Positions 1 to 37,011 of a DNA stretch of 37,011 nt are shown in pieces. How positions within the stretch are numbered: position 1 is the first letter of the stretch; every line of letters starts with the position of its first letter. Source of the stretch: Pseudomonas phage YMC12/01/R960; the sequence record MH643777.1. The stretch is one strand, 5' to 3'. The translations under genes and the position numbers were made by a program. Below the pieces are notes generated by a model that was not told where the DNA came from, did no database searches, and saw nothing but the letters and a program-made list of their open reading frames with translations.

Positions 1-54
1 ACTCCGTCTCTACACCGGCCAGCGCCTGCTGCTCGGCTTCGACGGTGTGGGGAG
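1..54 (+). CDS. partial host-like coding sequence (3' end, frame 2), product unknown
   Basis: Frame 2 shows high GC3 codon usage (LRLYTGQRLLLGFDGVGR) and ends at TGA 55-57. Sequence after ~56 becomes AT-richer and non-coding. Confidence 0.3.
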
Positions 55-214
55 GTGACTGTTTTGACACATGCCAAAAGAGGGAGGGATAGGCCAGAGC
101 CCCTATAGCACTAGGGCTCCAGCCGGACAGGCACTGTGGGACAGTTTGGAAAAAATCGATCAGGATTGAGCAAGGACTGCAAAATATTGATCGTTAATTG
201 GCACGGAATGAGCG

Positions 215-925
215 CTAAACCATCCATCGACCAAGCCAGACAACGCGGCCAATGATATCCAAGTCAGAAAGCTGGTCCTTGGGGACGACCATGTCCTTAT
301 ACGCCTTGTTTTCGCTGATGATCGCGATAGAGCCATCGAACTGTCGTTGTAAGCGCTTGGCGTAGAGCTGATCCCCGACCCGAATCACATAGATCGCTTC
401 ATCCCGCACGGTTCTGAGGTCATGGTCGATAACAACGGCGTCGCCATCCGACAGGAGGGGCTCCATGGAGTCGCCCCCGACCCTTACTGCCGACATCCTG
501 GTTGGCTCTAACCCCTTCTTACTCAAGCTGTAGCGCGTAAAGGCAAGCTGCGTAATAACGTGCGCGCCTTCGCTCCAGCTTCCATGTCCCGCGCTGACCC
601 TTGCGTCATACAGGGGGACGTAGACGTATTGGTCCGACCCCGTAGCCTCCCGCTCTTCCGACTTCTGGCTGCCCTCGCCGGTCATAAGCCAGCCCAGGCT
701 CACGCCTGCCGCCTTCGCCAAGGAAATTAGCACTCTCCGGGTGGGTTCCCCGCCTTTCAGGTACCTCTGCAACCCGCCTTGGGAGATTCCAGCATTCCTC
801 GCTAAAGCACTTGCGCTCCCTGCTATAGCGACAATGGAGCGCAGCCTTTCGATGAAAGCAGCGTCATTTTCAGGTTCGGTTGCGGAACTTGAAAGGCTGG
901 CGGTGCGCTCGCTACGCGTTTTCAT
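215..925 (-). CDS. c: prophage repressor: N-terminal HTH, C-terminal LexA/CI-like S24 peptidase domain
   Basis: 236 aa. HTH-like segment ISQGGLQRYLKGGEP. C-terminal GDSMEP (Ser) and AKRL (Lys) match S24 autopeptidase motifs. Leftmost gene, divergent from ner, as in D3112-like phages. Confidence 0.9.
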   Translation of the reverse strand: MKTRSERTASLSSSATEPENDAAFIERLRSIVAIAGSASALARNAGISQGGLQRYLKGGEPTRRVLISLAKAAGVSLGWLMTGEGSQKSEEREATGSDQYVYVPLYDARVSAGHGSWSEGAHVITQLAFTRYSLSKKGLEPTRMSAVRVGGDSMEPLLSDGDAVVIDHDLRTVRDEAIYVIRVGDQLYAKRLQRQFDGSIAIISENKAYKDMVVPKDQLSDLDIIGRVVWLGRWMV

Positions 926-954
926 GTAGACCTAACTATTTGATTTAATTGATA

Positions 955-1040
955 TTAATTCTATAGAGATCGAAAACCACATCCTATAGAACTTGAAAAC
1001 CGCTATAGAGCTTGTTTTTCAACTTCTATAGCGCTATGTT
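955..1040. promoter_or_regulatory. repressor/ner divergent promoter-operator region with four CTATAG palindromic repeats
   Basis: CTATAGAG at 961-968, CTATAGA at 984-990, CTATAGAG at 1003-1010, CTATAG at 1026-1031. Spacing is 23/19/23 bp, each flanked by GAAAAC/GTTTTC-like arms. AT-rich intergenic region between divergent c and ner. Confidence 0.55.
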
Positions 1041-1108
1041 TATGCCCTAAGTCACGTTAGACACCCCTAAAAAACCACCCGGCACGGTGGTTGAGATGGA
1101 ACGTAGGC

Positions 1109-1465
1109 ATGAACAGAACCGAAATACCCCGCGACAACAACGTCCGCTGGGAGTGGATCAAATACCAGCTCCGCGCCAGGGGGTCGTCCCTGGCCGAGGT
1201 GGCCCGCTCCCTCGACGTCTCCAGCCCGGCAGTCAAAAACGCCAAGCTGAATCCCTACCCTCGGGTAGAGCGCGCCATCGCTGCTGTACTCGACCTCAGC
1301 CCCCTGGTGCTGTGGCCTGAGCGCTGGCTCGACGACGAGAATCCGAAGCGGCAACGGCCCAATCGTTCGGAAACCCTCAAGGCATATGACAGTGTCATAT
1401 GCCGATCCGGGAAAAATAACAGATACGCTGACCAAGCGCAGCGTAAAGCCGACGCGGGGGCTTGA
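1109..1465 (+). CDS. ner: Ner-like DNA-binding regulator (Ner/Nlp family)
   Basis: MNRTEIPRDNNVRWEWIKYQLRARGSSLAEVARSLDVSSPAVKNA resembles Mu Ner/Nlp HTH proteins. The track ORF starts at TTG 1091; ATG at 1109 preferred. Confidence 0.8.
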   Translation: MNRTEIPRDNNVRWEWIKYQLRARGSSLAEVARSLDVSSPAVKNAKLNPYPRVERAIAAVLDLSPLVLWPERWLDDENPKRQRPNRSETLKAYDSVICRSGKNNRYADQAQRKADAGA

Positions 1466-1467
1466 AC

Positions 1468-1902
1468 ATGGCCCGCCGCAAAGACGACCGCACCCTGGAC
1501 ATCTTCGATGTTCCGCAGCCAGCTCGCGCTATACCCGGTGAGTGCAACTACGCCGCCCAGGTCAGCGAGCTGGTCAGCGAAATACTGAAGGCCGCCAACC
1601 TCGACCGTTACGAGATTGCCGCCCGCATGTCGCGCCTCTCCGGCGATGACGTGAGCAAGAACATGCTCGACGCCTGGTCGAGTCCCGCCCGAGTTGATCA
1701 CAACTTGCCTTTTTACCGCGCCGCCCTCCTGGAGGACGTCTGCGCGAGCCACCTGCTGACCAACTGGCTGGTCGATGTGCGGGGTGGTCGCGTGGCCTAT
1801 GGCCGAGACGCACTGCTCGCCGAACTGGGCCGCCTGGAGCGGACCCGCGAGGAAGCGGGTCGGCAGGCGCGTGAGCTGAAACGAATCCTGGGGGAGCCGT
1901 GA
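1468..1902 (+). CDS. early hypothetical protein, 144 aa
   Basis: ORF 1462..1902. ATG at 1468 overlaps the ner stop. Early operon position upstream of transposase. Confidence 0.6.
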   Translation: MARRKDDRTLDIFDVPQPARAIPGECNYAAQVSELVSEILKAANLDRYEIAARMSRLSGDDVSKNMLDAWSSPARVDHNLPFYRAALLEDVCASHLLTNWLVDVRGGRVAYGRDALLAELGRLERTREEAGRQARELKRILGEP

Positions 1903-2111
1903 TGACAAACACCGACCTCAAACCGCTGCTCGACAACCTGCGGAACGCCACCGAGTTCTGGAACCTAGTCAAAGAGGCCAGCGCTACGGACGAAAGCACC
2001 GTTCACAACCGTTCCTATCGGGACGCACTGGACTGGCTCGAATCGGCGGCCTTGGCCCTCGGTGACGCCCTGATCGCCCAGCGCAAAGCTGTCGGGGGCG
2101 ACCATGAGTGA
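1902..2111 (+). CDS. early hypothetical protein, 69 aa, immediately upstream of transposase A
   Basis: ATG 1902 overlaps the upstream stop (GTGATGA). Stop overlaps the A start (ATGAGTGA). Helical-looking small protein. Same size and position class as small host-takeover proteins of DMS3-like phages. Confidence 0.55.
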   Translation: MTNTDLKPLLDNLRNATEFWNLVKEASATDESTVHNRSYRDALDWLESAALALGDALIAQRKAVGGDHE

Positions 2112-4176
2112 ATGGTTCTCCGCACAGAAGCTGGCCGGCCTGCCCGGACTGCCTGGCACGGTTCAAGGCATCAATAGTCGCGCCACCCGTGACTCCTGGC
2201 AGCAAAGAAAGCACATGGGTAGAGGCGGTGGGCGTGAATACCACATTTCCAGCCTCCCCGAGGAAACCCGCGCCGCGCTGCTGAACGCCGCCCTGGGCGA
2301 GGTGGCCACCAAGGTGGTCCGCCAGGAGACGCAGCTGGCCCTGGTCGAAACCAACCGCCAGCAGCTGGTCGCCGACGCCCGCCAGGGGGTGCTGCACGCC
2401 CTGGACCTGATGATGGCCCGCACCGGCTACAGCCGGAAACGCTCCATCACCCTGATGCTGGACATGGCGCGCCTCGGCCAGGTCGAGCCGCAGCTGCTCG
2501 CCATGCTCAAGATGGCCCGCGATCCTCGCGGCCGCCCGAGCGCGGATGGCCTGCCGAGCGTGCGTAGCCTGGAGCGCTTCCTGGACCAGGCCGAGCGTGG
2601 CGCCCTGGTGCCGAAGGTCCGCCGCCCGGACATGAGCGTTCCCGACTGGGCGCCTGCCTTCATGACGATCTACCAAGGGCCGGAGAAGCGCAGCGCCCGC
2701 GCTGCCCATGCACTGCTGGAGAAGCACTGGCAGGGGCAAATGCCCAGCCTGGACCAGGTCTATGCGTTCCTGCGCAAGGTCGGCAACGTCAGCCGCGAGG
2801 TCGGGCGCATGGGTGAGCATGAAATCAAGGCGCTGCGCCCGTTCATTCGCCGCGACTTCACCAAGCTACTCCCGACCGACGTCTATTCCTGCGACGGCCA
2901 CACGTTCGACGCCGAGGTCCAGCACCCGATGCACGGCCGGCCCTTCCGGCCGGAAATCACCACCATCATCGACATCCGTACCCGTCGAATTCCGGGATGG
3001 TCCACCGGCCTGGCCGAGTCGGCCCTGGTGGTGGTCGATGCCCTGCGCGACGCCTGCACCAAGGGCGGCATTCCGGCCATCTTCTACGTGGACAACGGCT
3101 CAGGCTACGTAAACCACATGATGCGCGACGAGGCGGTCGGCCTTATGGGCCGCCTGGGCATCGACATGAAAAACAGCCTGCCCTACAACAGCCAGGCGCG
3201 GGGCGTGATTGAGCGCGTCCACCAGAGCCTGTGGATTCGGGCCGCCAAGGAACTGCCCGGCTACATCGGCGCCGACATGGACCGCCAGGCCAAGCTGGCC
3301 ACCTTCAAGCTGACTCGCCGGGCCATTGCCAAGGGCGGCACCATGCCGCTGATGTCTTGGGAATCTTTTGTCGCGTTCTGCGAACAGCAGATTGCCGAGT
3401 ACAACGACCGGCCGCACAGCAGCTTGCCGCGCATCGTTGACCCGAACACCGGTCGTCGCCGGCACATGACCCCCAACGAAGCGTGGGCGCTCCACGAAGC
3501 CGATGGCTTCAGCCCGATGCGGGTCACCGACGACGAGGCCCGGCCGCTGTTCCGACCCCAGGTGCTGCGCACCGTCCGCCGCTGCGAACTGGAGTTCATC
3601 GGCAACCGCTACTTCGCCCGCGAGCTGGAGGAATTCCACGGCGACCAGGTGGCCGTGGGCTACGACATCCACGACGCCAGCCGGGTGTGGGTCTACGACG
3701 GCGAGGGCCGCTTCCTCTGCACAGCAGAGCTGAACGGCAACAGCCGCGACTACATGCCGGCTTCGTATGTCGAGCGTGCCCGCGAGAAACGCGCAGAGGC
3801 CCGCGAGAAGCGCGCCCTGGCGCACCTCGACGAGATTCGCGCCGAGCGTGACGGCGGGTATGCCCTGGAAATGGATGCGCCGCTGTCCATCCCCGGCCTC
3901 GGCACGATCACCCCTGAGCAACTCCGGTCGCGCAGCGCCGCGACCCTCGAAATGCAGGCCGAACGGATCGACGAACCGCGCCCGGCCGCAGCCACCGCCC
4001 AAGCCACCACCGCCCAGGTCTTCACCCTGCCGACCGCTCCCGCCCAGCGCTACCGGCAGTGGTGCGAGCTGGCCGAGCGGCAGCGCTCCGGCCAACCCAT
4101 CGAGCCGGACGCCGCCCAGTGGTTCGAGGTTTACCCCAAATCCAAAGAATTCGCCGCCCAGCAGCGGCAAGCATGA
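2104..4176 (+). CDS. A: DDE transposase A (MuA-like)
   Basis: 690 aa. Follows ner and early genes, with B immediately downstream. Candidate catalytic acidic residues in CDGHTFDAEV and YVDNGSGYVN. Long C-terminal region. Confidence 0.93.
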   Translation: MSEWFSAQKLAGLPGLPGTVQGINSRATRDSWQQRKHMGRGGGREYHISSLPEETRAALLNAALGEVATKVVRQETQLALVETNRQQLVADARQGVLHALDLMMARTGYSRKRSITLMLDMARLGQVEPQLLAMLKMARDPRGRPSADGLPSVRSLERFLDQAERGALVPKVRRPDMSVPDWAPAFMTIYQGPEKRSARAAHALLEKHWQGQMPSLDQVYAFLRKVGNVSREVGRMGEHEIKALRPFIRRDFTKLLPTDVYSCDGHTFDAEVQHPMHGRPFRPEITTIIDIRTRRIPGWSTGLAESALVVVDALRDACTKGGIPAIFYVDNGSGYVNHMMRDEAVGLMGRLGIDMKNSLPYNSQARGVIERVHQSLWIRAAKELPGYIGADMDRQAKLATFKLTRRAIAKGGTMPLMSWESFVAFCEQQIAEYNDRPHSSLPRIVDPNTGRRRHMTPNEAWALHEADGFSPMRVTDDEARPLFRPQVLRTVRRCELEFIGNRYFARELEEFHGDQVAVGYDIHDASRVWVYDGEGRFLCTAELNGNSRDYMPASYVERAREKRAEAREKRALAHLDEIRAERDGGYALEMDAPLSIPGLGTITPEQLRSRSAATLEMQAERIDEPRPAAATAQATTAQVFTLPTAPAQRYRQWCELAERQRSGQPIEPDAAQWFEVYPKSKEFAAQQRQA

Positions 4177-4190
4177 AAGGAGCTGTATTC

Positions 4191-4943
4191 ATGACCACCC
4201 CGAAAACCACCCAACTGGCCAGCGGCATGGCCGACATCGCCAACATCGCCCTTTGCGATATCGCCCTGGAGAAAGCGCTGTCGCGTACCTCAACCTTGCC
4301 CGGCCTGGTCTGCTTCTACGGCCCGTCCGGCTTCGGCAAATCCGTTTCGGCCGCCTGGGTCGCCAATCGCCGCCGCGCCTACTACGTCCAAGCCAAAAGC
4401 GTCTGGACCCGCAAGCACACGCTGAAGTCGATCCTGGGGGAAATGGGCATCAAGCCGGCCGGGACCATCCCGGAAATGGCCGACCAGATCGCCGAGGAAC
4501 TGGCCGCCAGCGGCCGCCCGCTGATCATCGACGAAATGGACCATCTGGTCGCCGCTGGCCAGGTCGAACTGATTCGTGATCTGTACGAGTCCAGCCAAGC
4601 CTCCATCTTGCTGATCGGCGAGGAAATGCTGCCGACCAAGCTCAAGAAGTACGAACGCTTCCATGGCCGCGTTCTCAGCTGGGTTCCGGCCCAGCCAGTG
4701 TCCCTGGAAGACGCCCGCAACCTGGCGCCGGTCTACAGCCCCGGAGTGGCTATCGCTGACGATCTGCTCGCGCACCTGGTGAAGAAATCCCTGGGCTCTG
4801 TCCGTCGCGTCGCGGTGAACCTGGAGCAGTTGGCCGAGGCCGCCACCGTTCAGGGCCGGCGCGAGCTGGAACTGGCCGACCTCCAGCGCCTGAACCTGGA
4901 GCTGTATACCGGCGCGGCCCCGAACCCGAGGACTTCGAAATGA
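4191..4943 (+). CDS. B: transposition ATPase B (MuB-like AAA+)
   Basis: Walker A GPSGFGKS. RBS AAGGAG at 4176-4181 precedes ATG 4191. The track ORF 4059..4943 includes an upstream extension. Confidence 0.9.
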   Translation: MTTPKTTQLASGMADIANIALCDIALEKALSRTSTLPGLVCFYGPSGFGKSVSAAWVANRRRAYYVQAKSVWTRKHTLKSILGEMGIKPAGTIPEMADQIAEELAASGRPLIIDEMDHLVAAGQVELIRDLYESSQASILLIGEEMLPTKLKKYERFHGRVLSWVPAQPVSLEDARNLAPVYSPGVAIADDLLAHLVKKSLGSVRRVAVNLEQLAEAATVQGRRELELADLQRLNLELYTGAAPNPRTSK

Positions 4944-5605
4944 GCCTCGGCAAGAACCCGGCTCACCTCTGCATGGTCGGGGGCAAGAGCCCCCGCCAGC
5001 AGATGTGGGAAGTCATCCGGGCCAACCGCGAAGAGTTCACCGTCTACCGTGTGGCGCGCCGGTCCAATCAGCACGACAAGACCGTCGAGAAGTATGTCGC
5101 CTGCCTGCGCCTGGGCGGCTACGTCGAGGCGATTCGCGGATTCAAGCGCGGCGAAGAGGTCGTTTTCCAGCTGGTCCGCGACAACGGCGTCGAGGCACCG
5201 AACCTGAACGCCGATGGCAAGCCATCCCAGCAGGGATACACCACCGAGGCGGTCTGGCGGACGTTGCGCATCCTCGGTCCAGCGACCCCGGAGCAGATCG
5301 CCGCATCGGTGGCGGCCTCGGGCACGCCCGTGTCGCCCAGCACCGTTCAGCGCTACTTCATCGACCTCCAAAACGCCGGATACCTGACCCGCAACGGCCG
5401 CCACTACGCCCTCAAGCCGGGCCGCTACACCGGTCCACGGCCGCCCATTGTCCAGCGCGAGACGCGCCGTCAGGTCTACGACCCGAACCTGGATCAGGTC
5501 ATGTGGAGTTCGCACGGCGAGTACCAACACAACCGGAGTCGTTCGCGGGGCGCTGCCCAGGCTGGCGTGGCGGATACCGAAGAGAACAACGAATCAGGCG
5601 GCTGA
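4940..5605 (+). CDS. early hypothetical protein, 221 aa
   Basis: ATGA overlap with the B stop. Conserved position after B in D3112-like phages. Confidence 0.7.
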   Translation: MSLGKNPAHLCMVGGKSPRQQMWEVIRANREEFTVYRVARRSNQHDKTVEKYVACLRLGGYVEAIRGFKRGEEVVFQLVRDNGVEAPNLNADGKPSQQGYTTEAVWRTLRILGPATPEQIAASVAASGTPVSPSTVQRYFIDLQNAGYLTRNGRHYALKPGRYTGPRPPIVQRETRRQVYDPNLDQVMWSSHGEYQHNRSRSRGAAQAGVADTEENNESGG

Positions 5606-5676
5606 GGCCCTGATGAAGACGGTGCCGAGGGGTGGCCGCCCCTCGACACCTACCACCACCCGGAAGGAGAGGAGCC

Positions 5677-6312
5677 ATGCAAATGCATGCACAGCAAGGC
5701 GGTAGCGCCGCGAAGGCTAGCACAAGCCACTTTCGCGGCACTACGAACATTGAGGAGTACATCCGCGACATGGCGAGCCGTGGGTTCAGTCGTCGGGCCG
5801 TGAGTAAGGCCCTGGGTATGCAGTCGCGGAAGTTCAAGGAACTCCTGGAACTCCTGCCAGAAATGGACTGGGTGCCTCCTTGTCAGTCGTGGGACCGCCT
5901 GCGCGCTGACCAGGAGAAGAAGGGACGCAAGTGTCCGATGACAGAGGGGCGTCTGCGCTCGATTGTCGCGGCGAGGCGCGCCGCGAGGGCAAAACACACC
6001 CGCTACACCGCGTTTGGTGTAACAGCCACCTTGCCGGAGCTGGTGAGCCAGTTCGGCCAGGTCACCGCCGCCACCGTGCGCATGCGGTTGGCCAAGGGAA
6101 TGCCTCTGGAGCAGGCCCTTGCCTCCGTGCGCAGCGATCCTTGTGGAAGGAAGATCGCTGATAGCCATCCCTGGAAACAGGAGGCGCACCGGGGGGCTAT
6201 CAATCACCTTGAGCGTCAAACCGCTGCAATGCAGGAACGCGTTCAGGGGGAGCGCCTGGACCGAGCGGCCTCACTGCTGAGCCAGGAGGTGCCGCCATGC
6301 GCCGAACACTGA
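5677..6312 (+). CDS. early hypothetical protein, 211 aa
   Basis: Strong RBS GGAAGGAGAGGAG at 5663-5675 precedes ATG 5677. The track ORF starts at GTG 5632. Confidence 0.65.
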   Translation: MQMHAQQGGSAAKASTSHFRGTTNIEEYIRDMASRGFSRRAVSKALGMQSRKFKELLELLPEMDWVPPCQSWDRLRADQEKKGRKCPMTEGRLRSIVAARRAARAKHTRYTAFGVTATLPELVSQFGQVTAATVRMRLAKGMPLEQALASVRSDPCGRKIADSHPWKQEAHRGAINHLERQTAAMQERVQGERLDRAASLLSQEVPPCAEH

Positions 6313-6413
6313 TCCCCATCGGCATCTTCCTGGCCCTCGGCCTGCTACTGGTCCTGGTCGGTGATGCCCTGCTGCCGATCCGTCGCCTCATTGCCTGGCA
6401 GTGGGGGTGCTAA
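6297..6413 (+). CDS. possible 38-aa hydrophobic membrane peptide (MRRTLIPIGIFLALGLLLVLVGDALLPIRRLIAWQWGC)
   Basis: Not in the ORF track because it is under 60 aa. ATG 6297. Single predicted TM helix. Stop TAA overlaps the next ATG (TAATG). Confidence 0.3.
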   Translation: MRRTLIPIGIFLALGLLLVLVGDALLPIRRLIAWQWGC

Positions 6414-6826
6414 TGGACCGCGCAATCGATCTGTCGGCCTGGGGCGAGCGTCCGCCCGTCTTCGTCCAGCTGCTCGCCGCTGAGGTGGCCCGCAGCAGCC
6501 AGACGAAGGCCGGCGAGGCAATCGGCATGAGCCGTTCGACCGTCAGCACCATCCTCGCCAACCGCTACCCGTCGCCCTCGACGATCCGCGTCGAGCGCCG
6601 CGTCCTGGCCGCGCTGAGCCGTATTGAATGCCCGGCCTTGGGCGAGGCGGTGACCTCGGTCGAGTGCAGCGAGTACCTCCAGCGGCCGGCGCCGCTGAAC
6701 AACCCCGTCGCGATGCGCTGCTGGAAAGCGTGCCGCGCCTGTCCACGCAACCCGCATACCGCCCCCATGAAACGAGAGGAACAAGGCCATGAGAACCGCA
6801 TTGCCCTTGAAAGTCTTGACGCCTGA
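6413..6826 (+). CDS. putative HTH DNA-binding protein with Cys-rich C-terminus
   Basis: AGEAIGMSRSTVSTIL is HTH-like. C-terminal CxxC-rich motifs (CWKACRACPRNPH). ATG at 6413 inside track ORF 6401..6826. Confidence 0.6.
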   Translation: MDRAIDLSAWGERPPVFVQLLAAEVARSSQTKAGEAIGMSRSTVSTILANRYPSPSTIRVERRVLAALSRIECPALGEAVTSVECSEYLQRPAPLNNPVAMRCWKACRACPRNPHTAPMKREEQGHENRIALESLDA

Positions 6827-7100
6827 CCTGGCCCGGAGCCTGCGCACCTTCAACGACGCCGCCCGGCTGCTCCAGCGCATGGGGGTCCGCCTTCATCGCC
6901 TGGAGCCGGCAGAGGGGCGCGTGACCATCGCCGCAGATGACGCCCGCCAGCTCTTGGAGAAAGGCTACCTGATGGGCTTCCAGCGCGACGCCTCGGCCGG
7001 CAGCACCCGTTACATCACCCGCTTCCAGGGCATCACCCTGGCCTGGAGCGAACCGATCAGCTACCGCGACTTCGCCGGCAGCAACCCCGTAATTCACTGA
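6789..7100 (+). CDS. early hypothetical protein, 103 aa
   Basis: ATG 6789 preceded by GAGGAACAAGG. Overlaps the upstream gene by 38 nt. Confidence 0.5.
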   Translation: MRTALPLKVLTPDLARSLRTFNDAARLLQRMGVRLHRLEPAEGRVTIAADDARQLLEKGYLMGFQRDASAGSTRYITRFQGITLAWSEPISYRDFAGSNPVIH

Positions 7101-7116
7101 ACAGGAGAACGCCAAC

Positions 7117-7635
7117 ATGGCACCGAAGAAACGTCTGAAATCCGCTGCCGCCGTCTACGTCCCGCAGACCCGCGAACAAGTCATCAGCGATATCAAGAAC
7201 ATCGGCGACCTCCAGCGCGAGCTGGCCCGACTGGAAACCGCAATGAACGATGAAATCGGCCAGATCACCGAGCGCTATTCGGAGCCGGCCGAAGACCTGA
7301 AGAAGCGCCTGGCGGTCCTCCAGGGCGGAGTCCAGTCCTGGTGCGAGGCCAACCGTGCCGAGCTGACCGACAACAACAAGGTCAAGTACGCGAACCTCAC
7401 CACCGGCGAGGTCCAGTGGCGCATCCGTCCCCCGTCCGTGACTGTGCGCGGCGCCGATGCGGTCCTGGAGCTGCTGCGCAGCAAAGGGCTTATCCGCTTC
7501 ATCCGCACCAAGGAAGAGGTGAACAAGGAAGCGATCCTCAACGAACCCGAGGCCGTCCAGGGGCTTCCGGGGCTGACCGTGAACTCCGGCATCGAAGACT
7601 TCGCCATCGTGCCTTTCGAAGCGGAGGTGCAGTAA
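7117..7635 (+). CDS. gam: Gam, Ku-like dsDNA-end-binding host-nuclease inhibitor (Mu Gam homolog)
   Basis: 172 aa. MAPKKRLKSAAAVYVPQTREQVISDIKNIGDLQRELARLE...WCEANRAELTDNNKVKYANLTTGEVQWRIRPPSVTVRGADAVLELL...FIRTKEEVNKEAIL is collinear with recalled Mu Gam. RBS CAGGAGAA. Confidence 0.9.
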   Translation: MAPKKRLKSAAAVYVPQTREQVISDIKNIGDLQRELARLETAMNDEIGQITERYSEPAEDLKKRLAVLQGGVQSWCEANRAELTDNNKVKYANLTTGEVQWRIRPPSVTVRGADAVLELLRSKGLIRFIRTKEEVNKEAILNEPEAVQGLPGLTVNSGIEDFAIVPFEAEVQ

Positions 7636-7838
7636 TGGGCGTCCTGACCGAAATGAAGTGGCCGAAAACCACACTGCTGGACTTGCTGAACGACGCCGAG
7701 CGGCTCGACGTGGACCTGTTCGACGTCGTCCATCTGGAGTTGAACAGCGGCCGGGACTACCTGGTGGCTGTGATCACTGGGGAGAAAGCGGCCAATGCCG
7801 CCGAACTGCTGGAGCGGCTGCGCTCCAAGGACGTGTGA
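7635..7838 (+). CDS. early hypothetical protein, 67 aa
   Basis: TAATG overlap with the gam stop. ATG at 7635 inside track ORF 7341..7838. Confidence 0.5.
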   Translation: MGVLTEMKWPKTTLLDLLNDAERLDVDLFDVVHLELNSGRDYLVAVITGEKAANAAELLERLRSKDV

Positions 7839-7839
7839 C

Positions 7840-8148
7840 ATGGCCCGCAACCGCGCGCAACAGCTGTGCATCGTCACCTTGGACTATCAGCGCTTCCTGT
7901 TACCCCAGGCTGATGCACTCAAGCTGATAGACATCATGAGTCGAGCCGCAGAGGTTCAGGCCGACTACGCCTCTGGAGCTGGGTTCAAGTACACCGTCGG
8001 CGAAGTGCCGGAAGTCGAGTTGACGATAGTACGCCCCAGTCAATTGGTCATGCCGCAGGCCGAGCCGGCCCCAGCTACACCACGCGCTCGCCGGAAGTCT
8101 CCGGCCCAGGTCACGCACGATGCCATTCGGCTGCTGGAGGGGCTCTGA
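7840..8148 (+). CDS. early hypothetical protein, 102 aa
   Basis: ATG 7840 lies 1 nt after the upstream stop. Start is in frame with track ORF 7795..8148. Confidence 0.5.
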   Translation: MARNRAQQLCIVTLDYQRFLLPQADALKLIDIMSRAAEVQADYASGAGFKYTVGEVPEVELTIVRPSQLVMPQAEPAPATPRARRKSPAQVTHDAIRLLEGL

Positions 8149-8150
8149 TC

Positions 8151-8432
8151 ATGACCAAGACGTTCGCCATGTGCCGCATCGACGGCCTGATCGAGCTGCG
8201 GGAGGAACACCCAGGCGAGGGCTACTTCGCCCTTGCCGTGGGCGACTTGGCCAGCGTGCGGGCGGCGGTCTTTGCAACCGCTGAGCCGCACCAGGTCGGC
8301 AAGAAAGTCGCCCGGCGCGTGCCGGGTGTGAGCCCCGACGCCACCGACCGCGAAAACCTGGGCTCCATCGCCCGCTACATCCAGACCCTGGGCCAGCAGG
8401 ATCGGCCCGGCTTCCGTGCGCTGGGGGTGTGA
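8151..8432 (+). CDS. early hypothetical protein, 93 aa
   Basis: ATG start. Tightly packed in the early operon. Confidence 0.55.
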   Translation: MTKTFAMCRIDGLIELREEHPGEGYFALAVGDLASVRAAVFATAEPHQVGKKVARRVPGVSPDATDRENLGSIARYIQTLGQQDRPGFRALGV

Positions 8433-8433
8433 A

Positions 8434-8640
8434 ATGCAGCAGTCCAACCCCTTCAATCACCCCGGACAGAGCTACGGCGCCGTAGACGTCGATAGCCGAC
8501 TCCGCGCCGTTGCCGGCTTCGACCTGGAGCAATGCCGCGCCGCGCTCGCGGTCACCGGCCTCCAGAAGATCGTCGAGCAGAAAATTCGCACCCGCATCCG
8601 CCAGCTGGAAAAGCAGGCATCCGCACAGAAGGAGGCATAA
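8434..8640 (+). CDS. early hypothetical protein, 68 aa
   Basis: ATG 8434 right after the upstream TGA. The track ORF begins at GTG 8416. Confidence 0.5.
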   Translation: MQQSNPFNHPGQSYGAVDVDSRLRAVAGFDLEQCRAALAVTGLQKIVEQKIRTRIRQLEKQASAQKEA

Positions 8641-8642
8641 CC

Positions 8643-8912
8643 ATGGCCGTATACACCATCACCATCAGCGACACCGAGGGCGGCGTCCTCTTCGGCATGA
8701 AAGGCCCGCAGTTGCACGATTCCGAAGCTTCGAAACTGGCCTATGCCCTCATGGAGGCCTCGAAGTCCATTGGCCGGGAACTCGCCAAGCTGAACGGAGT
8801 TGGCAACGCCGTTTCCTGCGCCTGCGACGAGTGCCTGGCACGCCGCGCTCGCGGCGAGGAACCGCAACAGGAAATCCACTACACCACGGCTAAGAACCGC
8901 ACCGTCCACTGA
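8643..8912 (+). CDS. early hypothetical protein, 89 aa, Cys-containing (CACDEC)
   Basis: ATG 8643 (MAVYTITISD) after TAA 8638-8640. Start is in frame with track ORF 8532..8912. Confidence 0.55.
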   Translation: MAVYTITISDTEGGVLFGMKGPQLHDSEASKLAYALMEASKSIGRELAKLNGVGNAVSCACDECLARRARGEEPQQEIHYTTAKNRTVH

Positions 8913-8918
8913 GCGAAA

Positions 8919-8941
8919 CCGCCCCGGCCTGGCCGGGGCGG
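8919..8941 (+). terminator. GC-rich hairpin (11-bp stem CCGCCCCGGCC / GGCCGGGGCGG) after an early gene
   Basis: Perfect inverted repeat with a 1-nt loop directly downstream of the stop at 8912. No T-tract follows, so function (terminator versus RNA-stability element) is uncertain. Confidence 0.4.
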
Positions 8942-8982
8942 TCTGCCGGACGTGGTGGTCCGGTACTGATGAGCAGCCACCC

Positions 8983-9279
8983 ATGACGAACGAAACCAAG
9001 ACAGACCGCCAGCGCCGCCTGGCGCGGGAACGCCAACGGGCGAAGCGCGAGCGCGATGCCCTGCGCCGCGCTGCGCTGGGCGGTCGCCGCTTCAACATGG
9101 ACATGTACCAGGGAACGGCGGATGCACTCGATCTGATCTGCGCGGCCGGGGGCTTCGCCGAGCCGGCCGAGGCGGTCACCTTGCTCCTACACAACGTTGC
9201 CGAAATTGCAGAGCGTGACGCGTCACGTTTTGCCGAATTGATCCAAAAGAGAAGCCATCCAGGGAGGACCAAGCGATGA
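8983..9279 (+). CDS. hypothetical basic protein, 98 aa
   Basis: ATG 8983 (MTNETKTDRQRRLARERQRAKRE). Start is in frame with track ORF 8800..9279. Confidence 0.5.
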   Translation: MTNETKTDRQRRLARERQRAKRERDALRRAALGGRRFNMDMYQGTADALDLICAAGGFAEPAEAVTLLLHNVAEIAERDASRFAELIQKRSHPGRTKR

Positions 9280-9683
9280 GCCTACGCGCCGTCAACCTCG
9301 CAAAAATCCACATCGCCAAGGCCCAGCTGGGCATGGACGATGACACCTATCGCGCATTGCTGGCTCGCGTCGCGGGCGTGCGCTCGGCCAAGGACCTAGG
9401 GCCGCGCCAGATCGACCACGTACTGGTCGAACTCCAGCGCCTGGGCTGGAAACCGAAGAGCAACCGGCAGGGCCGGGCGACGCCAAAAGTACCTCAAAAC
9501 CGGCAAACCGTGCTGCGTAAAATCACCGCGCTCCTGGCCAGCGCCCATCGCCCCTGGAGCTACGCCGACCACATGGCCCGGCGCATGTTCCAGGTCGAGC
9601 GGGTCGAGTGGCTGGACGACAGCCAGCTCTACCGGCTGATGCAGGCGCTTATCATCGATAGGAGCCGCCATGGCCAGGTCTGA
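9276..9683 (+). CDS. gemA: GemA-like regulatory protein (Mu gp16 / DUF1018 family)
   Basis: N-terminus KIHIAKAQLGMDDDTYRALLARV matches the GemA-family hallmark. RBS AGGGAGGA. ATGA overlap with the upstream stop. Confidence 0.7.
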   Translation: MSLRAVNLAKIHIAKAQLGMDDDTYRALLARVAGVRSAKDLGPRQIDHVLVELQRLGWKPKSNRQGRATPKVPQNRQTVLRKITALLASAHRPWSYADHMARRMFQVERVEWLDDSQLYRLMQALIIDRSRHGQV

Positions 9684-10119
9684 GGTGGATCTTCGGGAGG
9701 TCCAGGACATGCTGCCGGATACCGTCCGCGACATGGCCGGACGCATAGGACTGCCGGCCACCCTGGTGGTGGTCGAGCAACTCGGCGGCACGTCCTGGCG
9801 GATAGCCGAGGGCCGGGCGCGGAGGGGCGAAGCGCGCCGGGCTGCGCTGGCCGAACTAGTGGGCAGCGACATCGAGGAGCAGCTCCACACGCACTATCGG
9901 GGCGAAGAAATTTACGTGGCTCGCTGCCACAAGGCGCTGGTACGGTGGCGCGACCTGGAGATCGTCGAGCGCTTCGAGCAGGGCTTGCGTGATGGGCAAA
10001 CCGCCCGTAGCCTGCTCAGCGATCTTGCCCGCAAGTACAACCTGTCCGACCGCTGGATATGGGAGATTGTCAACCGGCCGAGCGAGCCGGCACCGCAGCA
10101 ATCCACCCTGTTCCACTAA
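9670..10119 (+). CDS. mor: Mor-like middle-operon transcription activator (Mor/C family)
   Basis: 149 aa. GEEIYVARCHKALVRWRDLEIVERF resembles the Mor GQVYIPRG...IRDLRIWNDF region. C-terminal HTH-like LSDLARKYNLSDRWIWEIV. Positioned just before the lysis and late genes. Confidence 0.72.
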   Translation: MARSEVDLREVQDMLPDTVRDMAGRIGLPATLVVVEQLGGTSWRIAEGRARRGEARRAALAELVGSDIEEQLHTHYRGEEIYVARCHKALVRWRDLEIVERFEQGLRDGQTARSLLSDLARKYNLSDRWIWEIVNRPSEPAPQQSTLFH

Positions 10120-10140
10120 GCCGGGGCGCAACGCCCCGGC
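10120..10140 (+). terminator. GC-rich hairpin (GCCGGGGCG-CAA-CGCCCCGGC) immediately after the mor stop
   Basis: 9-bp perfect stem with a 3-nt loop right after TAA 10117-10119. Marks the end of the early transcription unit. Confidence 0.4.
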
Positions 10141-10222
10141 CGGCGTCTCCACGCCGATCCTGTCTCAGCCGTCGAAGTCAATCATCTAATTCCCCCTAGC
10201 ATGTCGCCGCCACGATGGCGGC

Positions 10223-10570
10223 ATGAAAGAGTTCAACGCCCCGCATCCACCGCGCAGCCCCCGCGACTACGCCGCCGCCATCCTGGCCGAGCCCAGCCGC
10301 GAGCGTCGTAACGCTCTGCTGGAAGCCTGCCCGGTCAACTGGCAGCCGCTCGTTCGGGCACACGTCGAGGACGCCTTCGCGAAGGTCAAGGCGTATCGCC
10401 AGATGATGGACCACCGCGCCGAGTCGATCCGGCGCGGCCCGCCTGCTGCTCCCCGCGTCACCGACACCGATTTCCGCATATCCAACTACACCAAGTCCGC
10501 CCCGGAGGTAGGCAATGCGCACCTATCCGCAATTCGGGCAGCGCTCGCAACGGAAGCACCAAATGCCTGA
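10223..10570 (+). CDS. hypothetical protein, 115 aa, first gene after mor
   Basis: ATG 10223. A palindromic element overlaps the start (see findings). Confidence 0.55.
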   Translation: MKEFNAPHPPRSPRDYAAAILAEPSRERRNALLEACPVNWQPLVRAHVEDAFAKVKAYRQMMDHRAESIRRGPPAAPRVTDTDFRISNYTKSAPEVGNAHLSAIRAALATEAPNA

Positions 10571-10985
10571 TCCCGCATCCACCTCGGCCGGCAGCGCCGC
10601 GCTGCTGAAAATGTTCGGCATCCACATAAGCGCGGGCGCCCTGGCTGCCGCCCTGGGCTTCCTGGTCCTGTGGCCCCGAACCATGAAAGAGGGGTTCGCC
10701 CGGCTGTTCTGCACCATCGTCGCGTCCAGCGTCTTCGGCCCAATCCTGGTGGTTTACCTGCACTCCAACCGCCCCGAGCTGTTCGAGTCCGCCCAGGTGG
10801 TGGCCGGGCTCTACCAACTGGAGCCAGCGGTCGGCCTGCTGTTCGTTTCCGCTCCGCTCCTGGTGATTGCCGGTCTGCCTGCCTGGTGGCTGATCGGTGC
10901 GGCCCTGCGCCTGTTTGAGCGGGACGGCGATTCATGGCTGGGCGCGTTCGCCCAGTGGGTAAAACGCAAACTGGAGAACAACTGA
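10515..10985 (+). CDS. holin-like membrane protein, multiple TM helices
   Basis: GGAGG sits 6 nt upstream of ATG 10515. Hydrophobic segments ALAAALGFLVLWP, LFCTIVASSVFGPILVVYL, VGLLFVSAPLLVIAGLPAWWLIGAAL. Alternative start ATG 10563. Confidence 0.5.
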   Translation: MRTYPQFGQRSQRKHQMPDPASTSAGSAALLKMFGIHISAGALAAALGFLVLWPRTMKEGFARLFCTIVASSVFGPILVVYLHSNRPELFESAQVVAGLYQLEPAVGLLFVSAPLLVIAGLPAWWLIGAALRLFERDGDSWLGAFAQWVKRKLENN

Positions 10986-11401
10986 TGGCCCTTCAACCTC
11001 GCGGTATCCGCAACAACAACCCCGGCAACATCGTCTGGTCAGCACGCAACAACTGGCAGGGCCAGCTCCCGCACAACCCGAAGGTTGAGCCGCGTTTCGC
11101 CCGCTTCGACACCGCGCATAACGGCATCCGCGCCCTGGCAAAGCTGCTGCTGAACTATCGCAAGGTCTATGGCCTGCGCACCGTCGAATCGCTGATCGCA
11201 CGCTGGGCGCCGTCGAACGAGAACAACACCCGCGCGTATGCCTCGGCCGTGGCCCGAGCGATGGGAGTTCCGCCGCAGGCCAGCCTGCACCTGGACCAGG
11301 CCACCCTGGTCGCTCTGGTGACCGCCATCATTCACCAGGAAAACGGGCAGCAGCCCTACAGCGCCGAGCAGATCGCCCAGGCCGTGCGGGAGGTGCTGTG
11401 A
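10985..11401 (+). CDS. putative endolysin / peptidoglycan hydrolase of the lysis module (NNPGN motif)
   Basis: 138 aa from ATG 10985 (TGATG overlap). Lies between holin-like and spanin genes. GIRNNNPGNI motif. Assigned by position plus motif only. Confidence 0.45.
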   Translation: MALQPRGIRNNNPGNIVWSARNNWQGQLPHNPKVEPRFARFDTAHNGIRALAKLLLNYRKVYGLRTVESLIARWAPSNENNTRAYASAVARAMGVPPQASLHLDQATLVALVTAIIHQENGQQPYSAEQIAQAVREVL

Positions 11402-11643
11402 TGCAGCGCCCCAGCGGAATCAGCCTCAGCGATCTGTTCGCGATCTGCCGTGAAGCCCCGGCCAACCGATGGCTCTGGATACGCCTCTATCTCCGCGACC
11501 TGCTGGCCCGCGTCGTGATTCTGGCCTTCATGGCAATTGGTGCCGCAGGCCTCGCCTATGGCCTGGGCGGGGCGTTCGCCTACGGCTTCATGCAGACCGT
11601 TGCGTCCTACCAGGTCCAGCTCAGCGTCGAGAAATCGCCATGA
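11401..11643 (+). CDS. small membrane protein of the lysis cassette (holin/antiholin-like), 80 aa
   Basis: TM segment LARVVILAFMAIGAAGLAYGLGGAFAYGFM. ATGA overlap with the Rz start. Confidence 0.5.
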   Translation: MQRPSGISLSDLFAICREAPANRWLWIRLYLRDLLARVVILAFMAIGAAGLAYGLGGAFAYGFMQTVASYQVQLSVEKSP

Positions 11644-12041
11644 CCTGGCGCGTCGGCCTGGTTGTCTTTGTGCTCCTGGTGATGGTCTGGACGGCCGGCT
11701 GGTGGGGCGGTCGCGAGGCTGGGCTGGCCGATGGGCGCGCCGCCTGCGCCGACGCACAGACCCGCGCATATCGCGACGTCCTGGAGCAATCGGCGGCACA
11801 ACTGAAGACGGTCCAGGACACCAGCGCGGCTCTTTTCCAGCGCCTGGCCCAGCGGGCCGACAGCGACCAACAAACTACTCGGGAGCTTCGCCATGCCCTG
11901 GCCGAAACCGCTGCTGATCGCGCTGCCTGCCGCTTTCCTGCTGGCGTCATGCAGCAGCTCGAAACCGCCCGTCAACGTGCCGCCCAGGCCACTACCGGCG
12001 GCCTTGGCTCAACCGTGCCCGACCCCGGTGGCGGTGACTGA
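11640..12041 (+). CDS. Rz-like i-spanin
   Basis: N-terminal TM (VGLVVFVLLVMVWTAGWWGG) followed by a predicted coiled-coil periplasmic domain. Rz1 is embedded in the +1 frame. Confidence 0.7.
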   Translation: MTWRVGLVVFVLLVMVWTAGWWGGREAGLADGRAACADAQTRAYRDVLEQSAAQLKTVQDTSAALFQRLAQRADSDQQTTRELRHALAETAADRAACRFPAGVMQQLETARQRAAQATTGGLGSTVPDPGGGD

Positions 12042-12147
12042 TGACAGCCCCGATGCCGCCGCAATTGCCCTCAAACAACTCTACGACCAATACGGCGTTT
12101 GCGCCGGCCTGCACTGGGACACCGTGCGGCACCTTCAAAAGGACTGA
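11893..12147 (+). CDS. Rz1-like o-spanin lipoprotein, embedded in and extending beyond Rz
   Basis: Lipobox LLASC after a signal peptide, and a proline-rich mature region. Classic embedded Rz/Rz1 architecture. Confidence 0.75.
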   Translation: MPWPKPLLIALPAAFLLASCSSSKPPVNVPPRPLPAALAQPCPTPVAVTDDSPDAAAIALKQLYDQYGVCAGLHWDTVRHLQKD

Positions 12148-12151
12148 TCCG

Positions 12152-12340
12152 ATGACCGAAAAGAAAGCCTCTCCCGAGTTCGAACTGCTGCAACGCATCG
12201 ACGGCCGCCTGGAGCGCTTCGAGGACCGATTCCCGCAGATCGAACGTAAGGCCGTGCTGTACGGCTCGGCGGCCGGCGCGCTGGCGGGTGGCCTGGTTGC
12301 CTGCGGCCTGCTCGCGGCGCGTATCAAGCTCGGTATCTGA
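12152..12340 (+). CDS. small protein with C-terminal TM helix, 62 aa
   Basis: ATG 12152 (MTEKKASPEFELLQRIDGRLERFEDRF...) in frame with track ORF 12041..12340. Confidence 0.45.
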   Translation: MTEKKASPEFELLQRIDGRLERFEDRFPQIERKAVLYGSAAGALAGGLVACGLLAARIKLGI

Positions 12341-12348
12341 GGTAGCCC

Positions 12349-12849
12349 ATGGCGCACCCGAAGGAAACCCGCGACGCCCTGCGCCGCGCCTACGTCCTCG
12401 ACCGCCAGTCCCTAGAGGTCGCGGCCGCCATGTTCGGCGTCTCCTACGGCACCGCCCGCCGCTGGAAACAGCAGGCGGAAGCCGAGGGGGACGACTGGGA
12501 CAAGGCGCAATCGGCGCAGTTGCTGGCCGGTGGTGGGCTGGAGGACGTGGCGCGCCAGGTGCTGGCCGGCCTGGTGACCCAGTTCCAGGCCACCATGGAG
12601 GCGATCCAGGTGGACAGCGCGATCACGCCAGCGGTCAAGGTGCAGATGCTCGCCAGCCTGGCCGACGCCTATAACAAGTCGATCAGCGCATCGAAGCGGG
12701 TACTACCGGAAACCTCCAGCCTGGCCACCGCAATGGAAGTCATCCAGCGCCTGGCGGCCTTCATCCGTGAACAATTCCCGCAGCACGTCCAGGCCTTCGC
12801 CGAGATTCTGGAGCCGTTCGGGGAAGTAATCGCCAAGGGGCTGAAATGA
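12349..12849 (+). CDS. terminase small subunit (Mu gp27-like, DUF1804)
   Basis: N-terminal HTH-like LEVAAAMFGVSYGTARRWKQQAEAEGDDW. Immediately upstream of and overlapping the large terminase (ATGA). Confidence 0.72.
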   Translation: MAHPKETRDALRRAYVLDRQSLEVAAAMFGVSYGTARRWKQQAEAEGDDWDKAQSAQLLAGGGLEDVARQVLAGLVTQFQATMEAIQVDSAITPAVKVQMLASLADAYNKSISASKRVLPETSSLATAMEVIQRLAAFIREQFPQHVQAFAEILEPFGEVIAKGLK

Positions 12850-14621
12850 ACGCCGAGGAAAAAGAGTTCCTACGGGAACTATCCGCCATGGCGCAGCAGC
12901 TGCGCCGCGACATCGAGGCGCAACAGGTCGGCCTCGATAGCTCCCCGGAAGCTCGGGCCGAGCGGCGCCGTCGCGTACTGGTAGATCGCGATTTCGAGTT
13001 CTTCGCGTATACCTACTTCCCGCACCACATCCGGCCGCCTGCCTCGTTGTTCCATGCGCATTTCTTCAAGCGCTTTCCCCAGCTCATCAGTAGCTCCAGC
13101 GGCCTCAAGGAATGGTGGGTAGCTCCGCGTGGCGAGGCGAAGTCCTCACTGCTGACCAAGGTCGGGCCGTGCTATGTCGTTGTCCAGGGGCTGCTCCAGC
13201 GACCGGAGATTCGGGCCGAACTGGGCATGACCGGCCCGGCGCCGTACTTCGTCGACTACATCACGCTCCTAGGCGCCGAAACGCGCTTGCCCACCAAGCT
13301 CCTGGAAGTAGTCAAGACCGAGCTACTGGTAAACGCCTCCCTGTCCCTGGACTTCCCCGAAGTCTGCGGCAAGGGAAGCGTCTGGAAGATCGGCGAGTTT
13401 GTTTCCCTCTCCGGGGTCAAGCTGGAGGCCTTCGGCGCTGAACAGGCGATCCGGGGCACATTCCACGGCGCGAGCCGTCCCAAGCTGCTCCTGGGCGATG
13501 ACCTGATCACCGACAAAGAGGCCAAGTCCCCGACCGAGCGCAACAACCGATGGGACTGGCTGGAAAAGGCTATCGACTACCTCGGCCCACCGGATGGCTC
13601 TGTCAAATATCTAGGCGTGGGCACAGTGCTGAATAAGGACGATCCGATCAGCCGAGCCAAACGCACGGTCGGGCACCTGGTCCACCACTTCCGCGCTATC
13701 GAGACGTTCCCCACCCACATGGACCTATGGGCACACTGCGAAGAGGTGATGCTCAACGACGATAAGCCCGTGATGGAACAATACGCCGAGCGCGGTAGCG
13801 TCGCGCCCGATAGCGCTCTGCCGTCGTTTCAGTTCTACCAGGACAACCGCGAGCAGATGGAGCTGGGGGCCGTCACCAGTTGGCCAGGTGTCCGGTCGCT
13901 CTACTGGCTGATGCGTCAGCGGGCGAAGAACAAAGCCGCGTTCGCGACCGAGCTGCAAGGCGACCCGCGATCCGATGAAGACAAGACGTTTACCAACCCG
14001 CGCTTTTGGGTCATGCGCTCCGGCCGTTGGCAGATGTTTGGCGCCTGCGACCCCTCTGTCGGGGCGAGCGCACAGTCCGACCCGTCGGCAATCATCGTGG
14101 GGGGCTGGGACACCGAGAAACAGGTACTCAACGTCATAGAGGCGGCCATCAAGCGGCGCGTCCCCTCGAAACTGGAAGCCGACCTGATCGCAGCGCAGAG
14201 GGAGTACCAGATGCGCGCTATCGGTTTCGAGAACAACGGGGCATTCGAAATCCAGCGGCAGAACATCGCCAAGGCTGCGCTGATGCAGCGCGTAGCGCTC
14301 CCTCTGGTCGGTGTTACCAGCATGGCGGACCAGTCCGTTCGAATCGATGCCATGGAGCCGTTCATCAACGACGCATTTGCGCCACGGATTCTGTTTTCGC
14401 CTGGATTGGTCGCCCTGCTCGACGAGCTGGACAGCTGGCCAGAACCGCAGACCGGGCACCACTACGACGGCCTTTGCGCCCTGTCGATCCTCTGGATGAT
14501 CGCTAGCACCCGCGCTGGTTCCTATGAATTCACCCCGGTGCCTGGCCGTCGCAGCTCTGCGGGTTCCAGTGAGTTCAAAGACTCTTTTGACATAGGTGGC
14601 CGCATGGGCGGCGACTGGTAG
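12846..14621 (+). CDS. terminase large subunit (Mu gp28-like)
   Basis: 591 aa. Sits between the small terminase and portal as in Mu-like phages. Confidence 0.88.
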   Translation: MNAEEKEFLRELSAMAQQLRRDIEAQQVGLDSSPEARAERRRRVLVDRDFEFFAYTYFPHHIRPPASLFHAHFFKRFPQLISSSSGLKEWWVAPRGEAKSSLLTKVGPCYVVVQGLLQRPEIRAELGMTGPAPYFVDYITLLGAETRLPTKLLEVVKTELLVNASLSLDFPEVCGKGSVWKIGEFVSLSGVKLEAFGAEQAIRGTFHGASRPKLLLGDDLITDKEAKSPTERNNRWDWLEKAIDYLGPPDGSVKYLGVGTVLNKDDPISRAKRTVGHLVHHFRAIETFPTHMDLWAHCEEVMLNDDKPVMEQYAERGSVAPDSALPSFQFYQDNREQMELGAVTSWPGVRSLYWLMRQRAKNKAAFATELQGDPRSDEDKTFTNPRFWVMRSGRWQMFGACDPSVGASAQSDPSAIIVGGWDTEKQVLNVIEAAIKRRVPSKLEADLIAAQREYQMRAIGFENNGAFEIQRQNIAKAALMQRVALPLVGVTSMADQSVRIDAMEPFINDAFAPRILFSPGLVALLDELDSWPEPQTGHHYDGLCALSILWMIASTRAGSYEFTPVPGRRSSAGSSEFKDSFDIGGRMGGDW

Positions 14622-14632
14622 GAGACGCAACG

Positions 14633-16219
14633 ATGGCCACCATCGTGGATATTTACGGCAACCCCCTTCGAACCCAGCAGCTGCGCAAGCAGCAGACCGC
14701 GCACCTGACGGGACTGGCCAAAGAGTTCGCCAACCACCCGGCCAAGGGGCTGACCCCAGCTAAGTTGGCTCGCATCTTGATCGAGGCCGAGCAGGGTCAA
14801 CTCCAGGCTCAGGCCGAGCTGTTCATGGACATGGAGGAACGCGACGCCCACCTGTTCGCCGAAATGAGCAAGCGCAAGCGCGCTGTCCTCGGCCTGGACT
14901 GGACCATCGAGCCGCCGCGCAACGCCTCGGCCGCAGAGAAGGCCGACGCGGAGTATCTCCACGAGCTGCTGCTCGACCTGGAGGGCATTGAAGACCTCAT
15001 GCTCGATTGCATGGATGGCGTCGGCCACGGCTATAGCGCTATCGAGCTGGACTGGTCCCTCCAGGGACGGGAGTGGCTGCCGCAGGCCTTCGACCACCGG
15101 CCTCAGAGCTGGTTTCAACTGAGCCCGGACGACCAGGACGAGCTGCGCCTGCGCGATAACAGCATCGCGGGCGAGGTGCTCCAGCCGTTCGGCTGGATCA
15201 TGCACAAGCCGCGTTCGCGCTCGGGATACGTGGCGCGTAGCGGGTTATTCCGGGTGCTGGCCTGGCCGTACCTGTTCAAGCACTACTCCACGGCCGACCT
15301 GGCGGAAATGCTCGAAATCTACGGTCTGCCGATCCGGCTCGGGAAGTACCCGCCCGGCACGCCGGACGAAGAGAAGGTGACCCTGCTGCGGGCCGTGACC
15401 GGCCTCGGCCATGCCGCAGCAGGCATCATCCCCGAGAGTATGTCCATCGAGTTCCAGGAAGCGTCGAAAGGCTCGGCCGAGCCGTTCATGGCCATGATGC
15501 GCTGGTGCGATGACTCAATGTCGAAGGCCATCCTGGGCGGCACGCTCACCAGCCAGACCAGCGAGTCGGGCGGTGGTGCCTATGCCCTGGGGCAGGTCCA
15601 TAACGAGGTGCGCCATGACCTTCTGGCGGCGGATGCCCGACAGCTCGCCGCCACGCTGAGCCGAGACCTACTCTGGCCCCTCCTGGTCCTCAACCGCTCC
15701 GGCAACCTCGACGCACGCCGCGCCCCCCGCCTGGTGTTCGACCTCAAGGACCGGGCCGACCTGGCCGCCATGGCAACGTCATTACCGCCCCTGGTCAAGC
15801 TGGGCGTCCAGGTTCCGGTCAACTGGGTCCAGGAGCAACTGGGAATCCCGCTGCCGGCCAAGGGCGAGGCAGTCCTGGTCGATCAGGCCGGCGCAGGCAT
15901 CGCCCAACTGAGCCGGCGCCCTGGTCCTCGCGTCGCTGCGCTGGCCCAGGTGATTGGACCACGCTACCGCGATCAGGAAGCGCTGGACCAGGTGCTGGCC
16001 AGCCTGCCGGCCCAGGACATGCAAAACCAGGCCGATAGCCTGGTCGCGCCGCTCCTGGATGTGATCAGCCGCGGAGGTAGCGAGGCAGAGCTGCTCGGCG
16101 CCCTGGCCGAGGCATTCCCGGATATGGACGACAGCGCCCTGGCGGATGCCCTCCACCGGCTGCTGTTCGTAGCCGACACCTGGGGCCGGCTCAACGGCAC
16201 TCTGGATCGGATCGACTGA
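14633..16219 (+). CDS. portal protein (Mu gp29-like, DUF935)
   Basis: 528 aa. N-terminus MATIVDIYGNPLRTQQLRKQQTAHLTGLAKEFANHP matches the Mu gp29 family pattern. RBS TAGGAG. Confidence 0.9.
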   Translation: MATIVDIYGNPLRTQQLRKQQTAHLTGLAKEFANHPAKGLTPAKLARILIEAEQGQLQAQAELFMDMEERDAHLFAEMSKRKRAVLGLDWTIEPPRNASAAEKADAEYLHELLLDLEGIEDLMLDCMDGVGHGYSAIELDWSLQGREWLPQAFDHRPQSWFQLSPDDQDELRLRDNSIAGEVLQPFGWIMHKPRSRSGYVARSGLFRVLAWPYLFKHYSTADLAEMLEIYGLPIRLGKYPPGTPDEEKVTLLRAVTGLGHAAAGIIPESMSIEFQEASKGSAEPFMAMMRWCDDSMSKAILGGTLTSQTSESGGGAYALGQVHNEVRHDLLAADARQLAATLSRDLLWPLLVLNRSGNLDARRAPRLVFDLKDRADLAAMATSLPPLVKLGVQVPVNWVQEQLGIPLPAKGEAVLVDQAGAGIAQLSRRPGPRVAALAQVIGPRYRDQEALDQVLASLPAQDMQNQADSLVAPLLDVISRGGSEAELLGALAEAFPDMDDSALADALHRLLFVADTWGRLNGTLDRID

Positions 16220-17505
16220 TGGCAACGCCAACCGAGGCCGATCTGCGGGCCATCTTCGCCATGCGGCCGGAGGCCGCTATCGAGTACCTGGAGCGCAAGG
16301 GATTCGCCATTACCTGGAACTGGCACGATGTTGACGCGGCCACCCATGCCCGAGCGCTGACGGTGGCCAAGGCGGCACGCCTGGACGTGCTCCAAGACAT
16401 CCGCGACGCCCTGGTCGATAACCTGGAACGTGGCGGAACGCTGCGCGACTTCCAGCGCAACCTGCGCCCGATCCTGGAGGCCAAGGGCTGGTGGGGACGC
16501 CAGATAGTGGTTGCGCCGGACGGCGGCGCCGAGGTCGCCCAGCTCGGCAGCCCGCGCCGGCTGGAAACGATCTACCAGACCAACATGCAGTCGGCCTACA
16601 TGGCCGGGCGCTATGCCGCCGCATACGAGGCCAGGGAAACTCACCCTTACTGGATGTATGTGGCCGTCATGGACAGCGTCACCCGGCCCAGCCATGCGGC
16701 GCTACATGGCAAGGTGTTCCGCTGGGACGACCCGATCTGGCAGCACATCATGCCGCCGAATGGCTACAACTGCCGGTGCCGAATCGTTCCGTTGACGGCG
16801 GCCGCTGTGCGTCGCCGTGGTCTGACGGTCGAATCCAGCGTCGGCAAGACCGGCCAAGTGACCGTCGAGACGGGCGTAGACAAGCGGACGGGGGAGATTC
16901 GGGAGCAGACCTTGACCACCCTGGAGACGACCGACCGGGCCGGTCGGAAGATCCAATTTCGCCCCGATGCCGGGTTCGACGGCAGCCCGATACAGAGCGC
17001 CCTGATGGACCAGGTGCTGTACAACAAGGCCGAGCGCACCCTGGGAGCGCCTGCCGCCCTCGGCGAGGTCCAGGACGTGCTCCTGGACCCGGTACGCCAG
17101 CGCGCCTGGCAGGCGTTTGTGGACCGCTCCACGTCGCCCCAGGGACAGACGATGTCGGTCGGCGTCCTCGATCCGACCGACATCACCTATGCGGCTGCCC
17201 AGGGTGCCCAGCTCCAGGCTGGCGTGGTATCGGCCAGCGACACCGTGATTCGTAACAGCTCGGTCGCTCGCGAGCAGCTGGCGAACCTGCCGCAGCGCCT
17301 GGCCCAGCCCGCTATGGTGCTGTGGGAGCGTGGCAGCGAGTCGCTGGTCTATGTCGTCCAGGATGGCGACTCTACCCTGGCGGTTCGGCTGCGCGGTGGC
17401 ATCTATGGGCCGGGCCAAATGGAGAACATCAGCCAGGTTACTGAGGTGACGATGGAAAGCATCGACGACGGGCTCGCCCTGGGCCGTTACAGGAGGGTTC
17501 GCTAA
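16219..17505 (+). CDS. Mu F-like head morphogenesis protein (gp30 family)
   Basis: 428 aa. TGATG overlap with the portal stop. Conserved position. Confidence 0.88.
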   Translation: MATPTEADLRAIFAMRPEAAIEYLERKGFAITWNWHDVDAATHARALTVAKAARLDVLQDIRDALVDNLERGGTLRDFQRNLRPILEAKGWWGRQIVVAPDGGAEVAQLGSPRRLETIYQTNMQSAYMAGRYAAAYEARETHPYWMYVAVMDSVTRPSHAALHGKVFRWDDPIWQHIMPPNGYNCRCRIVPLTAAAVRRRGLTVESSVGKTGQVTVETGVDKRTGEIREQTLTTLETTDRAGRKIQFRPDAGFDGSPIQSALMDQVLYNKAERTLGAPAALGEVQDVLLDPVRQRAWQAFVDRSTSPQGQTMSVGVLDPTDITYAAAQGAQLQAGVVSASDTVIRNSSVAREQLANLPQRLAQPAMVLWERGSESLVYVVQDGDSTLAVRLRGGIYGPGQMENISQVTEVTMESIDDGLALGRYRRVR

Positions 17506-17972
17506 TGGCCAATCGCATCGAGCTGGAACTGGTGGACCGCGAGGTCCAGGAGCGCCTGGCGGCGCTCTACGCGGCAGTAACCGACACCCTGCCGCTGATG
17601 CGCGGCATCGCTGCTGAGCTGCTGGCCGAGACGGAGTTTGCATTCATGGACGAGGGGCCGGGATGGCCCCAGTTGAGCCCCGTTACCGTTGCAGCGCGAG
17701 CGGCGAAGGGGCGCGGCGCGCATCCGATTCTCCAGGTCACCAACGCCCTGGCGCGCTCGATCACAACCCGCGCCGACCGTGACCAGGCGCAGATCGGCTC
17801 CAATCTGACCTACGCAGCTATCCAGCAGCTGGGCGGCCAGGCTGGACGAGGCCGTAAGGTGACAATCCCAGCGCGCCCGTATCTGCCGGTCCTCAGAAAC
17901 GGCCAGCTCAAGCCAAGCGCCCGCGATGCGGTCCTGGACGTCCTTCTAGCTGCTCTATCCCAGGGGCGTTAG
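17505..17972 (+). CDS. Mu G-like virion morphogenesis protein
   Basis: 155 aa. TAATG overlap with F. The anti-CRISPR locus follows, as in JBD/D3112 phages. Confidence 0.85.
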   Translation: MANRIELELVDREVQERLAALYAAVTDTLPLMRGIAAELLAETEFAFMDEGPGWPQLSPVTVAARAAKGRGAHPILQVTNALARSITTRADRDQAQIGSNLTYAAIQQLGGQAGRGRKVTIPARPYLPVLRNGQLKPSARDAVLDVLLAALSQGR

Positions 17973-17990
17973 GGGAAATGAATTCGGACA

Positions 17991-18084
17991 AGCGGCACAT
18001 TGTGCCTATTGCGGATTAGGCACAATGTGCCTAATCTAGCGTCATGCCAGCCACAACGGCGAGGCGAACCCAAGGAGAGACACC
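17991..18084 (+). promoter_or_regulatory. anti-CRISPR promoter with two 13-bp palindromic operators (putative Aca1 sites) and RBS
   Basis: IR1 GGCACATTGTGCC at 17994-18006. IR2 GGCACAATGTGCC at 18019-18031. Candidate -35 TTGCGG 18009-18014 and -10 TAATCT 18032-18037 with a 17-bp spacer. RBS GGAGAG 18073-18078. Confidence 0.65.
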
Positions 18085-18378
18085 ATGACTAAGACCGCAC
18101 AAATGATCGCTCAGCAGCACAAAGATACTGTCGCAGCGTGCGAAGCCGCCGAAGCCATCGCTATCGCAAAAGATCAGGTCTGGGATGGCGAGGGCTATAC
18201 CAAGTACACGTTCGACGACAACAGCGTTCTGATCCAGTCGGGCACTACTCAGTACGCGATGGATGCCGACGACGCAGACAGCATCAAAGGCTATGCGGAC
18301 TGGCTGGACGACGAAGCTCGCACCGCAGAAGATTCAGAAATCAAGCGCCTGCTCGAAGCGGTCGAAGATGAAGCCTGA
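18085..18378 (+). CDS. acrIF2: anti-CRISPR protein, AcrIF2-like acidic DNA mimic (type I-F inhibitor)
   Basis: 97 aa (91 aa from the internal Met). MIAQQHKDTVAACEAAEAIAIAKDQVWDGEGYTKYTFDDNSVLIQSGTTQYAMDADDADSIKGYADWLDDEAR... matches recalled AcrIF2 (D3112 gp30) nearly residue for residue. Very acidic (D/E-rich). Sits between Mu G-like and I-like genes, upstream of aca1. Confidence 0.75.
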   Translation: MTKTAQMIAQQHKDTVAACEAAEAIAIAKDQVWDGEGYTKYTFDDNSVLIQSGTTQYAMDADDADSIKGYADWLDDEARTAEDSEIKRLLEAVEDEA

Positions 18379-18589
18379 CGCCTCCAACCACAATCCAGAC
18401 CCGCGCTACCTGCGCGGGCTGCTCAAGAAAGCCGGCATCAGCCAGCGGCGCGCAGCCGAGCTGCTCGGCCTCAGTGACAGGGTTATGCGCTATTACCTGA
18501 GCGAGGACGTCAAGGAGGGCTACCGTCCCGCGCCGTATACCGTCCAGTTCGCCCTGGAGTGCCTGGCGAGCGACCCGCCATCTGCGTGA
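18368..18589 (+). CDS. aca1: Aca1 anti-CRISPR-associated HTH repressor
   Basis: 73 aa. MKPDASNHNPDPRYLRGLLKKAGISQRRAAELLGLSDRVMRYYLSEDVKEGYRPAPYTVQFALECLASDPPSA matches the recalled Aca1 of JBD30-type phages. Start overlaps the acr stop (ATGAAGCCTGA). Confidence 0.85.
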   Translation: MKPDASNHNPDPRYLRGLLKKAGISQRRAAELLGLSDRVMRYYLSEDVKEGYRPAPYTVQFALECLASDPPSA

Positions 18590-18808
18590 TCACCTGATCC
18601 GCCCGCAAACGCGCTACACGTGCCGAAACGGGGTTAGCCGCTACCTCGCATCAGAGTCGGTGCGTTAACCCCGTTAGAACCCCGTTAGAAATCGTTCCAT
18701 CGCCATCCGCGTGCCAGGGCTTGGCCAGAAGATGGTGCCGGACGGTTTCCGCAGTCGTTGAACCCCTTCCCGTAACCGCCGCGCTCGACCGTCGCCACCA
18801 TTGGCGGC

Positions 18809-19915
18809 ATGAAGAAGAACCGCCTACACGTCGCCATCGCCGCCTGCTCGTTCCAGCTCCCCAAGCTGGAGGACGGCAGCGCCTGGATTCAAGTTACGCC
18901 TGCCGGTGAGTTCTGGCCCATGGATGGGCGCCCTATGGATGTGCCGGGCTGGCGGATCGATGCCGACAGTGCCGCCGCAGTGATCGAGCGCGCACGGTCG
19001 CGCAAGACTCCGCCCGTCCTGGACTACGAGCACCAGACCCTAAAGAAAGAGCAGAACGGCCAGCCCGCGCCCGCTGCCGGCCGTTTCCTGGACTTCGAAT
19101 GGCGCGAAGGCTCCGGCCTGTGGGGGCGTGTCGAATACACCGCCCGCGCCGCGAAGCTGATCGAGGACGGCGAGTACCTCTACTTCAGCCCCGTCTTCAG
19201 CTACGCCCCGGACGGCACGGTCCTCTCCATCCTCATGGGCGCAATGACAAATGACCCCGCCATCGACGGTCTGGAGCCCCTCGCACGCCGAGCGGCCGCG
19301 ACCTTTGGCCTCTACCACCCCGACGAGGAAACCCCTGTGGATGAACTCCTGAAAGCCATCATCGCGGCCCTGTCGCTGAAAGAAGGCACGACCGAGGCAG
19401 AGGCCATTGCGGCCCTGACCGCCCTGAAGCCGGCCCTAGACGCCCAAGCGACCAACCTGGCCAAGCTGCGCGAAACCCTCGGCCTGGCCCAGGACGCGGA
19501 CGTCGAGCAGATCGCCGCCGCCACCGCCCAGCTGAAGGTCGCCGCCCCCGGTAACCCCGACCCGGCGAAGTGGGCGCCCGTTGAAGCTGTCACCCAGCTC
19601 CAGGGCCAGGTCGCGGCGCTGACCTCTCGCCTCAACGGCGGCGAGCTGGACGGCCTGATCAACAGCGCTATCCAGGAGGGCCGACTCATTCCGTCCATGG
19701 AGCCCTGGGCGCGTGAATACGGCGCCAAGGACTTGGCCGGCTTGAAGAGCTACCTGGGCCAGGCCAAGCCCATCGCCGCCCTGACCCAACAGCAGAGCGC
19801 CGGGCGTACCTCGGTGCCTACCTCGGTTGACCAGCTGGACGAGGCCGCCCTCGCGGTTTGCTCGGCTATGCAGATCAAGCCGGAGGATTACCTCAAGACC
19901 CTGAAAGGCCAGTAA
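18809..19915 (+). CDS. head protease / scaffold (Mu I/Z-like)
   Basis: 368 aa. N-terminal domain is Mu I-family-like. C-terminal Ala/Leu/Gln-rich region is scaffold-like with predicted coiled coil. First gene after the acr locus. Confidence 0.82.
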   Translation: MKKNRLHVAIAACSFQLPKLEDGSAWIQVTPAGEFWPMDGRPMDVPGWRIDADSAAAVIERARSRKTPPVLDYEHQTLKKEQNGQPAPAAGRFLDFEWREGSGLWGRVEYTARAAKLIEDGEYLYFSPVFSYAPDGTVLSILMGAMTNDPAIDGLEPLARRAAATFGLYHPDEETPVDELLKAIIAALSLKEGTTEAEAIAALTALKPALDAQATNLAKLRETLGLAQDADVEQIAAATAQLKVAAPGNPDPAKWAPVEAVTQLQGQVAALTSRLNGGELDGLINSAIQEGRLIPSMEPWAREYGAKDLAGLKSYLGQAKPIAALTQQQSAGRTSVPTSVDQLDEAALAVCSAMQIKPEDYLKTLKGQ

Positions 19916-19924
19916 GGAGGCGCT

Positions 19925-20323
19925 ATGACCGCCCTGACCACCGACCGCAACACCCCGCTCCAGGACGCCGAAGTCATTGGCGTGCCGGTAGCGGCTAACG
20001 TCCAGGTCTTCGCCGGCGCCATCGTCGTGGCGAACGCTACCGGGTTCGCCGTAGGCGGCAGCACCGCCACCGGCCTGACCTACCTGGGTCGCGCTGAGGA
20101 ATACGTGGACAACCGCAATGGCGCGGACGGCGCCAAGGTCGTCCGTGTGCGCCGCCTGAACGCCTTCAAGTGGGCGAACGACGGCAGCGTCACCCAGGCG
20201 CACCTGATGAAACCCGCCTACATCGTGGACGACCAGACCGTCGCCGCCACGGACGGCACCGAAACCCGCTCCCCGGCCGGCCGCATCATCGGCGTCGAAC
20301 CGGACGGCGTGTGGGTGGAATAA
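19925..20323 (+). CDS. hypothetical head-associated protein, 132 aa
   Basis: Perfect RBS TAAGGAGG precedes ATG 19925. Between scaffold and major capsid. Confidence 0.6.
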   Translation: MTALTTDRNTPLQDAEVIGVPVAANVQVFAGAIVVANATGFAVGGSTATGLTYLGRAEEYVDNRNGADGAKVVRVRRLNAFKWANDGSVTQAHLMKPAYIVDDQTVAATDGTETRSPAGRIIGVEPDGVWVE

Positions 20324-20350
20324 CAGGCTCACCAACGGAGAACCGGACAC

Positions 20351-21259
20351 ATGCTGATCAACAAGCAGAGTCTCAACGCGGCATTCGTCGCGATCAAAAC
20401 CATCTTCAACAACGCCTTCGCGGCGGCCCCCACCACCTGGCAGAAGATCGCCATGGAAGTGCCGAGCAACACCAGCAGCAACGATTACAAGTGGTTGAGC
20501 ACCTTTCCGAAGATGCGCCGCTGGATCGGCGCGAAGGTGATCAAGAACCTGAAAGCCTACAAGTACGTTGTCGAGAACGAGGACTTCGAGGCCACCGTCG
20601 AGGTGGACCGCAACGACATCGAGGACGACCAAATCGGCATCTACTCGCCCCAGGCGAAGATGGCCGGTTACTCGGCGGCTCAGCTCCCGGACGAGCTGGT
20701 CTATGAAGCGGTCAACGGCGCCTTCACCAAGCCCTGTTTCGACGGCCAGTATTTCATCGACACGGATCACCCTGTCGGTGATGCCTCGGTGAGCAACAAG
20801 GGCACCGCTCCGCTTTCCAACGCCAGCCAGGCGGCGGCGAAGGCAGGTTATGGCGCTGCTCGCACTGCGATGAAGAAGTTCAAAGACGAGGAAGGACGTT
20901 CCCTCAACGTCTCCCCCAACGTGCTCCTGGTCGGCCCGGCGCTGGAAGACGTGGCGAAGATGCTGCTCACCAACCCGAAGCTCGCGGACAACACCCCGAA
21001 CCCCTACGTCGGCACTGCTGAGCTGGTAGTGGACGGGCGTATCGAGTCCGACACCGCCTGGTTCCTGCTGGACACCACCAAGCCGGTAAAACCGTTCATC
21101 TTCCAGCCCAGGAAGCAGCCGGAATTCGTTTCCCAGGTCAACCTGGATTCGGATGACGTCTTCAACCTGCGCAAGCTGAAGTTCGGCGCCGAAGCCCGCG
21201 CTGCTGCCGGTTACGGCTTCTGGCAGCTGGCCTATGGCTCCACCGGCACTGGCGCATAA
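20351..21259 (+). CDS. major capsid protein (Mu T-like major head subunit)
   Basis: 302 aa. MLINKQSLNAAFVAIKTIFNNAF...KWLSTFPKMRRWIG matches the Mu gpT family. Confidence 0.88.
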   Translation: MLINKQSLNAAFVAIKTIFNNAFAAAPTTWQKIAMEVPSNTSSNDYKWLSTFPKMRRWIGAKVIKNLKAYKYVVENEDFEATVEVDRNDIEDDQIGIYSPQAKMAGYSAAQLPDELVYEAVNGAFTKPCFDGQYFIDTDHPVGDASVSNKGTAPLSNASQAAAKAGYGAARTAMKKFKDEEGRSLNVSPNVLLVGPALEDVAKMLLTNPKLADNTPNPYVGTAELVVDGRIESDTAWFLLDTTKPVKPFIFQPRKQPEFVSQVNLDSDDVFNLRKLKFGAEARAAAGYGFWQLAYGSTGTGA

Positions 21260-21270
21260 GGGGGCAGCTC

Positions 21271-21573
21271 ATGGCACGCAAAGCCGCAACTACCGCCAAG
21301 CCGACCGCCAGGCTGGCCCGCCAGGCGGCGGGCGATGAAGCCCAGCAGAGCGTCGAGGGCATCTTCGTGCGCAGCTATCCGCCGACCTTCCGGCGTGCTG
21401 GCTTCGCGTTCACCAGCGAAGGAATCGGAATCGCCCTGTCCGCCCTGACCGAGGCGCAGCTCAAGGCCCTCAAGGAAGAGCCCCAGCTGCGCGTCGAGTC
21501 CTGCGAGTTCCTGCCGGACGACGTCGGCGGCGAGGGTGAGCCGCCCGCGTCGGACAACGACACCCAGGAATAA
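21271..21573 (+). CDS. hypothetical structural-region protein, 100 aa
   Basis: ATG 21271. Acidic C-terminus. Confidence 0.55.
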   Translation: MARKAATTAKPTARLARQAAGDEAQQSVEGIFVRSYPPTFRRAGFAFTSEGIGIALSALTEAQLKALKEEPQLRVESCEFLPDDVGGEGEPPASDNDTQE

Positions 21574-21635
21574 CCCACCCCAGCAGAGGGACCGCCCCTG
21601 GCCACGGATGGCCACCTATTCATCAGGAGTTCGAC

Positions 21636-21812
21636 ATGAGCGACCACACCCTGGCCATCAGTCAACTGACCATCGCCGCGCAGAACGCCGAGCACAATGC
21701 TCCGATCATCGAAGCCCAGGGCGACCTCGCCCAGGCCGAGCTGGATCGCCGGGTCGCTGCCGAGTGCCATAGCGCCATCGACGTCCTGGAGCACCAGGAG
21801 CAGCAACAGTGA
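21636..21812 (+). CDS. small hypothetical protein, 58 aa
   Basis: Not in the track because it is under 60 aa. RBS CAGGAG 21624-21629, ATG 21636. Stop overlaps the next gene start (GTGA). Confidence 0.4.
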   Translation: MSDHTLAISQLTIAAQNAEHNAPIIEAQGDLAQAELDRRVAAECHSAIDVLEHQEQQQ

Positions 21813-22225
21813 GCTATTGCACCCAGGCCGACCTGGTCGAGCAGTACGGCGAGGCGTCCATCCGCCAGCTGAGCGACCGCGTCAATAAACCCGCCACGAC
21901 CATCGATCCGGCGGTCGTGGCCCAGGCTATCGCCGATGCGGACGCGGAGATCGATCTCCACCTGCACGCCCGCTACCAGCTGCCGCTGGCCCAGGTGCCT
22001 GTGGTGCTGAAGCGCGTAGCGTGCGTGCTGGCATTTGCCAACCTGCACACCCAGGTCAAGGACGACCACCCCGCGATCCTGGATGCCGAGCGCAAGCGGA
22101 AGCTGCTGGGCGGCATTTCCTCCGGGAAGCTCAGCCTGGCCTTGACCAGCTCCGGCACCCCGGCGCCCATTGCCAATACCGTTCAAATCAGTTCGCAACG
22201 CAACGATTTCGGGGGCACCTGGTGA
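21809..22225 (+). CDS. head-tail connector-like protein (Mu gp36-like, DUF1320)
   Basis: MSYCTQADLVEQYGEASIRQLSD N-terminus is typical of the DUF1320 family. GTG start. Confidence 0.68.
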   Translation: MSYCTQADLVEQYGEASIRQLSDRVNKPATTIDPAVVAQAIADADAEIDLHLHARYQLPLAQVPVVLKRVACVLAFANLHTQVKDDHPAILDAERKRKLLGGISSGKLSLALTSSGTPAPIANTVQISSQRNDFGGTW

Positions 22226-22701
22226 GCACTGCCGAGCCGTTCGATTACCTGTTCCTGGAGACGCTCCTGGTCGAGCGCATCCGCGCCGAGGTGCCCGGCC
22301 TTCAGGACGTTTCGGGCATCCCCGATCTGGCCACCCTCGACGAACAGCGCCAGGGCTCGCCTTGCGTCTATGTCGTCTACCTGGGCGACGAGATCGGCAC
22401 CGGGGCGTCGCACCAGGGCGGCAGTCGGGCGATTCAGACGGTCACCCAGCACTGGGCAGCCGTGCTGACGTTGTACTACGCCGACGCCCAGGGCGACGGC
22501 CAGGGCGCCCGGCGCGAAGCCGGCCCGCTGCTCGGCCAGCTGCTCAAGGCACTGACCGGCTGGGTTCCTGATCAGGGCGTCAGCCCGCTGGCCCGCAGCC
22601 CGCAGGCTTCGCCAGTCAGCTACAGCAACGGGTTCTTCTATTTCCCGCTGGTGTTCACCGCCAACTTTGTCTTCCCGAGGCTCAAGTCATGGAAACCGTA
22701 A
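22222..22701 (+). CDS. tail-completion-like protein (Mu gp37-like), start uncertain
   Basis: GTG 22222 overlaps the upstream TGA. Start is in frame with track ORF 22021..22701. Confidence 0.5.
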   Translation: MSTAEPFDYLFLETLLVERIRAEVPGLQDVSGIPDLATLDEQRQGSPCVYVVYLGDEIGTGASHQGGSRAIQTVTQHWAAVLTLYYADAQGDGQGARREAGPLLGQLLKALTGWVPDQGVSPLARSPQASPVSYSNGFFYFPLVFTANFVFPRLKSWKP

Positions 22702-22868
22702 AAGTCACCATCACCGCCGAGAAACCCAATCACACCCATGCCGGCAAGCCGGTGGCGCAGGGCGACGAGATCGAAGTCAGTCGCGCCGATGCCGAGTTTC
22801 TGCTGCGCCGTCAATTGATCACCAAGATTCCCGCCGAGCCCAAGGCCGACGAGAAACGCGACAAGTAA
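22689..22868 (+). CDS. small conserved hypothetical protein, 59 aa
   Basis: ATG 22689 (METVKVTITAEKPNHTHAGKPVAQGDEIEVSRADAEFLLRRQLITKI...). Below the track cutoff. Confidence 0.45.
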   Translation: METVKVTITAEKPNHTHAGKPVAQGDEIEVSRADAEFLLRRQLITKIPAEPKADEKRDK

Positions 22869-22900
22869 CGCGCAACATCTGATTCCTACGGAGGCCTCAC

Positions 22901-23671
22901 ATGGCACAGGAAACGTATTTCTACGGGCAAGGTGAGATTGACGCCGCGCCTATCGTCAACGGCGTTCTCGGCAAATGGCGCTGGATTCAAGATGTCTCGG
23001 CCATGAGCATCCAGCTCGCAGTCGAGAAGGTCGAGCACAAGGAAAGCTACAGTGGCCAGAAAGCCCTGGTACGCAGCTTCCCTATCGGCAAGACCGCCAC
23101 CGTCAACATCACCCTGCACAGCATCGGCCCGGACAACCTGGCGCTTACCCTCTATGGCAAGGTCGTGGCCAAGGCGGCGGGCTCCGTGACGGGCGAGGTA
23201 CTCCCCGCCGACCTGGTGGCTGGCGATGTGATCCGCTTGGCCAATTTCGGCGTCAGCGAACTGGTCATCACCGACAGCGCGAGCAGCCCGGCGCCCCTCG
23301 ACCCGCAGTATTACGCCCTGCGAGCCGATGGCGCCTACGGCGAGGTCCAACTGCTGGGTCTGCCGACGCCGGCCCCGACCCAGCCGTTCAAAGCGGCCTA
23401 TGAGTACGCCGCCACCAAGCAGGTGGGCATGTTCACCGCGCCGCAGCCGACCGTTGCCCTGCGCTATAAGGGCATCAACTTGGCCGAAGGCGGCGCGCCG
23501 GTCATCGTCGAGCTGTACAAGGTCGCGACCGACCCGCTCCAGGAGCTGGCATTGATCAGCGACGGCAACACCGTCGCCGGCATGCAGATCAGCGGCGGAA
23601 TCCTGCTGGACACCAGCAAGCCGGATACCGGCGACCTTGGCCGCTTCGGCCGCATTATTCAGCTGGGGTGA
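22901..23671 (+). CDS. major tail protein (siphovirus tail tube)
   Basis: 256 aa. RBS ACGGAGG. Precedes the chaperone and tape measure. Confidence 0.7.
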   Translation: MAQETYFYGQGEIDAAPIVNGVLGKWRWIQDVSAMSIQLAVEKVEHKESYSGQKALVRSFPIGKTATVNITLHSIGPDNLALTLYGKVVAKAAGSVTGEVLPADLVAGDVIRLANFGVSELVITDSASSPAPLDPQYYALRADGAYGEVQLLGLPTPAPTQPFKAAYEYAATKQVGMFTAPQPTVALRYKGINLAEGGAPVIVELYKVATDPLQELALISDGNTVAGMQISGGILLDTSKPDTGDLGRFGRIIQLG

Positions 23672-23674
23672 GTC

Positions 23675-24160
23675 ATGAAGAAGCCGAACGACACCCCCGT
23701 CGATGACAGCCTGGAAGTTCTGTTCCCCGACCGCCGTTTGACGGTCGGGGGCGAGGACCTGGTTGTCCGCGAGCTGACCTTCGAAGAGCAGCTCACCCAC
23801 CACGCGGCCCTCAAGGCCATTGCCGAGGCGTTTCTCCAGGTGCCGCGTGAACACCTCGAAGGAGTCGAGGGCGCGACCATTGCGCTGGACGTGCTGACGG
23901 AGCACTGGAAGCTCGTTCTACCGTTGATTGCCGTGAGCTGTGGCAAGGCGGATGGCTGGGTCCGGTCGCTCCGTCCAAGCGACGGTGAGTCCCTGATGCT
24001 GGTCTGGTGGGCAGCCAACCAGGGTTTTTTCGCCCGCCGCCTGTGGCGCCCGATAGTAGTGGCTCAAGCCCGCCAACAACGTGGGGTCGAGTCTTCGCCT
24101 GCCTCGTCGCAGCAGGACACCAGCGCGACCAGCTCGGCCGCTACACCGAGCGACAGCTAA
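23675..24160 (+). CDS. tail assembly chaperone (G-like); also 5' part of the -1 frameshift GT-like product ending at 24288
   Basis: 161 aa. Overlapping -1 frame ORF 24007..24288. Slippery run G GGT TTT TTC at 24022-24031. Confidence 0.75.
   Translation: MKKPNDTPVDDSLEVLFPDRRLTVGGEDLVVRELTFEEQLTHHAALKAIAEAFLQVPREHLEGVEGATIALDVLTEHWKLVLPLIAVSCGKADGWVRSLRPSDGESLMLVWWAANQGFFARRLWRPIVVAQARQQRGVESSPASSQQDTSATSSAATPSDS
24022..24031 (+). other. programmed -1 ribosomal frameshift slippery site (GGGTTTTTTC)
   Basis: Heptamers G_GGT_TTT and T_TTT_TTC lie in the zero frame of the chaperone. The -1 frame stays open to 24288, just before the tape measure start. Confidence 0.65.
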
Positions 24161-24284
24161 TGCTGTTCTTCCGCGAAGCCGAGGCAGAAAAGGGCCGCCA
24201 GCAAGCCCGCGAGCTGATGGCGGTCAACCATGGCTTCGCCGGGGGCTCTGTAGCGATTGCCGCCTATGATCAGCTCATGAGTAA

Positions 24285-27200
24285 TTGAACGTGGCCGACC
24301 AGGACCTTGTATTAGCCCTGCGCATCCGCGCTGACCTTCAGCAGGGTGCGGACCAGGTCGAGGAACTGTCCAACTCGATCCAGGCCGCTGGTGACCATGC
24401 CAGCCAGGCTGGCCGGGAGCTGTCCGGTTTGGGGGAGACGGCCGACCAGCAGGCGGCCCGGATCAAGGCGATGGTCGCCGCGTCCCTGCAACAGCGGGAA
24501 GCGCTGGACGCGCTGGCGGAAAGTTCAGATCGGATGAACACCGCCACGCGGGCAGCCACCAGCGGATGGCAGGAAAGCGCCCGCGCTCAATCGGCGTCGA
24601 TGAATGCCTACCACAACGCCGAGCGCGCCCGCGAACAGCAGGTTGCAGCCGAGCAACGAGCGGCCGAGGCAGCGGCGAAAGCGACCGCCGAGTTCGACCG
24701 GCAGCAGGCCGAGCTGGGCAAACTGCTCGCGGCCATCGACCCGGTCACTCGCGAGCTGGAGAAGCTCGACAGCCTCCAGGCGCGCCTGAATGCTGCCAAG
24801 GGTCGAGGTATCGACCCGGACGTCTTTACGACCTACAACGCCAAGCTCCAGGAGCAACGGGACCGCCTGCTCGGCACGTCTGACGCCATGGCCGTGGCCG
24901 GCATTTCGGCAGGTCAGTACCGCCAGGCCATGCGGCAGTTGCCGGCGCAGATCACCGACGTTGTCACCAGCCTGGCTAGCGGGATGCCGCTGTGGATGGT
25001 TGCCATCCAGCAAGGCGGGCAGATCAAGGACAGTTTCGGTGGCGTCGGCGCGACGTTCCAAGCGCTGGGCGACCAGGTCAAATCGTTCTTCGGGATCGCG
25101 AGTAACGCTAGCGACGGCCTGGACGACATCGCCCGAGGGGCGGACGCTGCCGCAGCGTCGGCCAACAACGCCAAGACGGCTATGGTAGGCCTCAGCGGAG
25201 CAGGTAGCGCCTTTATAGTCATCGGCGCGGCGGTGGCCGCTGCGGGCGTGGCGCTGGCTCTGGCATATGAGAAAGGCAGCTCAGAGGCGGACGAGCTGAA
25301 CAAGGCCATCGTCCTGACCGGCAACTATGCCGGCACCACCGCCGGGCAACTGTCCGCCATGGCGGCGTCACTCGCCAGGGCGAACGGCACTCAGTATGAG
25401 GCCGTGGCGGTACTGTCGGAAATCACCGCGACCGGCAAGTTCACGGTTGACCAGATCGAGCAGGTTGCCACTACCTCCATCGCGATGCAGGAAGCGACCG
25501 GCAAGGCTGTTTCGGATACGGTCGCCGAGTTCTCCAAGCTGGCCGACGAACCGGTCAAAGCCTCGCAGCAGCTCAACGAGAAATATCACTACCTGACCGC
25601 CTCGGTTTACGAGCAGATAGCCGCCCTCGATCAGCAAGGCGATTCGCTGGGTGCCGCCCAGCTGGCCATGGATGCCTATAGCCAGGCAATGGACGAGCGG
25701 GCGAGCCAGATCGTCGAGAACCTGGGCACCCTGGAAACCGCTTGGAAGACCGTTGCCGGGGTGGCCAAGGGCGCCTGGGACGAAATGCTCGGCGTGGGCC
25801 GGACGGAGACGCCCGAGGAACGCCTGGAGCAACTGACCAAGGGGCAGGCCTTCCAGCCGGGGCGCGCTGTGGCCAGCGGGGCTGTCTTCGGCCCCTTGGG
25901 CTGGTTCAACGAGCTACGCAAGGCGTATCAGCGCAGCTCGATGTCGGACGACGAGCGCGGGAAGCAATTCACCGATGCCCTCCAGGAAATCCAGGACGAG
26001 GGCGAGAAGGCGCAGAAGGCGCGCCTGGATCGCTACCTGGAGGACGAGGCAATACGCGGCCAGCAGAGCATGGACAAGCTGCTGGAGTCGGTGCGCACCA
26101 ACAAGGAAAAGCGCGACAAGCTCAACAGGGAGCTGGACCGGAGCATTGCCGCGATCCAGGCGGCTAACCCGAACGACGAACGCCTGCGGCCGGAAAATAT
26201 CGCCGCCGCTCGCAAGGCCATCGATCAGAAGTACAAAGACCCGAAAACCCCGAAAGGACCGTCTACGCCCCTCGACCAGTCCAGCGTCACCGAGGCGAAG
26301 AACCGCCTGGACCAGTTGCAAACCGATTTCAGGAACGCCGAGCAGAAGCTCCAGGCGCAGCAGCGCGCCGGCCTACTGAGCTATGCGGACTATGTCGCGC
26401 AGCGCGGCGAACTGATCAGCCAGAACAAGGACCAGGTCACCGCAGCCTATGAGGGGGAAATCCAGGCGCTGGAGGCGCTGCGCGACAAAAGTTCCACCAC
26501 GGCGGCCCAGCGCATCAGCCTGGACCAGAAGATCGCCGAGGCCAGGAACAACATGGTCAAGGCACAGAAGAAGGCCGACGCCGACCTGGAAGTCCTCCAG
26601 CTCAACGAACAGGGCCGCCTGAAGAAACAGGCCCAGGCAGTCAAGGCCTACAGCGACGCGCTCCAGCAACAACAGGATGCGCTGGCCCTCCAGGGTCAAC
26701 GTGCCGCCGCTGCCGTGGGCATGGGCGCGCAACAGCGCCGCTTGTTCGATCAGCGTGGCAGCCTTGACGACCGATTCGCGCAGCAGCGCCTGGACCTAGC
26801 GAGCCAGTACGGTGACGGCTCGCGAGGCATGAGCCTCGACGAGTACAACGACAAGCTCAAGGCGCTGGAAGCTAACCATGCCGCGATGACCCAGCAGCTG
26901 CAACGCAACTACGCCGACCTCCAGGCCGCCCAGGGCAACTGGGTCAACGGGGCGACGTCGGCGTTCGCTGATTACATCGACTCCGCCAGGGACGTCGCGG
27001 GTCAGACCTACGAACTGTTTAGTAACGCCTTCTCCGGTCTGGAGGATGCCGTCGTTACCTTTGTGACGACTGGCAAGGCGTCGCTGGATGACTTCGTCCG
27101 CACCATGATTGGCGACCTGGCCAGGATGGCGACCCGCCAGCTGGGGGCGTCTCTGCTTTCCGGGTTTGGCCTGGGTGGTGGCACCGATGGCGGCGCCCAG

Positions 27201-27848
27201 GGGCTGACGGTCGGCGCCTCGGCTGTATCCGCCTCGGCCGGCGCCCTGGCGACTGCTGGCGGCACGCTCCTGAGCGGCGCCGCCGCTATCCAGGCCGCTG
27301 CCGCCTCGCTGGCCGCCGCCAATGGTGTCAGTGGGGTGACCGGCGCTGCGGGAGCTGCCGGGGCCGCTGGAGTGGCTGGTGGCGGGAGTGGCTGGTTGTC
27401 TTCGATCACCAGCATTTTCGGCTTCGCGGGTGGTGGCCAGGTCCAGGGACCAGGCACCCCCACCAGCGACAGCATACCGGCCTGGCTATCCAACAATGAG
27501 GTCGTAATCCGGTCGGCATCCGCCATGCAGCCAGGGCTTACTCCGCTGCTGCTGGACATCAACCAACGCGGATGGGCTGCGCTCCATGACTGGGCGGGAG
27601 CCGTCCGCCACGCCACCGGAGGCGTCGCCGGCATTCCCGCGCCATCCCTGCCACGCCCAAGCATGGGCGCCGCTCAGATACAGGAGCCGTCCAAGAATTT
27701 CAGCACCGCAGTGAACAACGCGGTCCACCTCCATGCCGTTCAAGACCCCGACCAGATGGCGGCCGACATGTGGGCCGGCAAGGGCGGCGACCATTACATC
27801 GTCTGGCTGAACAAGAACCGCCAGCTCGTCAAGCAGATTATCGGATAG
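24285..27848 (+). CDS. tail tape measure protein
   Basis: 1187 aa, largely predicted coiled-coil, with an Ala/Gly-rich hydrophobic C-terminal region. Start is TTG 24285 or GTG 24291. Confidence 0.9.
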   Translation: MNVADQDLVLALRIRADLQQGADQVEELSNSIQAAGDHASQAGRELSGLGETADQQAARIKAMVAASLQQREALDALAESSDRMNTATRAATSGWQESARAQSASMNAYHNAERAREQQVAAEQRAAEAAAKATAEFDRQQAELGKLLAAIDPVTRELEKLDSLQARLNAAKGRGIDPDVFTTYNAKLQEQRDRLLGTSDAMAVAGISAGQYRQAMRQLPAQITDVVTSLASGMPLWMVAIQQGGQIKDSFGGVGATFQALGDQVKSFFGIASNASDGLDDIARGADAAAASANNAKTAMVGLSGAGSAFIVIGAAVAAAGVALALAYEKGSSEADELNKAIVLTGNYAGTTAGQLSAMAASLARANGTQYEAVAVLSEITATGKFTVDQIEQVATTSIAMQEATGKAVSDTVAEFSKLADEPVKASQQLNEKYHYLTASVYEQIAALDQQGDSLGAAQLAMDAYSQAMDERASQIVENLGTLETAWKTVAGVAKGAWDEMLGVGRTETPEERLEQLTKGQAFQPGRAVASGAVFGPLGWFNELRKAYQRSSMSDDERGKQFTDALQEIQDEGEKAQKARLDRYLEDEAIRGQQSMDKLLESVRTNKEKRDKLNRELDRSIAAIQAANPNDERLRPENIAAARKAIDQKYKDPKTPKGPSTPLDQSSVTEAKNRLDQLQTDFRNAEQKLQAQQRAGLLSYADYVAQRGELISQNKDQVTAAYEGEIQALEALRDKSSTTAAQRISLDQKIAEARNNMVKAQKKADADLEVLQLNEQGRLKKQAQAVKAYSDALQQQQDALALQGQRAAAAVGMGAQQRRLFDQRGSLDDRFAQQRLDLASQYGDGSRGMSLDEYNDKLKALEANHAAMTQQLQRNYADLQAAQGNWVNGATSAFADYIDSARDVAGQTYELFSNAFSGLEDAVVTFVTTGKASLDDFVRTMIGDLARMATRQLGASLLSGFGLGGGTDGGAQGLTVGASAVSASAGALATAGGTLLSGAAAIQAAAASLAAANGVSGVTGAAGAAGAAGVAGGGSGWLSSITSIFGFAGGGQVQGPGTPTSDSIPAWLSNNEVVIRSASAMQPGLTPLLLDINQRGWAALHDWAGAVRHATGGVAGIPAPSLPRPSMGAAQIQEPSKNFSTAVNNAVHLHAVQDPDQMAADMWAGKGGDHYIVWLNKNRQLVKQIIG

Positions 27849-27855
27849 GAGTCCC

Positions 27856-28812
27856 ATGGCCACCGAATTCGGCACCGCCACGAACCATGCTGACCTTGTC
27901 GAGCGCCTCGTCCAGTTCCTCACCGCGCACCCAGACCTGGTCGCGGCTGGGCAGGCCTACGAGAAGGTTTTCGACAACACCATCCCCGCGTCCGGCACTG
28001 CGATAGCCGTGCGCCAGGTGACACTGCGCGCCCCAGGCCTGGGCGGCACCGATAGCATCTACATGGGGATTCAGAGCTACGGCGATACCGCCCTGGACTA
28101 CTACAACCTTCGCCTGATGGGCGGCACGGCGTTCAATCCTGGAGCAATCCCGCCTGGCGGAGACTACTGGACCGCGTTTGCTAACTACAGCCCGCGGGTT
28201 CAGGCGCTGCTGTGGAACCAGCCCATGCCGTACTGGTTCTTTGCCAATGGTCGCCGGTTCTGGATGGTCGTCAAGGTCAGCACGATCTACGAGTCGGCCG
28301 GCGCCGGCTTCATCCTGCCACCCTGTCCACCGTCGCAGTACCCGTACCCACTCGCTGTAGTCGGGTCGTATCGCGGGGACGTCGCTGTGCGCTGGTCCGA
28401 TGTGAGTGACCGGCACCGAGGCATCAGCAGCCCCTACGAGCGAAGCTGCTATCTCCGCGATCCCGCCGGGCGCTGGCTCGGTTTCACTGTAGACGGAGGG
28501 GCTGCCAACGAGTCCGACTACAACAATCGGACGCTCCTCCCGCTGGGCTGCGGCCGTTATGCGGGCAGCAGTGACACCGTGGTCAAACAACTGCGGGATT
28601 CATTCGGGAAGTTCCCGCTCAAGGCGCTGTCGTTCGTCACCCGCGAAACCGAGGGGCGCCGAAACCTGGGCGACTTCGACGGCGCTTTCTACGTGCCAAC
28701 GCTCAACTCCGGCGCCGAGGACGTGATTGTCGAGGACGGAGTGGACCACGTTGTTTTCCAAACCGCCTGGCGCTCGGGCAACCCCTGGCTCTACGCAATC
28801 AGAAAGGACTGA
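27856..28812 (+). CDS. tail protein (distal tail), 318 aa
   Basis: RBS TAGGAG. N-terminus MATEFGTATNHADLVERL is paralogous to the next gene. Confidence 0.65.
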   Translation: MATEFGTATNHADLVERLVQFLTAHPDLVAAGQAYEKVFDNTIPASGTAIAVRQVTLRAPGLGGTDSIYMGIQSYGDTALDYYNLRLMGGTAFNPGAIPPGGDYWTAFANYSPRVQALLWNQPMPYWFFANGRRFWMVVKVSTIYESAGAGFILPPCPPSQYPYPLAVVGSYRGDVAVRWSDVSDRHRGISSPYERSCYLRDPAGRWLGFTVDGGAANESDYNNRTLLPLGCGRYAGSSDTVVKQLRDSFGKFPLKALSFVTRETEGRRNLGDFDGAFYVPTLNSGAEDVIVEDGVDHVVFQTAWRSGNPWLYAIRKD

Positions 28813-28813
28813 C

Positions 28814-29737
28814 ATGGCCTATTTCACCGGTACTGCGAACAACCCGTCTGACTTGCTCGCCAAGCTACGCGTCCACGCTGAGTCGCTCGGCTGGGTCACC
28901 GACCGCGCCTCGGCATCGGAATGGCTCTGTCACAACGCTGATGGGTACTGGTCATTCAATGCCGGAGCCAATCAGTTTCAGATCGCGGGCAATACGGGGT
29001 TCGACAACGGGCTGGCGTGGAACGCGCAGCCCGGTAACTCGGTGCAGAACAACCCTTATTCGTCGAAGGGACCGACCGTCGCACAGCTGAGCGGTGGGCC
29101 GTTCACCCGTTACCACCTGTTTGCCACGGCGGCCTATCTGCACCTGCACGTCGAGATCGCGGCAGGCCAGTTCCGGCCGGTGATGATTGGCTCGCTCAAC
29201 AAGCGCGGAGTCGAATACAGCGGCGGCCAGTACGTATGCGGCTCCGTAATCTATCAGTCAGGCCAGATGCTGACATCGAGCTGGTCCTGTCATCCGTTCG
29301 ACGGCTATCACGTTCGCTATAGCGACGGTGGTTGCGTACTGCGCCTGGATGGCTTGGATGGCGGCCCCTCGCCCGACTGGCTGCCGTTCGACTACACAAC
29401 GAACGTCCCCCGGCGCGTCGTCGGCCCCGGTCGCGGAAACTACAGGAATCAGTACCATCCTGACGTCGGACTGATCGACGCCAGCGCAAACGAGCTGAAC
29501 AGCTCGACCACCACTGTGCCGTGCGCCATCTATGCGTTCGGCGCTCAGCAGCGCTCGCGCTACGTGGGCGAAGTGCCGGACTTTGGCATGTGCAACATGG
29601 CCTTCCTCGCGCCTGGTGATCCGCTTGTCGTCGGTAGCGACACTTGGCGCGTCTATCCGTTGCTCCAACGCGGAACCGCTACCGACTTCGACAGCACCAG
29701 CGCCTGGGTCGGCTATTGCTTCCGGGTGGTCGAGTGA
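28814..29737 (+). CDS. tail protein, 307 aa, N-terminal paralog of the preceding gene
   Basis: ATG 28814 (MAYFTGTANNPSDLLAKL). Start is in frame with track ORF 28727..29737. Confidence 0.65.
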   Translation: MAYFTGTANNPSDLLAKLRVHAESLGWVTDRASASEWLCHNADGYWSFNAGANQFQIAGNTGFDNGLAWNAQPGNSVQNNPYSSKGPTVAQLSGGPFTRYHLFATAAYLHLHVEIAAGQFRPVMIGSLNKRGVEYSGGQYVCGSVIYQSGQMLTSSWSCHPFDGYHVRYSDGGCVLRLDGLDGGPSPDWLPFDYTTNVPRRVVGPGRGNYRNQYHPDVGLIDASANELNSSTTTVPCAIYAFGAQQRSRYVGEVPDFGMCNMAFLAPGDPLVVGSDTWRVYPLLQRGTATDFDSTSAWVGYCFRVVE

Positions 29738-31440
29738 TGGCGACGTTTCCGGGGTTCCAGGTGCCGAAGCCTGTGGAGGGGATCGTTGCTGGCATCACGC
29801 CGAATATCGACGCCCTGGAGCTGAACCAGGACATCAGCCTTGCAGCGGTCGCGGCCTCGACTTGGGCCGGCGCCTATGGGGCGCATCAGCCGGTAGAGGT
29901 GATCCATTCGACCTACCAGGCTGTCCACCAAAGCGCTCTGGAAGAGAACTACTACAACCGCCTCTGGTTGATTCCGACCGCAATGGAACTGGGCAACGTC
30001 GTCAGCACCCAGATACGACCGGCATCTGTCTGGAACGCATATTTCAGTCCGCGCACGCTGACTGCCATCGAGCGGGAAGATGCAGACGGCATCACGCTAT
30101 CCGGCCAGTCGTCGCCGCCGCTGGGTTTTGCCGCCTTGGAAGAACGCACCTGGACGGTCAGCATCGGCACCGACGGCCCGCCCGTGGTCAATGCGCGGAT
30201 CGTCTGGAAGCTCCAGGGCGAGCCGGACCTGGTGCTGGTCATCACCGGCAATCGGATCATCGCCTGGACGTTCGCCCCGGACTGGGGCGACAGCATCGTC
30301 GAGCGCCTCAGCGCCTCGACAAATATCCTGCAAAGCGAATCGGCCGTGACCCAGCGCCGAGCCATGCGCCTGGCGCCGCGCCGGGAGTTCGACGCGAACA
30401 TGTACGCGGTGGACCGCGAGCGGCAGCTGCTGGACATGACGCTGTTCGGCTGGGGCGCGCGCATTTGGGCGCTGCCGATCTGGCCTGATATCCAGCTGCT
30501 CCAGCAGCCGTTGGCGGCCGGCTCGCTGAGCATTCCGTGCGACACGGTCGGCCTCGACTTCCGCGACGGCGGTCTAGCGATGCTGCGCGGCGAGGACGCC
30601 TTCAACTATGAGGTCGTCGAGGTCAAGACGGTGGCCGCCGCCGGCCTGGACCTGGTCCGCCCCGTCCAGGCCGCCTGGGGAACTGGCTCGCGACTGTACC
30701 CGGTACGCACCGCGCAGCTGACCGAACAGCCCACGCTGACCCGGCTGACCGATACCGCGCAGTCTGCGCGGGTGTCGTTCCTTGTGATGGAACCCAGCAG
30801 TTGGCCCGAGGTGATGCCGGCGACGATGTACCGGGGGCGTCCTGTCCTGGAACAGCGCCCGGACGAAAGCGAAGACCTCACCTCTAGCTATCAGCGCCTG
30901 CTGTCCACCCTGGACAACGGCAGCGCCATTCCGCGCGTGACTGACGTCGCCGGGATGGCGCTGCCGGTCTTGGGGCATCGCTGGATCGGCATGGGCCGAG
31001 CCGAGCGGTCGGCGTTCCGTAGCCTGGTCTATGCGCTGCGCGGCCAGCAGAAGCCGCTATGGGTGCCGACCCACGCCGACGACCTGACGCTTGTCGGAAC
31101 CGTGTCCCAGCTGGCCACCGCGCTGGACGTGCGCAATATCGGCTATGCCCGTTTCGCCAACGGCCGGCCGGGCCGTCGCGACATCCGCATCGAGCTGTAC
31201 GACGGCACGGTCTATCACCGCCGCATCCTCACCAGCACCGAGCTGGACGCCGACACCGAGCGCCTGGCCATCGACGCCGCCCTGGGCCGGCTGGTCGAGC
31301 CTGGTGACGTGGCGCGCATTTGTTTCATGGCGCTCTGTAGCGCCGCCACCGACGTGGTCGAGATCGAGCACGTCACTGATAGCGAGGGCGTAGCAACTGC
31401 CGCCCTGACGTTCAAAGGGGTTCGTGACGATGAGTTTTAA
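29737..31440 (+). CDS. tail protein (GTA g12-like distal tail candidate), 567 aa
   Basis: ATG 29737 overlaps the upstream stop (TGATG). Precedes the BR0599-like gene. Confidence 0.65.
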   Translation: MATFPGFQVPKPVEGIVAGITPNIDALELNQDISLAAVAASTWAGAYGAHQPVEVIHSTYQAVHQSALEENYYNRLWLIPTAMELGNVVSTQIRPASVWNAYFSPRTLTAIEREDADGITLSGQSSPPLGFAALEERTWTVSIGTDGPPVVNARIVWKLQGEPDLVLVITGNRIIAWTFAPDWGDSIVERLSASTNILQSESAVTQRRAMRLAPRREFDANMYAVDRERQLLDMTLFGWGARIWALPIWPDIQLLQQPLAAGSLSIPCDTVGLDFRDGGLAMLRGEDAFNYEVVEVKTVAAAGLDLVRPVQAAWGTGSRLYPVRTAQLTEQPTLTRLTDTAQSARVSFLVMEPSSWPEVMPATMYRGRPVLEQRPDESEDLTSSYQRLLSTLDNGSAIPRVTDVAGMALPVLGHRWIGMGRAERSAFRSLVYALRGQQKPLWVPTHADDLTLVGTVSQLATALDVRNIGYARFANGRPGRRDIRIELYDGTVYHRRILTSTELDADTERLAIDAALGRLVEPGDVARICFMALCSAATDVVEIEHVTDSEGVATAALTFKGVRDDEF

Positions 31441-32251
31441 CAGCCGCGAAAGCTCGCTCGCGGATGGGCAGCCGGTGCGGCTGTACCAGTTCAGCCGTGG
31501 CGCGATCCGCTGGAGCTACAACAGCAGCGACCGGGACATCACCTACCAGAACCAGATTTTCCGCACGGTGCCGGGCGGCATCACCGACAACGGGATTATC
31601 TGTTCCGGCGATCCGCAGTCCGACCAGTTCGTCATCACCGCCCCGGCCGACCTCGATGTCGCGCTGCTGTACAAGACCCGGTCGCCGAGTGGTGCCATCG
31701 ACTTGGTCGTCTACGACATGCACTACGGCGACGCCGAGGCAGCGGTTTCCTGGGTAGGCCAGATTGGCGATGTGGACTGGCCGACCGTGGATAGCTGCCG
31801 CATAACGTGCGTGTCCGAAGATGAACTGATGGACCAGCCCGGCCTGATCGACACCTACTGCCGCACCTGCACGGCAGTTGTTGGCGACCACCGCTGCAAG
31901 GTCAACCTCGTTCCGTATCGCGTGACGCTGACGCCGCAGAGCATCAGCGGCTGGGTGATCTCCAGCGGCGTGGTCGCCGGTTATGCCGATGGCTGGTTTA
32001 CCGGGGGCTACGTCGAGTGGCAGGTGGACGGCGACAACTACGATAGCCGCTACATCGAGCGGCACGCCGGACCCGATCTTTACATCCTGGGCGGCACCGA
32101 GGGCATTCCGGCAGGTGGCCAACTGCGGGTTTATCCAGGTTGCGACGGGCTCGCGCAGACCTGCAACGACAAGTTCAGCAACCTCCCCAACTTCAGGGGG
32201 TTTAACGCGATGCAAGGCAAGTCGCCGTTCGATGGCGATCAGGTCTGGTGA
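31430..32251 (+). CDS. tail protein of the BR0599/DUF2163 family (GTA g13-like)
   Basis: MSFNSRESSLADGQPVRLYQFSRGAIRWSYNSSDRDITYQNQIF resembles the phage conserved hypothetical BR0599 family. ATG 31430. Confidence 0.65.
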   Translation: MSFNSRESSLADGQPVRLYQFSRGAIRWSYNSSDRDITYQNQIFRTVPGGITDNGIICSGDPQSDQFVITAPADLDVALLYKTRSPSGAIDLVVYDMHYGDAEAAVSWVGQIGDVDWPTVDSCRITCVSEDELMDQPGLIDTYCRTCTAVVGDHRCKVNLVPYRVTLTPQSISGWVISSGVVAGYADGWFTGGYVEWQVDGDNYDSRYIERHAGPDLYILGGTEGIPAGGQLRVYPGCDGLAQTCNDKFSNLPNFRGFNAMQGKSPFDGDQVW

Positions 32252-32259
32252 GGTAGGCC

Positions 32260-32499
32260 ATGGACCCGATCACAATCAATCTCGTCATCTTGGCGGCGTC
32301 GTTCATCCTATCCAAGGTCTTGGCGCCGAAGCCGCAGAAGCCCAAGCCGACCGCCTTTGAAGACATCGATTTCCCGCGCTGTGACGAGGGCGACGAACAG
32401 GTCGCCGTCTTCGGTCAGTGCTGGTCGAAGAGCTGGATGGTGCTGACCGTGGGCAACTACAGAACAAAGGCGATCAAGACCAAAGGGAGCAAGAAATGA
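32260..32499 (+). CDS. small protein with N-terminal TM helix, 79 aa
   Basis: RBS GAGGTAGG precedes ATG 32260. INLVILAASFILSKVLA is hydrophobic. Confidence 0.5.
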   Translation: MDPITINLVILAASFILSKVLAPKPQKPKPTAFEDIDFPRCDEGDEQVAVFGQCWSKSWMVLTVGNYRTKAIKTKGSKK

Positions 32500-32714
32500 T
32501 CGTTACGGCTCAGCACCTGCATACCGTGCCGACCTGGACCACTCGGCAGGGCTACTGCCACCGGCAGGCGCGAGACTTCTTCAAGCGCCATGGCCTGGAT
32601 TGGATGGCTTTCCTACGGGACGGCATCGAGGCCGACGTGCTTGTCGCGACCGGCGACGCGCTCGCGCTCAAATTGGTTGAACATGCACGCCTGGAGGTGG
32701 CCGATGGGCGCTAA
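32496..32714 (+). CDS. small hypothetical protein, 72 aa
   Basis: RBS AAAGGGAG precedes ATG 32496. ATGA overlap with the upstream stop. Confidence 0.5.
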   Translation: MIVTAQHLHTVPTWTTRQGYCHRQARDFFKRHGLDWMAFLRDGIEADVLVATGDALALKLVEHARLEVADGR

Positions 32715-34911
32715 ACCGAAGGCGCAAACGGTCGGGTTCGAATACTTTTTTGACATCCATTTCGCCCTGGGTAAGAAGATCGACGAGGTCTGTGCAATCC
32801 GGGCGAGCGGAAAGACCGCATGGAAGGGCTCGATCACAAGTAACGGCCAGGTTCGAATCAATGCGCCGGACCTGTTTGGTGGGAAAAAGGGCGAAGGCGG
32901 CCTCGACGGAACGCTTGACGTGCTGTTTGGCGAAGAGGACCAGGGCGTCCTGCCTCGCTTGGCGGCCATGCTCGGCGGCCTGGTGCCGGCTTTCCGGGGC
33001 GTTACCACGTGCTTCTATTCCGGCCTAGTCACCGCCATGAACCCCTACCCGAAGACCTGGGAGATTCTGCGCCGAGGTGGCAACCGCCTGTGGGACGGCA
33101 ACCCCTGGTATCCCGAAAAGCAATTTATCTGGCTCGCGGACGGTCAGATCAAAGCGATGAACCCGGCGCACATCCTTTATCTCGTCTACACCGGCCGGGA
33201 CTTCCGGGGGCTGGCCCGCACGCGGATGGACGAGGCGAGCTGGCGGGTCGCTGCCGACAAGCTGTATGCCGAGGGTTTCGGGCTGTGCTTTGAATGGACC
33301 AGGTCCGACACGTTCGCCAACTTCTGCGAGACGGTGAAATCGCATATCGGAGCCGAGGTCTACCCGAACCGCCAGACTGGGCAGATCAGCATCCGGCTCC
33401 TGCGTGACGACTACAACGTTGCTGACCTGCCGCTGTTCGACGAAGACAGCGGCCTCCTGGAGATCACCCAGGAGAAGACCGGCTCGACGTCGCTCGCGCC
33501 GAGCCAGCTTATCGTGAAGTACATCGACCAGACTGACGGTGCGCAGCGCCAAGTCATCGTCAACAACAACGCGGTCGCCGCGTCGCAGGGGCGGCGGTCG
33601 TCCGAGGAAGTCGAGTTCCTGGGCGTGCCGACTGGCGAGCTGGCCGGGCGAGTCGGTGAGCGGGAAATGCGTCTGAAGACCACCGGCCTGAAGCGCTATA
33701 AGGGCGTATTCGACCGCCGTGCCCGTAGCCTGAACCCAGGCCAGCCGTTCCGCATCCGTTCGACCCGGCGCGGCATCCCTGAAACCGTCGTCCGGGTCGG
33801 CCGGATCGAGGACAACTTCCTCGGCGACGGCAAGATCACCCTGACCGTCGTCCAGGACCAGTTCAATCTGCCGGCGACTACCGGCGTGGCACCACCGCCA
33901 CCGGGCTGGACCCCGCCCGACCGGACGCCTCGGGCGGTCACCGTGCGCCGACTGATCGAGGCGCCATATCGCGAACTAGCCGGCGTGATCGATCCTGCGA
34001 ATCTCCAGCTCCTGGACGTGTCCGCCTCGTATCTTGCCGCCTTGGCCGAGGCGCCGACGAGCCTGTCGCAGAGCTACACCTTGACCGACCGCGTCGGCAG
34101 TTCGGGCGCGTTCGTTGATCGCGGAACCGGGGATTGGTGCCCGACCGGCCTGCTCGCCGCCGAGCTGCCGCTGGCGGCCGGTCCGAACGTCGTCACGTTG
34201 ACGAACGCCAGCCGGCTGGAGGACGTCACTGTCGGCCAGGCGGCCGTGGTGGATGACGAAATCGTCCGGGTCGATGCGGTCAACTACGCCAGCGGTACTG
34301 TCACCCTGGCGCGCGGCTGCGCCGATACCGTGCCGGCCAAGCACTTGGCCGGGGCTCGAGTCTGGTTCTACGACGCGTTCGAAGCGGTGGACGAGACGGT
34401 ATACAGCCAGGGCGTGACGCTCCAGGCCCGGCTGCTGACCAACACCAGCGAGGGCCAACTGGCCCCGGCGCTGGCCGCCACTGACAGCCTGACGCTGACC
34501 GGGCGCCAAGGTAAGCCGTACCCGCCCGGCCAGTTCCGCATTAACGGCAGCGCGTACCCGGCCAAGGTCTACGGGGTGCTGTCGGTGAGCTGGGCGAAGC
34601 GCGACCGGATCGGCCAGGCCGACCAGTTGATCGATACCACTGTCGGCAACATCGGACCCGAAGATGGGGCGACGGTGACGCTCCAGGTCTACAGCGGCAC
34701 GACGCTGAAGCGCACCTATGCCGGCCTCACATCCAGTAACTGGTCCTATCCGGTGGCCGAAGACGTCGCTGACGGCCCGCTCCAGGACGTGCGCCTGGTC
34801 CTGCGCAGCGTCCGCGACGGCATCCAATCCTGGCAGCAACACGACATCACCATCGAACGACACGGCCTGGGCTTCCGCTTGGGCGAAGACCTTGGAGGCG
34901 TTTCCGCATGA
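32704..34911 (+). CDS. host-specificity / central tail fiber protein (GTA g15-like), 735 aa
   Basis: RBS GGAGGTG precedes ATG 32704. Large distal-tail protein after BR0599-like genes. The track ORF extends upstream to 32590. Confidence 0.7.
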   Translation: MGAKPKAQTVGFEYFFDIHFALGKKIDEVCAIRASGKTAWKGSITSNGQVRINAPDLFGGKKGEGGLDGTLDVLFGEEDQGVLPRLAAMLGGLVPAFRGVTTCFYSGLVTAMNPYPKTWEILRRGGNRLWDGNPWYPEKQFIWLADGQIKAMNPAHILYLVYTGRDFRGLARTRMDEASWRVAADKLYAEGFGLCFEWTRSDTFANFCETVKSHIGAEVYPNRQTGQISIRLLRDDYNVADLPLFDEDSGLLEITQEKTGSTSLAPSQLIVKYIDQTDGAQRQVIVNNNAVAASQGRRSSEEVEFLGVPTGELAGRVGEREMRLKTTGLKRYKGVFDRRARSLNPGQPFRIRSTRRGIPETVVRVGRIEDNFLGDGKITLTVVQDQFNLPATTGVAPPPPGWTPPDRTPRAVTVRRLIEAPYRELAGVIDPANLQLLDVSASYLAALAEAPTSLSQSYTLTDRVGSSGAFVDRGTGDWCPTGLLAAELPLAAGPNVVTLTNASRLEDVTVGQAAVVDDEIVRVDAVNYASGTVTLARGCADTVPAKHLAGARVWFYDAFEAVDETVYSQGVTLQARLLTNTSEGQLAPALAATDSLTLTGRQGKPYPPGQFRINGSAYPAKVYGVLSVSWAKRDRIGQADQLIDTTVGNIGPEDGATVTLQVYSGTTLKRTYAGLTSSNWSYPVAEDVADGPLQDVRLVLRSVRDGIQSWQQHDITIERHGLGFRLGEDLGGVSA

Positions 34912-36056
34912 CTCTCTATATGGGGCCGAATACCGGCCTGCTGATCAATGGCTTGCCGGGAGAAGGGCATTACAGCGATCTGATTCGGATGTGGCGCTGG
35001 GACGACTTCCTTCGCCAGCCGGTCGTCAAGGGGCGGGTCGCAACGCTGCCGACCAGCGGCCAGGCCGAGGGTGACACATACATTTTCACCGGGGCCGGGG
35101 CGAACCAGAACCGCCTGGCCCGCTGGTGGGCGACTGGCGCGACCACGCCCATTTGGGAGTACATGCCGCCCAGGCTGGGCTGGCGGGTGCAGGTGGCGAA
35201 CGAGGCCACGCCTGCTGGCCAGGTCAAGACATATGAGTTCGGGGCCAGTGGCTGGATGGAACTGGTGGGCGGGATGGCCGACGCGCCGAGCGACGGAAAG
35301 CCATATGCCCGCGAAAGCGGCGCTTGGGCGGAGTTGGGATCGGCAGCGAAATCGGCGCTCAACGTTCTGCCGTTCATGAACCTGATGCCCGACATGGGTC
35401 GCTTCGCGGGGACCGCAGCCAATCCGCTGAATACGATGTTCACAACGTCATGGACTCCAAGCACTTTCATCAATGGCTGGAACGGCGCGACCCTCGCAGA
35501 TGGGGGCAAGTTCGCCTTCGACAACAGCACGAACGGCGGGGCGGGGCCGGCGCTCAATGCTCGGGTGCAGGCGCTGCTTGCGGCAATGGGCCGGACGTGG
35601 ACGTCAGTGTCCCGATACGGGGTCGAGTTCTTCACCACGGTGCTGACAGCGGGATCGCAGACAACTACCGGCTCGGCCGGCGCGGATGGGGTTACGCGGT
35701 ATCTGTGCTGTTCCAACGGCAGTAAGACCGTTTTCAACGCGGGCGCGTGGGCGACGGTCGTCATGTGGTTGCGGGTCGAAAGCGGCTCGGCTCATATCTC
35801 GTCGGCGCCTTATACGACCCATCGGCTTTGGATCAATGGCGCTGTCGCTGCTCCTGGCGTGGTGCTGCCTGCGAACCAATGGGTGCATCTGCGGTTCTCG
35901 ATGCAGTCATACAACGGCTATGACAACGCGTGTCCGTACATCTACGCATCCGCAGGGGCTCAGATCGCGTTCGCATGCCCGGCGTGGTTCGGTGGTCTCG
36001 TCGATCCAGGCATCCACGTCGCACCCATCCTGACCATCAACGGAGCAAGCGCATGA
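34908..36056 (+). CDS. tail fiber / receptor-binding protein, 382 aa
   Basis: ATGA overlap with the upstream stop. Gly/Ala/Thr-rich. C-terminal Cys/aromatic-rich region. Confidence 0.65.
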   Translation: MTLYMGPNTGLLINGLPGEGHYSDLIRMWRWDDFLRQPVVKGRVATLPTSGQAEGDTYIFTGAGANQNRLARWWATGATTPIWEYMPPRLGWRVQVANEATPAGQVKTYEFGASGWMELVGGMADAPSDGKPYARESGAWAELGSAAKSALNVLPFMNLMPDMGRFAGTAANPLNTMFTTSWTPSTFINGWNGATLADGGKFAFDNSTNGGAGPALNARVQALLAAMGRTWTSVSRYGVEFFTTVLTAGSQTTTGSAGADGVTRYLCCSNGSKTVFNAGAWATVVMWLRVESGSAHISSAPYTTHRLWINGAVAAPGVVLPANQWVHLRFSMQSYNGYDNACPYIYASAGAQIAFACPAWFGGLVDPGIHVAPILTINGASA

Positions 36057-36340
36057 TGAAGCGGGTTCTCTACAAAGGGGCGTTCTTCACTGAGTGGGAC
36101 GGCCCGCTGGCGGCCATCGCTGAAACTGCCGGAGTGAGCATGGACGATCTCGCGTTCCACCCGGATGACGCGCTGGCGGAGGTCCAGGAACTGCGCCGGC
36201 AGGCATACCGGGACGAGGCAGACCCGCTGCGCCTGGAGGCCGAGTATGACGCCATCGCTACCGGCACAGCGCCGGACCTGTCGGCCTGGGTCGCAGCTGT
36301 CAAGGCGATCAAAGAGCGCTATCCGCTCCCCCAGTCCTAA
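36053..36340 (+). CDS. hypothetical protein (possible fiber assembly/chaperone), 95 aa
   Basis: ATGATGA overlap with the fiber stop. Start is in frame with track ORF 35930..36340. Confidence 0.5.
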   Translation: MMKRVLYKGAFFTEWDGPLAAIAETAGVSMDDLAFHPDDALAEVQELRRQAYRDEADPLRLEAEYDAIATGTAPDLSAWVAAVKAIKERYPLPQS

Positions 36341-36391
36341 GCGTTTTGATAATTGTGACCAACGTCTCCTTTTTGCTACGGTCCCCCGCTG

Positions 36392-36643
36392 ATGTGCGGA
36401 GTAGATAGGGATGTTGGTATGAACGAGATGCTTAGACGGAGACTGCGGGCGGAGCTGCTAGAGGTCGGTTTCCTAAACCAGTGCTGCCTTGACCTGATGG
36501 ATACCATGGCGTCCGAATTCAGCCTCTCGCAGGATCAGCAGGAATGCTTCGAACAGCTGAGCCGATTCCTACGGGAGGGCATCGGCAAGCTGACCGCTCT
36601 GTCTGAGCGGGTAGCCGATGGCGATATCGTCGTCCTGTGCTGA
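36392..36643 (+). CDS. hypothetical right-end protein with lower GC (moron-like), 83 aa; alternative start 36419
   Basis: Codon usage is AT-richer than the rest of the phage. Last ORF before the inferred right end. Cys-containing. Confidence 0.45.
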   Translation: MCGVDRDVGMNEMLRRRLRAELLEVGFLNQCCLDLMDTMASEFSLSQDQQECFEQLSRFLREGIGKLTALSERVADGDIVVLC

Positions 36644-36730
36644 ACTTTTGAAATTCTTTTGCCGCTGGCGAAACGGTTAGGGCGCGTCATTTATTGCGCA
36701 AATCCGCGCCAAATTTCGCGCCGCGCTACA
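36644..36730 (+). repeat. putative prophage right end (attR) with repeated GCGC(C)AAAT / TTTCGCGCC motifs, terminating in CA
   Basis: AT-richer non-coding stretch. TTGCGCAAATCCGCGCC and CGCGCCAAATTTCGCGCC are repeated. Ends ...GCGCTACA at 36730 where host-like codon usage resumes. Confidence 0.45.
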
Positions 36731-37011
36731 GCCGACCGCAGTCTCGACCTGGGCCGCGGGCCACTGTTGCGCGCGCTGCTGGCGACGCTCGGAGACGGCA
36801 GCCAGCGGTTGTTGCTGGTGATCCACCATCTGGCGGTGGACGGGGTTTCCTGGCGGATCCTGCTCGAAGACCTGCAGACCGCCTACCGCCAGTTGCAGGC
36901 CGGCCAGGCCGTTGCGCTACCCGCCAAGACCAGCGCCTTCAAGGCGTGGGCCGAACGCTTGCAGGCGCATGCCCGCGACGGCGGCCTGGAGGGCGAGCGC
37001 GGCTACTGGCT
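36731..37011 (+). CDS. host nonribosomal peptide synthetase fragment (condensation domain, partial at both ends)
   Basis: In-frame ...[48 protein letters not shown]... contains the C-domain core motif HHxxxDG(W/V)S preceded by the LDLxxGPLLR motif. High GC3. Confidence 0.75.

Follow-up and report, generated by a model that had tools for sequence, protein, structure and literature searches.

The DNA analysed here, a stretch of 37,011 nucleotides from Pseudomonas phage YMC12/01/R960 (record MH643777.1; hereafter, the window), contains two small open reading frames (ORFs), of 144 and 69 amino acids (aa), between a ner-like gene and the gene for transposase A, a layout confirmed from the ORF list and the sequence. 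An earlier note, arguing from position and size, considered both to be candidate host-takeover factors, and the question raised by this locus is whether the two genes indeed share such a role. The proposal holds for the 69-aa ORF, which we identify as aqs1, and is not supported for the 144-aa ORF, which appears to encode a conserved regulator; the combination of Aqs1 and a core CII-like regulator is probably the best overall explanation of the locus.

In a megablast search, positions 1-4200 of the window matched 121 deposited phage records, nearly all of which are transposable phages of P. aeruginosa from the genus Casadabanvirus, and the megablast alignments with DMS3, MP22, Paws and GXNNB6 (97-98% identity) start at window position 46. 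Further along, MP29/JBDs5 match the middle of the window at 98.9% identity, and Nox/MP38 are nearest to the right end, with a match that ends at about position 36730. Given this succession of matches (DMS3/MP22 on the left, MP29/JBDs5 in the middle, Nox/MP38 on the right), the window consists, by sequence comparison, of one entire DMS3-like mosaic prophage (46..36730) bordered by short stretches of host DNA; this Pseudomonas prophage is transposable, of the DMS3/MP22 type (genus Casadabanvirus). The prophage also encodes AcrIF2. The repressor (Table 1) matches Pfam Peptidase_S24 (E = 1.8e-23), HTH_3 and Phage_CI_repr and is 99% identical to the DMS3 repressor (tblastn), the ner-like product matches phrog_769 (E = 4.7e-30), and transposase A is 99% identical to the DMS3/MP22 transposase. 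The longest ner ORF begins with TTG at 1091, and the actual start is probably the ATG at 1109, as in the annotation of MP22 orf2; CATGAACA is kept at the ner start in 32 of 52 loci.

Table 1. Features of the early region of the prophage (window coordinates)
Feature	Position	Strand	Remarks
c repressor gene	215..925	-	CI-type HTH and S24 peptidase domain; divergent from the early operon
ner-like gene	1109..1465	+	First gene of the early operon; Pfam HTH_35 (E = 2.4e-16)
144-aa regulator gene (DMS3 gp2/D3112 orf3/MP22 orf3)	1468..1902	+	ATG 1468, TGA 1900-1902
TGATG stop/start overlap of the 144-aa gene and aqs1	1900..1904	+	One shared base; left boundary of the accessory slot
aqs1 (69 aa)	1902..2111	+	ATG 1902, TGA 2109-2111
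Overlap of the aqs1 end and the transposase A start, ATGAGTGA	2104..2111	+	8 nt; junction conserved, 28 loci aligned
Mu-type transposase A gene	2104..4176	+	Pfam HTH_Tnp_Mu_1 (E = 6.8e-38), Mu-transpos_C (E = 1.3e-21) and rve

The ner stop codon (1463-1465) is separated by 2 nt from the ATG of the 144-aa gene, and the two junctions that follow are overlaps. Stop/start overlaps or near-overlaps thus join all four genes, so that translation from one early transcript is indicated, and an early rightward operon with the order ner, CII-like regulator, aqs1 and transposase A is the best explanation of this arrangement. The tight translational coupling previously ascribed to the 69-aa ORF is evident on both sides, in the TGATG overlap upstream and in the 8-nt overlap with transposase A downstream. 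Shine-Dalgarno-like G-rich runs are found upstream of the starts at 1468, 1902 and 2104. Both ORFs are annotated in DMS3 (DMS3-2 and DMS3-3), MP22 (orf3 and orf5), LESphi4 and D3112, and comparison of the 144-aa gene across 69 distinct sequences revealed invariant residues with freely varying synonymous codons in the plus-strand frame. The annotation in many phage records, together with conservation at the protein level and synonymous variation, therefore indicates that both ORFs are real genes rather than chance ORFs in GC-rich DNA. On the minus strand, this stretch also contains long ORFs (1255..1908 and 1574..1999), most readily explained as artefacts of GC-rich sequence.

The 69-aa ORF had been assigned to the class of LasR anti-activators by its size and position, and the protein comparison makes this assignment exact: 69 of the 69 residues are identical to those of DMS3-3 (DMS3 gp3) and MP22 orf5. 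A phmmer search showed that it is identical over its full length (residues 1-69, E = 2.6e-42) to the protein in PDB entries 6V7W and 6V7X, which is named 'quorum sensing anti-activator protein Aqs1'; the entries 6V7U and 6V7V, which contain a variant differing by two residues, were matched as well. The LESphi4 protein annotated as 'quorum sensing anti-activator protein' is 62% identical, and the position of the gene is the same as in DMS3, MP22 and LESphi4. Aqs1 of DMS3 binds LasR and PilB via distinct surfaces: LasR binding depends critically on Y39/R40 in the YRDALD motif, and F19 and W45, which are essential for PilB binding, pack against the N2 domain of PilB at a hydrophobic patch; on Aqs1 binding, the hexamer of PilB and the polar localisation of this ATPase are destabilised (PMC13436744). 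The functional picture of Aqs1 in two further papers agrees (PMC11445458 and PMC11436027). Residues 39-44 of the 69-aa ORF are YRDALD, including Y39/R40, and F19 and W45 are both present. The 69-aa protein is an already known one, an exact copy of the well-characterised Aqs1; its identity and mechanism, as a LasR anti-activator and PilB inhibitor, are practically certain, and the same activity is predicted for the copy in this prophage.

Others have shown that, soon after infection, the DNA-binding domain of LasR is bound by Aqs1, a small dimer, which blocks the quorum-sensing cascade at its top, and that through the separate surface containing F19 and W45 Aqs1 binds the PilB N2 domain and destabilises the hexamer, such that type IV pili are not assembled. 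The loss of pili, in turn, blocks superinfection by other pilus-dependent phages. It is hardly conceivable that, owing to the host or genomic context, this protein has just one of the Aqs1 activities or another target: the LasR-binding motif does vary naturally in the Aqs1 family (FSDAHE in LESphi4 versus YRDALD), and the FSDARE substitution serves experimentally to abolish LasR binding, but all 69 residues here, including YRDALD, F19 and W45, are those of the characterised DMS3 protein. Aqs1 homologues are present in 114 records of the phage collection (30 at 99% identity or more and 80 below 80%), and among the deposited casadabanviruses the Aqs1/Tip homologues span 50-100% identity.

The true accessory slot of this locus is between the 144-aa regulator and transposase A. 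We analyzed 80 viral contigs that encode relatives of the 144-aa protein and in which the neighboring genes were placed by tblastn. The slot is empty in 50 of these contigs, is occupied by Aqs1/Tip-family genes in 17, by a gp4-like gene only in one and by unrelated ORFs in 11, with one case unresolved. The variants among the 17 include Aqs1-type proteins of 65-69 aa and the combination of gp4 with Tip; further variants are a 143-aa protein in which an Aqs1-like domain is fused to a Cys-rich extension and an 80-aa ORF together with a 64-aa Aqs1-like protein. Some relatives contain an extra HTH_Tnp_Mu_1 protein in the slot. At 44 of the 80 loci, all of them among the 50 with an empty slot, the stop of the regulator gene overlaps the transposase A ATG by exactly 8 nt. 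The junction sequence is conserved (…GGnGACC ATG AGT GA, or ATG CGT AA), and therefore the last gene before the transposase, whichever it is, ends in GGDHE or G-D/N-H-A; the former tail is encoded by the junction at 2104..2111 and is shared by Aqs1 and Tip, and the latter is the tail of the 144-aa homologue in empty-slot relatives. Thus, in phages with an empty slot the regulator itself carries the tail ('…LGGDHA'), whereas in those with an occupied slot it stops early ('…LGEP', '…MGEKA') and overlaps the first inserted gene through a TGATG- or ATGA-type junction, the same as in the window. Given these overlaps at both ends, the inserted genes inherit translational coupling on both sides. The slot data support the general premise that this position collects small host-directed proteins.

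The 144-aa ORF lies outside this variable slot, and the evidence runs against the takeover role that had been suggested for it: it is a core gene with an HTH fold, present in all the relatives examined. It is 99% identical to DMS3-2 (gp2), LESphi4 P41_3 and MP22 orf3 and 95% identical to D3112 orf3. Homologues were detected in 119 phage records, at 90% identity or more in 113 of them; in the deposited casadabanviruses the protein is 93.7-100% identical. The best 120 matches in a collection of 5.8 billion proteins are 73-100% identical and come from many species of Pseudomonas, Metapseudomonas, Stutzerimonas and Ectopseudomonas, and an exhaustive HMMER search against 50%-identity representatives identified 443 clusters at E-values of 1e-3 or better. 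Comparison with Aqs1 and Tip, which the earlier note had recommended, and with D3112 gp4 showed no similarity for the 144-aa protein.

The 144-aa protein belongs to phrog_2345, annotated as 'transcriptional regulator' (E = 1.2e-61), and shows a weak match (E = 1e-5, residues 35-136) to phrog_101, 'CII-like transcriptional activator', a family that includes CII of phage 186 (E = 3.7e-58). Among 80 diverse family members, 28 match phrog_101 (best E-value 1.3e-9) and 4 match the Pfam family Phage_CP76 (PF06892). Pfam and NCBIfam scans with the 144-aa protein itself gave no match, nor did a search of it against the PHROG families of lambda CII (phrog_191, 3638 and 725) or a search of PDB sequences with this protein alone; the PDB search with an 80-sequence profile produced just coiled-coil noise on the C-terminal helix. 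We found no functional or experimental study in the literature on DMS3 gp2, D3112 orf3 or a casadabanvirus 'CII'; the paper on Fc02 deals with B3-like phages, where another gene comes after ner.

An initial AlphaFold model, for which the alignment was shallow, had a mediocre pLDDT of 73, whereas the AF2 model based on a diverse 80-sequence alignment reached a pLDDT of 94.1 and a pTM of 0.80. The modelled helices at approximately residues 29-42, 47-58, 64-71, 82-91 and 96-104 form an XRE-type HTH domain, the five-helix arrangement of XRE/lambda-repressor-like DNA-binding proteins, and are followed by a long C-terminal helix (113-141). The putative recognition helix is invariant (S63, K64, D68, A69 and W70), and the N-terminal 25 residues, outside the HTH domain, contain a conserved D-x-F-x-x-P-x-P motif. 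In a BFVD fold search, the HTH matches were weak only (E-values of 0.024 or worse). When the family profile was compared by hhalign with the 186 CII sequence, either singly or within an alignment of 24 sequences, the probability was about 0.2% (below 1%); because the template is shallow (Neff about 1.5), this result counts only weakly against a relationship. It is very likely that the 144-aa protein is a core HTH-containing DNA-binding regulator of the phage, and we tentatively relate it to CII on the basis of position and remote similarity. The gene itself is an already annotated and universally conserved regulator of the phage family, with a function that is predicted from sequence.

The order of the repressor gene (leftward), ner (rightward), the 144-aa gene and transposase A is the same in 80 of the 80 contigs. 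In the subset of 64 contigs with a transposase less than 50% identical to that of the window, the 144-aa protein has a median identity of 78%, as against 55% in Ner, 53% in the repressor and 39% in transposase A, and it is 64-82% identical in phages whose transposase keeps 36-44%. By the Nei-Gojobori method, in comparison with the window, dN and pS are 0.16 and 0.70, respectively, for the 144-aa gene (dN/dS near 0.08), 0.37 and 0.66 for ner, and 0.60 and 0.62 for tnpA, and third-position identity is 0.43-0.44 across the three genes, with synonymous sites equally saturated. The 144-aa protein is the most constrained of the early proteins; given the equal synonymous saturation, its gene is as old as its neighbors and under unusually strong selection at the protein level. 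The same saturation leads us to reject recent horizontal transfer as the cause of this conservation. Analysis of codon entropy showed that synonymous codons vary freely also where the residue is invariant (L57, S58 and R84, for instance, are each encoded by six different codons), and the codon-entropy scan of the 144-aa gene revealed no block of suppressed synonymous change that would mark an embedded DNA or RNA element. Distant members (28-42% identity) occupy the same place: in one contig (L007), the order is ner, a small ORF, the 144-aa homologue, A and B; in another (L095), an HTH_35 gene, the 144-aa homologue, a gene for an HTH_Tnp_Mu_1 protein and a Mu transposase gene; and in a third (L088), a leftward gene for a CI-type repressor, a Cro-like HTH_31 gene and the 144-aa homologue.

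In phage 186, the CII site is ATGTTTG-N13-CAAACAT at the cII start, and no half-sites of this type were found near the 5' end of the 144-aa gene. A scan for promoters on both strands of positions 850-2250 detected no site, including no sigma-70-like leftward promoter near the 5' end of the 144-aa gene, and such absence is not proof, given that activator-dependent promoters fit the consensus poorly. The direct repeat GGTCAGCGA (1560-1580) was considered as a DNA site and is accounted for by a repeated VSE peptide. Upstream of ner, a block is conserved in 52 distinct loci that comprises TATGTTTAT, ACGTTAGAC, an A-run and a hairpin. The conserved ATGTTTA that precedes ner is similar to ATGTTTG, the half-site of 186; it is without an inverted partner and more plausibly represents the -10 element of the early promoter. 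On the minus strand, the same block, which is located between ner and the repressor gene, reads as a hairpin (-16.1 kcal/mol) with a U-run after it, a structure that would tend to hinder a leftward establishment transcript of the lambda or 186 style from reaching the repressor gene.

The reading of the 144-aa protein as a CII-type regulator follows from its position, its fold and the weak family signal; for the specific role of a CII-type activator of lysogeny, we would put the chances somewhat below even. In this role, the protein would come from the early ner-operon transcript, right after the Cro/Ner-type protein, would bind DNA through the invariant recognition helix and oligomerise through the long C-terminal helix (113-141), and would activate transcription that favors repressor synthesis and lysogeny, as CII does in 186 and lambda. 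With similar reserve, we propose as a tentative generalization that the DMS3 gp2 family could be the lysis-lysogeny master regulator of Mu-like Pseudomonas phages and a remote relative of 186 CII whose structure has been remodelled. The conservation of the family would then come from contact with a conserved component of the host, for instance a protease or RNA polymerase, and aqs1-like accessory genes would have been spliced into the C-terminal tail of the regulator, thereby inheriting its coupling to the transposase. This coupling might also be taken to mean that the 144-aa protein is not a lysis-lysogeny regulator and instead binds DNA as an accessory component of the machinery for Mu-type transposition, where it might attach to the phage ends or an enhancer, or tune the synthesis of transposase A, with the coupling reflecting a stoichiometric partnership. 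The exact 8-nt overlap with the transposase A start at 44 of the 80 loci, the Mu-type transposase downstream in nearly all recovered contexts and the conservation of the 144-aa protein, which exceeds that of the transposase, are compatible with such a factor, and the extra HTH_Tnp_Mu_1 protein of some relatives suggests that DNA-binding proteins connected with transposition accumulate here. We nevertheless consider it unlikely: coliphage Mu transposes without such a gene between ner and A, the sole detectable sequence relationship of the 144-aa protein is with the CII-type activator family, the homologue in the distant CI/Cro-like context (a short contig) adjoins small ORFs and not a transposase, and strong conservation opposite a transposase that retains 36-44% identity would be odd for a specific partner.

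Less probable still is the original suggestion, in which the 144-aa protein would take part in host takeover by binding a host protein and inhibiting it, in the manner of Tip and Aqs1. Its gene does belong to the early operon, its strong conservation across the phages of many Pseudomonas species could reflect a conserved host target, and the D-x-F-x-x-P-x-P motif lies outside the HTH domain; however, the canonical XRE HTH fold, whose putative recognition helix is invariant, the universal presence and fixed synteny, unlike those of the variable slot genes, and the lack of similarity to Aqs1, Tip and gp4 all argue against this role, and both the family name and the remote homology indicate transcription regulation. 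Should the 144-aa protein instead be an activator of lysogeny establishment, as in the CII-type reading that we favor, this would fill a gap in the lysis/lysogeny choice of Mu-like phages, a modest advance that would concern a regulator of widely used model phages (DMS3 and the JBD phages, employed in CRISPR and anti-CRISPR work). Because the prophage has a fully intact aqs1, LasR is predicted to be inhibited and type IV pilus function to be lost in the lysogen or infected host, with superinfection exclusion and altered virulence traits as expected consequences. The practical outcome is annotation, with nothing new in kind.

Among the known systems, Aqs1 of DMS3 (gp3) is the closest to the 69-aa ORF, having the same length, the same overlaps and the same location directly upstream of transposase A, with no difference at the protein level; the one distinction is the surrounding genome, which is mosaic here. 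Tip (twitching inhibitory protein, D3112 gp05), the other protein with which a comparison had been advised, aligns in its C-terminal half (residues 78-136) with residues 7-69 of the 69-aa ORF (56% identity, E = 2e-21) and shares with it the last place in the slot, the GGDHE tail and PilB as the target, but Tip consists of 136 aa, and its Ser-rich N-terminal extension of about 75 residues is missing from the 69-aa ORF. The D3112 slot also holds gp4 (108 aa), which has no counterpart here and did not align with the 69-aa ORF. For the 144-aa gene, DMS3 gp2, D3112 orf3 and MP22 orf3 (PHROG 2345) are the same gene in the same place after ner. The likeness to lambda CII (PHROG 191) is one of functional analogy alone, that is, an early-operon activator produced after Cro. 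CII of phage 186 (PF06892, PHROG 101, PDB 6VLI), which forms a tetramer, is longer, at 169 aa versus 144 aa, and only 14% identical in the structural alignment, and, unlike 186 cII, the 144-aa gene is found in a Mu-type transposable phage and is coupled to the transposase. Nevertheless, the 144-aa gene shares with 186 cII its placement directly after a Cro/Apl-type gene and divergent from the repressor, and the phage 186 layout, cI/apl/cII/fil, dhr, mirrors the order of the repressor, Ner and the 144-aa gene in this prophage.

Analysis of the DNA upstream of ner revealed a block between the operators and the ner start codon that is kept across 52 distinct loci, although the operator repeats otherwise differ between these loci. 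The block combines TATGTTTAT and ACGTTAGAC with a run of A residues and a hairpin of the form ACCACC-N6-GGTGGT, the stem of which co-varies among the loci. The element TATGTTTAT, present in 46-48 of the 52 loci, probably represents the -10 region of the early promoter. Read on the minus strand, the hairpin precedes UUUUUU and accordingly looks like an intrinsic terminator of leftward transcription. A second minus-strand hairpin with terminator-like features is located close to the end of ner; its folding energy is unremarkable (z -0.8), and in D3112 the stem is retained and the loop differs.

The 3' end of ner itself contains a perfect palindrome which, as RNA, is predicted to form a hairpin of -15 kcal/mol (z -4.0 compared to shuffled sequences). 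The equivalent site in DMS3, MP22 and LESphi4 reads GGCATATGTC-A-GACATATGCC, so that palindromy is preserved despite the changed inner bases. D3112 has no palindrome at this site, and some distant loci (L041, L067 and L073) possess different palindromes at a matching relative position. In the RefSeq entry for DMS3 (NC_008717), ner (1046-1422) is unannotated and the transposase start is placed at 2175, with a conserved coupled ATG at 2064; both the missing ner and the late start are likely annotation gaps.

Features of the prophage and its flanks, in window coordinates
Feature	Position	Strand	Remarks
Host flanks	1-45 and 36731-37011
Conserved DNA block	1036-1092		between operators and ner start; 52 distinct loci
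Palindrome GGCATATGACA-G-TGTCATATGCC	1381-1403	+	perfect, 23 nt; within 3' end of ner
Terminator-like hairpin TACGCTG...CAGCGTA	1424-1445	-	followed by T-rich run; close to ner end
ORF	5632-6312	+	up to 226 aa; in segment missing from MP29
Anti-CRISPR AcrIF2	18103-18378	+	100% identity to MP29 ORF30 (annotated AcrF2)
Homologue of small MP29 ORF32	18485-18586		after AcrIF2 gene

Some related loci carry unusual proteins in the slot between the genes for the 144-aa regulator and transposase A. In L017-L019 (1709-2143 in L017), the slot protein is 143 aa long and consists of an Aqs1-like N-terminal domain and a Cys-rich, zinc-finger-like C-terminal extension. The extra small slot proteins of L036 (2150-2467) and L095 (2852-3436) correspond to the N-terminal DNA-binding domain of Mu transposase (HTH_Tnp_Mu_1).

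The prophage termini are TGT at 46 and ACA at 36730. Coding sequence in the right flank specifies part of the condensation domain of a non-ribosomal peptide synthetase (Pfam PF00668, E 6.9e-22), including the HHxxxDG motif; therefore, the prophage appears to split an NRPS gene. The five bases next to each prophage end are GACGG and GCCGA rather than the 5-bp target duplication that would be expected.

Apart from the AcrIF2 gene and its neighbor, both shared with MP29, the window contains a 738-bp segment (5545-6282) that is missing from MP29, which is otherwise 97-99% identical. The ORF in this segment has no Pfam match. This segment is a further accessory region of the early operon.

Follow-up and report, generated by a model that had tools for sequence, protein, structure and literature searches.

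Positions 17973-18606 of the sequence analysed here (plus strand, 634 bp) form, with a probability of about 95%, a self-contained anti-CRISPR "moron" cassette composed of acrIF2 and aca1 and carried by a D3112-like prophage. Throughout, "the window" denotes the whole stretch of DNA that was analysed, 37,011 nucleotides in length. The locus is real but ordinary, because it is identical, base for base, to the acrIF2-aca1 locus of the published phage MP29, which has already been described and assayed. It is a textbook operon and holds no new biology, as every one of its components has been published, including the newest of them, an RNA motif bound by Aca1. Nothing in the sequence evidence speaks against the explanation as an AcrIF2-Aca1 operon. 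The sequence of every component matches that of an experimentally characterised counterpart; the biochemical activities are inferred from published work, as are the precise promoter hexamers and the start site of transcription discussed below.

The assignment flags the prophage, and the phage that is induced from it, as probably able to neutralise type I-F CRISPR-Cas. In a strain that carries it, the annotation bears on the interpretation of spacer matches, on phage-host prediction, on Cascade-Cas3 editing and on CRISPR-based antimicrobials. The existing reference annotation of the locus is poor: in RefSeq, the aca1 of both MP29 and D3112 is given as a 34-aa fragment (mis-annotated in MP29 as "ORF32"), and acrIF2 is probably six codons short.

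Limits and coding content of the cassette

The cassette begins directly after the stop codon of a Mu G-like virion morphogenesis gene (17505-17972, plus strand; Pfam Phage_tail_S, E 2e-25), which lies outside it, and its limits were set by comparison with the acr-less phage MP38. In that phage, the sequence starting at position 18607 of the window (AAACGC...) comes immediately after the G stop codon, and the inserted cassette is therefore 17973-18606. Positions 18607-18808 belong to the phage backbone, as its normal spacer between G and I, and the downstream neighbour, also outside the cassette, is a Mu I-like protease/scaffold gene (18809-19915, plus strand; Pfam Mu-like_Pro, E 2e-100, the match beginning at residue 27 of the open reading frame). 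The part of the cassette that holds the promoter and acrIF2 has a GC content of 55%, compared to 64.5% for the whole window, as expected for an acquired moron. The preliminary description had recognised the position between G and I as the classic acr locus of phages of this kind, which is borne out by the flanking Pfam matches, by the same layout in MP29, D3112 and JBD30, and by the empty site in MP38. This G-I anti-CRISPR locus has been described for these phages (PMC3993853), and aca1 stands at the 3' end of the G-I cassette. A hairpin with tandem repeats at 18627-18688 was considered as a terminator or insulator of the cassette and rejected, as it has no T-run, a fold z-score of only -1.7, and is present directly after G in MP38. 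Since MP38 lacks an acr gene, these repeats belong to the phage backbone and not to the cassette.

The first gene, acrIF2 (18085-18378, plus strand), has an ATG start and encodes 97 aa. The very acidic protein that had been noted from this open reading frame is indeed present, with 23 aspartate and glutamate residues versus 8 lysine and arginine residues, a computed pI of 4.05 and a computed net charge of -15, and in both size and acidity it falls within the AcrIF2 family (about 90-97 aa, strongly acidic). It matches the Pfam model AcrF2 (PF25704) over the full model length (positions 1-90 of 90; E 5.6e-60, 200 bits against a cut-off of 27), the D3112 gp30 chain 5yhr (E 2e-55, with 91 of 96 aligned residues identical), the PDB entries 6b47, 5uz9 and 8dfs (E about 1e-51) and PHROG 19304. 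These matches identify the acidic protein as AcrIF2, the name it had been given in the preliminary description; the peptide quoted there agrees with the sequence as far as ...DDEAR. Relative to D3112 gp30, the reference protein of the family, there are five substitutions, all within the C-terminal helix (T80, D83, K87, A92 and D95, numbered on the 97-aa form, where D3112 has S, A, E, S and E), together with an added terminal Ala. The AcrIF2 fold has been described as a sandwich of two helices, four strands and two helices (PMC5859409), and the same fold is implied for the window protein by its identity of about 95% to the solved chains 5yhr, 6b47 and 5uz9. The exact 97-aa protein was called in at least 165 blocks of public assemblies, spread over many different assemblies.

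The second gene, aca1 (18368-18589, plus strand), encodes a 73-aa helix-turn-helix (HTH) repressor. The acr stop codon, TGA at 18376-18378, lies inside the aca1 open reading frame, and the overlap of acr stop and aca1 start reported earlier is thereby seen to span 11 nt from the ATG at 18368. The Aca1 structures PDB 7c0g and 7fa3 both match the 73-aa protein (E 1e-43), which is 95% identical to JBD30 gp36. The DNA-contact residues of JBD30 Aca1 have been defined by mutagenesis or crystallography (PMC8633003), and in an alignment to the PDB Aca1 the equivalents of R44, V45, R47, Y48, Y49, R59, S42, R22 and Q32 (JBD30 numbering) are all unchanged; in the window protein, the counterparts of R44, V45, R47, Y48, R59, S42 and Y49 are R38, V39, R41, Y42, R53, S36 and Y43. 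Judged by this identity and by the retention of all published DNA contacts, the downstream HTH protein is Aca1, in agreement with its first naming. Its match to HTH_24, the Pfam family assigned to Aca1 in the literature (PMC9410906; PMC3993853), is under the cut-off (17.5 versus 21.9 bits), and NCBIfam contains no model for either AcrIF2 or Aca1. Taken over both open reading frames, the comparison with AcrIF2 and Aca1 references that had been proposed as a check returned E-values from 1e-43 to 6e-60.

The identity to MP29 is 100% over window positions 17973-18808, corresponding to MP29 17866-18701 (NC_011613), and JBDs5 is equally identical over this segment, with D3112, JD024 and others at about 97%. 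The promoter, IR1, IR2, the leader, acrIF2, aca1 and the downstream spacer are thus all the same as in the ORF30-aca1 locus of MP29, which occupies the same G-I position. MP29 with its acrIF2 is one of five phages for which plaquing on CRISPR-active PA14 has been measured, and in its case plaquing depends on acrIF2 (bioRxiv 10.1101/279141). D3112 shares the promoter, operators and leader of the window with a single substitution, but has its acrIF2 and aca1 separated by 160 additional bp (orf31) that are absent from the window, and its aca1 apparently starts at a GTG one codon earlier than the ATG used here. We take D3112 orf31 (gp31) to be the type I-E inhibitor AcrIE4; with the 160-bp insert missing, the window locus lacks any further acr gene of the kind of AcrIE4.

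Operators, promoter and leader hairpin

An inverted-repeat search placed two candidate Aca1 operators upstream of acrIF2, both on the plus strand as given here. IR2 (18015-18035, ATTAGGCACAATGTGCCTAAT) is identical to the 21-bp IR2 of JBD30, which has been co-crystallised with Aca1 and has a Kd of 74 nM by ITC (PMC8633003). IR1 (17990-18010, AAGCGGCACATTGTGCCTATT) is the 21-bp JBD30 IR1 used for ITC, save for one central spacer base that is changed from C to T (PMC8633003). Published work has Aca1 dimers binding IR2 and repressing the strong acr promoter, with IR1 competing for Aca1 (PMC8633003; PMC9410906), and in the window IR2 would be the repressing operator in the core promoter and IR1 an upstream decoy or titrating site. 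The exact palindrome GGCACNNNGTGCC occurs at just two sites in the 37 kb, both no more than 90 nt upstream of the acr open reading frame, where 0.13 sites are expected from shuffles. The operon therefore appears to carry the cognate palindromic operator of its repressor, with the half-site GGCAC, within its own promoter.

The putative promoter consists of a -35 hexamer TTGCGG (18009-18014, plus strand), a 17-nt spacer filled by IR2, and a -10 hexamer TAATCT (18032-18037, plus strand), which overlaps the right arm of IR2. A sigma-70 consensus scan of 17800-18900 reported no promoter, because both hexamers match the consensus at just three of six positions, and these weak hexamers were assigned by alignment and by distances given in the literature. 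TTGCGG aligns with TTGACA in the promoter of a Rhodanobacter homologue of the operon, and TAATCT, which is kept in D3112, in JBD30 and in non-Mu prophages, aligns with the Rhodanobacter TACTAT. In addition to this register, the assignment is supported by the published position of the transcription start site, about 10 nt past the DNA motif in acr-aca1 operons (PMC13551039). The scan of 17800-18900 reported no intrinsic terminator after aca1 on the plus strand.

In the leader, folding predicted a 5'-UTR hairpin at 18046-18065 (plus strand; GCC-A-GCC-ACAAC-GGC-GA-GGC), with a 3-bp lower stem, one unpaired base and a 3-bp upper stem, that ends 19 nt before the ATG at 18085. The stability of this hairpin is unremarkable on its own (z -0.73). 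The sequence of the leader and hairpin is identical in JBD30, and the stems are retained in Rhodanobacter. In 2026, an Aca1-binding RNA motif was reported for 207 acr-aca1 operons; it begins directly after the transcription start site, ends about 20 nt ahead of the acr start codon, and JBD30 Aca1 binds it with a Kd of about 61 nM (PMC13551039). The hairpin at 18046-18065 fits this motif both in its shape and in how far it lies from the start codon, and we regard it as a predicted Aca1-binding element. The leader had also been entertained as a new RNA element, a candidate that was rejected because it equals the Aca1 RNA motif already published.

The same arrangement recurs, with exchanges of its parts, in more distant relatives. 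The acrIF1-aca1 operon of JBD30, the model for regulation by Aca1, agrees with the window in IR2, the -10 hexamer, the 5'-UTR hairpin and the Shine-Dalgarno sequence, and has its acr ATG at the equivalent place, whereas its acr gene is the unrelated acrIF1, its IR1 differs in one spacer base, and its Aca1 is a 79-aa protein with an N-terminus six residues longer than that of the window Aca1. Non-Mu P. aeruginosa prophages with a lambda-like tail and a lysis module (L007, L008, L009 and L011) share the exact 97-aa AcrIF2, the -10 hexamer, the leader and the Shine-Dalgarno sequence. Their homology spans just window positions 18032-18567, and they differ from the window in an Aca1 that is 71% identical, with the recognition helix SDRVMRYY replaced by SWPGFRNY, in the upstream operator and in the genomic context. 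The Rhodanobacter homologue, from a prophage of Rhodanobacter sp. BL-MT-08 (L012), keeps the order of -35, palindromic operator, -10, leader hairpin, acr gene and overlapping aca1-like gene, with an Acr protein 76% identical to the window AcrIF2 and an Aca1-like protein 52% identical to the window Aca1. It has an operator of its own (AGGAACAATAGTTCCT) and is located in the early or replication region of its phage, not between G and I.

The start codon of acrIF2

The acr open reading frame offers two in-frame starts, the ATG at 18085, which gives the 97-aa form, and an ATG at 18103, which gives a 91-aa form beginning MIAQQ. The preliminary description had argued that the ribosome-binding site favours the longer MTKTAQ start, and this choice was upheld. 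The Shine-Dalgarno sequence AAGGAG (18072-18077, plus strand, read from the sequence) stands 7 nt before the ATG at 18085, while none is found ahead of 18103. JBD30 keeps this Shine-Dalgarno sequence ahead of its own acr gene, the well-characterised acrIF1 (78 aa), and the acrIF1 ATG that it serves aligns exactly with 18085, at the end of the shared leader. AcrIF2 homologues at 54-76% identity, including that of Rhodanobacter, have N-termini of the form M[S/T/N]KIAQQ or MKIAQ, and carry Q, E, H or K where the window AcrIF2 has Met7, encoded at 18103. The spacing between RNA motif and start codon also suits 18085. Finally, independent gene callers gave 97 aa for the acr gene (in 165 blocks) and 73 aa for aca1, and the crystallised chain 5yhr is the 97-aa form with the MTKTAQ extension included. 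As these five independent lines (Shine-Dalgarno sequence, JBD30 alignment, homologue N-termini, RNA-motif distance, and gene callers with 5yhr) favour 18085, this is most likely the native start.

The opposing case is that the true product is the 91-aa protein from 18103 and that the upstream ATG goes unused. It can draw on RefSeq, where MP29 ORF30 and D3112 orf30 both begin at the equivalent of 18103, on the Pfam and PHROG models, which begin at the same Met, and on published cryo-EM in which the 90-aa form works (PDB 5uz9, 6b47). We consider it improbable, since it would leave the start at 18103 without a Shine-Dalgarno sequence while AAGGAG stands 7 nt before 18085, and is contradicted by the JBD30 acrIF1 start, which aligns with 18085 instead, by divergent homologues that keep the upstream K-[T/I]-A-Q and replace the Met itself, by the RNA motif-to-start distance and by the 97-aa calls in 165 blocks.

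The activity of the 90-aa form in published work does mean that the six extra residues are dispensable for inhibition. The difference between 97 aa and the 90 aa of D3112 gp30 is made up of these six N-terminal residues and one C-terminal Ala, and, counted from the MIAQQ start, the extension at the N-terminus has six residues (MTKTAQ), one fewer than the seven originally given. With the start at 18085, it is our fairly confident view that native AcrIF2 has 97 aa and that its family-wide conserved K-[T/I]-A-Q segment could add stability or an extra contact. This N-terminal segment is conserved in homologues with as little as 54% identity and also in other genera, and it is absent from the 90-aa reference entry, the RefSeq annotations and the Pfam and PHROG models. 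If true, the 97-aa reading would amount to a correction at the level of annotation and not to a new system, the form having already been crystallised (5yhr), and any contribution of the N-terminus would have escaped the cryo-EM work, which used a truncated or tagged form.

Mode of action and host context

Read against the literature, the operon would work as follows. On phage entry the promoter would fire and yield a single bicistronic mRNA, from whose first cistron AcrIF2 would be made, most likely in its 97-aa form. AcrIF2 has been seen wedged into the Csy complex of type I-F, between the thumb of Cas7f.6 and the hook of Cas8f (PMC5859409), and in this position it would sterically block access of the target dsDNA and of the PAM to the complex. 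The second cistron, with its 11-nt translational overlap, would give Aca1, the predicted dimeric HTH repressor, which on binding IR2 between -35 and -10 would shut the promoter down. IR1 and the 5'-UTR hairpin would be further Aca1 sites, thought to titrate or fine-tune the repressor.

The label "DNA mimic", which the preliminary description attached to AcrIF2, stands in part: it is backed by one of two cryo-EM papers and disputed by the other group (PMC5859409). A broader version of the idea would make the acidic protein a DNA mimic of general action, like Ocr or ArdA, that also blocks other DNA-binding defences and is not a dedicated Csy inhibitor. A net charge of -15 would suit such a protein, as would the pseudo-helical distribution of acidic residues that one structural paper sees (PMC5859409). 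It is nevertheless very improbable, as the published structures show a specific Cas7f.6/Cas8f wedge, the other cryo-EM group denies AcrF2 any DNA mimicry (PMC5859409), and a lysogen of MP29 is inactive even against type I-E, a related system (PMC3993853). A different objection accepts the AcrIF2-Aca1 operon as intact and supposes that it has no target in the present host, so that the cassette would come into play only on infection of other strains, and the lysogen would not be "disarmed". Its chances fall somewhat short of even. Type I-F systems are carried by only a minority of P. aeruginosa isolates, and the only host DNA in the window, 45 + 281 nt, is part of an NRPS gene (condensation domain), with no cas genes anywhere within the window. 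The exact AcrIF2 is moreover found in at least 165 collection blocks across many assemblies, and is therefore widespread regardless of host genotype. Disarming of the lysogen, as first proposed, presupposes a type I-F system in the host; the identity of the operon and its mechanism as an inhibitor of the Csy complex are unaffected by this point.

The window as a whole contains a complete Casadabanvirus (D3112-like) transposable prophage of the Pseudomonas aeruginosa group. The phage ends are at 46 and 36730, with TGT at the start and ACA at the end, and TGT...ACA ends have been reported for the D3112 group (PMC5977238). Together with the bacterial NRPS gene on either side, these ends confirm the earlier reading of the sequence as a prophage. 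The prophage is a mosaic that is 97-98% identical, with gaps, to JBD5, MP29 and relatives. In searches for the host site, an exact 60-mer from the right flank was not found among genome contigs, the left junction was not found among viral contigs, and the right-end open reading frame led only to contigs of phage length, without host flanks. A degenerate pattern matched only P. paraeruginosa ATCC 9027. The prophage junctions are without a target-site duplication. Upstream of the cassette, a type II hammerhead ribozyme is located at 8911-8982.

Anti-CRISPR genes in other prophage backgrounds

An exact match to the 97-amino acid AcrIF2 protein is encoded in four non-Mu prophages of P. aeruginosa (L007, L008, L009 and L011; about 9948-10502), where the gene adjoins lysis and tail-fibre genes. 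The Aca1 variant of these four prophages differs from that of the window, sharing 71% identity with it and carrying a recognition helix altered to SWPGFRNY, and the upstream sequence also differs, containing the imperfect palindrome GGTGTAC-AAT-GTTACCC. This suggests that distinct classes of Aca1-operator specificity have been swapped, while the acr gene and leader stay constant.

Outside Pseudomonas, a homologue of AcrF2 with 76% identity was found in a prophage of Rhodanobacter sp. BL-MT-08 (CP167872; L012, 5935-6515), in which the acr locus lies within the phage replication region. As in the window, the homologue is overlapped by an Aca1-like gene (52% identity), and the stems of the leader hairpin are the same. 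The promoter of this locus is near-consensus, with the operator AGGAACAATAGTTCCT placed between TTGACA and TACTAT.

Reference annotations and a conserved element downstream of aca1

In the RefSeq annotations of the related phages MP29 and D3112, aca1 is reported as a 34-amino acid "ORF32" called from an internal methionine (window position 18485; fragment 18485-18589), and there is a PHROG family (18309) corresponding to this fragment. The same two records place the first codon of the I protease at the counterpart of window position 18935, whereas JBD30 is annotated from an upstream ATG equivalent to 18809, and the Pfam Mu-like_Pro match starts at residue 27 of the open reading frame beginning at 18809. 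The RefSeq calls for aca1 and for the I protease start in MP29 and D3112 (18485-18589 and 18809-18934 in the window) are annotation errors.

Within the G-I spacer of the phage backbone, a conserved hairpin is located at 18627-18688, with arms AACGGGGTTA and TAACCCCGTT separated by 29 nucleotides. The spacer also contains two tandem copies of AACCCCGTTAG, bringing the occurrences of this motif to three. No T-run was found at the hairpin, and its fold z-score is -1.7. As the element is common to D3112, JBD30 and the acr-less phage MP38, it lies outside the acr cassette, and it may act as a regulatory site for the late head operon.

A hammerhead ribozyme upstream of gemA and mor

On the plus strand at 8911-8982, a type II hammerhead ribozyme was detected through Rfam model RF02276 with a score of 69.9 bits (E 1e-12; gathering score 37) and with the core sequences CUGAUGA, GAAA and GUC all intact. 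It occupies exactly the space that separates the stop codon of an 89-amino acid gene (8910-8912) from the ATG at 8983 of a 98-amino acid gene that is itself upstream of gemA and mor, and cleavage is predicted after C8943. At least 120 Casadabanvirus records, DMS3, JBD26 and H70 among them, carry this stretch in conserved form and leave it without annotation. Hammerheads are already known from prophages generally (PMC3088659); our literature search found no paper tying them to D3112 or DMS3 phages.

Prophage junctions and the last phage gene

The prophage junctions fall at 45/46 and 36730/36731, and the flanks (1-45 and 36731-37011) are bacterial DNA. The right flank codes for a condensation or epimerisation domain of a non-ribosomal peptide synthetase (NRPS; Pfam PF00668, E 7e-22) and shares 95-96% identity with P. 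paraeruginosa ATCC 9027. The prophage appears to have inserted within a peptide-synthetase gene. A 5-bp target-site duplication is absent at the junctions (GACGG versus GCCGA), and in ATCC 9027 the left flank does not adjoin the right-flank match. This suggests a rearrangement, a strain-specific order of NRPS modules, or flanks derived from different junctions.

Finally, the last phage open reading frame (36392-36643) encodes an 83-amino acid protein assigned to Pfam DUF7364, and its exact sequence is rare, occurring in only four contigs. One assembly has the entire phage as a separate contig of 36,742 bp, as usually happens to transposable prophages when genomes are assembled from short reads.
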